From Longimicrobiales bacterium (lineage in GTDB: Bacteria; Gemmatimonadota; Gemmatimonadetes; Longimicrobiales; RSA9): a DNA stretch of 51,137 nucleotides. The notes beneath the pieces are model-generated. The model was not told the origin of the DNA and searched no databases. It worked only from the letters and a program-made list of their open reading frames with translations. The position numbers and the translations under genes are program-made. Shown one piece after another: positions 1 to 51,137 of this stretch. The stretch covers positions 1-51,137 of the forward strand of contig DATHVO010000078.1 in NCBI GenBank assembly GCA_035461265.1. The letters run 5' to 3'. How positions within the stretch are numbered: position 1 is the stretch's first letter; every line of letters starts with the position of its first letter.

Positions 1-720
1 CCGAACGCCAGCGAGTTCAACAACGAACCCCGGTTCGAGCTGGCGGCGTACGAAATCCAGAAGCTGTTCCTGGCGGAGCCGGAGCTCGCCGTCCCTCCCA
101 CCGTTCTGCGTGCCTTCCCCCTGGAGTATGTCCGCGAGCGCATCCCGCATGCGACGGCCACGTTCAGGGAGGCGCCCAGGTCCGTCCTCGTCGCACTGCA
201 GTACTGGCTCATGGGGGTGACGCCGGAGAACTTCTGGGATGCCCGCCGGGCCCGCAGCGACACCGTCTACGCCCGGCACATCGGCAACTTCAACATCGTC
301 ACTCACCTGATCCGGCACCACGACGCCAATGTCGGCAACTTCCTCATCTCGGAGAATCCGGAGAACCCGCGCGTGTTCGCCGTCGACAACGGCGTCGCGT
401 TCAGCGCGCCGGTCAGCAACCGCGGCCACATGTGGCGGGACCTGCAGGTGAGACAGCTCCCCGGCCACACGGTGGAGCGGCTGCGACTCGTCACCCGCGA
501 GGACCTCGACCGCGCCCTCGGCGTGCTGGCGGAGTGGGAAGTCCATGACGGTATCCTGGTCCGCGTGCCTCCCGGCGAGAACATGTCCCCGGGCCGCGGG
601 GTACGACGGTCGTCCCAGCGAATCCAGGTCGGTCTGACGTCGCAGGAGATCAACGGCGTCGAGAACCGCATTCGCCAGCTGCTGAGGCGGGTCGATGAAG
701 GCAGAATCGAGACGTTCTGA
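1..720 (+). CDS. Type II PI4-kinase-like (PI3/PI4-kinase fold) protein, 5'-partial
   Basis: Frame 1 is open from nt 1, so the listed ORF 211..720 is only the Met-initiated tail. Motifs LIRHHDANVGNFLIS and FAVDNGVAFS resemble the catalytic-loop and IDNGLAFP segments of type II PI4-kinases. The stop lies 1 nt before the next gene. Confidence 0.55.
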   Translation, partial: PNASEFNNEPRFELAAYEIQKLFLAEPELAVPPTVLRAFPLEYVRERIPHATATFREAPRSVLVALQYWLMGVTPENFWDARRARSDTVYARHIGNFNIVTHLIRHHDANVGNFLISENPENPRVFAVDNGVAFSAPVSNRGHMWRDLQVRQLPGHTVERLRLVTREDLDRALGVLAEWEVHDGILVRVPPGENMSPGRGVRRSSQRIQVGLTSQEINGVENRIRQLLRRVDEGRIETF

Positions 721-721
721 G

Positions 722-1927
722 ATGTCCCGCCGCCGCCTCCTCCCGCTCTTCGTCGGGACTGCGATCGCGGCCGTCGCCGCCGCGGCAGCACCCGGTGACA
801 CGCCGCGCTTCGACGGCGAGTACGGCCTGTGGGTACGGGTAGAAGGCGACAGCGTGGTGGTGAACTGGATCACTACGGCCATCGTCCCGGGCCGGCTCGT
901 CGCGGGACCGGCAGAGGAGCCATTCGCCACGGTGACCACGCCGGCGGGCTACGTCCACCGCGCCGCCTTCGCCCGGACGTCGGACCCGGCCGTGCTCATC
1001 CGGTATGGCGGCGACGACGGCGCCCGGCCGGGCGCCACCCATCTGGTCCTCGCCGAGCCGACCCGGCCGCCCGTCTCATTCACCGGCGTGGATTCTCTCT
1101 ATGTCGTAGGCGACACGCACGGCGAGTTCGAGGCCCTCGTTGGCGGTCTCCAGCGAGCCGGCCTCATCGATGCGGACCACCGCTGGTCGGGCGGCGGGAA
1201 GCACCTCGTATTCGCGGGCGACCTCACCGACCGCGGGGCGGATGTCATCCGCCTGCTCTGGTTCGTCTATCGCCTCGAACAGGAGGCCGCGCGGGATGGG
1301 GGTCGCGTCCATCTCGTCCTGGGCAACCACGAGATCATGGTCCTGCTGGGCGACCTGCGGTACGTCCACCCGAAGGAGACGACCCTCGCCGACTACTACG
1401 GGGTCAGCTACGACCGCCTCTTCGATACCAGGGAGTCGATTCTCGGCAGGTGGCTCGCGAGCAAACCAGGGATGGTGCGCATCGACGGTGTCGTCATCGT
1501 CCACGGGGGTGTAGCGCCGGAGTACGCGGCCATGACGCTGCCGGGCTTCGACGCGATCATGGCCGAGTACACCGCGGAGGACCTCTTTCACCGCTGGGCG
1601 GACACCACGTTCCTGCCCGTCATGGATTCCGCCACGTACATGCAGCGGGAGGACTTCTTCTGGAGTCCTCGCTCCGTGTTCTGGCACCGCGAGTACGTTC
1701 AGAGTGATACTGCGTCCGGCCAGCTAGACCAGGCTCTCCGCTATCTCGATGCCCGGCTGCTCGTCGTCGGCCATACGTCGGTGCCGGAAATACAGGCGCG
1801 GTATGACGGCCGGGTGATTGCCGCACATACGCCCCGCATGGGCGCCGAGCTTCTCCTTCTCGTACGCGATGGCGACGGCCACCGGCGGTACCGGGTCCGG
1901 GAGGGCGGCCCCCCCCAACAGTTCTGA
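722..1927 (+). CDS. PPP-family metallophosphoesterase (Ser/Thr phosphatase-like) with an Arg-rich signal peptide
   Basis: GDTHG, GDLTDRG and GNHE motifs occur in canonical order. The N-terminus MSRRRLLPLFVGTAIAAVAAAAAP looks like a Tat/Sec signal. Start moved to the ATG at 722. Confidence 0.85.
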   Translation: MSRRRLLPLFVGTAIAAVAAAAAPGDTPRFDGEYGLWVRVEGDSVVVNWITTAIVPGRLVAGPAEEPFATVTTPAGYVHRAAFARTSDPAVLIRYGGDDGARPGATHLVLAEPTRPPVSFTGVDSLYVVGDTHGEFEALVGGLQRAGLIDADHRWSGGGKHLVFAGDLTDRGADVIRLLWFVYRLEQEAARDGGRVHLVLGNHEIMVLLGDLRYVHPKETTLADYYGVSYDRLFDTRESILGRWLASKPGMVRIDGVVIVHGGVAPEYAAMTLPGFDAIMAEYTAEDLFHRWADTTFLPVMDSATYMQREDFFWSPRSVFWHREYVQSDTASGQLDQALRYLDARLLVVGHTSVPEIQARYDGRVIAAHTPRMGAELLLLVRDGDGHRRYRVREGGPPQQF

Positions 1928-2042
1928 CCGGCGACAGGCCGGACGGATCCGCACTTCAGGGCTGCTCGCCCCGGCCTCGTCACCGGGGCCCGCCGGTCCT
2001 GCCGGCCGCAGCACTACACTCCGCGCCTGCCGCCGGTCGCCG

Positions 2043-2414
2043 TCACGCCGCCACTTCCTCCTCGACCTCGTCCTCGCTGCGTGCCGACGGCGCGCCCAGC
2101 AGCACCAGTTCACGGACGTGCACCTCGGCCGTGGGAATCGTGACGCCGTTGCGCTCGAAGCTGTCGTACTCCATGCGGCCCTCCACGTATACGCGGTCGC
2201 CCTTGCGGACATAGTCCTCGGCGAGCTGGGCCAGGCGATCCCACAGTGTGAGGCGGTGCCACTCGGTGCGTTCCTCCGTGGCGCCTTCCCGGGCGAAACG
2301 GCGGCTGGTGGCCAGGGACACGTGCGCCACCTTCGCCCCCGCTGCCGTCGTCTGGACGTCGGGATCGCGCCCGATGTTGCCGACGAGGATGATCTTGTTG
2401 ATGGAACGACTCAT
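2043..2414 (-). CDS. ssb: Single-stranded DNA-binding protein (short form)
   Basis: INKIILVGNIGRDPDV...TEWHRLTLW...YVRKGDRVYVEGRMEY is a typical SSB OB fold. An AGGAGG lies upstream of the ATG. Confidence 0.9.
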   Translation of the reverse strand: MSRSINKIILVGNIGRDPDVQTTAAGAKVAHVSLATSRRFAREGATEERTEWHRLTLWDRLAQLAEDYVRKGDRVYVEGRMEYDSFERNGVTIPTAEVHVRELVLLGAPSARSEDEVEEEVAA

Positions 2415-2506
2415 GTTCGCGCCTCCTGTTGGGGTAGTGGACGACGCGAATATGGATGCCGTCGAGGGGCGCCTGAATAGCTGTCGGGGACTGTTTCAGC
2501 GACGGA

Positions 2507-3427
2507 TCAGCGGGCCAGCGTGCGGTCCGCCATGACGGCCGCGAGGAAGAGTGGCAGGAATGCCAGCGAAGCGACGAACAGCGCGCGCGCGCGCCGGATC
2601 GCGGGCTCGGCCAGGAAGTGACATGCGACGGCGGCGTAGGCTGTTCCGAGGCCTGCGGCCGCCGCGAGGTAGACGGTGCCGAGACCGCCGGCGACGACGG
2701 GAAGCATCGACAGCGGGATGATCGCCAGGGCACACGCGGCGCTCGCGAGGGCGGTCGTCCTGCCGGTCTCGTCACCCACCATGAGCATGCGGAAGCCCGC
2801 CGCGGCGTAGTCGTGCCGGTGCACCCAGCCGATGGCGAGGAAGTGGGGCATCTGCCAGAGGAGCAGTACACCGGTGAGGCAGAGCGCGGTCGCGTCGATG
2901 GCGGCGCCTGCGGCGGTCCAGCCCGCGAGGACGGGCAGGGCGCCGGGCACGGCACCCACGGCCGTACAGCTGCGGGACAGCCGCTTGAGCGGCGTGTACG
3001 CGGCCACGTAGGTGATGTGGCAGAGCACGAGGATCGCGGTGGTGACGGCGGGCAGCGCCGCGGTGGAGACGGCCAGGCCGAGTCCGGTCAGAGCCACGGC
3101 GAACGCGGTGGCCGTTCCCGCGGTCATCACGCCGCTCGCCACCGGCCGCCGGGCCGTCCGGAGCATGGCGGCGTCCGGGCCGCGTTCGAGGACGTGGTTG
3201 GCGGCGGCCGCCCCGCTCGACATCAGGAGTGTGGCTACCAGGACGGCGAGGAGCGTTGCCGGGTTCGCGGGAGCCGCGGCGACGGCGGCCGCTACGGCGG
3301 TGAGGGCCACGTAGGCGGTGATGCCGGGCTTCGTCAGGACTGCGTACGGTCTCACCCCGACGGCGGCAGTCGCCGCCACCCGGCCGGTACGCGCACCCTC
3401 CGGCACCACCGCCGCACGTGTGCTCAC
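2507..3427 (-). CDS. ctaB: Protoheme IX farnesyltransferase (heme O synthase), UbiA family
   Basis: Polytopic UbiA-type protein (YAVLTKPGITAYVALTA..., WQMPHFLAIGW). A GTG start at 3427 forms a GTGA overlap with the Sco stop. The longer ORF reaching 3679 overlaps Sco and is rejected. Confidence 0.8.
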   Translation of the reverse strand: MSTRAAVVPEGARTGRVAATAAVGVRPYAVLTKPGITAYVALTAVAAAVAAAPANPATLLAVLVATLLMSSGAAAANHVLERGPDAAMLRTARRPVASGVMTAGTATAFAVALTGLGLAVSTAALPAVTTAILVLCHITYVAAYTPLKRLSRSCTAVGAVPGALPVLAGWTAAGAAIDATALCLTGVLLLWQMPHFLAIGWVHRHDYAAAGFRMLMVGDETGRTTALASAACALAIIPLSMLPVVAGGLGTVYLAAAAGLGTAYAAVACHFLAEPAIRRARALFVASLAFLPLFLAAVMADRTLAR

Positions 3428-4362
3428 AGCCGCCTCACCAGCTCGACCAGGGCATCCGTACCGCCCGTCGTGGCATAAACGATCCGGCCCGCCGCGTCCA
3501 CGATGTAGCTGAGGGCGGGGTGAGCCACATCGCCCGTCCGCATGTCGCGCTCCCGGGCGACCTGCCAGGCATCGAGGACGGCCTCGACGTCCTCCGGCGG
3601 CCCGCCCAGCAGATACGACCCTTCGTCCATGCCCCAGCTCCGGGCGACGTGGGGCAGCCGCGCGGGCGTGTCCCGCCACGGATCGAGCGTGACGACCACC
3701 ACGGCAACGTCCCGCGGCGCGGCGTCGCCCCCGTCACCCGACGCGAGACGCTGGCGCGCATCGAGGGCATTGCGCACGAGGACCGGACAGACCGTCTCGC
3801 AGTGCGCGAACGCAAACGTGACGATGGCGGGCCGGCCCTCCAGCACCGTTGTGGAGAAGGCCGCGCCGGCGTGGTCGATGAGGTCCAGCGCGGGCGCCGG
3901 GCGATCGATGCGCGGGTAGGTCGCGGGCACGCCTTCCACTTCAGTCCAGCCCGCGGGGATGCGGGCGGCACTCACCCTCCAGCCCACCCCGGCGACGGCG
4001 ATCAGGACGACCGCGGCAACCGCACCACCCAGCATGCGACCCCGCGTCGTGGAGACCAGCGCCCGGGCCGCGCCGCCCAGGGCGCCCCGCCACCCCACCA
4101 GCAGCGCCCCGAGCATGCCCAGCGGCTGGCCCACCAGCGCCACCCAGCCCGCACGGTCCGGCAGACCGCCGCCGTCCACCCCGAAGCATACGAGACGCGT
4201 GCGCAGCAGCCAGTCCGGCGCGTCCCCGACAGGCCACAGCGCGAAGGCCCACCAGAAGACCGTCACCGCGAGGATGAACGCGCCCGCCCACAGCACGAAT
4301 GCCTCCTCCCGGCCGGTCCCCGGGTTCCGGCCGACACGCTCCAGCATCAGCCGATCCGCCAC
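3424..4362 (-). CDS. SCO1/SenC-family copper chaperone with an N-terminal multi-TM extension
   Basis: Thioredoxin-fold motif FAFAHCETVCP (CxxxC) plus a downstream His region. About 130 aa of hydrophobic N-terminal extension. An alternative start is at 4347. Confidence 0.8.
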   Translation of the reverse strand: MADRLMLERVGRNPGTGREEAFVLWAGAFILAVTVFWWAFALWPVGDAPDWLLRTRLVCFGVDGGGLPDRAGWVALVGQPLGMLGALLVGWRGALGGAARALVSTTRGRMLGGAVAAVVLIAVAGVGWRVSAARIPAGWTEVEGVPATYPRIDRPAPALDLIDHAGAAFSTTVLEGRPAIVTFAFAHCETVCPVLVRNALDARQRLASGDGGDAAPRDVAVVVVTLDPWRDTPARLPHVARSWGMDEGSYLLGGPPEDVEAVLDAWQVARERDMRTGDVAHPALSYIVDAAGRIVYATTGGTDALVELVRRL

Positions 4363-4457
4363 ACGAACGACAACAGCTTCCAGTTCGTGAAGTAGTACAG
4401 GGCGAACGCGGCCAGGAACACGAGGACCAGGATCATCGTCCCCGGCGTGCTGCCCAT
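4347..4457 (-). CDS. Small single-TM protein between oxidase subunit I and Sco
   Basis: MGSTPGTMILVLVFLAAFALYYFTNWKLLSFVWRIG has one TM helix and is packed tightly in the operon. The longer version starting at 4547 would overlap subunit I. Confidence 0.35.
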   Translation of the reverse strand: MGSTPGTMILVLVFLAAFALYYFTNWKLLSFVWRIG

Positions 4458-4488
4458 CCAGCCGTGTTCCTTGAGCCGGGCCTCGGCG

Positions 4489-6063
4489 TCAGGCGCCACC
4501 GGCGGTGGCGGATTCAGTAGCCCCGGCGGCAGTCCGTTCATGGGCATGAGCCAGATCTCCAGGTTGCAGTCTTTCGCCGAAGAACACGGACCAGACCGTG
4601 ATCAGTATGTACAGCGCCCCGCCCACCGCCGCGACGATGCCGCCCAGCGCCATCACCCCCATGACCATGTCCACGGATGGATGGAACTGCAGATCGAACG
4701 GAGCGTTCGTGAACGTGATGTCCCAGTGGCGACGAGGCACACCGAACGTGCCGGCGAACGTCATCATCACCGAGAAGACGAGCATCCCTCCCGCGAACAG
4801 GTAGGGCTGCACCTTCGCCAGTGGCCAGAAGGCGACTTTCCGCTGGAAGATGAGCGGGATCAGATAGTACGTGACTCCCATGAAGGCCATGGCAGTTCCG
4901 CTCACCACCGTGGCATGGAAGTGGCCCGGGATGCGGAGCGTGTTGTGCGCAATGATGTTGATCTGCTCCGTGCCGAACGTGACGCCGGTGATGCCGCCCA
5001 CGAAGCCGAAAACCACCACGGACAGCACGAGCGAGCTGAAGCCCGGGTCGCCCCACGGCGCACGCTTCAGCCAGCCGAACAGGCCCTGCGTGTAGCCGCG
5101 GGCACGCATGCCCAGCTCCACGCCTGCCGGCACCGTGAACCCGTGGAGCATGCTCGCCAGCACCGCCATGTACATGAAGTACGACGTGTTCACCACCTTC
5201 CAGGCCGGACCCATCCCCGGGTCCACCAGGAGGTGATGCGCCGCCGCCATGGAGATGAACAGCACGTACAGGACGAACGCGGTCCGGCTGATCTTCTCGT
5301 TCAGCACGACCGCCCCGACCGTCAGCGCCCCGAGGAGGTACCAGACGCCCACCATGGCGGCCACGTTGATCTGCTGCGATGCGTGCCCCAGCCCCCACCA
5401 CACCATCCGGTACACCTGCGGGTCCACGTGCATCAGGTCCAGTGACCAAAGGAACGTCGGGATGTAGATGGCCGCGCCGTGACCGAGCGTGATGACGGCA
5501 ATGATCGCCGCCGTCGCGGCGCCGAACGTGATGAGAGGGACCGAACCTTCGTACGAACGCTCGCGCTTCGCCACCACCAGCGTGGCGAAGAAATGCCCCA
5601 CCACCACCAGGGCCCCGACGGCGAACAGGATGACCCCGCCGTAGTACGCCGGATGCGCCCGCAGCGGGACGTACGAGGTGAACAGCACGTCCGCACGCCC
5701 GGTCCACATCGTCCACTGGACCGTGAGCATCCCCACGACCATGAGCACGAACGCCGCCCACCCGGTCTTCGGCGACGGAATCCGGCTGTTCAGGAGGGGG
5801 CCCGCGCAGAAGTACAGCACCGCCATCTCGAAGAACAGGATGTAGAAGATGAGCATGTTCATCCCGTGCACCGTGAGGATTCGATAGAACCAGACCGAAT
5901 CCAGCAGGTGCACCACCTGCCAGCGTGTCAGCAGCACCAGCACGGCGGCAACGCCGCCGACGAGGAGGGCCACCGTCGCCACCACAGCATGGGCCCGCAT
6001 CAGGAGCTCGCCCTGGCGGTCGATCCTCAGGCCCGTGGAGGGACATACGCGGAACGCGGTCAT
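4489..6063 (-). CDS. Heme-copper oxidoreductase subunit I, ba3/B-family-like, lacking the cross-link Tyr
   Basis: Colinear with Thermus CbaA as recalled from memory: TVHGMN, VDPQVYRMVWWGLGHASQQ, AAAHHLLVDPGMGPAWK, GLFGWLKRAPW, HNTLRIPGHFHATV. Its ATG overlaps the subunit II stop (ATGA). Confidence 0.9.
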   Translation of the reverse strand: MTAFRVCPSTGLRIDRQGELLMRAHAVVATVALLVGGVAAVLVLLTRWQVVHLLDSVWFYRILTVHGMNMLIFYILFFEMAVLYFCAGPLLNSRIPSPKTGWAAFVLMVVGMLTVQWTMWTGRADVLFTSYVPLRAHPAYYGGVILFAVGALVVVGHFFATLVVAKRERSYEGSVPLITFGAATAAIIAVITLGHGAAIYIPTFLWSLDLMHVDPQVYRMVWWGLGHASQQINVAAMVGVWYLLGALTVGAVVLNEKISRTAFVLYVLFISMAAAHHLLVDPGMGPAWKVVNTSYFMYMAVLASMLHGFTVPAGVELGMRARGYTQGLFGWLKRAPWGDPGFSSLVLSVVVFGFVGGITGVTFGTEQINIIAHNTLRIPGHFHATVVSGTAMAFMGVTYYLIPLIFQRKVAFWPLAKVQPYLFAGGMLVFSVMMTFAGTFGVPRRHWDITFTNAPFDLQFHPSVDMVMGVMALGGIVAAVGGALYILITVWSVFFGERLQPGDLAHAHERTAAGATESATAGGA

Positions 6064-6698
6064 GACTCACCTCCCGCCGCCGCCACGACAGCCGCGTCCG
6101 GCACCGCATCGGCGCCCTGCTCGAGTCCCTCGCCACCGGCGGCCGGCTCCGCCTCCGAGCCGTCCACGACGATGATCTTCCCCAGCATGATGTGGTGACC
6201 GATCCCGCAGAACTCGTTGCACACGATGCGGAAGTCGCCCGCCTCGGACGGCGTCACCCGGAGACCGTAGTCGTAGCCCGGCACCACCTGGAAGTTCACG
6301 TTGATGGGCACCAGACCGAATCCGTGGTTCACGTCAACCGACGAAAGGTGGAGCGTGTACTCGACCCCCTTCTGCAGCTTCAGGATGGGGGTCCACGACC
6401 ACATCCGGCCCAGCAGATAGATGTCACTGCCGGGCGGCGGCTCCACGATGGGAAAGCCTCGTTCGACGCCGACCTGGTACGCCTCTATGAATTCCTCCAC
6501 CCTGGCCTGGAACGCCGCAGGGTCGACCTTGCTGCGTATGCCCGATGGGTTCTGGCCACCCTTCAGATGCCACAGCGGCATCATCGCGAACAGCACCATG
6601 CACCACACGAACGCCAGCGTGAACCAGATCTTCTCCGATCGGTGCGCCGGCTTCCACCACACGCCCTTCGGCGACTCCATTCCGGTATTCATGCGCAC
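6060..6698 (-). CDS. Heme-copper oxidoreductase subunit II with a complete CuA site
   Basis: One TM helix plus a cupredoxin domain: SSVDVNHGF...FRIVCNEFCGIGHHIMLGKIIV (H, C, C, H, M ligands). Confidence 0.9.
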   Translation of the reverse strand: MRMNTGMESPKGVWWKPAHRSEKIWFTLAFVWCMVLFAMMPLWHLKGGQNPSGIRSKVDPAAFQARVEEFIEAYQVGVERGFPIVEPPPGSDIYLLGRMWSWTPILKLQKGVEYTLHLSSVDVNHGFGLVPINVNFQVVPGYDYGLRVTPSEAGDFRIVCNEFCGIGHHIMLGKIIVVDGSEAEPAAGGEGLEQGADAVPDAAVVAAAGGES

Positions 6699-6699
6699 C

Positions 6700-6861
6700 T
6701 CACGGCAGCGTCGCCGGCGGAAGGGTCAGAATCTCCCACAGGCCCCAGCCCGTGTAGAGCACCAGCATGATGAGCAGGCCCGCCGCCAGCAGCAGAAAGA
6801 CGTTGTCGTACAGCCTCTGGCCCAGCGGCACGCGCTCTTCCGGCTCGCCCGACTGCCTCAT
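6700..6861 (-). CDS. Small single-TM protein, possible ba3 subunit IIa analogue
   Basis: MRQSGEPEERVPLGQRLYDNVFLLLAAGLLIMLVLYTGWGLWEIL. Its ATG overlaps the Rrf2 stop (ATGA), and it ends 1 nt before the subunit II start. This position matches cbaD of Thermus. Confidence 0.45.
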   Translation of the reverse strand: MRQSGEPEERVPLGQRLYDNVFLLLAAGLLIMLVLYTGWGLWEILTLPPATLP

Positions 6862-7304
6862 GGCTCTCCTCCCCCCAGCACGACCATCACCCCCTGCCCG
6901 GCCGGCGCCCGCCGGCCTTCGATCAGGTCCGCGATCGTGGTGCTGCGAAAGAACTTGGTGATCGAATCCGCTACCGCCTTCCAGTGCCAGTGCGCCGTGC
7001 ACGGGTCGGCTTCATTGCACTCCCCCCGCCCGAGTATGCACCGCTGCCGCGACGGGATCGCATCGAACGGCGCCACCACGGCGTGGAGCGTGAGCGTATC
7101 GAGCGGGACCGCCACGCTGAATCCGCCCGTGCGGCCTCGCAGGGACTTCAGCACCCCATGCCGCACCAGCACGTGCAGCACCTTGTGCAGGTAGTTGCGC
7201 GGGGCCGCCACCGCGTCCGCCACCGACTCGGCCGTGGTCGGCCCTCCCTGCTGTGCGATGTGGAGCACGGCCCTCAACGCGTACTCCCCTGACTGTGACA
7301 CCAT
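6858..7304 (-). CDS. Rrf2-family transcriptional regulator with a three-Cys cluster (NsrR/IscR-like)
   Basis: The N-terminal wHTH (GEYALRAVLHIAQQGGPTTAESVADAVAAPRNYLHKVLHVLVRHGVL) and CILGRGECNEADPC are typical of Fe-S-binding Rrf2 proteins. Start chosen at the Met of MVSQSGEYALRAV. Confidence 0.8.
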   Translation of the reverse strand: MVSQSGEYALRAVLHIAQQGGPTTAESVADAVAAPRNYLHKVLHVLVRHGVLKSLRGRTGGFSVAVPLDTLTLHAVVAPFDAIPSRQRCILGRGECNEADPCTAHWHWKAVADSITKFFRSTTIADLIEGRRAPAGQGVMVVLGGGEP

Positions 7305-7360
7305 GTGCGCTCTACTTGTTTTTGTCATGATGAAATGATAAATAGGAGAACGCAAGGGTT
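7305..7360. promoter_or_regulatory. AT-rich divergent control region between the Rrf2-oxidase operon and the cytochrome b fusion operon
   Basis: The stretch ctacttgtttttgtcatgatgaaatgataaataggagaa is strikingly AT-rich in a GC-rich genome. It contains the TCATGA palindrome and ATCAT direct repeats. Confidence 0.4.
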
Positions 7361-8977
7361 TTGTTGTGTGCAAACGGGATGGCGACGGGGGCGAGAGGCA
7401 TGGACGGGGCCGGGTCGGCGGGTACCGCCGGACAGTCATGGGGCACGGCTCCCGCGCCGGGCAACGCGTCCTGGAAGCTGCTGGCCGTTTTGGACGGCTG
7501 GGTCAATCGGCTTTACGGCTCACGCTGGAATCCACTCTACCAGAGCGGGGCCATGACGGTGGCGCTCCTGCTGGTGGTGCTGGTGACCGGGCTGTATCTG
7601 CTGCTGTTCTACCGGTTGGGCTCACCGTGGGAGTCGGTGGCGCGGGTGACGGACCAGGCGTGGTCGGGCCGCTGGATCCGTGGCCTTCACCGGTACGCGT
7701 CGGACGGCCTGATCGTCACGTCTGCGGTGCATGCGTTCCGGATGTACGCACAGCGCCGGACGTGGGGCCCGCGCGCACTGGCGTGGGTGAGTGGCGTGAC
7801 GCTGGTGGGGGTGGTCCTGGTATGCGGCTGGACGGGCTACGTCATGGTGTGGGACGTACAGGCCCAGGTGCTGGCGGTGGAAGGGGCCCGCTTCCTGGAC
7901 GTACTCCCCATCTTCTCGGAGCCCATCGGCCGCGCGTTCGTCGGCGAGTACCCGCTGCCGAGCGCGTTCTTCTTCCTGAACCTGTTCGCGCACGTGGCGC
8001 TCCCGGTGGGACTGGCCCTTCTTGTCTGGGTCCACGTGTCCCGGGTTGCGCGTCCGGTCCTCCTTCCGCCTCGCCGGCTGCTGTGGGCCGTGGTGGCGGG
8101 GTTCACCGCGCTGTCTGTCGTCTGGCCGGTGGGCATGGCCCCGAAGGCGGATGTCCTGGCCGTGCCGGGGTCGGTGCCGCTGGACGTCTTCTACGGGTTC
8201 TGGCTTCCGGTGACGCGGTTGTTTCCTGGGTGGGCGGTGTGGGCGGCGGGTGTGTCGCTTCTGGCCGTGCTTCTGCTCGTTCCGGTGTGGACGCGGGTGC
8301 GGTCGGGGGTGCGCACGCACCGTTCGCGGGTGGACGAGCGACTGTGCACGGGGTGCGAGCAGTGCGCCCTGGACTGTCCCTACGACGCCATAGCAATGAT
8401 TGCCCGGGGCGATGGCCGACCGGGCAGCGTGGCGCGGGTGAACGCGGCCGTCTGCGTGAGTTGCGGGATCTGTGCGGCGTCCTGCGCACCCATGGGCGTC
8501 GGGCCCGGAGGCCGGACGGGGCGGGATCAGCTGGCGGCCGTCCGCGGATTCGGCGGAACGGGTGATGGCGTAGTTGTGGTGGCCTGCGCCCGCAGCGCCG
8601 GCGGCAGCGTCTCCGTGCCGGGGATCCGGACGTTGGCGGTGGAGTGCGCGGGCAACGTCCACACGTCGGTCATCGAGACCCTCCTCCGGGGCGGTGCGGC
8701 GGGGGTCCTCGTGGTGGCCTGTCCGGGACGGGACTGCTGGAACCGCGAAGGCGGCAGGTGGTTGAACGCGCGGGTCCACGACGGGCGCGAGGCGGAGCTG
8801 CAGGCGCGGGTGGACCGGTCTCGCGTCCGGCTGTGCTACCTGTCCGCCCGTGAGACGAGCCGGTTGACGGCGGCGGTATTCGACTTCGCCGCCACGCTCC
8901 CGGCGCCAATCGACGGGACCGACCGGCTCGATCTGGTCGCCGAATGCCAGCGCGCCGCTGCCGGTGAGGCGTCATGA
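7361..8977 (+). CDS. Fusion protein: di-heme cytochrome b membrane domain, 2x[4Fe-4S] ferredoxin, and MvhD/FlpD-like domain
   Basis: Two H-x13-H pairs in TM helices (HRYASDGLIVTSAVH, HVALPVGLALLVWVH). Ferredoxin motifs CTGCEQCALDCP and CVSCGICAASCAP. MvhD-like segment VVVACARSAG...VECAGNVHTSVIETLLRGGAAGVLVVACPGRDCWNREGG. The start is uncertain (TTG 7361 or ATG 7379). Confidence 0.8.
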   Translation: MLCANGMATGARGMDGAGSAGTAGQSWGTAPAPGNASWKLLAVLDGWVNRLYGSRWNPLYQSGAMTVALLLVVLVTGLYLLLFYRLGSPWESVARVTDQAWSGRWIRGLHRYASDGLIVTSAVHAFRMYAQRRTWGPRALAWVSGVTLVGVVLVCGWTGYVMVWDVQAQVLAVEGARFLDVLPIFSEPIGRAFVGEYPLPSAFFFLNLFAHVALPVGLALLVWVHVSRVARPVLLPPRRLLWAVVAGFTALSVVWPVGMAPKADVLAVPGSVPLDVFYGFWLPVTRLFPGWAVWAAGVSLLAVLLLVPVWTRVRSGVRTHRSRVDERLCTGCEQCALDCPYDAIAMIARGDGRPGSVARVNAAVCVSCGICAASCAPMGVGPGGRTGRDQLAAVRGFGGTGDGVVVVACARSAGGSVSVPGIRTLAVECAGNVHTSVIETLLRGGAAGVLVVACPGRDCWNREGGRWLNARVHDGREAELQARVDRSRVRLCYLSARETSRLTAAVFDFAATLPAPIDGTDRLDLVAECQRAAAGEAS

Positions 8978-9495
8978 GGGCGGGGCGCCGGCTGCTCGGA
9001 CTCGTGGTCGCGTGCGCGGCGCTCGGCGCCGTGGGAGCCGGCACGCGAGTCCCCTGGACGCCCTCGTCCGGCGAGGATGCGGTACTGCGCCTGTCGTGGC
9101 GCCTGCGAGGCGTGCGGGTGGAGGAGTGTCGCCGCCTGACGCCCGCCGAGCTGGAGCGCCAGCCCGCCCACATGCGCCGGGAGGAAGTATGCGAGGGGCG
9201 CATCGAACCGTACCGGCTCACGGTGGAGATCGATGGCCAGCGCGTCGAAGACGTCCTCGTCGCGGCGTCCGGCGCCCGGGCCGATCGCCCCCTCTACGTC
9301 TACCGCGAGTTCCGGCTCCGACCCGGCGAACATTCCGCCGCCGTCCGCTTCGCCGTTGAATCCGGCAGCGTCGGTGACGACGACCGGGTGGCCCTCACAT
9401 GGTCCGGACGCGCAGTGTTCCGGCCGGGGCGGGTGCTCCTCGTGACGTACGACGCCGACGCCCGGGCACTGGTGGCCCGGGACGCGCTGGAGTGA
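8974..9495 (+). CDS. Exported hypothetical protein
   Basis: Its ATG overlaps the upstream stop (ATGA). Signal-like MRAGRRLLGLVVACAALGAVGAG. Coding-like composition, but no motif I recognise. Confidence 0.55.
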   Translation: MRAGRRLLGLVVACAALGAVGAGTRVPWTPSSGEDAVLRLSWRLRGVRVEECRRLTPAELERQPAHMRREEVCEGRIEPYRLTVEIDGQRVEDVLVAASGARADRPLYVYREFRLRPGEHSAAVRFAVESGSVGDDDRVALTWSGRAVFRPGRVLLVTYDADARALVARDALE

Positions 9496-9654
9496 TGCGG
9501 GCATGATGGGCGTCTGCCGGACCCGGTGTAGGGGTTTTCCCGAATGCGGAACGTCGGCGGCAGGCTATGTTTTCTGGCGCCCTGTCCCTCGCCCGGACTG
9601 CGAGGGGGGAGGCAGTCGGCTCGTTCCGGAACCAGGACTACGGAGCAGTGCAGC

Positions 9655-9888
9655 ATGGCGGAACTGATGGTCGACATCCGGCCGGTCCTGCCGCGAGACC
9701 GGTTCGATGTCATCGCGGACAGCTACCGCACTCTCGAGCCCGGAGGCACCCTGGCCTTCACGTTCGAACACGAGCCAAACGGTCTCACTTTCGCCCTCGA
9801 GGCCGTGGCCGGCATCGGTGCCTTCCGCGTCAGCCATGCGGAGGTGGACGAGATGGTATGGCGCGCCGAGGTGGAGCGCGTCGTCTGA
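9655..9888 (+). CDS. DUF2249-like small protein
   Basis: MAELMVDIRPVLPRDRFDVIADSYRTLEPGGTLAFTFEHEPNGL...WRAEVERV follows the DUF2249 pattern as I recall it (DxRxLxPxxR...LxPG...H-P..L...WRV). A GGAG lies about 10 nt upstream. Confidence 0.55.
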   Translation: MAELMVDIRPVLPRDRFDVIADSYRTLEPGGTLAFTFEHEPNGLTFALEAVAGIGAFRVSHAEVDEMVWRAEVERVV

Positions 9889-9907
9889 GCTGCTCCGCCT
9901 GACCTGC

Positions 9908-9950
9908 CAGGCGGGTCCGCCATCGTGGCGGCCCGCCTGTCTTTCTATTT
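9908..9950 (+). terminator. Intrinsic terminator closing the plus-strand operon
   Basis: caggcgggtccgcc-atcgt-ggcggcccgcctg gives a 13-bp stem with one bulge, followed by tctttctattt. The T-tract overlaps the polA stop on the other strand. Confidence 0.6.
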
Positions 9951-12740
9951 GCACTCGAACCAGTTCCTGCCCACGCCCGTCACGACGTCCAGGGGAACGC
10001 TGAGCTCCACGGCGTTCACCATGAGCTCCTGTACCCTGGCGCGGACGGGATCGACGTCCTGCTCCGGCACCTCGAGGACCAGTTCGTCGTGCACCTGCAG
10101 CAGCATGCGCGTGCGGGAACCGGACGACTCGAGTTCCCGGTGGATGGCGATCATGGCGAGCTTGATGATGTCCGCCGCGCTCCCCTGCACCGGCGCATTC
10201 GTGGCAGCCCGCTCGCCGAACTGCCGGATATTGTAGTTCCGGCTCGCGATCTCCGGGATGTAGCGTCGGCGGCCGGAGATCGTCTCCACGTAGCCGCGGT
10301 CCCGGGCCTTCACGATCTGCTCGTCCAGGTAGCGCCGGACATCGGGGAAGCGGACGAAGTAGTTGTCGATGAACTCCTTCGCTTCCTGGACGGAAGTGCC
10401 GAGCTGGTGCGACAGTGCGAAGGGCCCGATGCCGTAGATGGTGGCGAAGTTCACCGTCTTCGCCGCGGCACGCATGGCCGCGGACACGTCCCCGACCGGT
10501 ACGCCGAAGATGATGGCGGCCGTCTGCCTGTGGATGTCGGCACCGCTGCGGAACGCCTCGACGAACGCCGGGTCGCCGGAGAAGTGGGCGAGGATACGCA
10601 GCTCGATCTGCGAGTAGTCGGCCGTGACGAAGAGGAAGCCGTCCGCGGGAACGAAGCCCTTGCGGATCTCGGCGCCCTGGTCCGTGCGGATGGGGATGTT
10701 CTGCAGGTTCGGGTCGCTGGACGAGAGCCGGCCCGTGGCCGCTACGGTCTGGTTGAAGCTGGTGTGGATCCGGCCCGTCGCCGGGTTGACCAGGAGGGGC
10801 AGCGCGTCGACGTACGTGCCCTTCAGCTTGTCCAGCTGGCGGAACTCCATGAGCTGGCGCGGCAGGGCGTGGCCCTGCGCCGCCAGTTCCTCCAGTACCG
10901 CCGCGTCGGTCGATGGACCCGTCTTGGTCTTGCGCAGCACGGGCAGGCCGAGCTTCTCGTAGAGGATGGAGCGGAGCTGCGGCGTGGAGCTGATGTTGAA
11001 CTCCTCCCCGGCCAGCTTCCAGATTTCCTGCTGGATGAGCGTGAGGTCGCGCTCGAGGCGCCGGCTCGACTCTGCGAAGAACGCCCCATCGATCCGGATG
11101 CCGTGCCACTCCATGGCCGCGAGGACTTCGATGAGGGGGATCTCGATGCCGCCGTAAAGCGGGTCGAGGTCGAGGCGCGTCATCTCTTCGGCCAGCACCG
11201 GTTGCAGCCGCAGGGGAAGCTCGGCCCTCCCGCCGGTCCATGCGGCGACGCGGTCCACTTCGCACTCCTCCAGGGCAACCGCGTCCCGGCCCCGGCCGAC
11301 GAGCTCGTCGCGCGTCGGTATCCGCGCCCCGAAGTGCTCCACCGCCAGGGCCTCCAGGCCGTGCTCCCGCTTTCCCGGATCGAGCACGTAGGACGCGATC
11401 ATCGCGTCGAAGCGCAGGCCCCGCAGCGTCACGCCCGCCCGCTTGAGACGGAGGAGGTCCTGCTTCAGGTCGTGGCCGACCTTCCCGACCGCCTCATCCT
11501 CCAGCAGCTCGCGCAGCCCGGCCATCGCCGGCTCGGTGAGCCCGGGCAGGTTGTGCCGCACGCGCCCGTCTGGCCCCGTGGCCCCCAGCCCGTCCAGCTC
11601 GAGCATCCCCGCCGTGCGGTGCCCCAGCGGCAGATACCAGGCGCGCCCCGGCTCCGCCGCCAGCGCCAGACCCACGATCCCGCCCCGCAGCGGGTCCGCA
11701 GTCGTGCCCTCGACCCGGAGGGCGACGGCGCCGGCAGACCGCACCGCATCTACGATGCGCGACACGACCTCCACCGTCTCGACAACCTCGCACGCCGTCT
11801 CCGCCCCGGGCGTCGGTTCCGACCCCTCACTCGCGTCCGGCCCTGCGGACGCATACTCGCGGACGAGCGTGTGGAACTCCAGATCGAGGAAGACCCGGCG
11901 CAGCCGGTCCCGATCGGGCGCCTGCACGCGCAGGGCGTCCAGGTCGAGAGCCACCGGCAGATCGTCCATGATCGTCACCAGCCGCTTCGACAGCCGGATG
12001 TCGTCCGCCGATGCCAGCAGCGCTTCCCTGGCCCGCTTGTTCGAGACGTCCCCGGCGTTGGCGAGGATGCTCTCCACGGAACCGAACTGCTCGATGAGCT
12101 GGATCGCCGTCTTCGGGCCGATCCCCTTCGCACCGGGGATGTTGTCCGAGCTGTCGCCGATGAGGGCCAGGTAGTCCACCACGTGCCGCGGCGGCACGCC
12201 CAGCCGCTCGCCGGCACGGCCCAGGTCCACCCACTCCTCCTCAACCCCGGCACTCCCGCCGCGCCCCGGATTCAGCAGGCAGATGTGATCCCCGATGAGC
12301 TGGTAGAAGTCCTTGTCGCCGGACACGATCACCGCCTCCAGCCCCGCCGCCGCCGCACGCCGCGCCAGCGTGCCGATGACGTCGTCTGCCTCGTGGTCCG
12401 GCAGCGTCACCACCGGGACCCGGAATCCCTCCACCACCTCCCGGATCTTCGGCAGCGACCACGCCAGGTCATCCGGCATCTTGTCCCGCGTCGCCTTGTA
12501 GTCGGGATACAACTCCGCCCGCTGGCTCGTACCCGCGTCCAGGACCACACCCAGGTAGTCCGGCTCGTGCTGCTGCAGGATCTTTATGAGGAAGCGCGTG
12601 AAGCCGAACGCCGCAGAAGTGTTCTCGCCGCGGGTCGTCAGCAGCGGACGCTGGATCATCGCGAAGTAGGCGCGGTAGATCAGCGCATAGCCATCAATGA
12701 GGAAGAGCCGCGGTCGGGTCTTCGGCGGCGTCTGCACCAT
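9945..12740 (-). CDS. polA: DNA polymerase I
   Basis: 5'-nuclease N-terminus (LFLIDGYALIYRAYFA), a central exo-like domain, and polymerase motifs (ADYSQIELRILAH, QVHDELVLE). Start at MVQTPPKTRPRLFLIDG. Confidence 0.95.
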   Translation of the reverse strand: MVQTPPKTRPRLFLIDGYALIYRAYFAMIQRPLLTTRGENTSAAFGFTRFLIKILQQHEPDYLGVVLDAGTSQRAELYPDYKATRDKMPDDLAWSLPKIREVVEGFRVPVVTLPDHEADDVIGTLARRAAAAGLEAVIVSGDKDFYQLIGDHICLLNPGRGGSAGVEEEWVDLGRAGERLGVPPRHVVDYLALIGDSSDNIPGAKGIGPKTAIQLIEQFGSVESILANAGDVSNKRAREALLASADDIRLSKRLVTIMDDLPVALDLDALRVQAPDRDRLRRVFLDLEFHTLVREYASAGPDASEGSEPTPGAETACEVVETVEVVSRIVDAVRSAGAVALRVEGTTADPLRGGIVGLALAAEPGRAWYLPLGHRTAGMLELDGLGATGPDGRVRHNLPGLTEPAMAGLRELLEDEAVGKVGHDLKQDLLRLKRAGVTLRGLRFDAMIASYVLDPGKREHGLEALAVEHFGARIPTRDELVGRGRDAVALEECEVDRVAAWTGGRAELPLRLQPVLAEEMTRLDLDPLYGGIEIPLIEVLAAMEWHGIRIDGAFFAESSRRLERDLTLIQQEIWKLAGEEFNISSTPQLRSILYEKLGLPVLRKTKTGPSTDAAVLEELAAQGHALPRQLMEFRQLDKLKGTYVDALPLLVNPATGRIHTSFNQTVAATGRLSSSDPNLQNIPIRTDQGAEIRKGFVPADGFLFVTADYSQIELRILAHFSGDPAFVEAFRSGADIHRQTAAIIFGVPVGDVSAAMRAAAKTVNFATIYGIGPFALSHQLGTSVQEAKEFIDNYFVRFPDVRRYLDEQIVKARDRGYVETISGRRRYIPEIASRNYNIRQFGERAATNAPVQGSAADIIKLAMIAIHRELESSGSRTRMLLQVHDELVLEVPEQDVDPVRARVQELMVNAVELSVPLDVVTGVGRNWFECK

Positions 12741-12846
12741 GCAAGTCCTTCCCTCGAACAGTTGATCAGGAAGGATACTGCGGTTCCGGGACGGACGCAC
12801 TCCCCGCAACCCGGGGCCCCGGTCTGGAAAACGGCACGAACGACAA

Positions 12847-12870
12847 GGGCCCCGCTGCCGAGCGGGGCCC
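12847..12870 (-). terminator. Hairpin downstream of csp
   Basis: gggccccgct-gccg-agcggggccc is a 10-bp GC stem, followed on the minus strand by a moderately T-rich tract (ttgtcgttcgtgccgtttt). Confidence 0.55.
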
Positions 12871-12895
12871 TCAGTCTACGGTTGCCGGTGCCTGG

Positions 12896-13105
12896 TCAGG
12901 TGGGGGTCGGACGATTAACGTTCGCCGCCTGCAGCCCCTTGTCGGTCTGCTTCACCTCGAACTCGACCTCCTCACCCTCCGCCAGCGTCTTGAACCCCTC
13001 CATCGTGATGGCAGAGAAGTGGACGAAGACGTCCTCGCCGTCCGGCTGTTCAATGAAGCCGTACCCCTTGGCATCATTGAACCACTTCACCTTCCCCCTG
13101 GCCAT
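12896..13105 (-). CDS. cspA: Cold-shock protein, CspA family
   Basis: [15 protein letters not shown] and DVFVHFSAI are the RNP1 and RNP2 motifs. Confidence 0.95.
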
Positions 13106-13157
13106 TGCACCAGCCTCCTAACAAGAGTATTGCCACAGCCACATCGCTACGGATGTC

Positions 13158-13187
13158 GAAACTACGGAAGCCGCGGATCGGGTGTCA
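13158..13187 (-). promoter_or_regulatory. Putative sigma70-type promoter of csp
   Basis: On the minus strand, TTGACA, a 17-18 nt spacer, then GTAGTT/TAGTTT. It sits in a locally AT-richer stretch about 55 nt upstream of the ATG. Confidence 0.4.
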
Positions 13188-13258
13188 AGAAAAATCTTCA
13201 ACATTCGAGCGCAAAAAAGGGCGGCGTTCTGCAGGGCCCGGGCGTCAAACGAATGTTT

Positions 13259-15664
13259 TCACGGCGCGGGTGGCAGCAGGTGCGGAGTCGTGTCGGCGTC
13301 GCCGTAGATGGCGGCGTAGATGCGGCGGTTGTTCTGGACGATGCGGACGTAGTTGCGGGTTTCGTCGAAGGGGATGCGTTCGGCGAAGAGGGCGCGGTCG
13401 TTGAACTCGGGAAAATGCTGCCAGCGGGCGACGCGTCCGGGTCCGGCGTTGTAAGCGGCGAGGACGGCATCGACGCGATCGTTCCATGTGCGCAGCTGCT
13501 CGGCGAGGTAGGTGGTGCCGAAGATGATGTTGAGTTCCGGCTGGGTCAGCATGGCGGTCTGGAAGCGGGGTATGCGGAGGTTCCTGGCGATGGCGGTGCC
13601 GGTGCGGGGCATGACCTGCATGAGACCGAGAGCGCCGACGGGGCTTCGTGCCTGTGCATTGAACATGGACTCCTGGCGGATGAGGGCGACGACGAGGAAG
13701 GGATCGATGTCGCGGTCGCGCGCCTCGGCCATGATGATGCTGCGGTAGGGGAAGGGGTAGACGATGCGGAGCAGGCGGACGTTCCATGCGCCTTCCCTTC
13801 GCTGGATGGCCCTGCCGAGGGCGACGCCGGCGCTGGTGAACCCGCGCTCGTTGAGGGCCTCGGCGAGATCGTAGAGGGCGCCGTCGTAACGTTCGAAATG
13901 GCGGCGGACCCGCTCCATCTCGAAGGTCGCCGCGTCGTTCCAGCCGATCTCCCTGAGGAGGTCGACCCGTGCGAGGGCGCCTTCGACGAGGGTGCGGTAG
14001 CGCTCGTTGCGGGGCGGGGCGTGCTCGAGCCGGGCCACCCAGACGGGTTCACCGACCTCGTCGGCTGCGAGCCAGCCGTAGTAGGAGAACGGGTCGGCGG
14101 TCGCGGCCTCGCGGAAGCGGAGGCGGGCGTCGTCCGGCCGGCCGAGGGCCGCGAGGGCGCGGCCGGTCCAGTACGTCGCCTGCTGGAAGTTCCGGCCCGC
14201 AGGGTGGCTCCGGCGATACGCCTCGAACTCTGCCAGGGCGTCCTGGAAGCGGCCAGCGGCGAAGGCACTCCCGCCGAGCCGCATCCGGGCGAGGGCGGCC
14301 TCCTCGCTGGCGGGCGCGATGCGGATGGCGTGGCGGTAGAACTCGGTGGCGCGGCGGAGGTCGGTGAAGTCGTGGTCCAGGTCAGCCATGAGGTACGCGG
14401 CCCGGGCGGAGGCCGGCTGGTCCGGGAAGTCGCGGATGGTCCTGTACAGGGTTTCACGTGCGAGATCGGTCCGTCCATCGCGGTACTGGGCGCGTGCGGC
14501 GGTGTAGCTGGCGTCGCTCGCGACGGCGGGGTCGCGGACCGAGCCGGCCACGCCGAGGAGGGCGCGCTCGGCGTCGCGATACTGGCCCGCCCTGAAATAG
14601 GCATTGGCGACCTCGTACATGACCCGCTCGCGTTCGGCAGGGCCGCCCCGGCCGGAATCGAGGTATGCCCGCATTCCCGTCACTCCACGGGTGATGTTGC
14701 CGTGGCGAAGGAACACGCGTCCGGCGAGGAGCTGGTCCTCGGCGGACAGTCCCGGCATGGCGGTGAGGGCGCGAGCGGCGTCCACTGCGGCGGCGGACCC
14801 GTCGGAGGCGTTCATCGCGCGGATGAATGCGGCGCGGGCGCCGTTCAGATCACCGCGCTCCTGCCGGAGTTGGCCGGCGAGCGTCCAGGCCGCGGCGCGG
14901 CGGGCATCGGATGTAAGGCGTGCGGCCGCGCGTTCGGCGGCGGCGGCGGCACCGGCCAGATCTCCGGCAGCGCGCCGGGCCCGTGCCTCCGTCCGCCAGG
15001 ACCATTCCCTCGCGAGATCCGCGTCGACGCCCGCGAGCCTCAGGCGGACGCCGGCGGTGTCGCCCGTTCCGGCGAGTGAACTGGCCGCGAAGACCTGGAT
15101 CCAGTCCTCCACCTGGGGGAGCAGGCCGGCTGCGTCGTCGTACGCCTCGACCGCATCCCGGTGGCGTCCCTGGGAGGAGAGGGCGCTGGCACGGCGGAGT
15201 TGTGCGACACCGTGCTGCGTGCCGCCCAACGTGTCCTGCATCATGGCAATGTAGCGGGCGAGGGAGGCGCTGCCGCGGCCCCAGTCGCCGAGTTCGACCT
15301 GGCTTCGGCCCAGCAGGCTCCAGCCGTAGCCGGAGCCCACGAGGTCCAGCCACGACCGTCCCTCCAGGAGAGTCCGGACCTGCTCCCAGTCGCCCCATCC
15401 CGCCTCGGCCCGGGCGGCGAGAAGAATGGCGGATGCCGTGGTGTCGGAACGCGTGGCCAGGTACTCCCTGAGGATCATGCTCGCCCGGAGGTAGCGGCCT
15501 TCGCGCAGCGCGCTGAGGGCCTCGGCGGGCACCGAATCGGCAGCCGGCAACGATGCGGATTCCGTCGGGCGCGTGTCCAGCAGCGCCAGGCTTGCCGCCA
15601 CGACGAAGAAGAGGAGATAGATCGGTGTGTGCCTCGGGACCATGGGCGTCCTGGTGAAGAGCAC
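13259..15664 (-). CDS. Soluble lytic murein transglycosylase (Slt70-like) with a TPR/superhelical N-domain
   Basis: C-terminal SLT domain LIRQESMFNAQARSPVGALGLMQVMP...AAYNAGPGRV, with a long alpha-repeat N-terminal region and a signal anchor. Confidence 0.85.
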   Translation of the reverse strand: MLFTRTPMVPRHTPIYLLFFVVAASLALLDTRPTESASLPAADSVPAEALSALREGRYLRASMILREYLATRSDTTASAILLAARAEAGWGDWEQVRTLLEGRSWLDLVGSGYGWSLLGRSQVELGDWGRGSASLARYIAMMQDTLGGTQHGVAQLRRASALSSQGRHRDAVEAYDDAAGLLPQVEDWIQVFAASSLAGTGDTAGVRLRLAGVDADLAREWSWRTEARARRAAGDLAGAAAAAERAAARLTSDARRAAAWTLAGQLRQERGDLNGARAAFIRAMNASDGSAAAVDAARALTAMPGLSAEDQLLAGRVFLRHGNITRGVTGMRAYLDSGRGGPAERERVMYEVANAYFRAGQYRDAERALLGVAGSVRDPAVASDASYTAARAQYRDGRTDLARETLYRTIRDFPDQPASARAAYLMADLDHDFTDLRRATEFYRHAIRIAPASEEAALARMRLGGSAFAAGRFQDALAEFEAYRRSHPAGRNFQQATYWTGRALAALGRPDDARLRFREAATADPFSYYGWLAADEVGEPVWVARLEHAPPRNERYRTLVEGALARVDLLREIGWNDAATFEMERVRRHFERYDGALYDLAEALNERGFTSAGVALGRAIQRREGAWNVRLLRIVYPFPYRSIIMAEARDRDIDPFLVVALIRQESMFNAQARSPVGALGLMQVMPRTGTAIARNLRIPRFQTAMLTQPELNIIFGTTYLAEQLRTWNDRVDAVLAAYNAGPGRVARWQHFPEFNDRALFAERIPFDETRNYVRIVQNNRRIYAAIYGDADTTPHLLPPAP

Positions 15665-15758
15665 CGGTCCACGTCGCGGACACGCGCAGGGCGTGCCTCC
15701 TCGAAGGGCCGCTTGCCTTCCTACACCGGGTCCGGCGCGCGGTTGCGCCCGCCGCGGC

Positions 15759-17162
15759 TCAGTCCCGGCCGGGACGCGGCGGCTTCATCCTCTCGGCAAG
15801 GATCCTGAAGTTCGCGGCCGACTCCGGGATCAGCTCGAGATGCCCGGTCCCGACCCGGTCAACGAACAGCAGGCTCATCGGTCCGCCCGGCGCTCCGCCG
15901 TACATCCATTCCTCCGCGTTGGGCCGGCCGGGAATGAGTGCCTGTCCCACCTGCCGCTCCATGATGTAGTCCGGTGGTCCGAGGACGATGTACACCTCTC
16001 CCCTCGGGGTGAGGGACCCGGCACGGCCGCCCTGCCGGAACGCCTCCGCCGCGTCCCGGACGCGATGGAAGAACTCGTCCCGGAAGGGCATGAACCCCGC
16101 GTCGGCCCCGGGATCGCGCCGTTCCCAGAAGGCATCCCACGCTTCCCGCCGCTGGCGCGGGGTCCCGCCCCGAAGCTCGTCCAGTTCCTCGTTGTGGGCG
16201 ATGGGCCGGAGCGTGCGGATCAGGTCATCGAAATCGGTGATGACCCAGCGGTCGTCGATGGTGATGAGCAGCGACGTGGCGACGGGCGGCTCACCGGGAA
16301 CTGCCGCCTCCACGCGGTACAGGCCGGGGAGCAGCACATCGCCGGGCAGAACCACTGTGCCCCACTGCAGGTCCGGCGCAGCCCCCCCCATCTCAACCGT
16401 GCCGCGCCAGATCGTGTCATCCGCCATGTCGATGATGGCGAGCCCCGGCGCAGCCGTTAGGCGGTAGGCTTCGACATATGCGGATGGCGCCGCGCCCCCG
16501 AAACGCGCCGTGCGGCGGGGATCCGGAACGAACGCGGGCGGTTCCTCGCGCGTCGAGCGGCCGGCCGCATCGCCGCCGAGGACTGGCGGCGCGAGGCGGC
16601 GCCCGCCCGCGCCGTAGGCCGGAACCGTCAGCGTGTCCAGCGCATGGACGGAGCGTCCACTGTTCGGGTCGGCAACATTCACGCGGACATTGTACCGCCC
16701 CGGCCTCACGGCGATGGCGTGCTGGAAGGAGACCCGTGCGCCCGGCCGGTTCGTCTCCTCGAAGGACGGTAGCCGCGCCTGCGTGCGCACCGAGCCACGC
16801 GCCGCCACGACGGAGTCGCGATCCATGATGACGATCTCGAGGCTGCCCTCGGCGACGAACTCGTCCCCATCACGCACGAAACGCAGGGCCGTGTTCGGGA
16901 CGGAGACGCCGAGCACCACCCAGGTCGAGTCCCCGGGACCGGCCAGTGTCCACAGGCTCGCGACGGCCGGGAAGTTGGACGGCCCCGTGATGAAACCGAG
17001 CGCGGCGTACGCGGCCATTGCCTGGCCGGGGGCCCCGGCCCCGGACGAACTCCAGTCCCGCGCTTCGCGGGCCGCACAGCCGGCCAGGACGAGGCCTGCA
17101 AAGACAACGAGGGCCACCCCGCGGGTGGCCCTCGTTTCACTGCGCTGCCTGCTGGTGCGCAT
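15759..17162 (-). CDS. GWxTD-domain-like exported protein
   Basis: The C-terminal segment AFWERRDP...FHRVRDAAEAFRQ...PRGEVYIVLGPPDYI matches the GWxTD-domain layout, although the GWxTD tetrad itself is degenerate (GSLTPRG). Lipoprotein-like N-terminus (LAGCAA). Confidence 0.6.
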   Translation of the reverse strand: MRTSRQRSETRATRGVALVVFAGLVLAGCAAREARDWSSSGAGAPGQAMAAYAALGFITGPSNFPAVASLWTLAGPGDSTWVVLGVSVPNTALRFVRDGDEFVAEGSLEIVIMDRDSVVAARGSVRTQARLPSFEETNRPGARVSFQHAIAVRPGRYNVRVNVADPNSGRSVHALDTLTVPAYGAGGRRLAPPVLGGDAAGRSTREEPPAFVPDPRRTARFGGAAPSAYVEAYRLTAAPGLAIIDMADDTIWRGTVEMGGAAPDLQWGTVVLPGDVLLPGLYRVEAAVPGEPPVATSLLITIDDRWVITDFDDLIRTLRPIAHNEELDELRGGTPRQRREAWDAFWERRDPGADAGFMPFRDEFFHRVRDAAEAFRQGGRAGSLTPRGEVYIVLGPPDYIMERQVGQALIPGRPNAEEWMYGGAPGGPMSLLFVDRVGTGHLELIPESAANFRILAERMKPPRPGRD

Positions 17163-17165
17163 GCG

Positions 17166-17864
17166 TCAGGCGGTGGCGCGTCCCGGATCGTGGAGTGCAT
17201 CGACCATCTTCTGGGCCGACTCCTCCATGTCGATGACGAGACGATCGACTCGCGTGACGAAGTAGTTGTGCGCGATGTTCATCGGGATCGCGATTGCGAG
17301 ACCCGTCGCCGTCGTGATCAGGGCGACCTTGATGCCGCCCGCCACCAGTGTCGCCTCCACCTCGCCCGCGGCCTCGATGGCCTGGAACGCCTGGATCATC
17401 CCGATCACCGTACCGAGGAAGCCGAGGAGCGGCGCGACGTTGGACACCGTAGCCAGCCACACCAGACCGCTCTCGAGACCGGCCATCTCGATGAGGCCGA
17501 CGTTCTCGATGGCCTTCATGACCCGCTCCGAACCCTCGTGATGACGCTCCAGGCCGGCCGCCAGAATCCGGCCCGCCGGCGTGTTCGAGTCACGGGAGAG
17601 GGCCAGCGCCTCGTTGATCTTGCGCTGCGCAATCAGCTCGTCCACCTCGCGCAGGAACCGACGCGTCCGCAGCGACTTGGAGCTCAGGTCGAAGAGTTTC
17701 CAAACGATGATGACGAGCCCGATGAGGGCCGCAAGTGCCAGCGGCCACATCATGAAGCCGCCGCCGCTCCAGATGTCGGCGACCTGCTCCGAGAACGTCA
17801 TGTCGGGCGACTCGACGCCGGGAAGCTGCAGGAGTGCGTGTGAGAGGGGGGTCAGACTTCCCAA
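17166..17864 (-). CDS. MotA/TolQ/ExbB-family proton channel protein
   Basis: LATVSNVAPLLGFLGTVIGMIQAF and three TM helices. A TTG start is preceded by GGAGGT. The stop lies 3 nt before the GWxTD gene start. Confidence 0.85.
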   Translation of the reverse strand: MGSLTPLSHALLQLPGVESPDMTFSEQVADIWSGGGFMMWPLALAALIGLVIIVWKLFDLSSKSLRTRRFLREVDELIAQRKINEALALSRDSNTPAGRILAAGLERHHEGSERVMKAIENVGLIEMAGLESGLVWLATVSNVAPLLGFLGTVIGMIQAFQAIEAAGEVEATLVAGGIKVALITTATGLAIAIPMNIAHNYFVTRVDRLVIDMEESAQKMVDALHDPGRATA

Positions 17865-17954
17865 AGTTACCTCCGTTGCGGTGGAGCTGGTCCCGAACCG
17901 TCGTGACGTAAATTGAATACAGGGGAAAAGAACCGACCGAAGTTAGGCGGGCCG

Positions 17955-19130
17955 TCAGGGGGTGTCAAGGTTGGGCGGCGCCCCGTTCGGAGCGCGCCCG
18001 CGAGGCATCCCTTCCCCCCGCTCGGGTCTCGTCCCCACCGCAATGGACGCCTCCTTGATGCACGCGGCGAAATGGCCCGGCGCCTTGAGGGCGAGGGGCG
18101 GTACGACTTCGGCGCAGTCGGCGTCGCGCAACGGGTGCTGGCAGCGGGGGTGGAATGGACAGCCCGTGGGCGGCCGCGTGGGGCTCGGGACATCCCCTCG
18201 CAGGAGAATCCGCTCCCGCGCCGCGCCGGGTTCGGGCACGGGCACGGCGGACAGCAGCGCCCGGGTGTACGGGTGGCGGGGATCGTCGATGACGTCACGG
18301 GCGGTCCCCATCTCGACGATTCTGCCGAGGTACATCACGGCAATCCTGTCGCTCACGTGCTCGACTACGCTGAGGTCGTGGGCGATGAACAGGTAGGCGA
18401 GGCCGAGCTTCTCCTGGAGCGATTCGAGGAGGTTGAGGACCTGCGCCTGGACGGAAACATCCAGTGCCGAGACGGGCTCGTCGCAGACGATGAAGTCGGG
18501 CTCCACGGACAGGGCCCGTGCGATGCCGATACGCTGGCGCTGGCCGCCGCTGAATTCGTGTGGATAGCGGTCGGCGTGGCCGGGTGACAGGCCGACGAGG
18601 TCGAGGAGTTCGCGGACGCGGGCTTCCGCCGCGCGCCCGGTGGCGAGCCGGTGGACCTTGAGGACCTCGCGCAGCATGTCGCCGACGGTCATGCGCGGGT
18701 TCAGTGAGGCGAACGGGTCCTGGAAGACGATCTGGGCGCGTCGCCGCATGCGGCGCAGTTCGCGGCTGTCCATGGCGAAGATGTCCCGCCCCTCGAAGAG
18801 GGCCTGCCCCGCCGTGGGCTCGATGAGACGGAGCAGGGTTCGACCCGCCGTGGTCTTGCCGGACCCCGACTCCCCCACGAGGCCGAGCGTCTCCCCGCCG
18901 TGCAGCCAGAAGGTGATGCCGTCCACGGCACGCACCGCTGCGCGCTCGCGACCGAGAAATCCTCCCCTCACCGGGAAGAACTTCTGCAGGCGGCGCACGT
19001 CGAGGAGCACGTCGGGGGGCGGGCCGGTATCGTCGGGCGTGGCCCCTCCCAGGTCGCTGTTCCCCCGTGGGGGGGGCAGGTCCACGGCAGCCTCGACCTC
19101 CCGCGCGCGGTTCCCTTGGCGTTCGCTCAT
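17955..19130 (-). CDS. Peptide ABC transporter ATP-binding protein (OppF/DppF-like)
   Basis: Walker [10 protein letters not shown], signature FSGGQRQR, Walker B IVCDEP, and an oligopeptide C-terminal domain (HPYTRALL). ATGA overlap with the upstream ATPase. Confidence 0.9.
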
Positions 19131-20227
19131 GAGGCCGCCTCCGGCGAATCGGCCGCCGGGTCGTAGGCGCGCCGGGCCGGAACCTCGGCCCGCCGTTGCG
19201 GCTCGTCCTCCAGCCAGCAGCGGGACACGCGGTCCGGGTCGCCGTTCACGGGGAGCAGGTCCGGCTCGGCGGCAATGCAGCGGTCCCACGCCCACGGGCA
19301 GCGGTCGTGGAAGCGGCAGCCGCGGGGCCAGCCGGTGGGGCTCGGCACGCTGCCCGGGATGACGGCAAGCCGCTCCTGCCGGCGGCCGAGGCGCGGCACT
19401 GCGGCGAGGAGCCCCTCCGTGTACGGGTGGCGCGGGTCCCGGAAGATCTGCTGGACGGTGCCGTGCTCGACGATGCGACCGGCATACATGACCAGCACCC
19501 GGTCGCAGACCTCGGCCACGACGCCGAGGTCGTGGGTGATGAGGATCATTGCCATTCCGAGGCGCGACCGCAGCTCGGCCAGCAGGTCCAGGATCTGGGC
19601 CTGGATGGTCACGTCCAGTGCGGTCGTGGGCTCATCCGCGATGAGCAGGTCCGGATCGCAGGCGAGGGCCATGGCGATCATCACGCGCTGCCGCTGGCCG
19701 CCCGAGAGCTGGTGCGGATACACGTCCACCCTCTCCTCGGGGTTCGGGATGCCCACCAGCCGGAGCATGTCCACGGAACGCTGGCGCGCCTCGCGCTTCC
19801 GCACGCGGCGGTGCAGCCGGAGCGTCTCGCCGATCTGGTTGCCCACCGTATAGACCGGATTCAATGACGTCATCGGCTCCTGGAAGATCATGGCGATGTC
19901 GTTGCCCCGGAGGTCGCGGAGCCGGCCTTCCTTCGCCCCGAGCAGTTCCTCGCCCCGGAAGCGTATCGAGCTGCCCGGCATGATCTCCCCGGGCGGGCGC
20001 GGGATGAGCTGCATCACGGACAGGGACGTGACCGACTTCCCGCAGCCGCTCTCCCCGACGATGCCGAGAACTTCGCCCGCGGCGACGTGGAAGGACACGC
20101 CATCGACTGCACGGGCCAGGCCGGCCTCGGTGCGGAAGTACGTCCGCAGGTCGGTGACCTCGAGGAGCGGCGGGTCCGCAGCCGGCAGCGGGGCGGCGGC
20201 ATCCACGCCGCCGTGTTCCGGCATCAT
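19127..20227 (-). CDS. Peptide ABC transporter ATP-binding protein (OppD/DppD-like)
   Basis: [37 protein letters not shown]. True start is MMPEHGG at 20227, with an ATGA overlap with the permease stop. The 715-aa ORF is an artefact. Confidence 0.9.
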
Positions 20228-21480
20228 GTCCGCAGCCGCGGGTCGAGGGCGTCCCGGAGGCCATCGCCCACGAGGTTGAACGCCAGCACCACCAGGACGA
20301 TGGTCAGGCCCGGGAACGTTGCCACCCACCACGCACCCAGCAGATTGTCCCGCCCCTCGGCTACCATGCTCCCCCATGTCGGCGTCGGCGCCTGCACGCC
20401 GAGGCCGAGGAAGGACAGGCCGGCCTCCATGACGATGGTGTTGCCGATGCCGAGCGTCGCGGTGACGATGACCGGGGCGAGGACGTTCGGGATGATGTGC
20501 CGCAGCATGATGCGGCCGCGGCTCATGCCCAGGGCGTGGGCCGCGTGGACGAACTCGCGCTCTCTCAGGCTCAGCACGTCCCCCCGCACGATCCGCGTCG
20601 TACCCGGCCACTGTGTGAGGCCGAGAACGAGGATGATGATTGTGAGCGACGGGCCGAACAGGGCGACGATCATGATGAGGAGCACGAGGCGCGGGAACGC
20701 GAGGACCATGTCGGTGAAGCGCATGATCAGCGTATCGACGCGGCCGCCGAAGTAGCCGGCGAGTGCGCCGAGCAGCGTTCCGATCGTGACGCTGATGGCC
20801 GTGGCGATGAAGCCGATGGCGAGGGAGATGCGCGCACCGTAGATGATCCGGCTCAGCACGTCCCGTCCGAAGCGGTCCGTCCCCAGCAGGTACTCGCCGC
20901 GGGGCGAGAGATAGCCGGTGCGCGCGATGTCGTGCTGCGCGATGGGGTCGTACGGCGCCAGCAGCGGCGCGAGCAGCGCCACGAGATAGAGCACGATGAC
21001 GATGGCCAGGCCCGCGATGGCGAGGCGGTTCCGCCGGAACTGGCGCGCGGCGATGGTCCACTGGGAGTCGCCACCCGAGACGACTCGCCGGCGTCGGACG
21101 GACAGGTCCCACAGGGCTCCGCCCCACAGAATGAGCATGAGGCCGGCCAGGGTGGCCAGCGCGACGTGGTTCTCCATGCCGCCGGTCCGCGCGACAACGA
21201 TCCGCTCCCACGCCCACCATGCCAGAGCGAGGAGCACGCCCCATGGGAGGAGGAACGTGATGCCGCGGAGCCACTCGCCCAGCAGCGCGTGGCCCGTCCC
21301 GGGCAGTAGTGCGGAGAGCGCCAGGGCACGCCGCGGGACGTGTGGCGCCACGGGTTCCGACGACGCCACGCTGGACTCGTCACCCGGGACGCCGGCTTCC
21401 ACGCCCGTGGGTACGGGCAGCGTCGGCGCGGACTCCGGGTCCGGCAGGTTGGCGCGGCGGTCGTCGTATGGCGTGCCCAT
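20224..21480 (-). CDS. Peptide ABC transporter permease (DppC/OppC-like) with an N-terminal extension of ~135 aa
   Basis: Canonical core from [14 protein letters not shown] onward, including the EAA-loop region. Preceded by additional TM helices ([24 protein letters not shown]). Confidence 0.85.
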
Positions 21481-22464
21481 TCAGTCGTACCGTATGCGCG
21501 GGTCGGCCACGGCGTACAGGACGTCCGCGATGAGGTTGCCAATGACCACGATGACGGCGAAGACGAAGCTGGTGGCCATCACCAGCGGGTAGTCCCGCTG
21601 GAAGATCGCGTCGAAGATCACCCGTCCCATCCCCGGCCATGCAAAGATCACCTCGATGAACACCGCGCCGCTGAACAGGAACGGCAGGTACAGTCCGAGC
21701 AGCGTGATGACGGGGAGCAGCGAGTTCCGGAGCGCGTGCTTCATGATGACGGTCCGCTCCGGGAGACCCTTCGCGCGGGCTGTGCGTATGTAGTCCTGCC
21801 GGATGACTTCCAGCATCTGCCCCCGCGTGTACCGGGCGACACCTGCGGCCAGGGCGAGAGTGAGCGTGCCGACGGGCAGGACGAGGTGCGAAATCCGGTC
21901 CCACGCCTTCTCGCCGGCGGTCATGAACTCGTAGTCCACGCTGGTGATCCCGGTGGGCGGCAGCGCGATGGGCCAGCCCCACTGGTGAGCCTTCAGCGAG
22001 AAGACGAGCATCAGCATGAGGGCGAGCCAGAAGGACGGCATGGAGTAGAAGAACAGGGACACCACGCTGGAAACGCTGTCGAAGGCGGAGTACTGGCGGA
22101 CGGCCTGGACCACGCCGATGAGGATGCCGAAGACGAACACGAGGACCAGGGCGGTGCCCGTGAGCATGAGCGTGTTGGGAAGCGCCTCGAGGAGGATGTC
22201 CCTCACCGGCCTGCTCTGGGCGAACGAGTGGCCGAAGTCTCCGGTGAAGAAGGACGTCATCCAGCGGACGTACTGGATGTGGAGTGGCTGATCGAGGCCG
22301 AGATTGCGCCGGAGCTGTTCGATGACGTCCGGCGGTATGTTCGGGTTGAAGTAGAACGTGGTCGGGTCACCGGGCGCCAGCCGGATGACGAAGAAGATGA
22401 TGGTCGCGATGCCGAGGAGCAGCGGTATCGCGCCCAGCAGCCGTCGGAGGATGAATGCGCCCAT
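21481..22464 (-). CDS. Peptide ABC transporter permease (DppB/OppB-like)
   Basis: MGAFILRRLLGAIPLLLGIATIIFFVIRLAPGDP is the hallmark N-terminus of this family. Confidence 0.9.
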   Translation of the reverse strand: MGAFILRRLLGAIPLLLGIATIIFFVIRLAPGDPTTFYFNPNIPPDVIEQLRRNLGLDQPLHIQYVRWMTSFFTGDFGHSFAQSRPVRDILLEALPNTLMLTGTALVLVFVFGILIGVVQAVRQYSAFDSVSSVVSLFFYSMPSFWLALMLMLVFSLKAHQWGWPIALPPTGITSVDYEFMTAGEKAWDRISHLVLPVGTLTLALAAGVARYTRGQMLEVIRQDYIRTARAKGLPERTVIMKHALRNSLLPVITLLGLYLPFLFSGAVFIEVIFAWPGMGRVIFDAIFQRDYPLVMATSFVFAVIVVIGNLIADVLYAVADPRIRYD

Positions 22465-22471
22465 GCGCGTG

Positions 22472-24106
22472 TCAGCCGTCCACGGTCCACTCGGCGATGG
22501 AACGGAAGTCGCCGCGCGGGTCCATCTCCACGCCGTACACGCTGGACCGGGTCGCCGCGAGCTCGTTCAGCCAGAACATGAACGTGACGGGCTGGTCCTG
22601 CCTGAGGAGGACAGTCAACTCGCGCCATGCCGCCCGCTGGCCGTCCTCGTCCACGGCACGGGCGCCACGCTCGATCGCCGCGTCGATGCGAGGGTCGCGG
22701 ACGGTGCTGCGGTTCGGCGACTGCTCGATGTCCGCCTGGCTGGAGTGCAGCAGGGAGTAGGGCGCCGATGCCACCCGGAAGTTGTCGAGCACCCAGTTCG
22801 TGAAGACCGCGTCGAAATCGCGGCTCCGGTGGCTCTGCAGCATGGTCTGGAATTCCATGACGCGGATCTGCACGTCGGCGCCCACCCGCCGGAACTGGCT
22901 CTGGAGGACCTCGACGACGGACCGGCGGAGCGGATCATCGCTGGCGAGCAGCGTGAATGACAGGCGCTGCCCCTGCGCGTTCTCACGGATGCCATCGCCG
23001 TCGCGGTCCGTCCAGCCGGCCTGCTCCAGGAGGGCGGCGGCCTGGTCGAGGTCCCATGGCAGGGGCTCGACGTCACCGGGGTGGAGGCGGTGCCACGGTG
23101 GTATCGTGCTCGTGGCCACCGCACCCTCTCCGTGGAGGAGCGCGTCCACGATCTCCTGCCTGTTCACTGCGTGCGCCAGCGCGCGGCGCACGCGTGCGTC
23201 ATCGAAGGGCGGGCGGACGTTGTTCCATCCTATGTAGTAGACCGTGCGACCCGCGTACGCGTGGAGGTCGACGTCCGCGTGGCTGCGGATCTGGCCCGCC
23301 TGGTCGGGCAGGACGGGCACGTCCACGTGGATACGGCCGGTGAACAGCTCCGTGAGCATCGTCGCCGCCTCGGGGATGACGCGGAACACGATGCGCGCCG
23401 CCGCTGCGGGACCTCCGAGGCCGTCGGGAAAAGTCGGGTTCCGCTCCAGTGTGAGCTGCTCGTTCGACCGCCACGCCACGAAGCGGAAGGGTCCGCTGCC
23501 CACGGGCCGGCGGTTGAACTCCGCATTGCGGAGCTCGGCAGCCGGGACTTCGTGGAGCAGGTGCCGTGGCGCCGGCGCCCACCAGAAATCGTCCAGTGCC
23601 TGCGCGTGAGCGCGGACGAACCGGAAGACGATCGTGTAGTCGTCCACGACCCGTGCGCTCTCCACATCCGGGAGGAACGCGGTGCCGAGGAGGGAGGCCG
23701 CATCGGGGTTCTTGGCGGTGTTGAACGTGAACTCCACGTCGTGCGCCGTCACCGGCTCGCCGTCGTGCCACCGGACATCCTGCCGCAGGTGGAAGACGAT
23801 GGCCGTGTCCTCCTGGATCTCCCACGACTCGGCGAGGTACGGCCGGATCTCCAGGTTTTCATCGTACTGGACCAGGGGCGTGAAGAGGGCGTAGTTCACG
23901 AGCTCGACGTCATAGCTCGCGGAGCTGGTGAGGGGGTTGAAGCCGCCGAAATCGGAGCGGACTCCGACGACGACGGTGCCACCGCGTCCTTCCTGGTCAC
24001 CCGCCGTGCACGCCGCGACGGTCATGCACAGCGCCGCCAGCAGGGCGGCGCCGGGCCGGCTCTTCGCGAGAACGTTGGACGGCGGGGTTGATGGGGGCCG
24101 GGTCAT
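22472..24106 (-). CDS. ABC transporter substrate-binding protein, family 5 (peptide/nickel)
   Basis: Lipoprotein-like signal (LCMTVAACTAG), family-5 SBP size and motifs, and first position in the transporter operon. Confidence 0.9.
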   Translation of the reverse strand: MTRPPSTPPSNVLAKSRPGAALLAALCMTVAACTAGDQEGRGGTVVVGVRSDFGGFNPLTSSASYDVELVNYALFTPLVQYDENLEIRPYLAESWEIQEDTAIVFHLRQDVRWHDGEPVTAHDVEFTFNTAKNPDAASLLGTAFLPDVESARVVDDYTIVFRFVRAHAQALDDFWWAPAPRHLLHEVPAAELRNAEFNRRPVGSGPFRFVAWRSNEQLTLERNPTFPDGLGGPAAAARIVFRVIPEAATMLTELFTGRIHVDVPVLPDQAGQIRSHADVDLHAYAGRTVYYIGWNNVRPPFDDARVRRALAHAVNRQEIVDALLHGEGAVATSTIPPWHRLHPGDVEPLPWDLDQAAALLEQAGWTDRDGDGIRENAQGQRLSFTLLASDDPLRRSVVEVLQSQFRRVGADVQIRVMEFQTMLQSHRSRDFDAVFTNWVLDNFRVASAPYSLLHSSQADIEQSPNRSTVRDPRIDAAIERGARAVDEDGQRAAWRELTVLLRQDQPVTFMFWLNELAATRSSVYGVEMDPRGDFRSIAEWTVDG

Positions 24107-24145
24107 GCACGCCTCCGCAGGGTTCCAGTCGGCGGCCGCGACGGG

Positions 24146-24913
24146 CTACCGGCGCCAGGTCCAGGCGGCGTCGCGGTACGTCGCCTCCAGCGCTTCCGCG
24201 CGGACGGCCTCTTCGTGATTCAGCGCGTCGGGCGCAAGACGGGTGCCCAACGTCCTGCCGAAACCGGAAGTCAGGGCAGCCACCATCTCGTCCCAGCCCG
24301 GGACCGCCCCCAGGATCTCCTCCATCGTCACGGACCCGGCTACCTGTTCCGGGCCGGCCGGCGCTGGTCCGCCCCGGAGCAGGCCGAGGACGGTGGACTG
24401 ACTGCCGGCCAGCAGGATGGAACCGTGCTGGAGCAGCGTGGCCCCCTCGCAGCGCTGCGCGCTCCCCACCAGCTTGCGCCCGCCCGCCACGACCTCGCCA
24501 TCCGCCGGCGCATGGAAGCAGGGCTCCGCCGCGGCCCGGCGCGGGTCGCGTCCGGCGCCGCCGGCGGCCAGTCCGGCGGGCACGCCGAGGCGCCGCAGGC
24601 CGTCCACGAGCGCGCCGTTGATCGCGCGGTAGGCAGCCCTCGGCCCGCCGAGAACGCTGACGGGCGCCAGCACGCAGTACGTTAGTTCGAGGTGGTGCAG
24701 GACGGCGAGCCCCCCCGTGGGGCGCCGGACGATGTCGATCCCGGTCTCCCTCAGCCGCGCCTCGTCATAGAGACCCCGGGCGTGCTGATTCCGGCCCAGT
24801 GACAGGCACGCCGGGTCCCAGCGATAGAGCCGCAGGACGGGCCGGCCACCCGCCTGCACCGACTCGAGGAGCGCGTGGTCCACGGCCATGTTCCGGACGC
24901 CCGGGGCCGGCAC
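24146..24913 (-). CDS. Lipoate-protein ligase / octanoyltransferase family protein (BPL_LplA_LipB catalytic domain only)
   Basis: NMAVDHALLESV...LRLYRWDPACLSLGRNQ and GRKLVGSAQR (catalytic Lys region). At 255 aa, it has no LplA C-terminal domain. Confidence 0.8.
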   Translation of the reverse strand: MPAPGVRNMAVDHALLESVQAGGRPVLRLYRWDPACLSLGRNQHARGLYDEARLRETGIDIVRRPTGGLAVLHHLELTYCVLAPVSVLGGPRAAYRAINGALVDGLRRLGVPAGLAAGGAGRDPRRAAAEPCFHAPADGEVVAGGRKLVGSAQRCEGATLLQHGSILLAGSQSTVLGLLRGGPAPAGPEQVAGSVTMEEILGAVPGWDEMVAALTSGFGRTLGTRLAPDALNHEEAVRAEALEATYRDAAWTWRR

Positions 24914-24965
24914 CAGGCCGGTCCCGGTGCCGGCCCCGAGGACCAGCCGCCACCCGGGTACGCCG

Positions 24966-25652
24966 TCAGAACTCGTAGCTCTGGCCAGGCTTCAGCACGA
25001 CGACATCGGCAGCCCCGCCCACCAGGGCACGGAACTCCTCCGGGTCCTGCGCGATCAGGTCCCACGTGTCGTAGTGCATGGGGATGACGACGCCCGGCTC
25101 GATGAAGCCCACCGCCCTCGCCGCGTCGCCCGGACCCATGGTGAAGTTGTCGCCGATGGGCAGCAGTGCAACGTCGACCTGCCCCTTCAGGAGCTGCATC
25201 TCCATGATGAGGGCGGTATCGCCGGCGTGGTACAGGCGCTTGCCGTTCATGTCGATGAGGAAGCCGTGCGCCAGCGTCGTGTACCGTCCCTCGTCATCCC
25301 CGTCCACGGTGCCGCTGTGAACGGCGGGAGTGAGCTTGAGGTAGCCGAAGTCGAAGTGGTGGCCACCGCCGACGTTCATGCCGTGGGCGTGCTCCACTCC
25401 CTTCGACTGGGCGAACGCCACCAGCTCGAAGGTGCCCACCAGCGTGGCGCCCGTCCGGCGGCACACTTCGATGGCGTCGGCGAAATGGTCGAAGTGGCCG
25501 TGGGAGCAGAGCACGTAGTCGAGGTCGGCCACATCCTCGACCGTGATGTCCGATTTCGGGTTGTCGTTCAGGAACGGATCGAAAAGGACCCGCCTGCCAC
25601 TGTCGGTTTCGAGCGTGAACGTGGCGTGGCCATGCCATGTGAGACGGGCCAT
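24966..25652 (-). CDS. UPF0173-type metal-dependent hydrolase (MBL fold)
   Basis: MARLTWHGHATFTLE...LFDPFL...CSHGHFDHF is characteristic of this family. Confidence 0.85.
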   Translation of the reverse strand: MARLTWHGHATFTLETDSGRRVLFDPFLNDNPKSDITVEDVADLDYVLCSHGHFDHFADAIEVCRRTGATLVGTFELVAFAQSKGVEHAHGMNVGGGHHFDFGYLKLTPAVHSGTVDGDDEGRYTTLAHGFLIDMNGKRLYHAGDTALIMEMQLLKGQVDVALLPIGDNFTMGPGDAARAVGFIEPGVVIPMHYDTWDLIAQDPEEFRALVGGAADVVVLKPGQSYEF

Positions 25653-25668
25653 GCTCGCCTCCTGCGGC

Positions 25669-26058
25669 TCAGGTGCCGATGATCTTCTCGTACTCCGCGG
25701 CGCCGAGCAGCGTGTCCAGCTCGCTCTCCTCCGTGACCCTCATCTTCAGCATCCAGCCCGCGCCGTAGGGGTCGCTGTTGACCTGGCCCGGGTCGTCGGC
25801 AAGGGATGTGTTGACCTCCACGACCTCGCCCGTGACCGGGCAGTACAGGTCGCTCACCGCCTTGACCGCCTCGACCGTGCCGAATACGTCCATCCGCGCA
25901 AAGGACTGGCCCACACCCGGCAGCTCGACGTACACGACGTCGCCCAGCTCGCCCTGGGCGTAGTCCGTGATCCCCACCAGGTACACGCCATCCTCGTCGG
26001 TCTTCTTCACGTACTCGTGCTCTTCGGTGTAGAGGAGATCTCCCGGTACGTCTGCCAT
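25669..26058 (-). CDS. gcvH: Glycine cleavage system H protein (lipoyl carrier)
   Basis: YTEEHEYV, and VEAVKAVSDLYCPVTGEV containing the lipoyl-Lys. A GGAGG lies 4 nt upstream of the ATG. Confidence 0.95.
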   Translation of the reverse strand: MADVPGDLLYTEEHEYVKKTDEDGVYLVGITDYAQGELGDVVYVELPGVGQSFARMDVFGTVEAVKAVSDLYCPVTGEVVEVNTSLADDPGQVNSDPYGAGWMLKMRVTEESELDTLLGAAEYEKIIGT

Positions 26059-26122
26059 GGCGCCTCCTGAGACGCTCGCGGGTCACGTGTCACGCAGATC
26101 GGCGGGTCTCGCCGCGGGGCTC

Positions 26123-26151
26123 AGAATAGACGGGGCGCACGGGAGCGTCAA
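26123..26151 (-). promoter_or_regulatory. Putative sigma70-type promoter of gcvH
   Basis: On the minus strand, TTGACG, a 17 nt spacer, then TATTCT, about 65 nt upstream of the gcvH ATG. Confidence 0.45.
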
Positions 26152-26295
26152 GCGGAATCCACGTGCCGATTTGCGCCCGCCGACGCACCGTGCGCCACGT
26201 GAACTTCGCCTGCATCCGCGTTCGCCGTCGCGGTTCGCGAACACGGACCCGACAAAAGGGTTGAACACGGAGCGTCGTCCTGTTAGCGTTGTGCC

Positions 26296-26588
26296 GAGCC
26301 CGCAGACGCGGGCGGGGCCGCCGCCGGGAGGCAAGGCCGAACGGCTGCGGACCGCGGGACATGAGGGCCCGCTGGTGACCATGCCTGATGTTGCCCTTAA
26401 CGAAGGAGGTGATCCCTTGGCCAGTTCGAGTTCTTTCCGTAACCCGACACGGGCAAGCGATCGCCTGATCGGCGCCTAGCCGAACAGCCGACGACAGTCC
26501 GCCATACGACAGGTGCCGATCGCAGGCATCGCGTCGGGTTGCGGAAACTCAGGAGCGCCGCCGGGAACCCGGCGGCGCTCTTTGTTGT
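26296..26588 (+). ncRNA. Candidate structured leader RNA or sRNA upstream of a lytic transglycosylase (class unassigned; weak ydaO/c-di-AMP-riboswitch-like motifs)
   Basis: A possible promoter (TTGAAC-17-TAGCGT, 26261..26289) and a strong terminator at the 3' end. Locally lower GC and no credible ORF. ttgccc (26391-96) can pair with gggcaa (26451-56), enclosing GGUGAUCCC and AACCCGACA. Confidence 0.35.
26553..26588 (+). terminator. Rho-independent terminator
   Basis: gagcgccgccgg-gaac-ccggcggcgctc is a 12-bp GC stem, followed by tttgttgt. It lies 114 nt upstream of the transglycosylase ATG. Confidence 0.7.
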
Positions 26589-26701
26589 ATGTCATTCATC
26601 CGCAACAACTTCGCCCGACCCGACCGGACGTCGGGACAGCTTGGTGGAGCGGGACGCCGGCGCGGCCGGGGACCATCGACATGTGCAGCAGAGGAGGAGC
26701 G

Positions 26702-27706
26702 ATGACGCGACTGCCCGGGGGAGCGACGAGACTGGCACTGGCCCTCGGTGGGCTCGGCCTGCTGGGCGCGTCCGCCGTGCTGCGCACGCCGGCCGGACAC
26801 GTGGAGCCTTCAGCTCGTGCCACATCGGCGGTCCAGGCGGATGCCGGCACGGTCACGTTCGGCGCGCTGCCCGCGACGGGTGCCGGGCTCGGCCCCGACT
26901 GGGACCTCCCGAACCTGGACCATCCCCGCATCGACTACTGGGTGGACCGCTTCCAGAACGTGCCGGAGATGCGTGAGAAGTTCGAGGGTTTCCTGGAGCG
27001 GGGGGCGGAGTGGGCGCCGATGATCCTCGAGCGGCTGGAGTCGAGGGGCATGCCCCTGGACCTGCTCTACCTGGCGATGATCGAGTCGGGATTCAACCCC
27101 GTGGCGACGTCGCATGCCAGTGCGGTGGGCATCTGGCAGTTCATGGCGCCGACGGGTCGCCAGTACGGTCTGGCCATGGACAGGGCCGTGGACGAGCGCC
27201 GCGACCCCATCCGGGCCACCGATGCCGCACTCGACTATCTGGAGCAGCTGCACCGCCGCTTCGGCTCGTGGTACCTCGCCTCCGCCGCCTACAACACCGG
27301 CCAGGGCAGGCTGAGCCGGATCATGCGGCAGCAGTTCGGTCGGGAGCGCGCCCGTGGCGAGGAGGACTATTACCGCATCCTGGATCGCCTGCCGGCAGAG
27401 ACGCGGGACTACGTTCCCCTGATGATTGCCGCGGCCCGCATCACGAAGGACCCGGCCGCCTACGGCTTCGCACCGATGCAGCTCAGGCCGCGAGAGTGGG
27501 ACGAACTCACGGTACCGCCTGCCACGCCGCTGGACCGCCTCGCCGAGCGGGTCGGTGCCAGTCTGGCCGAGATCCGGGAGCTCAACCCCCATCTCCTCCT
27601 GGACCGTACGCCCAACAACCGGGCCTATCCCGTCCGCCTGCCCGCCGGCAGTCTCGTGCACCTCGCCGGGACCGGGATCGCCAGCGACGAGACCCTCGCG
27701 GAATGA
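26702..27706 (+). CDS. Membrane-bound lytic murein transglycosylase (MltD-like SLT domain)
   Basis: YLAMIESGFNPVATSHASAVGIWQFMAPTG...AAYNTGQGR. Start at MTRLPGG is preceded by AGGAGG. Signal peptide present. Confidence 0.85.
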   Translation: MTRLPGGATRLALALGGLGLLGASAVLRTPAGHVEPSARATSAVQADAGTVTFGALPATGAGLGPDWDLPNLDHPRIDYWVDRFQNVPEMREKFEGFLERGAEWAPMILERLESRGMPLDLLYLAMIESGFNPVATSHASAVGIWQFMAPTGRQYGLAMDRAVDERRDPIRATDAALDYLEQLHRRFGSWYLASAAYNTGQGRLSRIMRQQFGRERARGEEDYYRILDRLPAETRDYVPLMIAAARITKDPAAYGFAPMQLRPREWDELTVPPATPLDRLAERVGASLAEIRELNPHLLLDRTPNNRAYPVRLPAGSLVHLAGTGIASDETLAE

Positions 27707-27730
27707 CTGGAAGGGGGCGGGAGCGGCAGC

Positions 27731-27802
27731 GTTCCCGCTCCCGTTCCCGTTCCCGTTCCCGTTCCCGCTCCCGTTCCCGTTCCCGTTCCCGTTCCCGTCC
27801 CG
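27731..27802. repeat. Hexanucleotide microsatellite (GTTCCC)n: 11 full units plus 1 degenerate unit
   Basis: Read directly. Two GCTCCC variants lie 30 bp apart, giving a 30-bp higher-order repeat. The minus strand reads (GGGAAC)n. The array is intergenic, 46-117 bp upstream of the acyl-CoA dehydrogenase ATG. Confidence 0.95.
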
Positions 27803-27847
27803 TATGTTGTCCGCAGCATCGACGACCCATCCACACCGGAGCACACC

Positions 27848-29020
27848 ATGTCCGTCGCCCTGCCCGACGTCACCCGCTCGCCACTGACGCTGCTCACCGA
27901 GGAAGAGCAGATGTTCCGTGACATGGTCCGCGAGTTCGCCGAGTCCAATGTTGCGCCCCTCGTCCACGACATGGACCGCGATGCGCAGATGGATTCCGGC
28001 CTGATCCCGCAGCTCTTCGAGCTGGGCCTCATGGGGATCGAGATTCCGGAGGAACTGGGCGGCACGGCGTCGAACTTCTTCACCGCGGTCCTGATCGTCG
28101 AGGAGCTGTCGCGCGTGGACCCGAGCGTCGGCGTGCTCGTGGATGTCCAGAACACTCTGGTGAACAACTGCCTCCTGCGGTACGGGAACGACGGCGTGCG
28201 TGGATCCTTCCTGCCCCGGCTCGCGGCGGATACCGTGGGCGCGTACGCGCTGTCGGAGGCGGGATCAGGCTCGGATGCGTTCGCCCTTCAGACACGCGCC
28301 ACCCCGGTGGATGGCGGCGGCTGGCGCCTGGACGGCCGCAAGCTCTGGATCACGAACGGCGCCGAGGCCGGCATCTTCATCGTCTTCGCGAACGTGAATC
28401 CGGAGGAGGGCTACCGCGGCATCACGGCGTTCATCGTGGAGACCGGGATGTCCGGCTTCACTGTCGGGAAGAAGGAGGACAAGCTCGGCATCCGCGCGTC
28501 ATCCACGGTGGAGCTCATAATGGACGACTGCCGGGTACCCGACGAGAACGTGCTGGGCGACGTGGGCAAGGGATACAAGATCGCCATTGAGACTCTCAAC
28601 GAGGGTCGGATCGGCATTGGCGCCCAGATGGTGGGCCTCGCGCAGGGCGCACTGGACCACACGACGCGCTACGTGCAGGAACGCGAACAGTTCGGGCGGC
28701 GGATCGCCGATTTCCAGGGCGTCCAGTTCCAGCTCGCCCAGATGCGCACGGAACTCGAGGCCATCCGCCTCATGGTCTACAACGCGGCGCGGTTGAAGGA
28801 CGCCGGCCAGCCGTTCATCATCGAGGCGGCCATGGCCAAGCTCCACTCCTCGCAGGTGGCGCAGTCCATCGCGTCCACATGCATCGACCTTTACGGCGGT
28901 TACGGCTTCACGCGGGAATACCCCGTGGAGAAGCTCTACAGGGACGCGAAGGTGGGCAGCATCTACGAGGGTACGAGCAACATGCAGCTGCAGACCATCG
29001 CCAAGCTGATGATGTCGTGA
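27848..29020 (+). CDS. Acyl-CoA dehydrogenase (short/branched-chain type)
   Basis: Typical ACAD length and motifs (YALSEAGSGSDAF, WITNG, GGYGFTREYPVEKLYRDAKVGSIYEGTSNMQ). Confidence 0.95.
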   Translation: MSVALPDVTRSPLTLLTEEEQMFRDMVREFAESNVAPLVHDMDRDAQMDSGLIPQLFELGLMGIEIPEELGGTASNFFTAVLIVEELSRVDPSVGVLVDVQNTLVNNCLLRYGNDGVRGSFLPRLAADTVGAYALSEAGSGSDAFALQTRATPVDGGGWRLDGRKLWITNGAEAGIFIVFANVNPEEGYRGITAFIVETGMSGFTVGKKEDKLGIRASSTVELIMDDCRVPDENVLGDVGKGYKIAIETLNEGRIGIGAQMVGLAQGALDHTTRYVQEREQFGRRIADFQGVQFQLAQMRTELEAIRLMVYNAARLKDAGQPFIIEAAMAKLHSSQVAQSIASTCIDLYGGYGFTREYPVEKLYRDAKVGSIYEGTSNMQLQTIAKLMMS

Positions 29021-29316
29021 CGGGCGGACTCACACCGCGCCAGCGGGCCCACCTGAAATCGCTGGCGCACCCGCTGAAGCCGATCCTGCACATTGGCAAG
29101 GACGGCATCACGGACGCCGTAGCCCGCACCGTCGAGGACGCCTTCCACACCCGCGAGCTGCTGAAGGTCAAGGTGCTGGAGTCGTCTCCCGCCCCCGCTC
29201 GGGAGGTGGGCGAGTCGCTGGCGGCGGCCCTGGGCGGTGTGCGCCTCGTGCAGGTCATCGGTCGCACCGTCGTGCTGTACCGCCGGCACCCGGACCGGCC
29301 GGATATCCGTTTGTGA
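29017..29316 (+). CDS. yhbY: YhbY-like CRM-domain RNA-binding protein
   Basis: LTPRQRAHLKSLAHPLKPILHIGKDGITDAV...LLKVKVL...IGRTVVLYR. The GTG start forms a GTGA overlap with the ACAD stop. Confidence 0.8.
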   Translation: MTGGLTPRQRAHLKSLAHPLKPILHIGKDGITDAVARTVEDAFHTRELLKVKVLESSPAPAREVGESLAAALGGVRLVQVIGRTVVLYRRHPDRPDIRL

Positions 29317-29321
29317 CGGAT

Positions 29322-29507
29322 GGGGGACAGGCCCCCGATTCCCGTTGCGGCCTCCCAGGAAATGATTCTGCCACATCGGGTGAGGTTCGTGTCCCGCGGC
29401 GGTTCTTCCGGGATCGGGTGTCAGGCACCGGCTCCGCAAGATCGCCCCTCCCCAGGGGCGCTCCCATGGCCGGAGCGGCCGTGCCGCGAATCGGGCGCCT
29501 GTCCCCC
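29322..29507 (+). repeat. MITE/REP-like intergenic element, copy 1 (186 bp, 20-bp terminal inverted repeats)
   Basis: The ends GGGGGACAGGCCCCCGATTC and GAATCGGGCGCCTGTCCCCC match as inverted repeats at 19 of 20 positions. It shares a 31-nt and a 20-nt identical terminus with the copy at 43824..44010, which is inverted. It starts 5 nt after the yhbY stop. Confidence 0.75.
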
Positions 29508-29588
29508 GTAGTGGTTCCCCCCTTGCATCATGCCGCCTGCGGGCCTGCGGGGCGTACCAGCGGGCGCCCCTTATACTGATTCGATCCC

Positions 29589-32369
29589 ATGAATGATTCG
29601 CGCGCGGCGACGCCGGACGGACGGACGGCGGGCGCCGTCCCGACCTGGCACGCCCTTCCTGTCGATGAGGTCCTCGATCTACTCGACACCGACGGCGAAG
29701 ACGGCCTCGCCGCGGCGGAGGCGACCCGCCGTCTCGAAGAGCACGGCCCGAACCGCCTTCCGGAAGAGCGGCCGGAGAGCACCTTCAGGCGACTGCTGAA
29801 GCAGTTCCACAATGTCCTGATCTACATCCTCATCGCCGCTGCGGGCTTCACGGCCTTCCTCGGCGAGTGGATCGACACGGGCGTGATCATCGCGGTCGTT
29901 CTGGTCAATGCCCTCATCGGCTTCGTGCAGGAGGGCAAGGCCGAACGCGCGCTGGACGAGATCCGGCGTATGCTCTCCCTCGATGCGCGAGTGGTCCGTG
30001 GTTCACGGCGCCGGACAGTGGATGCCGGGGATCTTGTGCCCGGCGACATCGTGCTGCTCGACGGCGGCGACCGGGTTCCGGCTGACCTCCGCGTGATCAA
30101 GGCGCGGGATGTCCGGGTGGAGGAGGCGGCACTGACGGGGGAATCGCAGCCGGTGTCGAAGGCGCCCGCAGGTGCGGACGCCGATGCGCTGCTGGGCGAC
30201 CGTACATCCATGGTCTATTCGGGCACGATGATCACGGCCGGCCACCTGCGCGGGGTGGTGGTGGCGACGGGCGAGGCCACCGAGCTGGGCCGCATCGGCG
30301 AGATGGTCGCCCGCGTCGAGAGGATGGACACCCCGCTGCTCCGGAAGATCGACCGGTTCGGCCGGGTCCTGTCCGCCGCCATCGTGGTGCTCGGCGCACT
30401 GCTGTTCTTCCTCGGCTGGCTTCTCCGCGGTTTCCAGGTCGGGGAGATGTTCCTCGTCGTCGTGAGCTTCGCCGTGGCGGCCATCCCGGAGGGTCTGCCG
30501 GCGATCCTCACCATCACGCTGGCCCTGGGGGTCCGGCGGATGAGCCGCCGCAACGCGATCATTCGTCGTCTGCCCGCGGTGGAGACACTGGGTTCCGTCA
30601 CCACGATCTGCTCGGACAAGACAGGCACACTAACGCGCAGCGAGCTCATGGTCGGACGCGTGCTGCTGGATGGCCGGTCCCTGCACGTCACCGGCTCGGG
30701 TTACGAGCCGGGCGGCGAAGTCCGTGACGGCGACACGCCGATGTCCGACCAGCCGGAGGAATTGACCGAGCTCGTACGGGCCGCCGTCCTGTGCAACGAC
30801 GCCGAGCTCGATGACGATGATGCCGATGTCCGCATCGTTGGCGACCCGACGGACGCGGCGCTGCTCGTCCTGGCCCGCAAGGCGGGACACGACCCGGCTG
30901 CGGTGCGCAGCTCCCACGAACGACTCGACGCCATCCCGTTCGAGTCAGCGAACCGGTTCATGGCAACGCTGCACGCAGACGAATCCGGCGACATCTGGAT
31001 CCAGGTGAAGGGCGCGCCCGAGAGCATTCTCGAGGCCTGCACGGCTGTGTCGTCGTCGGACGCCGGCGAATCCGCCGTGGACGATGATGAATGGGCCAGG
31101 CGCATCGATGCCGTGGCCGACGAAGGCTATCGGATGCTCGCACTGGCAGTGCGGCGGGGGGAAAACGGCCAGTCGCGGATCGATGCTGACGACGTCCGGG
31201 ACCTCACGCTCCTGGGCGCGGTGGGTCTCATGGATCCGCCGCGGGAGGAGGCCGTCGAGGCTGTCGCCCGCTGTCAGGGTGCCGGAATCCGGGTCGTGAT
31301 GATCACGGGCGATCATGCGCTCACGGCCCGCAGCATCGGCGCCCGCCTCGGCATCGGTGACGGGACGAGTGCCCTGACCGGCCGGGATGTGGAAGACGCG
31401 GACGACGAAGCGCTCGGGGAGATGGTGGCGGACAACGACGTCATCGCCCGCGCCAGCCCCGAGCACAAGCTCCGGCTGGTACGCGCGCTCCAGGCGGCGG
31501 GCGAGGTGGTGGCCATGACGGGTGATGGCGTGAACGATGCCCCGGCGCTGAAGCAGGCCGACATCGGGATCGCCATGGGGATCAAGGGGACGGAGGCTGC
31601 GAAGGGCGCGTCGGAGATGGTCCTCGCCGACGACAACTTCGCGTCCATCGAGTACGCCGTCGAGCAAGGTCGCACGGTCTACGACAACCTCCGGAAGACG
31701 ATCCTCTTCATTCTGCCGACCAACGGGGCTGAGGCCCTCATGGTGGTTGCCGCGGTGGCCTTCGCCCTGCCGGCCATGCCCATCACCCCGGTGCAGATCC
31801 TCTGGGTGAACATGGTCACGGCAGTGACGCTCGCCCTCGCCCTGGCGTTCGAGCCGACGGAGCCGAACATCATGGAGCGGCCGCCCCGCCCCCCGGGCGA
31901 GCCCATCCTCTACGGCCACCTGCTCGGCCGCATCGGATACGTGTCGGCGCTGGTGGCCGCCGCGTGCCTCGCGCTGTTCCTCCTGGAGATCCGGGCGGGC
32001 GTGGACGTGGAGCGGGCCCGCACCGTCGCCGTGAATGCGCTGGTCACGGCGGAGGCCTTCTACCTGTTCAACTGCCGATTCATCTGGCGATCGTCCATGG
32101 GGCTCCGCTCCATCCGGGGCAACCGCGCAGTCCTCGTCGCAGTGGGCAGCCTCGTCGCGCTCCAGATCGCGTTCACGTATGTGCCCGTCGTCCAGACCTG
32201 GTTCGGCACGGCACCCATTTCGGCGTCGGACTGGCTCTGGTGCCTGGTCCTCGGCGCGACCGTGTTCAGCATTGTCGAGGCGGAGAAGGCTGTGGGCCGC
32301 CGGCGGCTCCGGCGGGCGCGGTCGCGCCGGCGTCCCCTGTCCGACGGCTCTTCCGGCGGCCTATCTTGA
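29589..32369 (+). CDS. Cation-transporting P-type ATPase (type II, Ca2+/Mg2+-like)
   Basis: CSDKTGTLT, MITGDH, TGDGVNDAPALKQADIGIAMG, with ten-TM architecture. Confidence 0.95.
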   Translation: MNDSRAATPDGRTAGAVPTWHALPVDEVLDLLDTDGEDGLAAAEATRRLEEHGPNRLPEERPESTFRRLLKQFHNVLIYILIAAAGFTAFLGEWIDTGVIIAVVLVNALIGFVQEGKAERALDEIRRMLSLDARVVRGSRRRTVDAGDLVPGDIVLLDGGDRVPADLRVIKARDVRVEEAALTGESQPVSKAPAGADADALLGDRTSMVYSGTMITAGHLRGVVVATGEATELGRIGEMVARVERMDTPLLRKIDRFGRVLSAAIVVLGALLFFLGWLLRGFQVGEMFLVVVSFAVAAIPEGLPAILTITLALGVRRMSRRNAIIRRLPAVETLGSVTTICSDKTGTLTRSELMVGRVLLDGRSLHVTGSGYEPGGEVRDGDTPMSDQPEELTELVRAAVLCNDAELDDDDADVRIVGDPTDAALLVLARKAGHDPAAVRSSHERLDAIPFESANRFMATLHADESGDIWIQVKGAPESILEACTAVSSSDAGESAVDDDEWARRIDAVADEGYRMLALAVRRGENGQSRIDADDVRDLTLLGAVGLMDPPREEAVEAVARCQGAGIRVVMITGDHALTARSIGARLGIGDGTSALTGRDVEDADDEALGEMVADNDVIARASPEHKLRLVRALQAAGEVVAMTGDGVNDAPALKQADIGIAMGIKGTEAAKGASEMVLADDNFASIEYAVEQGRTVYDNLRKTILFILPTNGAEALMVVAAVAFALPAMPITPVQILWVNMVTAVTLALALAFEPTEPNIMERPPRPPGEPILYGHLLGRIGYVSALVAAACLALFLLEIRAGVDVERARTVAVNALVTAEAFYLFNCRFIWRSSMGLRSIRGNRAVLVAVGSLVALQIAFTYVPVVQTWFGTAPISASDWLWCLVLGATVFSIVEAEKAVGRRRLRRARSRRRPLSDGSSGGLS

Positions 32370-32450
32370 GTCCGACCCGGCGGACCGTTTCCTGCCGGTG
32401 CCGTGCAGGCAGAGGGTAGTGGCCGGGGAGTCCAGAGTGGAGGAGGCGTT

Positions 32451-34319
32451 ATGGCGACGCAGGAGACGGCGGGGGTGCGAACGGCCTCCGTTGCCGTGGA
32501 TGAGCACGAGGCACGGCAGGTAGCTGAAGCGGCGCGGGAGAGCGAGTGGAGCAGGCCCAGCTTCGTCCGGGAGCTGTTCCTCGGTCGGCTGAACCTCGAC
32601 CTGATTCACCCCCCGCCGACGCAGGACCCCGCGGAGAAGGAACGGGCCGCGGCGTTCCATCGCCGGCTGTACGAGTTCGCGCGGACCATCGACGGCGAGG
32701 CCATCGAGCGGACGGGGCGGGTCCCCGACGAAGTCGTGGACGGCCTGCGCGCGCTGGGCGCCTTCGGCATCAAGATCCCGGAGGAATACGGCGGGCTCGG
32801 CCTCTCCCAGCGGAGCTACAACACTGCCATATCCATCATCGGCTCGGCGGCGTCCGCCCTGGGTGTGCTCCTGTCCGCGCACCAGTCCATCGGCCTGCCG
32901 CAGCCGCTCAAGATGTTCGGCACGCCGGAGCAGAAGAAGAAGTGGCTTCCGCGCCTCGCCCGTGGCGACATCTCCGCCTTCGCCCTGACGGAGCCCGATG
33001 TCGGATCGGACCCGGCCCGGATGGCCGCCACGGCGGAGCCGACGGAGGACGGCGCGGCGTACATCCTGAACGGCGAGAAGCTGTGGTGCACGAACGCGCC
33101 CATCGCCAGTGTCATGGTGGTCATGGCGAGGACGCCGCCGCGGCCGGGCAGCAACCGGCGCGGGATCACCGCGTTCATCGTGGAGTCGGACTGGGAAGGC
33201 GTCGAGAACGTCCACCGTCTCGAGTTCATGGGCTTGAAGGGCATCGAGAACGGCGTGGTCCGGTTCACGAACGTCCGGGTGCCCCGTGAGAACATCATCT
33301 GGGGCGAGGGCAAGGGTCTCAAGCTGGCGCTCACGACGCTGAACACGGGCCGGCTCACCATCCCGGCGACGTCGGCGGCCAGCGCGAAGTGGTGCGTGAA
33401 GGTGGCGCGCGAATTCGCTGCGGAGCGGGAGCAGTGGGGTGCGCCGGTCGGGAAGCACGACGCGGTGGCCCAGATGCTCGGGCGGATGGCGGCGACGACC
33501 TTCGCCATGGAGGCCATCAACGACATCGCCGCCGGCCTGGCTGACGCCGGTACGTCCGACATCCGGCTGGAGGCCGCCATCGCGAAGATGTTCAACAGCG
33601 AGGGCGCGTGGCGTGTGGTAGACGACTGCATGCAGATCCGGGGCGGGCGCGGCTACGAGACGTCGGCCTCGCTGGAATCCCGGGGTGAGGCGCCCATCCC
33701 GGTGGAGAGGCAGATGCGTGACCTGCGGATCAACCTCATCTTCGAGGGGTCCAGCGAGATCATGCGCCTCTTCATCGCGCGGGAGGCCGTGGATCCGCAC
33801 CTGCAGAGCGCCGGCGCGATGATGGATCCGAAGGCGGGCCGCGGCGACAAGCTCAAGGGCCTGGCCGGTCTGGGCGTGCACATGACGCGGTGGGTACCCG
33901 GGCTGCTCGTGGGAAAGGGGCGCGTGCCCGGCACGTACGGCGAGTTCGGCCGCCTCGCCCGTCACGTCCGCTTCGTGGAGCGGGCATCGCGCAAGCTCGC
34001 CCGCACGCTGTTCATGGCCATGACGCGGTACGGGCCGCGCCTCGAGAAGCGGCAGTCCGTGCTGTTCCGCCTGGTCGACGTCGGCGCGGAGCTGTTCGCC
34101 ATGTCCTGCGCGTGCGTCTACGCGCACCAGCTCATGCAACGGGACCCGGGCAACCGGGGCCCCGGGCGGATGGCGGACCTGTTCTGCCGTCATTCCCGTC
34201 GTCGCGTGAAGCAGCTCTTCCGGGACGTATGGGGCCCCGATGACGCCGTGACGTATCGCGTCGCGCAGGAGGTCCTGGAGGGCCGCCACGCCTGGATGGA
34301 CCCTGATCTGCTGGTCTAG
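32451..34319 (+). CDS. Long acyl-CoA dehydrogenase family protein (FadE-like with a C-terminal extension)
   Basis: ACAD core (FALTEPDVGSDPA, WCTNA, RGGRGYE) plus a C-terminal helical domain of about 150 aa. The ATG at 32451 is preceded by GGAGGAGG. Confidence 0.9.
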   Translation: MATQETAGVRTASVAVDEHEARQVAEAARESEWSRPSFVRELFLGRLNLDLIHPPPTQDPAEKERAAAFHRRLYEFARTIDGEAIERTGRVPDEVVDGLRALGAFGIKIPEEYGGLGLSQRSYNTAISIIGSAASALGVLLSAHQSIGLPQPLKMFGTPEQKKKWLPRLARGDISAFALTEPDVGSDPARMAATAEPTEDGAAYILNGEKLWCTNAPIASVMVVMARTPPRPGSNRRGITAFIVESDWEGVENVHRLEFMGLKGIENGVVRFTNVRVPRENIIWGEGKGLKLALTTLNTGRLTIPATSAASAKWCVKVAREFAAEREQWGAPVGKHDAVAQMLGRMAATTFAMEAINDIAAGLADAGTSDIRLEAAIAKMFNSEGAWRVVDDCMQIRGGRGYETSASLESRGEAPIPVERQMRDLRINLIFEGSSEIMRLFIAREAVDPHLQSAGAMMDPKAGRGDKLKGLAGLGVHMTRWVPGLLVGKGRVPGTYGEFGRLARHVRFVERASRKLARTLFMAMTRYGPRLEKRQSVLFRLVDVGAELFAMSCACVYAHQLMQRDPGNRGPGRMADLFCRHSRRRVKQLFRDVWGPDDAVTYRVAQEVLEGRHAWMDPDLLV

Positions 34320-34338
34320 GCGCCGGGGCGGGTGGCCG

Positions 34339-34545
34339 CTACGAGAGCACCTCGCGGTCGCCCGCCGCCACTTCCCGGACCCAGAGCTGATAATCGATGG
34401 CGGCTGCCAGCGCCGCCTCGATGCTCCTCACGACGTCCCCCTCCGCCACCTCGCGGAGCGCCCGCTCCACGAGGCCGGGGTCGAGGTGGAACGTGTAGGC
34501 CTGCCGATCGGGGCCGCGGCCCCCGCCCGACCCGGTCTGCGACAT
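34339..34545 (-). CDS. Small VapB/ribbon-helix-helix-like protein (orphan)
   Basis: YTFHLDPGLVERALREVAEGDVVRSIEAALAAAIDY resembles antitoxin-type RHH/VapB modules. There is no adjacent toxin gene. Confidence 0.35.
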   Translation of the reverse strand: MSQTGSGGGRGPDRQAYTFHLDPGLVERALREVAEGDVVRSIEAALAAAIDYQLWVREVAAGDREVLS

Positions 34546-34675
34546 CGATCCCTCCGCGCGTTGTGTGGGAGACTCGCAGCCACACGGTGCCGGCTCTCGT
34601 TGGGCGATGCCATGCGCAGCCGGGCCGATTCCCCGAACTTGCCCCTGACCGCAGGTTAGCAGGATATTCAGCGCC

Positions 34676-35053
34676 ATGGAGAAGAAGCCGAAGCAGCTCC
34701 TCGTGGTGGGCGACCGCCTGCTCATCGCCCCGGAGGAAGGCGAGGAGCGCAGCCGCGTGGGCCTCTACCTCCCCGCGTCGGCGGTGGACGCCCAGGCGGT
34801 GCAGTCGGGCACGGTCGTGGCCACGGGACCTGGCACGCCCATTTCCGCACCCACGGAGCTGGGCGACGAGCCCTGGCAGGTCGGCAGCGGCGAAGCCCGC
34901 TACCTTCCCGTGCAGGCCCGGACCGGCGACTTCGCCATCTTCTTCCGGCGCGCGGCAGTCGAGATCACGTTCGAGGGGCGGACGTACCTCGTCGTCCCGC
35001 AGGCGGCGATCCTGGTCCTCATCCGCGAGCCGCGCAACGAGGACGACTGGTAG
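34676..35053 (+). CDS. GroES/Cpn10-like protein with an insertion
   Basis: LLVVGDRLLIAPEEGEERSRVGLYLPASA...QSGTVVATGPG mirrors the GroES N-terminal half. The C-terminal half is expanded. Confidence 0.65.
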   Translation: MEKKPKQLLVVGDRLLIAPEEGEERSRVGLYLPASAVDAQAVQSGTVVATGPGTPISAPTELGDEPWQVGSGEARYLPVQARTGDFAIFFRRAAVEITFEGRTYLVVPQAAILVLIREPRNEDDW

Positions 35054-35138
35054 GTGACGGCGGACCCGTTTCGCGGCGGGTGCGCGGCTGATCGATGGAC
35101 GGCCCCGTGACGGGGCCTTCGTCATTTCCGGAGAAGCA

Positions 35139-36044
35139 ATGACTCGCAGGGACCACGTCGTTCGTGCCACGGCTGCGGACGGTCTCATCAGCGCGTTCGC
35201 CATCGACGCCACGGGCGTCGCAGGCGAGCTCGCCCGCCGCCACGGCACCGATCCAGCCGTGACGGCCGCCCTCGGCCGGCTGGCCACCGGCGCCCTCCTC
35301 TTCGGCGCCATGCTGAAGGAGGACGGGCACATGGTCACCATCCGGATCCACGGGGACGGACCGGCCGGCACGCTGCTCGCCTCCGCCAGCGCGGGCGGCG
35401 GCGTGCGCGCCCTCGTCGGAAACCCGCGGCCGGACATCGACCAGGTGAGGGACGGGAAGCTCAACGTGAGTGGCGCAGTGGGGTCTCGCGGCTTCCTCAC
35501 CGTGACCCGGGACCTGGGCCTCGGCCAGCCCTACGTCGGCACCGTCGAACTGGTATCCGGGGAAGTGGGCGAGGACCTTGCCCACTACCTGGCCCGCAGC
35601 GAACAGATCCCGTCCGCCGTGGGGATCGGCGTGTTCGTCCGGGCCGACGGGACGGTCGAGGCCGCCGGCGGCTATCTCATCCAGCTCCTTCCCGGGGTGA
35701 GCGATGAGGATACCGCCCGGTTGGAGGACGTGATCCGCGCCCTCCCCCACCCCACCAGCATGCTCCGGGGCGGCGACACCCCGCACGACATCCTCGAGCG
35801 CATCTTCGGCGATGCCTTCCGTACCCTGGACACCCGCGATGTCCGCTTCGAGTGCCACTGCTCCATCGAGCGGGCCCGGCGCGCCATCCTCATGCTCGGA
35901 CGGGATGCCGTCGGCGAGATGATCGACGAGGCGGCGGCTCGCGGCGGTGCGGAAGTGACGTGCGAGTTCTGCACCGAACGCTACCTTATCCCGATGGGCC
36001 AGCTCCGGTCCATGCACCGTCGGCTGGGTGGCGAAGCCGCCTGA
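35139..36044 (+). CDS. hslO: Hsp33 redox-regulated chaperone
   Basis: Family-typical N-domain and the C-terminal zinc switch CHCS...CEFC. Confidence 0.9.
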   Translation: MTRRDHVVRATAADGLISAFAIDATGVAGELARRHGTDPAVTAALGRLATGALLFGAMLKEDGHMVTIRIHGDGPAGTLLASASAGGGVRALVGNPRPDIDQVRDGKLNVSGAVGSRGFLTVTRDLGLGQPYVGTVELVSGEVGEDLAHYLARSEQIPSAVGIGVFVRADGTVEAAGGYLIQLLPGVSDEDTARLEDVIRALPHPTSMLRGGDTPHDILERIFGDAFRTLDTRDVRFECHCSIERARRAILMLGRDAVGEMIDEAAARGGAEVTCEFCTERYLIPMGQLRSMHRRLGGEAA

Positions 36045-36156
36045 CCTGGCTTCCTCCGAAAACCCGTGTTTCCAACGAGTTGCGGATGAAGGGTTGCGGC
36101 CGAACGGGGGGTGGAGGAATATTCGAGCGACTCCTCGGTCAAAATAGTGCCCTGAG

Positions 36157-36939
36157 GTGATGACGCTTTTTCGACGCCCATTCGATCCGGAGCGCGTTCC
36201 GCGTGGCGGCGTGTTCGAGGACATCGAGCGACTGCTGCGCCGGCTGCGGAGCCTGATTCTGGCCGTGCCGGTCCTGCTGTTCGTGGGATTCGGTGTCGGC
36301 AATGCGGGCAGCAATCTGCTCGAGGTGCCCGACGACCGGCCCGTCCGCACGTCCCTCGAGACGCCGGTTCCCCGTGTCCATTTCGAGTTGCTGAGCCGGC
36401 ACATCGACCGTCTCCGGGACGCCGGCGACGAGACGGTGGACTACGTCACGCTGTACCGTGAGCACGTGGCGCCGGTCGAGGCGGTGCTCCGAAAGCGCGG
36501 CGTGAACGAACGGACCGCCCGCCAGGTCGCGTGGCCCCTCGTCCAGCATTCCTACCGTCGCGGCCTGGACCCTGCCTTCGTCGTTTCCATCGTCCTCATT
36601 GAGAGTGGCGGCAAGCCCAACGCAACCAGCTTCGTCGGTGCCCGCGGTCTGATGCAGGTGATGCCGCTGTGGGCCGGTCACTGGCGCAACTGCGGCCGGA
36701 ACCTGTACGACATCGAGGCGAACCTCTGCAACGGAACGAGCATTCTCGCGTGGTACCTGGAGCGGAATCCGGGTGACGAGCGGAAGGCACTGCTGGGATA
36801 CAACGGCTGCGTGCGCGGCACGAATACGCCGAACTGCTTCACGTATCCGGACAAGGTCGCGCGGCTGCGCCACCAGGTCCAGCGGGAGATGAGCCTCGTA
36901 CGGGGTACCGACCGTCCGGGCGGCGCCGCCGCGCCGTAG
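36157..36939 (+). CDS. Lytic transglycosylase domain protein
   Basis: SIVLIESGGKPNATSFVGARGLMQVMP...LLGYNG, with an N-terminal TM anchor. Confidence 0.8.
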   Translation: MMTLFRRPFDPERVPRGGVFEDIERLLRRLRSLILAVPVLLFVGFGVGNAGSNLLEVPDDRPVRTSLETPVPRVHFELLSRHIDRLRDAGDETVDYVTLYREHVAPVEAVLRKRGVNERTARQVAWPLVQHSYRRGLDPAFVVSIVLIESGGKPNATSFVGARGLMQVMPLWAGHWRNCGRNLYDIEANLCNGTSILAWYLERNPGDERKALLGYNGCVRGTNTPNCFTYPDKVARLRHQVQREMSLVRGTDRPGGAAAP

Positions 36940-37022
36940 CGCAGCGGCCCGGTCCGGCCGGCTCAGTCCGCAGTTACTCCACCCCCCTTCGCACCCGGCC
37001 CCGCCCAGCTCGCCGCGTCGGA

Positions 37023-38240
37023 CTAGGCCGCCACGTCCTGCGTGCAGAGCACATCCCGCGCGCAGGCCAGGGTCTCCTCCAGCTCCGCCCGGCCGATGAC
37101 GAGTGGTGGGGCGAAGCGGATGACCTGTTCGTGCGTTTCCTTCGCCAGTATGCCCCGCTCCATGAGGGCCTCGCAGAAGGGACGGGCGGGTCCGGCCTCG
37201 TGCTTCACCACGACGCCGATGAGCAGGCCGCGACCACGGACCTCCTCCACCACGGGCGACTCCAGCGCCCGCAGCTCTCCCATGAACCACTCGCCGAGTT
37301 CCGCCGCCCGCTCCGCCAGGCGCTCATCGACGATGACATCCAGCGACGCCAGGGCCACCGCGGCCGCCAGCGGGTTGCCGCCGAAGGTGGAACCGTGCGT
37401 CCCCGGAGTGAAGACATCCATCACCTCCCGGTCCGCGAGCATGGCGGAAACGGGATAGACGCCGCCGCCCAGGGCCTTGCCCAGGATGAGCACGTCAGGA
37501 CGTACACCCTCCCACTCGCACGCCATGAGGCGCCCGGTGCGGGCGAGTCCGGTCTGAATTTCGTCGGCGATGAACAGGGCGCCGCGGGAGCGGCACAGCT
37601 CTGCCAGGCCGCGCAGGAAACCGTCCGGCGGCACGACGACGCCCGCCTCGCCCTGGATCGGCTCCACCAGGACGCCAACGGTGCGATCCGTCATGACCGC
37701 CTCCAGCGCAGCCAGGTCGCCGTACGGCACCAGGCGGAACCCAGGCGCGAAGGGACCGAAACCCTCCCTGTAGAGCTCCTCGGAGGAGAAGCCGACAATG
37801 GTCGTGGTCCGGCCGTGGAAGTTGCCGTCGAAGACGATGATCTCCTGTTCGCCATCGGGCACGCCCTTCACCTTCCAGCCCCACTTCCGGGCGGCCTTGA
37901 TGGCCGTCTCCACCGCCTCGGCGCCCGTGTTCATCGGCAGGGCCTGGTCGTAGCCCGTCAGGTCGCAGAGCTTCCGGAGGAACGGCCCCATCACGTCGTT
38001 GTGGAAGGCGCGGGAGGTCAGCGTCAGCCTGCCGGCCTGCGCCGTGAGCGCCTCCACGATGCGGGGGTGGCGGTGCCCCTGATTCAGCGCGGAGTACGCC
38101 GACAGCATGTCCAGGTACCGCCGGCCCTCGACGTCCCACACGTAGGCACCCTCGCCCCGGCTCAGGACCACGGGGAGAGGATGGTAGTTGTGTGCGCTGT
38201 ATCGCTCTGCTTCCGTTACGTGTTCCTGCATGCTCGTCAT
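37023..38240 (-). CDS. rocD: Ornithine--oxo-acid aminotransferase (class III PLP)
   Basis: YSAHNYHPLPVVLSRGEGAYVWDVEGRRYLDMLSAYSALNQGHRHPRIV and LPMNTGAEAVETAIKAARKWG closely follow RocD. The start is Met35 or Met38 of the listed ORF. Confidence 0.9.
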   Translation of the reverse strand: MTSMQEHVTEAERYSAHNYHPLPVVLSRGEGAYVWDVEGRRYLDMLSAYSALNQGHRHPRIVEALTAQAGRLTLTSRAFHNDVMGPFLRKLCDLTGYDQALPMNTGAEAVETAIKAARKWGWKVKGVPDGEQEIIVFDGNFHGRTTTIVGFSSEELYREGFGPFAPGFRLVPYGDLAALEAVMTDRTVGVLVEPIQGEAGVVVPPDGFLRGLAELCRSRGALFIADEIQTGLARTGRLMACEWEGVRPDVLILGKALGGGVYPVSAMLADREVMDVFTPGTHGSTFGGNPLAAAVALASLDVIVDERLAERAAELGEWFMGELRALESPVVEEVRGRGLLIGVVVKHEAGPARPFCEALMERGILAKETHEQVIRFAPPLVIGRAELEETLACARDVLCTQDVAA

Positions 38241-38328
38241 GCTGCTCTCCGGATGAATGGGGGACCCGCCGGTCGGCGGGTCATCACGTTGGCGTCCCGC
38301 GGACAGTGTCCGCCGGATGGGCGCAGGC

Positions 38329-39696
38329 TCATGCAAGCTCACTCAGGAGCAGGGCGGCGGCGTGCGTGCCCTTCTCGAAGTTCTCCACGCTCATCCATTC
38401 GTCAGGGGCGTGTGCGTTCTCGCCGGGCAGCCCGAAGCCCATGAGCAGGACGGGCGCGTCCAGGACCCGCTCAAACTCCGATACGATGGGTATGGACCCG
38501 CCCTCGCCGGCATACACCGTTTCCCGGCCGAAGGCCTCGGCCAGCGCGCGGTTGCCAGCGTCGACCAGCCGGCCCTCCAGCTTCGCACGCCACGGCTTGC
38601 CGCCGTGGAGATGCTGGATGTCCAGCTCGATTCCCGGCGGCGCCACCCGGCGGACGTGCGCCTCGACCAGCTTCTCGATCGTCGCGGGATCCTGGTCGGG
38701 CACCAGGCGGAAGCTGACCTTGGCCATGGCCTTTGCAGGCAGCACGGTCTTGGCGCCCTCGCCGGTGTAGCCCGAGAGCATGCCGTTCACCTCGCACGTC
38801 GGGCGGACCCAGCGCCGCTCGAGCGTGGTGAAGCCCTTCTCGCCGAAAAGCTCGGGCACGCCCGTCTCCTCGCGGAATGCGTCATCGTCGAAGGGGAGGG
38901 ACCGGATCTGCTCGAGAAACTCCGGCGCCGTGCGCACGTCATCATAGAACCCGGGGACGAGGATGTGCCCGTCATCGTCGTGGAACGACGCGATGATGCG
39001 GGCCAGGGCGGTGGCCGGATTCGCCACGGCGCCGCCGTAGGTCCCGGAATGGAGGTCGCTCTTCGCGGCACGGACGTGTATCTCGAAGTAGGCGAGTCCG
39101 CGGAGGGACGCGCCGATGGTGGGCATGCCGGGTGCGAACATCCCCGAGTCGGAGATGACGACGGCGTCCGCCTTCAGCCGGTCTGTGTGCTTCTCGATGA
39201 AGGGCATGAGGTTCTCGCTGCCCACTTCCTCCTCGCCCTCGGCGATGACGACGACGTTGACGGGCAGTACGCCGTTGACCTGGAGGTGCGCCTCGATGGC
39301 CTTCACGTGGAGGTAGAGCTGTCCCTTGTCATCGACGGAGCCCCGGGCATAGATCCGGCCATCGCGGATCTCGGGCTCGAAGGCCGGTGTCGTCCACAGG
39401 TCCAGCGGCTCCGGCGGCTGCACGTCGTAGTGCCCGTATATCAGGACGGTGGGCGCGTCGGGTCCCGCCTTGCGCCATTCGCCCAGGACGATGGGATGGC
39501 CCGGCGTGTCGTGCAGAGAAACATCGAGGCCGGCGTCCTCCATCTTCTTCATCAGCCACTCGGCGGCCCGGCGCGTGTCGGCCTTGTGCGCGCTGCTGGC
39601 GCTCACACTGGGGATGCGCAGGAACTCGAACAGCTCGTCGCGGAAGCGGTCCAGGTTCGAGTCGATGTAGGTTCTGACCTTACCGTTGCTTGACAT
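38329..39696 (-). CDS. M20-family dipeptidase / metallohydrolase
   Basis: LIYGHYDVQP, GSVDDKGQ, EGEEEVGS, and the dimerisation domain typical of M20. Confidence 0.9.
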   Translation of the reverse strand: MSSNGKVRTYIDSNLDRFRDELFEFLRIPSVSASSAHKADTRRAAEWLMKKMEDAGLDVSLHDTPGHPIVLGEWRKAGPDAPTVLIYGHYDVQPPEPLDLWTTPAFEPEIRDGRIYARGSVDDKGQLYLHVKAIEAHLQVNGVLPVNVVVIAEGEEEVGSENLMPFIEKHTDRLKADAVVISDSGMFAPGMPTIGASLRGLAYFEIHVRAAKSDLHSGTYGGAVANPATALARIIASFHDDDGHILVPGFYDDVRTAPEFLEQIRSLPFDDDAFREETGVPELFGEKGFTTLERRWVRPTCEVNGMLSGYTGEGAKTVLPAKAMAKVSFRLVPDQDPATIEKLVEAHVRRVAPPGIELDIQHLHGGKPWRAKLEGRLVDAGNRALAEAFGRETVYAGEGGSIPIVSEFERVLDAPVLLMGFGLPGENAHAPDEWMSVENFEKGTHAAALLLSELA

Positions 39697-39751
39697 GGGT
39701 CCTGTCCTTCGGTGGAGGCGGGCCGCGCCGGGACGCGGCCCTTCGTGGATG

Positions 39752-41962
39752 TCAGCGGCTCGATCCGAGCAGCTCGCTCACCAGTGCATGGGCCTGATAG
39801 ACGCTCCGCAGCGCCTCGAGAATGCCGGCCGAGTGGACGCCGACGGTGCGTCCGTTCTCCGTGCGGAATACGAACTCGTTCGGCAGCTGCTCAATGTTGC
39901 CGTCGAAGGCGATTCCCACAATCCGGCCCTCCCGGTCGATCATGGGGCTTCCGCTGTTGCCGCCGGTGATGTCGTTCGTCGAGACGAAGTTGATGGGTAC
40001 GGTCATGTCGATGGAGTCGCGGCGCTCGGCGAAGGCCTTGGGCAGCGTCCAGGGGTCGCGGTCATCGAACTCGGCGGCCCGGGCGTAGAGTCCGTAGTAG
40101 GTGGTCTTGTAGGGCGCCACCGTGCCGTTGTACGGGTAGCCGGCCACGATCCCGTCCGCGATGCGGAGCGTGAATGTGGCGTCCGGTGGGAAGCGGGTGC
40201 CGTGCACGGCGAAAAGTGCCCGGGCGAGGCGCTCACGCTGCACCGTCTCCTCGGCGGTGAGGGCCCGCAGCTGCGGCAACGCATCGCCGTAGATTGAGTC
40301 CATGGCCCGGGCCAGACGGAAGAGCGGGTCTGACACCGTGTCGGCGGCGGCCGGTCCTGCGGCGATGATGCCCTGGCGCCAGGCGGCACCCGCCACCGGG
40401 CTCGCGCGGATCAGCCTGAGGGCCGCCTCCTCCGGGGTCTCGCCCGCAGTCCGGGCACGGACTGCCGGGTGGTCGGCGGGGAGCCACTGGGCGGCGAGGC
40501 GCAGGTGGAATGCGAGGGCGGCCACCGCCTGCGCCTCCGGCACGGCGGACTCCCGCGCCAGCGCCTGGCGCGCCTGCTCGAAGCGCTCACCCCGGTACGC
40601 TGCGGGCCGGTCGGCCTCGGCGAGGGTGGCGGCGTGCACGAAGCCCGCGAGCTGGCTGGCCACGACGAGGTGCTGGGCACCGGCCATGCCCGGGCTGCTC
40701 ACGTTCACCAGGGGATCGAGGGCCAGCTTCCGCACCTGAATGGCCACGAGCCGGTCCCACACGTCGGCGTACCGGCGAGCCTCGGGATCGGCCTCGACAC
40801 GCTGCCGGAGATCCCGCTCCCACGCAATCTTCTGCGCGACGAGCATGGAATCCGTGAGACCCGCCAGCTGGCCGCTGTACGCCTTCAGTGAGTTCTCGAC
40901 GCCGAAGATCTGCTGGCGAACCTGCCGTTCCTGTTCCGGGCCCTGTGCCGCGATGGCCTTGAGCATGGCGAGGCGGCCGGCCAGCAGGTCCACGATGAAC
41001 GGGTGTCGGTACGAGCGCTCGTACATCATCTGGGCCAGCGTGATGAGGCGGCTGGTGGAGCCGGGATTCCCGGTGACGAAGACGAGTTCATCCTCGGCGG
41101 CGCCCTCGGCCCGCCACGGGAAGTAGTGGGGTGAGCTCACCGGCGTGACACCGTCGTCCGCGTAGGCGCGCACGAACGTCACGTCCAGCGCATAGCGCGG
41201 GTAGGTGAAGTTGTCCGGATCGCCGCCGAAGAACCCGGCGGCCACCTCCGGCGCGAAGACGAGCTTCACGGGCGCATACCGGCGATAGGTGTAGAGCTGA
41301 TGCTGGCCGCCCTGGTACAGCGGCACGACCTGACAGGTATTGCCGGTCCTCGCCTCGCACTCCTGCTGGATGCGGCGGGACTCCGCGGCCAGGGCCGCCG
41401 TAACCTCCTCGCTGGTCCCGCCGGCGGGCGCCGCGGCACGCACACGTTCCGTCACGTCGGCGATGTCCACGAGCTGGTCGAGGAAGAGGTTGGGGCACAC
41501 CCTCTCCTCGTCGCGGGTCCGCGCATGGAACCCCAGCTCGATATGATCGACGTCGGCGGTGGAGACATCCTCGATGCACTGCTGGGCGCAGTGATGGTTC
41601 GTCATGACGAGGCCGTCCGGTGACACGAAGGACGCGGAGCACCCCCGTCCGTAGCGGACCGACGCGAGTCGTGCATGCTCGAGCCACTCGGGGGTGGCGT
41701 TGAAGCCGTAGCGCTCCCGCCAGTACTCGAGAGGCGGGTTCTCGAACGTCCACATGGTCCCGAGTTCGAGGCCGGTCGGCTGCATGCCGGCCGCGGCGCG
41801 GCGGGCGGCATCGGATGGATCCAGGCGGGAATCCATCTGCCCCGCCGTCCGCGTGACCGCGCCCGGCTGCGGATCCGACGCGGCAGGCGCAGTCGCGCAG
41901 GCTGCCAGGACGAGCCCGGCCAGCAGGGGGACGGTGCTGATGATCGTGTGACGTCGCCACAT
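39752..41962 (-). CDS. S46-family dipeptidyl-peptidase
   Basis: VMTNHHCAQQC (catalytic His) and GGNSGSPMIDREGRIVGIAFDGN (catalytic Ser), with a large helical insert. The start is uncertain (41962 or 41986). Confidence 0.85.
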   Translation of the reverse strand: MWRRHTIISTVPLLAGLVLAACATAPAASDPQPGAVTRTAGQMDSRLDPSDAARRAAAGMQPTGLELGTMWTFENPPLEYWRERYGFNATPEWLEHARLASVRYGRGCSASFVSPDGLVMTNHHCAQQCIEDVSTADVDHIELGFHARTRDEERVCPNLFLDQLVDIADVTERVRAAAPAGGTSEEVTAALAAESRRIQQECEARTGNTCQVVPLYQGGQHQLYTYRRYAPVKLVFAPEVAAGFFGGDPDNFTYPRYALDVTFVRAYADDGVTPVSSPHYFPWRAEGAAEDELVFVTGNPGSTSRLITLAQMMYERSYRHPFIVDLLAGRLAMLKAIAAQGPEQERQVRQQIFGVENSLKAYSGQLAGLTDSMLVAQKIAWERDLRQRVEADPEARRYADVWDRLVAIQVRKLALDPLVNVSSPGMAGAQHLVVASQLAGFVHAATLAEADRPAAYRGERFEQARQALARESAVPEAQAVAALAFHLRLAAQWLPADHPAVRARTAGETPEEAALRLIRASPVAGAAWRQGIIAAGPAAADTVSDPLFRLARAMDSIYGDALPQLRALTAEETVQRERLARALFAVHGTRFPPDATFTLRIADGIVAGYPYNGTVAPYKTTYYGLYARAAEFDDRDPWTLPKAFAERRDSIDMTVPINFVSTNDITGGNSGSPMIDREGRIVGIAFDGNIEQLPNEFVFRTENGRTVGVHSAGILEALRSVYQAHALVSELLGSSR

Positions 41963-42045
41963 GATGGGTGCTCCGTGTGTCGGCATGTTCGCGCGGCCGG
42001 CGCCATGCCGGGCCGCGCTCGTTTGGATATGGCCGGGCGGCGGTC

Positions 42046-43146
42046 TCATGGACGCGCGTGCGCCGGCCGTGTCGCGTCGATGTAGCGCCTGACCGGAGCC
42101 GGAAGATCGGCCGTCACCGCTCCCGCCAGGAGGTCCCGGGGCTCCACCGCGCTGAGTGTGTGCCAGAAGAGGGGAAGCCCGTCCGCCGGACCGGCCAGAA
42201 GGCCGGCCGCCGCCTTGGCCGTGTACGTGGCGTCCAGCGTGAGGCCCGCCACGGCGAACAGTTCAGTCGCGCGGTCGCCGGCCGCCGTCGCCCGGCCATA
42301 CCCGTCACCGATCTGGTCGTGCTGCAGCTCGATGAGCCGGAGGGCCGAGTCGGCCGGCGGCAGCGATGCACCCGCCGCCCTCAGGAGTGCCACGGTGTCC
42401 CGCGCGAGCCGGCCGAGTACCCTGGGGTTCGTCACGACACGGGATGTGATCCGTGTCGCCGTGATGGGAATGTCCAGGCCCGCCCACGCCAGGCCGACCG
42501 CCATGCCGGCGACGGTGCCCAGAGTGCCGGCAGCCACATGGATGCGGTCGGGCCGCGGCGCCTCGCCGGACGCGATCTGTTCCGCCAGCTCCAGGCCGGC
42601 ACTCACGTATCCCAGCGCGCCAACCGGACTCGACCCGCCGGGCGGCACCGAGTAGGGCGCATCTCCGCGATGGGCCCGCCGCGCCCGCCACATGCCCCAC
42701 GGCACGGCCTCCATGCGGCGGACCCAGCGCAGTTCCGCGCCGGTGGCGGCGTCCATCAGGATGATGTCACGGACATGGGGCGTGAGTCGCTGAGGGAAGA
42801 GTACCAGCGACGCGTCCAGGCCCAGGCGCGTGCCGTGCCATGCCGTCGCCAGGGCATGATGGGATCCCGCCGCGCCCGCCGTGATGACCCGGCGGGCACC
42901 CCCGCGAAGGGCGTCCGCGAGAAGAAACTCGAGCTTGCGGACCTTGTTGCCGGCGTAGCCGTCGGCGCAACGGTCGTCCCGTTTCACCAGGATCGTGCGG
43001 CCATTGATCTCGAACGGCTGGACCGGCGTGGGGAAGCTGCCCAGACGTAGTCGTCGCAGACGCTGCAGGAGGCGGGGTTCGGCCCGGAAGAGGGCCAGGT
43101 CGTCGGCGGCGTCCGGGCCGGGCGCGGTGTCGGGGCGTTCATCCAT
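42046..43146 (-). CDS. PLP-dependent D-cysteine desulfhydrase / ACC deaminase family protein
   Basis: KRDDRCADGYAGNKVRKLEFLLADAL contains the PLP-Lys motif of this family. Confidence 0.8.
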   Translation of the reverse strand: MDERPDTAPGPDAADDLALFRAEPRLLQRLRRLRLGSFPTPVQPFEINGRTILVKRDDRCADGYAGNKVRKLEFLLADALRGGARRVITAGAAGSHHALATAWHGTRLGLDASLVLFPQRLTPHVRDIILMDAATGAELRWVRRMEAVPWGMWRARRAHRGDAPYSVPPGGSSPVGALGYVSAGLELAEQIASGEAPRPDRIHVAAGTLGTVAGMAVGLAWAGLDIPITATRITSRVVTNPRVLGRLARDTVALLRAAGASLPPADSALRLIELQHDQIGDGYGRATAAGDRATELFAVAGLTLDATYTAKAAAGLLAGPADGLPLFWHTLSAVEPRDLLAGAVTADLPAPVRRYIDATRPAHARP

Positions 43147-43242
43147 GGCCCCGGGAAATTGGTGCCGGCGCCGACGAGGCACCAGAGGCGGCGACGCGCG
43201 GGACGGGACCCGGGGATCACCCCGTACCCGTGCGGCCCGTGG

Positions 43243-43701
43243 TCAGGCCGTCTGCCGCGCAGGCATCGACACCGCCACCCGCGTCTGCAGGCCCTTCTCC
43301 GGCGGAAGCCTGTCCAGCGTCTGGTTCTCATGCGCCCGCAGCACGGTGACACACCAGACCTCTGCCGCCCGCTGCACCACCTCCGACCGGGTGTCGCCCT
43401 CGAACGCCAGGCTCACCGGACGGGGCAGCGGCACGACGTGCTGCGAGCCCGACAGCGGATTGCGCTCCACGACCCGATCCAGTGTGGCGTACATGACAAA
43501 GCGTGTCCCGGTCTCAGTCACGTCACCCCGGTGCAGCACGCGCCACGGACCCTCCACCCACACACCCGTCGGCATCTCCAGCGTCGTCACGAGGTCGTGG
43601 CCCTTCAGTTCGGCGCGGCATGCAGCGCCATCACTCGTCGGCTCCACGCCCGTCCCCGGGAGGAGTACCGCCAGGATCAGCGCATTGATGAACATGTGCA
43701 T
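43243..43701 (-). CDS. Exported hypothetical protein
   Basis: Signal-like MHMFINALILAVLLPG and coding-like composition, but no recognised motif. Confidence 0.45.
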   Translation of the reverse strand: MHMFINALILAVLLPGTGVEPTSDGAACRAELKGHDLVTTLEMPTGVWVEGPWRVLHRGDVTETGTRFVMYATLDRVVERNPLSGSQHVVPLPRPVSLAFEGDTRSEVVQRAAEVWCVTVLRAHENQTLDRLPPEKGLQTRVAVSMPARQTA

Positions 43702-43823
43702 GTGCCCCCCCGGTGCCGGAAACGACAAGAGGGCGGGTTCTGCCCCGCCCTCGGTGGTCGAGGAAAGGGCAAGAAAGGGTCCAAACCGTTGGGGAGCTTA
43801 TGTTTGCGGTGGTGGGTGCGACA

Positions 43824-44010
43824 GGGGGACAGGCGCCCGATTCACGTTATGGCGGATAGCGCCATGGAGGCGCCCCGGAATACAAGGCACCGTGGCACAC
43901 AGGCCGGCCTGGGGTGCCCGCCCGGCACCAGGGCCGACCCGCTCAGCCCCGAAATCTGTGGAAACCGCATGCTGCAACCGGCCGCAACGGGAATCGGGGG
44001 CCTGTCCCCC
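43824..44010 (-). repeat. MITE/REP-like intergenic element, copy 2 (187 bp, inverted relative to copy 1)
   Basis: Same termini as copy 1. The reverse complement of 43980..44010 equals 29322..29352, and the reverse complement of 43824..43843 equals 29488..29507. It ends 11 nt from the trmJ-like stop codon. Confidence 0.75.
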
Positions 44011-44021
44011 CGGTGACCCAG

Positions 44022-44825
44022 CTAGGCATCACCGGCCTTGGCTCGCATGATCGCATCGCGGAACGGCGCCTGGCCCGCCGCCTTCTGCACCTCGATCCCC
44101 ATGGCCCGCAGCAGGGCGGCTTCCCTCTCATTCACGTCCGCGCGCCGGAGGACCGCCCTCACGGTCCGCATGATGGCCTCCGGGTTCTTCCCCTTGTAGA
44201 AGTCGATGGCGCGGAGTGCTGCATCGATTTGTTCGAACAGCGCTTCCCGGTCGCGCCCTGACGCGGGTCCCGCGTCCCGCTTGGGGCGCGGGAGCACGGT
44301 GCCGGCCGCCTCTGCGAGGAACAGCTCGTAGGCGACGAGCAGGACGGCCTGGGACAGGTTGAGGGAGGCATTCAGCGTACTCGTCGGCGCGACGAGGAGG
44401 CGGTCGCAGCGGTCGATTTCCTCGTTGAGCAGGCCGGTATCCTCCCGCCCGAAGACTATGCAAATGGGCCGTCCCCCGTCCGCGTCGTGTCCCAGCAGCT
44501 CGGGCGCGGCCTCGCGGGGGTGGCTCCAGATGTAGGTGGCGGTCCGGCGCCGGGCCGTCGTGCCCACGACGAGGGCGGCATCTGCGACGGCGTCGTCCAG
44601 CGTGTCATGGAACTCGATGCGCTCGATGAGCGGCTCGGTGCCATGGGCGATGCCGGCGATGCGGTATGCACTGAAATCGTCGGGGCGGACGAGGCGCAGG
44701 CGGGTCAGGCCCATGTTCGCCATGGCGCGCAGCGAGGTGGCGATGTTGACCACGTCCTGCGTGCGGTTGAGCACGATGACGAACCGTTCTGCGTGGGGCG
44801 CTGCGGGGAGGGTCGGTTGCGTCAT
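44022..44825 (-). CDS. SpoU-class RNA 2'-O-methyltransferase (TrmJ/LasT-like)
   Basis: FVIVLNRTQDVVNIATSLRAMANMGL, IVFGREDTGL, SLNLSQAVLLVAYEL (SPOUT knot motifs). Confidence 0.85.
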   Translation of the reverse strand: MTQPTLPAAPHAERFVIVLNRTQDVVNIATSLRAMANMGLTRLRLVRPDDFSAYRIAGIAHGTEPLIERIEFHDTLDDAVADAALVVGTTARRRTATYIWSHPREAAPELLGHDADGGRPICIVFGREDTGLLNEEIDRCDRLLVAPTSTLNASLNLSQAVLLVAYELFLAEAAGTVLPRPKRDAGPASGRDREALFEQIDAALRAIDFYKGKNPEAIMRTVRAVLRRADVNEREAALLRAMGIEVQKAAGQAPFRDAIMRAKAGDA

Positions 44826-44964
44826 GCCGGAAAGTGTCCGCGGCCGGGGACCCCGTCAAGCGAGGCGACGACCCGGGCAATCTCCTTTTGATCGGTGATG
44901 CAATCGCGGCCCGCCCCCGAAAGGACGGGCCGCGCTGCCCGGTCCCGGACCGTTCTCTCCGCGC

Positions 44965-46290
44965 CTAGTCCGGCCGGGACCCGGCTCCACCGAGGTCGCC
45001 TGTCGCGTAGCGCTCCTCCTCGAGACGGATGCCCTGCAGCTCGATCTCGCTGGCCGGCTGCCAGACCTGGAAGAGCGGCACGCGCGCCAGGAAGAAGGAA
45101 ATCGACGCCAGGTAGAGCCCCGCGAAGAGGAGCAGCAGTCCGGGCTCCTGCCACGAGAGCGGCAGCGTCTCGGTCCCGATCCACAGCGACGGGTAGACCA
45201 TGAGATACCGCTCGAGCCAGAGGCCCAGGAGGCTGATGCTGGCGAAAGTCCCGAACAGGATGGGCGTGCGCTTCGACGGAACGGAGAGCAGGCCGAAGAA
45301 CGGGATGACGAACAGCAGCACACCCACCAGCTGCGCGATGATCCTGAACGGCACCACGAACCGGTGGATGACGAACTCCTGCTCGTGGGGCAGCAGGCCA
45401 TACCAGATCACGATGTACTGGGAGAAGAACATGTACCCCCAGAAGATGGTGAACCCGAAGGCCAGCTTGCCGAGATCCTGCAGCGTCGACGGGAGGATCC
45501 AGTTGTGGAGGCCCAGGCGCGCCCGGAGGGTGATGGTGATGAGCGCCGTCGTCATCACGCCACCCAGGATTGCGCCCATGAAGAAGTAGGGCCCGATGAG
45601 CGTGCTGAACCAGTGGGGCTCGAGGGACATGATGAAGTCCCACGCGAGCATGCCCATGATAAGGGCGTAGATCAGAGCTGCAGCCGGCGCGAGTATGGTG
45701 AGGCGGCGGTGAGCGTGGAGTTCCTCGGCCTCCTGGCCGCGCCAGTTACGCGTGAACCAGGTGTAGGTCGGCCGGAGGCGTGCGGGCACCCGGTCGCGCA
45801 TCAGTCCCATGTCGGGTCTGAGCGCCGTGTACGCGAAGGCGAGGGACACGCCGAAGAGCAGGGTCAGGCCGAAGATAGTCCGGGCCGTGAGGAACGGGAG
45901 GTTGAGCCAGACCTCCTTGCCGTCGTGGAGCGGGTGCTCGACCCAGGGCCAGATGTGCGGCGCGCCGAAGAGGAGGATTGGCACGACGGCGACGAAGGCG
46001 ATGGGCAGGAACGCGACGTGTGCGAGGGCGATCCGGCGGATGGGCCGTGACCAGATCCCCTTTGCGATGGACGTCACGACGGCGAGCATGAACCCGCCCT
46101 GTGCGATGCTCAGGACGAACAGCCAGTTGATGTAGTAGGCGCGCCATGCGCGCGTCGGCTCCATGAGGAGAGCGACGGCGAAGAGGATCGCGCCCAGCGC
46201 GATGAGGGCGATCGTCGCCAGGCGCAGGCCGCTGTTCACCGCCTCGATGCGAGCGGCGGGAAGCTCGTGGACCGCGGTTTCGTAGGACAC
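44965..46290 (-). CDS. actF: Alternative complex III subunit ActF (NrfD-like membrane subunit)
   Basis: Polytopic membrane protein following actE, with gene order B-C-D-E-F. Confidence 0.75.
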   Translation of the reverse strand: MSYETAVHELPAARIEAVNSGLRLATIALIALGAILFAVALLMEPTRAWRAYYINWLFVLSIAQGGFMLAVVTSIAKGIWSRPIRRIALAHVAFLPIAFVAVVPILLFGAPHIWPWVEHPLHDGKEVWLNLPFLTARTIFGLTLLFGVSLAFAYTALRPDMGLMRDRVPARLRPTYTWFTRNWRGQEAEELHAHRRLTILAPAAALIYALIMGMLAWDFIMSLEPHWFSTLIGPYFFMGAILGGVMTTALITITLRARLGLHNWILPSTLQDLGKLAFGFTIFWGYMFFSQYIVIWYGLLPHEQEFVIHRFVVPFRIIAQLVGVLLFVIPFFGLLSVPSKRTPILFGTFASISLLGLWLERYLMVYPSLWIGTETLPLSWQEPGLLLLFAGLYLASISFFLARVPLFQVWQPASEIELQGIRLEEERYATGDLGGAGSRPD

Positions 46291-46305
46291 TCGTTGTTCT
46301 CCTGG

Positions 46306-47007
46306 CTACTGCGGCGTCGCGGCCGTGTCGGCCGCAGGCGCGGCTGGCTCTGCGGGCGTACCGGGCGCCGGCGCGGGCATCGTCGTGGCGGCCGTCGTGT
46401 CCGCCGGCGCGGGCTGCGGCGCGACGCCGGCTGCGCCCTGGAGATGGTTCACGTAATTGACGACGGCCCAGCGCTCGATGTGCGTCATGCGTGCGCCGTA
46501 TGCGGGCATGAGGCCGCGCCCGGCCCGGACGACGCCGTAGACGTATCCGTCGCTCAGTCCCGTCGCTGGCGCCACCACGAGGGACGGCGCGAGCGGGAAC
46601 TTGCCCTGTCCGATGACCGGCCCGTCGCCTCGGCCCTCCACGCCGTGGCACACGCTGCAGTGCCGGTCGTACATGACCTGGCCGAGGGCGAGGGCGGCGG
46701 CATCGTCGGCGGCGAGGGGATTGACGCCCAGCGGGCTCGCGGCGAACTCGCGGAGCGCCTGATCCGTGGCCTCGAGGGGCGGCAGCACGAGGCCGCCTGG
46801 CGACTCGAACGGGATGGCGCCGGGGGGCGGCGGCAGCGGGTGCTCGTAGGGATCGAACGCCGGCGACGACCGCATGTACGCGAACACCGGGACCGACGCC
46901 AGCGCGTTGTCGATGCGGGTACAGCCGGTGCCCGCCGCGACGGCCAGCAATACCAGAGCGGTGGCGCTGCGGCTGCGCGCACGCCGCGTCACGTCAAAGG
47001 TCGCCAA
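46306..47007 (-). CDS. actE: Alternative complex III monoheme cytochrome c lipoprotein ActE
   Basis: Lipobox LLAVAAGTGC, a single CSVCHG heme motif, and a Pro/Ala/Thr-rich C-terminal tail. Confidence 0.8.
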   Translation of the reverse strand: MATFDVTRRARSRSATALVLLAVAAGTGCTRIDNALASVPVFAYMRSSPAFDPYEHPLPPPPGAIPFESPGGLVLPPLEATDQALREFAASPLGVNPLAADDAAALALGQVMYDRHCSVCHGVEGRGDGPVIGQGKFPLAPSLVVAPATGLSDGYVYGVVRAGRGLMPAYGARMTHIERWAVVNYVNHLQGAAGVAPQPAPADTTAATTMPAPAPGTPAEPAAPAADTAATPQ

Positions 47008-47530
47008 CCTTCACCTCCTCCACCTGCTCGCGGATCTCGGCCGCGCCGCTGCCCCGCATGATGTCGCGCACCTCGGCCTCCCGGCCGGGCGCCGTGACGA
47101 GCACGCCGAACCGGTCCGACGAGAAGCTGGGATCGTAGACCTGCAGGATCCTGCGCTGGGGCAGCCGCGCGTTGATCAGCAGGCCCGCGACGGTGGACAG
47201 CGCCCCGAACAGGATGGTCAGTTCGAAGGCCAGGATCACCCATGCCGGGAGGGATATGATGGGCTTGCCGCCGGTGACCAGCGGCCAGTCCATCGACATC
47301 CAGGTGGGCATGGCGAAGCCGGTTGCGGCGCCGGTCAGTCCGCCGACCAGCGTGAACATGCGCACGGGGCTCTCGCCGCCGTGGAGGGCATGCTCCAGGT
47401 CGTGACTCGGGATCGGCGAGAAGACGGTCATCCGCTTCATGCCCGCCGCCCGCAGGCGTTCAATGGTCTCCGCTGCGGCATCGACGTGGTCGTAGATGCC
47501 GAGCATGCCCTGCGTTCGCTGGCCGTTCAT
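46994..47530 (-). CDS. actD: Alternative complex III subunit ActD (DUF3341-like)
   Basis: GMLGIYDHVDAAAETIERLRAAG plus two TM helices. Its ATG overlaps the actC stop (ATGA). The longer listed ORF is rejected. Confidence 0.8.
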   Translation of the reverse strand: MNGQRTQGMLGIYDHVDAAAETIERLRAAGMKRMTVFSPIPSHDLEHALHGGESPVRMFTLVGGLTGAATGFAMPTWMSMDWPLVTGGKPIISLPAWVILAFELTILFGALSTVAGLLINARLPQRRILQVYDPSFSSDRFGVLVTAPGREAEVRDIMRGSGAAEIREQVEEVKVGDL

Positions 47531-48933
47531 CGTCCTTCCTCCGGCGGCCCGATCCTGCCGTGCGATTCGGCCACGCCCTGCTTCGCCTGGCGATACCGCC
47601 GGGGTGCAGGCAGCACCTCCTTCAGCTCGGCCACGGACACGGCCGGCAGCACGCGCAGGAACAGCAGGAACCACATGAAGAACCAGGCGAAGCTGCCCGC
47701 CACGATGGACATCTCCACCCACGATGGCTGGTAGTTCCGCCACTGCCACGGCTCATACTCGTGCGCCAGCGACGTCACGATTATGACGAACCGCTCGAAC
47801 CACATCCCGATGTTGATGAAGATCGTGATGGTGAACAGCGCCGGTATGTTCGTCCGCACCTTCCTGGACCACAGCATCATGGGGATGATGCCGTTGCAGG
47901 TGAGCATGATCCACGTGGCCCACCAGTAGTCGCCGGTCATGCGCCACCAGAAGATCTCGCGTTCGGGCGGCTCGAAGCTGTACCACGCCATGAAGAACTC
48001 GGTCAGGTACGCGTAGAACACGACCATCCCGGTGACCAGCACCATCTTCGCCATGGCATCGAAGTGGCGCGGCGTGAAGTACGCCTGGAGGTTGAAGATC
48101 TTCCGGATGGGCACGATCAGCGTGATCACCATGGCGAGGCCGGAGAAGATGGCGCCGGCAACGAAGTACGGTGCGAAGATCGTGGTGTGCCAGCCCGGCA
48201 CTATGGACATGGCGAAGTCCCAGGACACGACGGAGTGCACGGACAGCACGAGCGGCGTGGCGAGGGCGGCGAGGTAGAGGTATGCCTTGGTGAAGTGACG
48301 CCACTCGTTGGACGTGCCGCGCCAGCCGAAGGCCAGCATCGTGTAGAGCTTCTTGCGCCAGGGCACCGTCGTTGAGTCGCGGGCCGCGGCCAGGTCGGGC
48401 ATCATCCCCAGGATGAAGAACGTCGCGGACACGGTGAAGTAGGTGCCCACGGCGAATACGTCCCAGACCAGCGGCGACTTGAAGTTCGGCCAGAGGCCCC
48501 GCTGGTTCGGGTAGGGCAGCAGGTAGTAGAAGACCCACGGCCGGCCGAGGTGGATGATTGGGAAGAGGCCGGCGGTCATGACGGCGAACACCGTCATTGC
48601 CTCGGCCGCCCGGTAGATCGACTGTCGCCACCGCGCCCGGAACAGGAAGAGCACGGCGGAGATGAGCGTGCCGGAGTGGGCGATGCCGACCCAGAACACG
48701 AAGGTCGTGATGTAGACGCCCCAGCCGACGGGGTTGATGAGGCCGGACATGCCGATGCCCATCACGACCTGGAGCAGCCAGGCGCTCACGCCGACGCCGA
48801 GGACGGCCACGGTGATGGCCAGCAGGATGAAGTAGGACCGGCCGGGCTTGCCGAGGAGCTTCAGGACGTCGCGGTTGACGTCGCCGTAGGACGCGACTTC
48901 CGGGTGCGTCTCGGAGCGGATTACAGTGGCCAT
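47527..48933 (-). CDS. actC: Alternative complex III quinol-interacting subunit ActC (NrfD/PsrC family)
   Basis: A 468-aa polytopic NrfD-like protein immediately after the Fe-S subunit. Confidence 0.9.
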   Translation of the reverse strand: MATVIRSETHPEVASYGDVNRDVLKLLGKPGRSYFILLAITVAVLGVGVSAWLLQVVMGIGMSGLINPVGWGVYITTFVFWVGIAHSGTLISAVLFLFRARWRQSIYRAAEAMTVFAVMTAGLFPIIHLGRPWVFYYLLPYPNQRGLWPNFKSPLVWDVFAVGTYFTVSATFFILGMMPDLAAARDSTTVPWRKKLYTMLAFGWRGTSNEWRHFTKAYLYLAALATPLVLSVHSVVSWDFAMSIVPGWHTTIFAPYFVAGAIFSGLAMVITLIVPIRKIFNLQAYFTPRHFDAMAKMVLVTGMVVFYAYLTEFFMAWYSFEPPEREIFWWRMTGDYWWATWIMLTCNGIIPMMLWSRKVRTNIPALFTITIFINIGMWFERFVIIVTSLAHEYEPWQWRNYQPSWVEMSIVAGSFAWFFMWFLLFLRVLPAVSVAELKEVLPAPRRYRQAKQGVAESHGRIGPPEEGR

Positions 48934-48937
48934 AACC

Positions 48938-51137
48938 TCAGTGCCCCTCTGCCGAGTGCGGCGGCTCCGCGCGGAGCGAGACCTTCTTCAGGTACGTGAT
49001 CGCCGACTGCGTGTTGATCCCCTCGAACACGCGGTACCCCCGGCCGGACGCGGCCACCCGCGACACGCGGGAGTCGGGGTCCTTGATGTTGCCGAAGACG
49101 ATGGCGTCGCCCGGACATGTCTGCGCGCATGCCGGCGTGATCTCGCCATCCGCGGCGCCCCTGTCCTGGAGGCGCGCGGTGTTCTGGGCATCCCTGATCC
49201 GCTGGACGCAGAACGTGCACTTCTCCATGACGCCGGTCTCCCGGACCGTGACGTCGGGATTGAGCTGCCAGTTCAGCGGCTCCGGCCGTTCGTAGGAGAA
49301 CCAGTTGAAGACGCGGACCTTGTACGGGCAGTTGTTGGCGCAGTACCGCGTGCCGACGCACCGGTTGTAGACCTGCGCATTGAGGCCTTCCGGCGTGTGG
49401 TACGCGGCATACACCGGACAGACGGGCTCGCATGGAGCCGTCCCGCACTGCTGGCAGAGCATGGGGAGGAACTGGGTCTCCAGTGTGTCGTCGGCGCCGT
49501 CGAAGTAGCGCTCGATCCGGATCCAGTGGAGGATCCGCCCCTTCTGCACCTGCTCCGGCCCCACGATGCCGATGTTGTTCTCGGCGTAGCAGGCGGTGGT
49601 GCATGCGCTGCAGCCGATGCACCGCTCGAGGTCGATGGCCATGGCCCAGCGTGGCTGGGCCTCGCTGTACTCGCCGTAGTGCGTGCCCGGCTGCGGGAAG
49701 CCGCGGGGCGACGCGTCGATGTCCGCCGGTGCCCAGCCGCCCCCCTCCTGGAGGTTGCGGACGCGCGCATCGAGTGGGTGCACGTCGGGCTCGTGGGGGT
49801 GTGCGGGGCCGGGAACCTGGCCCGGTGCCGAGTAGGCCGTGCCGAGGGGCAGCAGCGCCAGGCCGCGGGCCTCGTCCCGGCGGCGCGCATCCATGAGGGA
49901 GGACGCCCGTGCGATCTCGCGGTCAGCCTGGTCCGTATGCAGCCCTGCCTGGATGGGCCGCTCCCATTTGCCGGTGGGGCGGATGCGGGCGCGCGTCTGG
50001 GCATAGAGCAGCGCGCCGGACATGGGTTCGGCGGCGGGCTCCAGCAGGTCCAGCGGATTGACGCCGCGCTCGTTGGCGTAGCGACCCAGGTGGCGGTGCC
50101 CCTGCCCGAGCTGGATGGCGATGGTGTCCGGCCGTGTGCCGGGGTGCCGCCACACGGGCACGCGGACGGAACCCCGCTCCGTCTCCACGTCCACGATGTG
50201 GCCGTTGTCGAGGCCGAGGCGCTCGGCCGTTCCGGGGTTCACCTCGACCCAGGACGACCAGGCGAACTTGCTCACCGGGTCGGGCAGCTCCTGCAGCCAG
50301 GGCCGGTTGGCGAGGCGGCCGTCGTAGAAACGGTATGACGGATAGACGATGAGATAGAAGGCGTCATCACCCGCGTCGCCGGAGAACGACGCCTCGATCA
50401 GTGACAGCGTGCCCAGGGTCCCGGTCTGCTGTCCCTGCGCCTGCGCGGCCGGCGTGGCAGCAGCGCCCGCCGCGGCGGCGCCCGCTGGCGTTGCCGGTGA
50501 CGGGGACGGCGGCGCGGCGGCCTGGCCGTCCCGGGGGATGAAGCCGACCTGCAGGGCCTCCTTCCACCAGTCCTCGAAACCGGCATCCGAGCCGGTGGAG
50601 ACGGGACCGAGGGACTCCCTCAGGAAGTCGTAGTACGTCGTTGCGGTCGTCGGCAGGGCGGCGTTCAGGCGTCTGGCGACGGACAGGAGCACGTCCCCGG
50701 TCTGCTTGGTCTGGAAGACCGGCACCATGACCGGCTGTACGAGCGCCGTGAGTCCGGTGCGCGGTACGTAGTCGCCCCAGCTCTCGAGGAAGTGGTGGTC
50801 CGGCAGGAGCAGGTGTGCCTTGCGGCTTGTCTCGTCGAGCATGGTCGAGAAGGACGCGATGAACGGCACCATCCCGAGTGCCTGCTCCACGGCCTCGCTG
50901 TCCGGCATGCTGTAGAGCGGATTGGGACCGTGCAGGAGCAGGGCGCCCACCTCGCCGTTGCGCATGCGTGCGACGAGCTGCTGCATCTCCGCATAGCTGC
51001 CGTTGCCCGCTGCGTGCTCCTCGCGGTCGTCGAGACGGACCGTCGTGCCGACGTTGCCGGCCACCTGGTTCAGCACGGCGACGGCCGCGGCCACGGCGGT
51101 GGCGGCGCTGTGGGTGGATGCGATGCCCGGTCCGACG
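48938..51137 (-). CDS. actB: Alternative complex III subunit ActB (molybdopterin-like domain fused to a 4-cluster Fe-S domain), 5'-partial
   Basis: C-terminal CIGCSACTTAC, CQQCGTAPCEPVCP, CVGTRYCANNCP, CTFC and CAQTCP motifs. The N-terminal MopB-like part runs off the window edge. Confidence 0.9.
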   Translation of the reverse strand, partial: VGPGIASTHSAATAVAAAVAVLNQVAGNVGTTVRLDDREEHAAGNGSYAEMQQLVARMRNGEVGALLLHGPNPLYSMPDSEAVEQALGMVPFIASFSTMLDETSRKAHLLLPDHHFLESWGDYVPRTGLTALVQPVMVPVFQTKQTGDVLLSVARRLNAALPTTATTYYDFLRESLGPVSTGSDAGFEDWWKEALQVGFIPRDGQAAAPPSPSPATPAGAAAAGAAATPAAQAQGQQTGTLGTLSLIEASFSGDAGDDAFYLIVYPSYRFYDGRLANRPWLQELPDPVSKFAWSSWVEVNPGTAERLGLDNGHIVDVETERGSVRVPVWRHPGTRPDTIAIQLGQGHRHLGRYANERGVNPLDLLEPAAEPMSGALLYAQTRARIRPTGKWERPIQAGLHTDQADREIARASSLMDARRRDEARGLALLPLGTAYSAPGQVPGPAHPHEPDVHPLDARVRNLQEGGGWAPADIDASPRGFPQPGTHYGEYSEAQPRWAMAIDLERCIGCSACTTACYAENNIGIVGPEQVQKGRILHWIRIERYFDGADDTLETQFLPMLCQQCGTAPCEPVCPVYAAYHTPEGLNAQVYNRCVGTRYCANNCPYKVRVFNWFSYERPEPLNWQLNPDVTVRETGVMEKCTFCVQRIRDAQNTARLQDRGAADGEITPACAQTCPGDAIVFGNIKDPDSRVSRVAASGRGYRVFEGINTQSAITYLKKVSLRAEPPHSAEGH

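Follow-up and report, generated by a model that had tools for sequence, protein, structure and literature searches.

Here we describe a gene cluster of a Longimicrobiales bacterium (assembly GCA_035461265.1, contig DATHVO010000078.1) that very probably encodes a nitric oxide reductase of the eNOR family, plus genes for its maturation and a regulator. The cluster occupies 2507-7304 of the minus strand in the window, which is the whole stretch analysed (positions 1-51,137 of the contig). An earlier note on this DNA left the exact family of the enzyme unnamed; it can now be named as eNOR. The eNORs are a known family, already described and biochemically tested, and in this respect the finding is ordinary. 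The new details are a conserved 20-bp palindrome in the divergent promoter, a second small membrane protein gene that is a split-off helix of subunit I, and the link of a divergent gene pair to eNOR.

Table 1. Features of the probable eNOR locus and of the divergent gene pair, with positions in the window.
Feature	Position	Strand	Basis
CtaB, haem o synthase (protohaem IX farnesyltransferase)	2507-3427	-	TIGR01473 E=1e-58, PF01040 (UbiA) E=4e-38
Sco/SenC copper chaperone, thiol-disulfide type	3424-4347	-	PF02630 (SCO1/SenC) E=7e-22
66-aa ORF, extra C-terminal TM helix split off from subunit I	4347-4547	-	alignment to fused homologues
Probable eNOR subunit I, 524 aa, catalytic haem/non-haem-metal subunit	4489-6063	-	PF00115 (COX1) E=2e-56
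Probable eNOR subunit II, one TM helix and periplasmic cupredoxin, complete CuA site	6060-6698	-	TIGR02866 CoxB E=3e-13, PF00116 E=8e-4
53-aa single-helix membrane protein, upstream of subunit II	6700-6861	-	TM helix predicted at residues 21-39
Rrf2-family transcription factor, first operon gene	6858-7304	-	PF02082 E=1e-24; TIGR00738 98.6 bits (cut-off 73.3)
20-bp near-palindrome TTATCATTTCATCATGACAA, candidate operator in divergent intergenic region	7322-7341	-	conserved site
Cytochrome b-2x[4Fe-4S]-MvhD/FlpD-like fusion	7361-8977	+	PF00033 E=3e-12; Fer4; PF02662 FlpD E=1e-12
173-aa uncharacterised beta-sandwich protein, N-terminal signal/anchor helix	8974-9495	+	AF2 model

Seven tightly coupled genes lie on one strand, as read from the ORF coordinates and junctions, in the order Rrf2, small transmembrane (TM) protein, CuA subunit II, haem-copper subunit I, second small TM protein, Sco and CtaB. 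The Rrf2 stop overlaps the ATG of the 53-aa TM protein as ATGA. Subunit II starts 1-7 nt past the 53-aa gene (GTG 6698 or ATG 6692), and its end at 6060 is overlapped by subunit I, again as ATGA. The 66-aa ORF and the 3' end of subunit I share 59 nt in different frames, and the stop of this ORF has one base in common with Sco, which CtaB (GTG at 3427) overlaps as GTGA. The close packing claimed in the earlier note was recovered at each ORF and junction, all on the minus strand. Family matches are far above chance for subunit I, Rrf2, Sco and CtaB by their profile E-values. Neighbourhood counts below that are given out of 80 refer to a set of 80 related loci.

The name of subunit I in the database is cytochrome c oxidase subunit I. 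The solved structures nearest to it are ba3 oxidases, and its identity to the T. thermophilus enzyme is 27.6% in the trimmed alignment (HMMER E about 5e-43). The HMMER alignment upheld both the colinearity with Thermus ba3 and the active-site changes that had been noticed from the letters: GHASQQINV aligns on GHPIVYFWL of ba3, so that Tyr237 becomes Gln231 and Trp239 becomes Asn233. The six His ligands (H66, H227, H276, H277, H381 and H383) are all kept, as had been read. Because Gln231 replaces the cross-linked Tyr, the fourth electron donor for O2 reduction is missing. Of 240 database homologues, a set chosen without regard to this motif, 239 carry Q230-Q231-x-N233, which suggests purifying selection. 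Conservation extends to Ser304, Thr310 and Tyr242 at K-channel positions, in agreement with the K-like channel reported for eNOR.

The published mark that tells eNOR apart is a Gln at the cross-link position, while the same position holds Asn in sNOR and bNOR and Glu in cNOR, qNOR and nNOR, and gNOR is marked by a His-to-Asp change (PMC8756737, Table A4). In neighbour-joining (NJ) trees of about 490 columns subunit I lies inside a GHxxQQ[IV]N clade, which is monophyletic in 98 of 100 bootstraps. Phylogenetic placement, proposed earlier as a check, therefore sets the protein with this QQ clade and outside the O2-reducing B family. The clade is nested in a Tyr-bearing GHxxQY grade, in line with a report that the K-family O2 reductases and eNOR are sister groups. 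Its members also include those of a haloarchaeon, Chloroflexota, Alphaproteobacteria and Thermus, the same taxa as reported for eNOR (PMC8756737). In the Thermus member Lys replaces the low-spin haem His; some eNORs are reported with a Lys variant at this His (PMC11214002). A relative is present in at least 544 species genomes. The operon also has the common eNOR gene set, since subunits II and I, haem o synthase, Sco and a protein of unknown function are described as "very common" in eNOR operons (10.64898/2026.01.22.701106). Membership is therefore read from the published diagnostic residue, the clade composition and the operon content, with the named eNORs (Rmar_0161 and those of Magnetospirillum and Natronomonas) standing outside the comparison.

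Purified eNOR of R. marinus reduced NO and did not reduce O2 with the several donors tried (2024; PMC11214002). The core of the earlier note, a CuA-fed and ba3-derived enzyme without the His-Tyr cofactor that reduces NO rather than O2, is sustained by the diagnostic Gln and by this assayed eNOR. It is hardly credible that the locus encodes an ordinary B-family ba3-type terminal oxidase in which the Gln is tolerated or compensated, for example by Tyr266. In favour of an oxidase are the ba3 enzymes as best solved relatives, the database name, and four features usual in oxidases: the CuA site, K-channel-like residues, Sco and CtaB. However, the cross-linked Tyr is gone from nearly the whole homologue set, the identity to ba3 is low with a position outside the B-family clade, and the purified eNOR left O2 unreduced. 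The alignment shows no Tyr at the alternative position used in cbb3-type enzymes, where the residue is Ile270. The helix VII Tyr266, whose capacity to stand in was another of the proposed checks, is rejected as a compensating cofactor because it lies 10 residues before the HH motif (6 in cbb3) and is equally conserved in Tyr-bearing relatives. Its presence is inversely related to that of the K-channel Tyr244 of ba3.

A different chemistry without O2, such as N2O reduction, NO dismutation or the reduction of peroxide or another small oxidant, with the cytochrome b-FeS protein giving unusually low-potential electrons, is also very unlikely. A single family member has been assayed, with a low turnover of 0.68 NO per s, and further Tyr-less branches of the superfamily are proposed as NO dismutases or N2O reductases (PMC11214002). 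Nothing like the conserved cytochrome b-2x[4Fe-4S]-MvhD partner is known from NOR systems. Against this, the active-site residues are identical across the whole QQ clade and so do not indicate a chemistry unlike that of the assayed member. The proposed NO dismutase and N2O reductase families are moreover related to qNOR/cNOR and not to the B family (PMC11214002).

Subunit II matches CoxB weakly yet carries H...CxEFCxxxHxxM. The full CuA site and the Glu near the start of the TM helix that had been seen before are both present: across 81 sequences the HGF...CNEFCGIGHHIM ligands and Glu20 (RSEKIW), the latter where the helix meets the cytoplasm, reach a conservation of at least 95%. The 53-aa TM protein has no family in a Pfam search. 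In 68 of the 80 loci, and also in the T. roseum and Defluviimonas loci, a homologue immediately precedes subunit II. From the gene order, we take the 53-aa gene to occupy the place of subunit IIa (CbaD) in the Thermus ba3 operon. The 66-aa ORF aligns with the C-terminal ...PGTLVL..FL..F..YY..NW..LS..W.IG helix of the T. roseum, Defluviimonas and P0121 subunit I proteins. This extra helix is fused to subunit I in 62 related loci and separate in 15. The split is real and not a sequencing error, since the nearest homologue (95% identity, on 10 contigs) is also 524 aa long.

Sco has an N-terminal extension of about 130 aa with three predicted TM helices, and its CxxxC (HCETVCP) and LDPxRD motifs are conserved. 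It is presumed to be the CuA assembly factor, and a homologue follows the enzyme genes in 72 of the 80 loci. CtaB adjoins in only 16 of the 80 and is also present in the eNOR operons of T. roseum, Defluviimonas and Ferrigenium.

The Rrf2 protein scores under every equivalog cut-off (IscR 65 of 207 bits, NsrR 32 of 182), and the solved structure nearest to it is E. coli IscR (E=2e-10). Cys89, Cys96, Cys102 and His105 are conserved in 37 relatives, and the protein is predicted to be of the cluster-binding type with an IscR-like Cys3His ligand set. The suggestion that it is the NO sensor NsrR found no support in these scores and ligands, and an NsrR orthologue is rejected, so that a response of the operon to NO is something we infer. 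In 33 of the 80 loci the operon is likewise preceded, immediately and on the same strand, by an Rrf2 homologue. The 20-bp palindrome, preceded by CTTGCG at 7351-7356, occurs once in the window with 0 expected (100 shuffles). A site resembling TTATCATAT[CT]A[TA]CATGATAA is found at the same position in at least 22 related loci, between the cytochrome b fusion gene and the Rrf2 or small TM gene; two of these loci are without an adjacent Rrf2 gene. The palindrome is presumably the operator of the Rrf2 protein.

Across the intergenic region lies a fusion of a cytochrome b6-like di-haem membrane domain (six predicted TM helices), two [4Fe-4S] motifs and an MvhD/FlpD-like domain predicted to be cytoplasmic. 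Its start may be TTG 7361, ATG 7379 or ATG 7400. Its relatives in the PDB are cytochrome b6 (E=5e-13), HdrA and MvhD, and the C-terminal half resembles the C-terminus of HdrA2 (E=7e-19). A set of 68 sequences shows conservation of His110, His124, His211, His225 and the two CxxCxxCxxxCP motifs. In 70 of the 80 loci the fusion and subunit I are no more than 6 kb apart, and half of the exceptions are cut contigs. In Defluviimonas and 12 loci from other phyla the fusion is co-directional and downstream of Sco; it is a conserved companion of eNOR. The gene of the 173-aa protein is translationally coupled to it (ATGA) and adjoins it in 60 of the 80 loci. Cys52, His66, Met67 and Cys73 of this protein are invariant in alignments. 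Sequence searches of Pfam, NCBIfam and the PDB gave no relative, and a Foldseek search of the PDB with the AF2 model (pLDDT 92) gave nothing better than E=0.06 and TM 0.34. As judged from conservation, the pair may be accessory, in electron supply or assembly.

If the enzyme works like its purified R. marinus homologue, a periplasmic carrier would pass electrons to CuA of subunit II; from there they would reach the low-spin haem and then the centre of high-spin haem and non-haem metal, where two NO would be converted to N2O and water. Subunit I keeps the two haem sites and, for the second metal of the active site, which may be Fe or Cu, a site of three His. The conserved residues suggest that protons are taken from the cytoplasm through a modified K-type channel (Glu20 of subunit II, Thr310, His307, Ser304, Tyr242 and Tyr266), in which case turnover would be electrogenic. 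From their family roles, Sco would load or reduce the CuA site and CtaB would make haem o, the precursor of the haems. Conservation suggests that the Rrf2 protein, through its IscR-like Cys3His site, probably controls the divergent promoter at the palindrome, which it would release or activate when NO, O2 or the redox state changes its Fe-S cluster.

We recognised none of nirK, nirS, nosZ and ctaA within the 51 kb of the window, nor in the regions flanking the Gemmatimonadota relatives (tblastn with Thermus nirS and nirK proteins). These absences of nir and nos genes make it possible, though on balance doubtful, that the enzyme serves NO detoxification or signalling control under microoxic conditions and is not a step of respiratory denitrification. 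An operon led by an Fe-S-cluster Rrf2 gene is an arrangement typical of stress responses, and some O2 is needed for haem a synthesis and eNOR expression (PMC11214002). However, the absence covers 51 kb of the genome only, and hosts other than this one show a link between eNOR and denitrification genes: the Thermus relatives adjoin nirK and nirS, and nirK of Ardenticatena shares one operon with eNOR. The R. marinus eNOR supports complete denitrification (PMC11214002), and Gemmatimonadota MAGs are reported among the carriers of both N2O-producing and N2O-consuming genes.

The T. thermophilus ba3 oxidase (PDB 1EHK/1XME) shares with the window a colinear subunit I of 12-13 helices, the same six His and a CuA subunit II, with a gene for a small third subunit upstream. 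Its K-channel residues Ser309, Thr315, Tyr248 and Glu15(II) have counterparts here. From ba3 to the window protein Val236 changes to Gln230, Tyr237 to Gln231, Trp239 to Asn233, Tyr244 to Val238, Thr312 to His307 and Phe272 to Tyr266. The cNOR/qNOR enzymes (NorB) differ in having Glu at H+4 of helix VI, a cytochrome c subunit or quinol in place of a CuA subunit, and no cytoplasmic proton channel. We take Glu211 of P. aeruginosa NorB to be this H+4 position. Like the window protein, they have the superfamily fold, no Tyr cofactor and a variable residue at H+4 (PMC8756737).

The Tyr-bearing GHxxQY[IV]N relatives (Hodarchaeales and Thermoproteota MAGs) are 37-44% identical to the window protein and share Gln230, Asn233, Tyr266, His307, Ser304 and the six His ligands. 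They retain the cross-link Tyr, which is Gln in the window protein, and therefore presumably reduce O2, probably as members of the K family. The eNOR family itself (Hemp & Gennis 2008; Murali et al. 2024, Rmar_0161) is likewise derived from the B family, with a CuA subunit II, a three-His second-metal site, Gln at the cross-link position, K-channel-like residues and an operon with haem o synthase and Sco. As among the relatives of the window, it occurs in haloarchaea, Chloroflexota, Proteobacteria and Thermus, with a His/Lys low-spin haem variant in one. The window differs in its host phylum (Gemmatimonadota), in an operon without ctaA and led by an Rrf2 gene with a conserved palindrome, and in the C-terminal helix of subunit I being a separate ORF. 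The eNOR operon of Ferrigenium straubiae KS has the same content (eNOR II, eNOR I, haem o synthase and sco1) and also shares the protein of unknown function and a cytochrome b plus [Fe-S] protein (10.64898/2026.01.22.701106). Its cytochrome b genes are co-directional, one also with FAD and NADH domains, whereas the fusion gene of the window is divergent. That preprint calls these cytochrome b genes unusual; here the fusion is a companion of eNOR in most related loci.

The haem-copper enzyme of the minus-strand operon at 2507-7304 is very probably an eNOR, the family of the named Rhodothermus marinus (Rmar_0161), Magnetospirillum and Natronomonas enzymes, as judged by its diagnostic Gln, the make-up of its clade and the gene content of the operon. 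The eNORs are derived from the B family, possess a CuA-bearing subunit and have a K-like channel for protons (Murali et al. 2024, PMC11214002). At 25 C the purified Rhodothermus marinus eNOR (Rmar_0161) reduces NO at 0.68 per s, and it shows no reduction of O2, a combination demonstrated for the R. marinus enzyme only (Murali et al. 2024, PMC11214002). For the enzyme described here, NO reductase activity without O2 reductase activity is predicted. The earlier note had proposed a CuA-fed NO reductase, or another non-O2 chemistry, rather than a standard terminal oxidase, and this appears essentially right given the diagnostic Gln231, the clade and subunit II. The window eNOR belongs to a known family and its novelty is low, because the family was predicted in 2008, biochemically validated in 2024 and is now routinely counted in metagenomes.

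Among solved structures, the ba3 oxidases of Thermus thermophilus and Aquifex come nearest to subunit I (E about 1e-43). In the HMMER alignment GHASQQINV falls on the GHPIVYFWL of ba3, which confirms the exchanges read in the earlier note. The cross-linked Tyr237 of ba3 corresponds to Gln231 and Trp239 to Asn233 (GH227ASQQ231 versus GH233PIVY237). The six metal-ligand histidines (H66, H227, H276, H277, H381 and H383) all align with the ba3 ligands, also as first read, and the protein carries, in the manner of the haem-copper superfamily, both His ligands of the haems and all three His of the CuB/FeB site. The QQ pair is found in 239 of 240 database homologues, a set that was unselected by motif. 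The CuA ligands of subunit II (H...CNEFCGIGHHIM) are conserved in 81 sequences and the Glu near the start of its transmembrane segment (Glu20) is also conserved, in agreement with the full CuA site described initially.

The amino acid found four residues beyond the first CuB His of helix VI (H+4) tells the haem-copper families apart (PMC8756737, section 2.7.1 and Table A4). It is Tyr in the O2 reductases, Glu in cNOR and qNOR, Asn in sNOR and bNOR, and Gln in eNOR, and Schwartz et al. (2022) explicitly define eNOR ingroup sequences by the H+4 Gln (PMC8756737). Subunit I carries this Gln (Gln231) and is partnered by a CuA cupredoxin subunit II, as in the eNORs. An O2 reductase of the B family (ba3 type) would have the Tyr of the group motif GHP[ILV]VYFW, which is present in 13 of 13 aligned B-family sequences and is replaced by Gln231 here. 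A K-family O2 reductase would have Tyr at H+4 (GHxxQY); the window protein has QQ, and the QY grade lies outside the QQ clade. Placement in sNOR or bNOR is opposed by Gln231 in the position of the expected Asn. The gNOR family is defined by a His-to-Asp change, with Asp listed as the active-site residue (PMC8756737), and its subunit II has no CuA ligands (PMC11214002); in the window enzyme the three active-site His are intact and subunit II has a complete CuA site. In nNOR, cNOR and qNOR the Glu at H+4 is the fourth FeB ligand, the low-spin haem of nNOR is ligated by His/Met, and cNOR has a cytochrome c subunit (PMC11214002, PMC8756737). The window enzyme differs from these in having Gln231, a His/His low-spin haem and a CuA subunit as partner.

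Relatives of subunit I were drawn from a scan of 1.84 billion cluster representatives, and full-length sequences were sorted into motif groups. The GHxxQQ[IV]N group (the QQ clade) contains the window protein, annotated PLSDB relatives from a Thermomicrobium roseum megaplasmid (53% identity), a Defluviimonas plasmid (52%) and the T. thermophilus denitrification megaplasmids (46-50%), and a haloarchaeal protein from Natrarchaeobius. Haloarchaea, Chloroflexota, Alphaproteobacteria and Thermus are all represented in the clade. Its Thermus sequence reads GHFK, the His/Lys variant of low-spin haem ligation known from some eNORs (Murali et al. 2024), and a Thermus sequence was included in the published eNOR alignment. 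The GHxxQY[IV]N group, from Hodarchaeales and Thermoproteota MAGs, has Gln230, Asn233, Tyr266 and His307 in common with the QQ group and keeps the Tyr. These relatives are probably K-family O2 reductases. The closest Tyr-bearing proteins in the collection (P0126, P0127, P0132 and P0147) include Hodarchaeales (Asgard) and Thermoproteota MAG proteins. The true B family, with GHP[ILV]VYFW, makes up a third group. A fourth group (proteins P0164, P0178, P0226 and P0269) has Tyr in place of one CuB His (YH) and of the high-spin haem His (GYFH), and matches the description of the J family. The QY, B-family and double-Tyr groups thus match the published K family, which is described as an O2 reductase family sister to eNOR, the B family and the J family, respectively.

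In a neighbour-joining tree (50 sequences, 493 columns, 100 bootstraps) the QQ group was monophyletic in 98 of 100 bootstraps and emerged from inside the QY grade. Subunit I falls within this clade among Gemmatimonadota sequences, and not with the B-family O2 reductases. A genome scan recovered relatives in at least 544 species genomes from many phyla. The best 80 of these matches are nearly all Gemmatimonadota, Acidobacteriota and Myxococcota MAGs, with no Rhodothermus among them. The matches listed in a second homologue search, with the Defluviimonas protein, were Rhodobacterales at 80% identity or more.

A Tyr on helix VII (Tyr266, in VLYVLFISMAAAHH) had been raised in the earlier note as a potential stand-in for the lost Tyr. 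Its position is ten residues ahead of His276. The migrated Tyr of the cbb3 oxidases is six residues ahead of the HH pair (Tyr251 versus His257/258 in P. stutzeri). The window residue six before the HH pair is Ile270, hence there is no Tyr at the cbb3-type position. No QQ-clade sequence lacks Tyr266, and the Tyr-bearing QY and J-like groups have it just as invariantly. Because it is equally conserved where the Tyr is kept, it is not a response to the loss of the cofactor, and position and conservation together argue against a compensating role. The distribution of Tyr266 is instead the mirror image of that of ba3 Tyr244. The B family has Tyr244 with Phe or Leu at 272; in the eNOR and K lineage, Tyr244 gives way to Val or Ile and a Tyr stands at 266. 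We infer that a K-channel Tyr shifted from helix VI to helix VII. The window enzyme differs from ba3 in the K channel by Tyr244 to Val238, Thr312 to His307 and the Tyr266 gained on helix VII, and the K-channel-like Ser304, Thr310, Tyr242 and Glu20 (subunit II) are conserved. These residues are consistent with the channel reported for eNOR.

All seven minus-strand ORFs of the operon were found under the identities first given to them, and the tight packing noted earlier holds at each junction. The Rrf2 stop and the start of the 53-aa membrane protein share an ATGA, subunit II starts 1-7 nt beyond the end of the 53-aa protein, and subunits II and I overlap by ATGA. The 66-aa membrane ORF runs, in a different reading frame, across the final 59 nt of subunit I, and its stop has one base in common with Sco. 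CtaB starts with a GTG that overlaps the Sco stop (GTGA). The family assignments from profile searches are far above chance (see the table below).

Features of the window discussed in the text, with profile matches
Feature	Coordinates	Strand	Assignment
Rrf2		-	Rrf2 (PF02082), E=1e-24
Subunit II		-	CoxB (TIGR02866), E=3e-13
Subunit I		-	COX1 (PF00115), E=2e-56
66-aa ORF	4347-4547	-	
Sco	3424-4347	-	SCO1/SenC (PF02630), E=7e-22
CtaB		-	haem o synthase (TIGR01473), E=1e-58
Near-palindrome, 20 bp	7322-7341		candidate operator
Fusion gene	7361-8977	+	cytochrome b6-like di-haem domain, two [4Fe-4S] motifs, MvhD/FlpD-like domain
173-aa protein	8974-9495	+	translationally coupled to fusion gene
GWxTD-domain protein	15759-17162	-	
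ACIII/Qrc-like quinol-oxidising complex	44965-51094	-	molybdopterin-like and FeS subunit, NrfD-like subunit, mono-haem cytochrome c, further membrane subunit

The 53-aa protein is encoded where the Thermus ba3 operon has its gene for a small third subunit. Of 80 relatives (the best 80 of at least 544), 68 have a homologue of it upstream of subunit II. CtaB adjoins the other genes in only 16 of the same 80 close relatives (best 80 of at least 544), and is also part of the T. roseum, Defluviimonas and Ferrigenium operons. The Sco protein has the CxxxC motif. Its N-terminal extension of about 130 aa has three predicted transmembrane helices, where a single anchor is usual. No ctaA was recognised within the 51-kb window; in eNORs, cofactors of the haem a type (As) would be expected, and 'many' operons, not all, carry ctaA (Murali et al. 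2024, PMC11214002). A sigma-70 scan of 2000-9600 gave no promoter-like site, and terminator-like sites in this interval were at chance level.

In alignments the 66-aa ORF corresponds to an extra C-terminal helix that subunit I carries in T. roseum, Defluviimonas and most relatives. It is the detached C-terminal helix of subunit I and no independent invention. A frameshift error as the source of the overlap is contradicted by the repetition of the split in 15 loci and by a homologue of subunit I at 95% identity. The split is genuine because this homologue, present on ten contigs, is likewise 524 aa long. The helix is fused to subunit I in 62 related loci and separate in 15 (among the best 80 of at least 544), and therefore its fission has recurred in several lineages.

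The Rrf2 protein scores under every equivalog cut-off (IscR, 65 bits versus 207; NsrR, NF008240, 32.3 bits versus 182). Its best solved relative is IscR of E. coli, and NsrR gave no match to it in the PDB search at E<=0.001. In NsrR the cluster ligands are three Cys and an N-terminal Asp. The ligand set conserved in 37 relatives of the window protein is Cys89, Cys96, Cys102 and His105, an IscR-type Cys3His set, and the N-terminal acidic residue (Glu7) is unconserved among them. An NsrR identity, which would fit the NO-responsive operon of the earlier note, is thus rejected on the score below that of IscR, the PDB search and the ligands. The cluster-type Cys set that had been noticed is conserved, and the protein is by its ligands a cluster-binding Rrf2 sensor and no NsrR orthologue.

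Upstream of Rrf2 is the near-palindrome TTATCATTTCATCATGACAA, which is unique in the window with 0 expected by chance. At least 22 related loci have it at the same intergenic site, in most cases with CTTGCG ahead of it, and two palindrome-bearing loci have no adjacent Rrf2 gene. The palindrome is a good candidate for the operator of the divergent promoter; its binding by the Rrf2 protein and the signal sensed are what we infer.

The divergent fusion gene and the 173-aa gene lie outside 2507-7304 and belong to the eNOR system. The cytochrome b6-like domain of the fusion has four conserved His and six predicted transmembrane helices, its [4Fe-4S] motifs are two CxxCxxCxxxCP, and the MvhD/FlpD-like domain is predicted to be cytoplasmic. 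Of 80 relatives, 70 have the fusion gene no more than 6 kb away from subunit I, and of the remaining ones half are cut-off contigs; the 173-aa gene is equally close to subunit I in 60 of the 80 related loci (in both counts the best 80 of at least 544). The pair spans several phyla. The fusion gene is divergent and upstream in 58 loci, chiefly of Gemmatimonadota and Acidobacteriota. It follows Sco in the same direction in Defluviimonas and in loci of Methylomirabilota, Myxococcota, Leptospiraceae and Burkholderiales. No relative of the 173-aa protein was found in Pfam (20 members searched), NCBIfam or a PDB profile search. Its AF2 model (pLDDT 92) has an N-terminal helix and a beta-sandwich, and Foldseek with this model gave no significant match. 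Its invariant residues are Cys52, His66, Met67 and Cys73.

For the roles of the fusion and the 173-aa protein, the obvious hypotheses are electron input and metal delivery. That the fusion and the periplasmic 173-aa protein accompany eNOR almost constantly suggests an undescribed route of electron input or assembly for eNOR. A more far-reaching reading, which we consider rather unlikely, is that the pair is a dedicated and previously unrecognised module of a large eNOR subclade. Such a module would connect eNOR, across the membrane, with a low-potential partner in the cytoplasm or with the quinone pool, in a new kind of NO-respiring supercomplex, or would deliver the non-haem metal, and the whole unit would be switched by the IscR-like Rrf2 through the 20-bp palindrome.

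The homologues, together with a G+C content of 68-70%, indicate a Longimicrobiales-like genome of the Gemmatimonadota. No nirK, nirS or nosZ was recognised within the 51-kb window. A tblastn search of 84 loci with Thermus nirS and nirK queries, which are distant and may miss weak homologues, matched only the Thermus loci and one nirS-like sequence in a further locus (L066). The ACIII/Qrc-like complex could feed the CuA site of eNOR. The GWxTD-domain gene is unrelated to eNOR and adjoins MotA/TolQ/ExbB-like and large TPR/lytic-transglycosylase genes, neighbours that were identified by eye.

Two T. thermophilus megaplasmid loci (L003, 7983-9668; L084, 5983-7665) encode an eNOR-like subunit I with GHFK, in which Lys replaces the low-spin haem His, and it is annotated as a cbb3-type oxidase. 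On one side it is flanked by nirK and nirS, on the other by an unrelated Rrf2 gene with a RIC/ScdA-like fragment. This different Rrf2 gene, only 30% identical over the HTH domain, comes after the Thermus eNOR-like genes and before the RIC/ScdA-like fragment. This neighbourhood supports a tie between the eNOR family, nitrosative chemistry and Rrf2-type control.

Enzymes of the eNOR type make N2O. Annotation routinely mistakes them for cytochrome c oxidases, as it does with all the database homologues found here. Recognising eNORs alters which organisms are counted as NO reducers and as sources of N2O. With the window, a family already catalogued in thousands of sequences gains one further example from the Gemmatimonadota. 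The window also provides leads for specialists, modest ones and not discoveries: the IscR-like Rrf2 with a conserved palindrome in Gemmatimonadota, the cytochrome b-FeS-MvhD fusion paired with a protein of unknown function, and the recurrent fission of the C-terminal helix. In a preprint on Ferrigenium straubiae, eNOR II, eNOR I, haem o synthase, sco1 and a protein of unknown function are described as a 'very common' eNOR set (10.64898/2026.01.22.701106). The F. straubiae eNOR operon in that 2026 preprint also has a cytochrome b and [Fe-S] gene, which is called unusual there. By the present survey a cytochrome b and [Fe-S] companion is the rule in this part of the eNOR family.

Follow-up and report, generated by a model that had tools for sequence, protein, structure and literature searches.

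Several respiratory systems link quinones to redox chemistry in the cytoplasm through a di-heme b protein connected to Fe-S clusters on the cytoplasmic side. This is the case for NarI/NarH, HdrE/HdrD, DsrM/DsrK, and QmoC, systems that end in a catalytic subunit. MvhD-like domains are also found in the Qmo and Hdr systems (QmoB for Qmo). In SoxC, a cytochrome b homologue is part of the Rieske-less SoxABCD quinol oxidase of Sulfolobus and is encoded together with heme-copper oxidase subunits. Finally, CcoG/FixG, the cupric reductase for cbb3 assembly, and NosR are membrane proteins with cytoplasmic 2x[4Fe-4S] domains, encoded beside a copper-containing respiratory reductase; CcoG also has a C-terminal Ig-like domain.

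Among the heme-copper enzymes, eNOR is an NO reductase (PMC11214002), and a Gln residue in subunit I is diagnostic of it (PMC8756737, Table A4). The eNOR operon of Ferrigenium straubiae has cytochrome b and Fe-S genes together with sco1 and heme o synthase, and the proteins were detected under denitrifying conditions. The authors term these genes “rather unusual” in eNOR operons and Ferrigenium-specific, propose a supercomplex of their products with eNOR, and speculate on energy coupling for a paralogue with FAD- and NADH-binding domains (bioRxiv 10.64898/2026.01.22.701106).

In the window, i.e., the whole 51,137-nt stretch of DNA from a Longimicrobiales bacterium that was analyzed, an eNOR-type operon stands divergent to a gene coding for a cytochrome b / 2x[4Fe-4S] / MvhD-like fusion and to a second gene coding for a 173-aa protein (Table 1). 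The products of these two genes are predicted to form one membrane redox machine, made here of two polypeptides; in other lineages, the same machine is a single protein of 650-750 aa. As judged from the sequence, it is predicted to be an uncharacterized membrane electron-transfer protein carrying two b hemes, three iron-sulfur clusters, and an outward-facing domain. Most likely, it is a quinol- and cytoplasm-linked electron-transfer partner of eNOR, the main rival being a role in copper or heme maturation. The fusion matches no characterized system, as the initial annotation had supposed, and in the literature something similar is mentioned in only one 2026 preprint (bioRxiv 10.64898/2026.01.22.701106), the one on Ferrigenium. 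The likeness to the Ferrigenium genes is one of description; there, one of the two proteins has FAD- and NADH-binding domains, and an MvhD-like or periplasmic module is not described by the authors.

Table 1. Features of the fusion locus and of the neighboring eNOR operon (positions in the window).
Feature	Position	Strand	Evidence
UbiA-family heme O synthase (CtaB)	2507..3430	-	Pfam UbiA, 131 bits
SCO1/SenC copper chaperone	3424..4362	-	Pfam, 78 bits
Small 66-aa membrane ORF between subunit I and SCO1	4347..4547	-	Conserved in 62/80 loci
Heme-copper oxidase subunit I, eNOR type	4489..6063	-	Pfam COX1, 192 bits; ba3 alignment
Heme-copper oxidase subunit II with CuA motif CNEFCGIGHHIM	6060..6698	-	NCBIfam CoxB (50 bits) and Pfam COX2, both below cut-off
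Small single-TM ORF (about 53 aa) upstream of subunit II	6700..6861	-	Conservation
Rrf2-family regulator, three-Cys motif, first gene of the eNOR operon	6858..7304	-	Pfam, TIGR00738
19-nt imperfect palindrome (TCATGATGAAATGATAAAT) in the divergent promoter region	7325..7343	+	Motif search
Gene for the cytochrome b / 2x[4Fe-4S] / MvhD-like fusion	7361..8977	+	ORF list, Pfam
bc1/b6-type cytochrome b core, helices A-D	7526..8053	+	Pfam PF00033, profile search, Foldseek
Two further TM helices with a periplasmic loop between them	8072..8293	+	AF2 helices, D275 conservation, Foldseek
Cytoplasmic 2x[4Fe-4S] ferredoxin domain (CTGCEQCALDCP, CVSCGICAASCAP)	8327..8488	+	Pfam Fer4, Fer4_7
MvhD/FlpD-like domain with four conserved Cys	8570..8899	+	Pfam PF02662, alignment, Foldseek
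173-aa partner: N-terminal TM helix (signal anchor) and periplasmic beta-sandwich	8974..9495	+	Sequence, AF2
DUF2249 gene, lineage-specific	9655..9888	+	Pfam
Intrinsic terminator (hairpin and U-run) between convergent DUF2249 and polA	9908..9950	+	Folding

The initial annotation had read one ORF with three modules, and all three assignments hold: Pfam, NCBIfam, PDB profile, and Foldseek searches agree, and Pfam recovers Cytochrome_B, the Fer4 dicluster, and FlpD on the same chain. The ORF begins at a TTG codon at 7361. However, its true start is probably the ATG at 7400, giving 525 aa, because the first 35 residues or so show no conservation in the homologue alignment and the databases contain an identical protein of just that length.

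The first module is a cytochrome b of the bc1/b6 type. PF00033 covers residues 56-226 with 47.1 bits (cut-off 27.2) and PF13631 scores 32.5 bits (cut-off 27). A profile search with the fusion retrieves cytochrome b6 at 6.5e-21, and Foldseek matches bc1 cytochrome b in alignments spanning about 290-360 columns. As in bc1 and b6f, the four-helix di-heme core has two H-x13-H pairs, H110/H124 and H211/H225 on helices B and D, and Arg and Trp positions are conserved around the hemes. The two pairs, already noticed in the initial annotation, are near-invariant: each of the four His ligands is kept in 134-135 of 135 representatives having 29-62% identity, the set on which all ligand conservation given here was measured. 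In contrast to bc1 and b6f, the C-terminal half (subunit IV of b6f) is reduced. PF00032, the C-terminal cytochrome b domain of Pfam, finds no match on the fusion, and only two helices follow the core, at residues 238-254 and 276-311 of the AF2 model. The periplasmic loop between them carries a conserved P-[LIV]-D-[WLI]-[FW]-[YF] motif, PLDVFY in the present fusion, the Asp of which (D275) is retained in 125/135 representatives. This PEWY-like loop, located on the periplasmic side as in bc1, may correspond to the Qo-site PEWY loop. At the cytoplasmic (N) side, where bc1 has its Qi quinone site, the Fe-S domains follow in the same chain. The window region and 12 Pfam-annotated loci contain no gene for a Rieske Fe-S protein or a cytochrome c1/f, and the fusion gene, unlike that of a bc1 or b6f cytochrome b, lies in or beside an oxidase operon. 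NCBIfam cyt_b_SoxC matches residues 62-226 at 3.4e-13, but membership in the SoxC family is rejected (49 bits against a family cut-off of 740); SoxC, moreover, is devoid of Fe-S, MvhD-like, and periplasmic modules and belongs to an O2-reducing oxidase. The ExtP b-type cytochrome model (NF040969) gives 83.9 bits, below its equivalog cut-off of 290.

The second and third modules are iron-sulfur domains. The Fer4 dicluster models cover residues 323-376, with two CxxCxxCxxxCP motifs (C329/332/335/339 and C365/368/371/375) whose eight Cys are near-invariant among the representatives. According to NCBIfam and profile searches, this domain resembles the C-terminal ferredoxin domain of HdrA. FlpD (PF02662) is then found at residues 420-513 with 48.6 bits (cut-off 22.3). 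The domain aligns in sequence to the MvhD chains 8rvv_F and 5odc_D, and its fold matches 5odc_D and 8rvu_F with TM-scores of 0.67-0.71 normalized to the target (rmsd 3.2-3.5 A). Taken together, the two domains (residues 320-512) align in NCBIfam with the part of HdrA2 that comprises ferredoxin and MvhD, at 7e-19. The initial annotation considered that the usual Cys set of MvhD was partly replaced. This is correct insofar as the N-terminal CxxC of MvhD and HdrA2 is down to one Cys, the second being absent; four Cys are nevertheless still present. C409, C429, and C454 are near-invariant and C459 is kept in 113/135 representatives, three of the four aligning with Cys of MvhD. Presumably, they bind a [2Fe-2S] cluster. 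In contrast to MvhD and HdrA2, the fusion comes without an HdrA flavoprotein or hydrogenase partner, and its MvhD-like domain is joined to a membrane cytochrome.

The comparison with Qmo/Hdr/Hme complexes made in the initial annotation is to be kept as an analogy only, since those complexes use a cytochrome b of the NarI/HdrE type, a different fold family, whereas Pfam, profile, and Foldseek results all indicate a bc1/b6-type protein here. Pfam finds neither a NarI-type cytochrome b nor a CCG domain on the fusion, its only cytochrome b being of the bc1 type. By Pfam, the fusion also lacks the catalytic domain in which these systems end, and it adds to their common scheme a periplasmic module and a linkage to a heme-copper enzyme.

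The periplasmic module is the 173-aa protein. Its gene overlaps that of the fusion by ATGA at 8974-8977, as can be read directly in the sequence, and is found directly downstream of the fusion in 78/80 loci. The translational coupling proposed in the initial annotation is further strengthened by the other lineages, most of which have both parts in one polypeptide: about 100 of the 150 best representative clusters have a TM helix and a periplasmic beta-sandwich fused at the C-terminus. By this Rosetta-stone argument, the 173-aa protein is read as the fourth module of the redox protein. It had been described as an exported protein with no recognizable motif. It indeed belongs to no known family, Pfam and NCBIfam giving no match even at E<=10 and Pfam none for any of 27 homologues at the same threshold, but it is better called membrane-anchored than simply exported. 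Sequence and AF2 helices show that the charged loops obey the positive-inside rule, which places the Fe-S domains on the cytoplasmic face of the membrane and the 173-aa domain on the outer one. The AF2 model of the protein (pLDDT 89.6) has no PDB match at E<=1e-3 in Foldseek. It contains a disulfide-stapled loop, C52..E59..H66-M67-R68..C73, the Cys pair of which covaries (both present in 78 sequences, both absent in 32, a single one in 6). One subfamily has an additional cytochrome c domain at the C-terminus, and this variant is found directly after a B-family oxidase.

On the other side of the promoter region, subunit I carries GHASQQIN, in which Gln replaces the cross-linked Tyr: in the alignment with T. 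thermophilus ba3, GHASQQ faces GHPIVY, Q standing opposite Y237. The HH pair of CuB/FeB His ligands is present. By its Gln signature, the neighboring oxidase is assigned to the eNOR type, and every fusion-linked subunit I gene of this type encodes GHxxQQ(I/V)N. The CuA motif of subunit II is conserved in loci of other phyla. The single-TM ORF next to it, conserved in 77/80 loci, has counterparts of 47-59 aa in other phyla (53 aa in a close relative) and is possibly a subunit-IIa/CbaC-like component. SCO1 is present in 59/80 loci. The CtaB ORF, listed with 390 aa, is probably about 306 aa long in reality, the size found in the close relative L092.

The initial annotation tied the fusion to this divergent Tyr-less oxidase, and a survey of gene neighborhoods bears this out from either side. 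In Gemmatimonadota loci selected on the fusion, COX2 is present in 76/80 and COX1 in 74/80, the loci lacking them being cut contigs. In distant loci (Rhodothermales, Calditrichaeota, Myxococcota, and Verrucomicrobia among those named), the oxidase is carried by 9/9 of those having upstream DNA, and the fusion usually comes after SCO1, within the same operon. Conversely, starting from eNOR subunit I, the fusion is found in 28 of the 29 loci with at least 3.5 kb of downstream DNA and in 43 of the 46 with at least 1.5 kb. All eNORs sampled in this way share at least 55% identity with the query and belong to a single subclade. From these counts, the linkage is near-obligate.

The synteny is accompanied by a common cis motif. 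The 19-nt palindrome, with a conserved GCAAG box (7352-7356) after it, occurs once in the window (0 expected) and close to the fusion start in 55/84 loci; in 1.4 Mb, only 2 other matches were found, both just upstream of an eNOR operon. It is a candidate operator and/or promoter common to the fusion and the eNOR operon. The Rrf2 gene is present in 66/80 loci, and its stop shares an ATGA (6858-6861) with the start of the small ORF that follows. The Rrf2 product scores 86 bits with Pfam Rrf2 and 97.8 bits with TIGR00738 (cut-off 73.3), but remains below the equivalog cut-offs of NsrR (31.5 against 182) and IscR (64 against 207). In this lineage, expression of the fusion is probably tied to that of the eNOR operon through the divergent promoter region and Rrf2.

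We give an even chance to the fusion and the 173-aa protein being a dedicated, co-regulated partner of the adjacent eNOR-type NO reductase, acting as its electron-input module. Quinol would be oxidized at a periplasm-facing pocket beside the outer heme, and the periplasmic module, which in one subfamily also bears a cytochrome c domain, would pass electrons to the CuA of eNOR subunit II. The chain of b hemes and Fe-S clusters would connect the quinol site to a cytoplasmic redox partner, with electrons flowing one way or the other. Since in several bacterial phyla the pair nearly always stands next to eNOR, it is probably a working part so far missing from the N2O-producing eNOR system. SoxC of the Rieske-less SoxABCD oxidase is a precedent for such a cytochrome b homologue, and the variant with a C-terminal cytochrome c domain, the retention of D275, and the Ferrigenium genes point the same way. 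Nothing nearby encodes a cytoplasmic partner for the MvhD-like domain. Moreover, the beta-sandwich has no recognizable redox-cofactor motif, which leaves the route from the hemes to CuA unexplained in most members.

The main rival, somewhat unlikely in our view, is that the protein is a maturation factor for eNOR and B-family oxidases, carrying electrons across the membrane to the periplasmic beta-sandwich. These electrons would keep copper as Cu(I), or Sco and the CuA cysteines reduced, during CuA/CuB assembly, in functional likeness to CcoG/FixG for the cbb3 oxidases or to PCuAC with Sco. The fusion gene comes right after SCO1 in most phyla and ahead of a UbiA heme O synthase at several loci (L087, L089, and several metagenome loci); as both neighbors are assembly genes, a maturation role fits this arrangement equally well. 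The conserved His-Met within the stapled loop also favors it, as does the layout of a TM domain, 2x[4Fe-4S], and a C-terminal Ig-like domain, which recalls CcoG. Finally, the two-subunit eNOR of R. marinus, as purified, is active with artificial donors and without the fusion protein, so that the partner is not required for catalysis itself (PMC11214002). However, CcoG and NosR have no cytochrome b, and Pfam detects no homology between them and the fusion. The 173-aa domain is unlike CcoG/FixG_C, PCuAC, and CopC in sequence (Pfam, E<=10) and in fold (Foldseek against the PDB, E<=1e-3). A full bc-type di-heme cytochrome b with a Qo-like loop also appears elaborate for a chaperone, the variant with a cytochrome c tail looks like an electron donor, and in L088 the fusion follows the oxidase genes with no SCO1 between.

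Within the preferred reading of electron transfer to eNOR, a more ambitious variant can be drawn, which we find improbable. The fusion and eNOR would make up a Rieske-less bc-like complex that oxidizes quinol and sends its two electrons along separate paths. One would go outward, to CuA and the NO/N2O couple with its very high potential, and the other inward, through heme bL, heme bH, 2x[4Fe-4S], and [2Fe-2S], to a low-potential carrier in the cytoplasm, either ferredoxin or, via a partner, NAD(P)+. If so, NO reduction would serve to conserve energy or to generate reducing power, the kind of coupling on which the Ferrigenium preprint speculates for its paralogue with FAD- and NADH-binding domains.

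An oxygen-independent route to heme A(s), in which the fusion would replace CtaA by withdrawing electrons to oxidize the C8 methyl of heme O, is quite improbable. A CtaA gene is found in 0 of the 12 Pfam-annotated loci while UbiA/CtaB often adjoins, and the Ferrigenium preprint raises, as an unsolved problem, that heme A synthesis depends on O2 whereas denitrification there is anoxic (bioRxiv 10.64898/2026.01.22.701106). But these are arguments from context, CtaA could be encoded elsewhere in the genomes, the fusion is not similar to CtaA in Pfam searches, and the periplasmic domain would be left without a role. Sensing of NO or of redox state, or protection, with Fe-S clusters or hemes reporting NO or the state of the quinone pool rather than carrying catalytic flux, appears very improbable: although an Rrf2 regulator adjoins the fusion and hemerythrin and NnrS genes lie near some homologues, Pfam finds no output domain on the fusion, its architecture is that of an electron wire with all ligands conserved, and Rrf2 already provides a sensor. 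Lastly, the FlpD domain, the resemblance to the HdrA2 C-terminus, and the NCBI and JGI names (“hydrogenase iron-sulfur subunit,” “F420-reducing hydrogenase delta subunit”) suggest a hydrogenase or heterodisulfide-reductase subunit unrelated to the oxidase. This identity is effectively refuted, as these names stem from one domain, the oxidase linkage is near-universal, and neither the window region nor any of the 12 Pfam-annotated loci has a hydrogenase or Hdr gene, be it for a [NiFe] hydrogenase or for an HdrA flavoprotein.

Downstream of the 173-aa gene, the DUF2249-like gene is real (PF10006, 33.1 bits against a cut-off of 29.5), with a probable extent as given in Table 1; an 82-aa DUF2249 gene occupies the same position in an 83%-identical relative. 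Its inclusion in the unit does not stand, as apart from very close relatives it is found in only 1/80 genome loci, about 5 kb off. The terminator that the initial annotation placed after it is borne out by a hairpin at 9908-9939 (-30 kcal/mol, z = -3.2) followed by a U-run.

The 538-residue product of the fusion gene joins three modules in one chain, and a Pfam search upholds the cytochrome b, ferredoxin and MvhD assignments of the initial annotation: Cytochrome_B covers residues 56-226 (47.1 bits), dicluster ferredoxin models residues 323-376, and FlpD/MvhD residues 420-513 (48.6 bits). In NCBIfam, residues 320-512 are similar to the C-terminal part of HdrA2, made up of ferredoxin and MvhD, and the nearest b-cytochrome models, ExtP, cytochrome b6 and SoxC, all score far under their cut-offs. 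A profile of 23 fusion homologues matches cytochrome b6 in the PDB at 6.5e-21, as well as the HdrA ferredoxin domain and MvhD. The AF2 model (pLDDT 68) aligns with bc1 cytochrome b along some 290-360 columns and with MvhD at a TM-score of 0.67-0.71. The database name "hydrogenase iron-sulfur subunit" is a misnomer, reflecting one domain only. Relatives were found in 438 species genomes, and a search of 1.84 billion representative proteins at E<=1e-30 gave 397 clusters (50% identity).

Two H-x13-H pairs, eight ferredoxin cysteines and four cysteines of the MvhD-like part are conserved across 135 representatives (29-62% identity). Three of these last four align with cysteines of MvhD, and the same alignment confirms the suspected loss in this part, the N-terminal CxxC being without its second cysteine. 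The true start is probably the ATG at 7400, given that conservation is lacking over the first ~35 residues and that a database protein of identical sequence is 525 aa long. Judged by the positive-inside rule, which the charged loops of the cytochrome obey, the Fe-S domains lie in the cytoplasm. The predicted anatomy is that of a transmembrane chain with two b hemes, extended on the cytoplasmic side by three Fe-S clusters and complemented by a periplasmic domain. A periplasm-facing loop is also conserved, with an Asp kept in 125 of the 135 representatives. This Asp presumably stands at the place of the PEWY motif of bc1 complexes; direct alignment of residues 181-320, as a single sequence, to PDB cytochrome b chains gave no match that would place PEWY, so the comparison is based on column conservation and on what is known of bc1.

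The periplasmic domain is encoded by the next gene, which overlaps that of the fusion by the ATGA already read from the sequence. Its 173-aa product matches nothing in Pfam or NCBIfam, and its homologues in Gemmatimonadota all go by the name "hypothetical". A confident AF2 model (pLDDT 89.6) consists of an N-terminal helix and a beta-sandwich, for which Foldseek found no solved relative in the PDB at E<=1e-3, the matches obtained being weak ones to generic beta-sandwiches. Most of the best 150 of the 397 fusion-family clusters have lengths of 650-750 aa; among all 150 representatives, an HMM of the 173-aa family matches the last ~170 residues of 100, 99 of which have at least 600 aa. Hence, the two genes of the window correspond to one polypeptide in most lineages. 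Since the Fe-S domains are cytoplasmic and a single helix is added, the beta-sandwich must be periplasmic. It carries a conserved loop, C52..E59..H66-M67-R68..C73, and 92 of about 108 sequences retain the His-Met pair of this loop. The two cysteines come and go together (78 sequences have both, 32 have neither and 6 have one only), which makes a disulfide between them most likely; a role as metal ligands was rejected on the same grounds.

Positions of the features discussed, in window coordinates unless a locus is named
Feature	Position	Strand	Remark
Fusion ORF	7361..8977	+	three clear Pfam domains
173-aa protein gene	8974..9495	+	
19-nt imperfect palindrome	7325-7343		
GCAAG box	7352-7356		
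ATGA overlap, Rrf2 and 53-aa ORF	6858-6861	-	
eNOR subunit I	4489..6063	-	
Small single-TM ORF	6700-6861	-	flanks oxidase genes, kept in 77/80 loci
Small single-TM ORF	4347-4547	-	flanks oxidase genes, kept in 62/80 loci
UbiA/CtaB ORF	2507-3679	-	390 aa as listed; overlaps SCO1 by about 250 nt
polA, cold-shock protein, ssb	9945-12809, 12896-13105, 2043-2414	-	housekeeping flanks, module between them
Divergent COX1-like gene	L083:3992-5398, L084:4112-5554, L085:3869-5398, L086:3890-5365, L087:4225-5631, L089:3155-4588		loci of other phyla

The fusion had been proposed to be tied to the divergent oxidase, and the neighbourhoods of its homologues bear this out. Genes were counted by tblastn in the best 80 of the 438 species genomes, all labelled Gemmatimonadota bar one Acidimicrobiia bin. 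The 173-aa gene lies directly downstream of the fusion in 78 of the 80 loci; subunit II is present in 76, subunit I in 74, the small ORF in 77, Rrf2 in 66 and SCO1 in 59. Loci without oxidase genes are contigs cut close to the fusion. The exception in label (L042, "uncultured Acidimicrobiia") has the divergent, split arrangement of the Gemmatimonadota type, suggesting either mis-binning of the contig or a transfer.

The association extends to distant carriers, which include Rhodothermales, Calditrichaeota, Myxococcota and Verrucomicrobia. Contigs were identified for ten distant long-form homologues, and in all nine with upstream DNA the fusion is on the same strand as the oxidase genes and immediately 3' of them. 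It follows SCO1 directly in seven of the nine; in L090, SCO1 is just downstream, and L088 is without it. Rrf2, nirS, NnrS or hemerythrin are close by in several of these loci. Conversely, when metagenome loci were selected on eNOR subunit I, the fusion was present in 28 of 29 with 3.5 kb or more downstream and in 43 of 46 with 1.5 kb or more. The few loci lacking it are compatible with a divergent arrangement cut by the contig end. The eNORs sampled share at least 55% identity with the query and therefore represent one subclade, of which nearly every member is encoded together with the fusion. In L090, eNOR subunit II (6708-7265) has an altered CuA region, CNEYCFYAGPQMGHDTM vs. CNEFCGxGHHxM; the locus also holds NnrS, hemerythrin and nirS.

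The oxidase of the window could have been an sNOR, with the fusion as the "orf1" (NE0681) of the ammonia-oxidizer cluster norSY-senC-orf1. This identification was rejected since the active site carries the Gln of eNOR and not the Asn of sNOR/bNOR: in subunit I, a Gln aligns opposite the cross-linked Tyr of Thermus thermophilus ba3 (GHASQQ vs. GHPIVY). Gln marks eNOR and Asn marks sNOR (PMC8756737, Table A4), and a Bacillus enzyme has the same Asn (PMC3475470). Subunit I of the distant loci has GHxxQQ(I/V)N in all cases save the Tyr-type oxidase described below. Subunit II of the window oxidase has a CuA motif, and NO reductase activity has been demonstrated for the eNOR of Rhodothermus marinus (PMC11214002).

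The operon runs Rrf2, small ORF, subunit II, subunit I, small ORF, SCO1 and heme O synthase. The stop codon of Rrf2 overlaps the start of the small 53-aa ORF, so that Rrf2 appears to be translationally coupled as the first gene of the operon. Both small single-TM ORFs may be small oxidase subunits, for example subunit IIa/CbaC of B-type oxidases. The real UbiA/CtaB start is probably near 3430, about the end of the SCO1 gene, because the orthologue in an 83%-identical relative has 306 aa. Most eNOR operons outside Gemmatimonadota begin with a second, divergent COX1-like gene, also seen in about 45 of the metagenome loci L094-L173 and absent from the window, the Gemmatimonadota loci and the Rhodothermales loci. 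Its product (about 470-509 aa, ~25% identity to eNOR subunit I) has GGGHVLQx vs. GHxxQQxN and may be the "eNOR scaffold protein of unknown function" of a preprint on Ferrigenium (bioRxiv 10.64898/2026.01.22.701106).

The 75-nt divergent region between the two operons contains a 19-nt imperfect palindrome with the consensus TCATGATnATATGATAAAT, followed 8-11 nt further on by a conserved GCAAG box. The motif occurs once in the window (expected 0), and in 55 of 84 loci it lies close to the start of the fusion. Elsewhere in 1.4 Mb it has two matches only, both just 5' of eNOR operons in loci where the fusion and eNOR transcription units are separated, which indicates a shared control element. Motif and box were not found in other phyla, whose eNOR and fusion genes share one operon. 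A sigma-70 promoter scan gave no match. Together, the two elements look like an operator/promoter specific to Gemmatimonadota eNOR and fusion genes, and Rrf2 may bind the palindrome.

A subfamily (P0374, P0375, P0378) has an extra C-terminal CxxCH cytochrome c domain. In L088 (273-4903), such a variant combines a diverged beta-sandwich with this domain. Immediately before it stands a canonical B-family (ba3-like) oxidase that has the Tyr, and SCO1 does not intervene; the fusion family is therefore not restricted to eNOR. A single ORF of the same kind is listed, uncommented, in Table A3 of PMC8756737.

We favor, at even odds, a role of the fusion as a dedicated electron-transfer partner of eNOR. 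Quinol would be oxidized at the outer pocket, electrons would be passed toward CuA, and the Fe-S chain would be joined to a cytoplasmic partner. Support comes from the cytochrome c-tailed variant, from the SoxC precedent and from the Ferrigenium preprint, which places cytochrome b/[Fe-S] genes in an eNOR operon and detected the proteins under denitrifying conditions. The main rival, a maturation factor for copper reduction or insertion, is rather unlikely. In its favor are the place of the gene beside SCO1 and heme O synthase and the His-Met of the beta-sandwich; homology to CcoG, PCuAC or CopC was not found. Splitting of quinol electrons, with NO reduction coupled to the making of a low-potential cytoplasmic reductant, is improbable. 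Weaker than both the partner and maturation readings are oxygen-independent heme A(s) formation, which we regard as very doubtful, and a sensor role, less probable still.

The component parts of the fusion are already known, and Nar, Hdr, Dsr and Qmo follow the same general logic, in which cytoplasmic Fe-S centers are wired to a cytochrome b in the membrane. Apart from the partial account in the Ferrigenium preprint (2026, one genus) and the table entry in PMC8756737, the literature searched does not describe a bc1-type cytochrome b without a Rieske protein, its joining to an HdrA2-like ferredoxin/MvhD cassette and a periplasmic module, or the near-obligate pairing with eNOR. Much of the NO reduced and of the N2O formed in the environment is ascribed to enzymes of the eNOR type (PMC11214002), and the fusion may touch on their electron supply, energy conservation and low-oxygen assembly. 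As an electron-input module, it would be a new Rieske-less use of a bc-type cytochrome b and a direct membrane link from NO reduction to cytoplasmic Fe-S redox chemistry; as an assembly factor, it would bear on the building of copper and heme A(s) centers in denitrifiers. Either way, its presence would be a useful marker for annotating eNOR operons.

Downstream, the DUF2249 family call of the initial annotation passes the Pfam threshold, but the gene occurs in only 1 of 80 genome loci and was rejected as a member of the module. The terminator hairpin is real. The housekeeping flanks recur in a close relative (L092), and the best-named relatives of the window genes are Longimicrobiales and Gemmatimonadales MAGs. 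No other denitrification genes, including nir and nos, are among the window ORFs scanned (0.2-39.7 kb). The window has ~69% G+C, and its last ~11 kb (39752-51094) holds about ten ORFs with coding-like codon composition.
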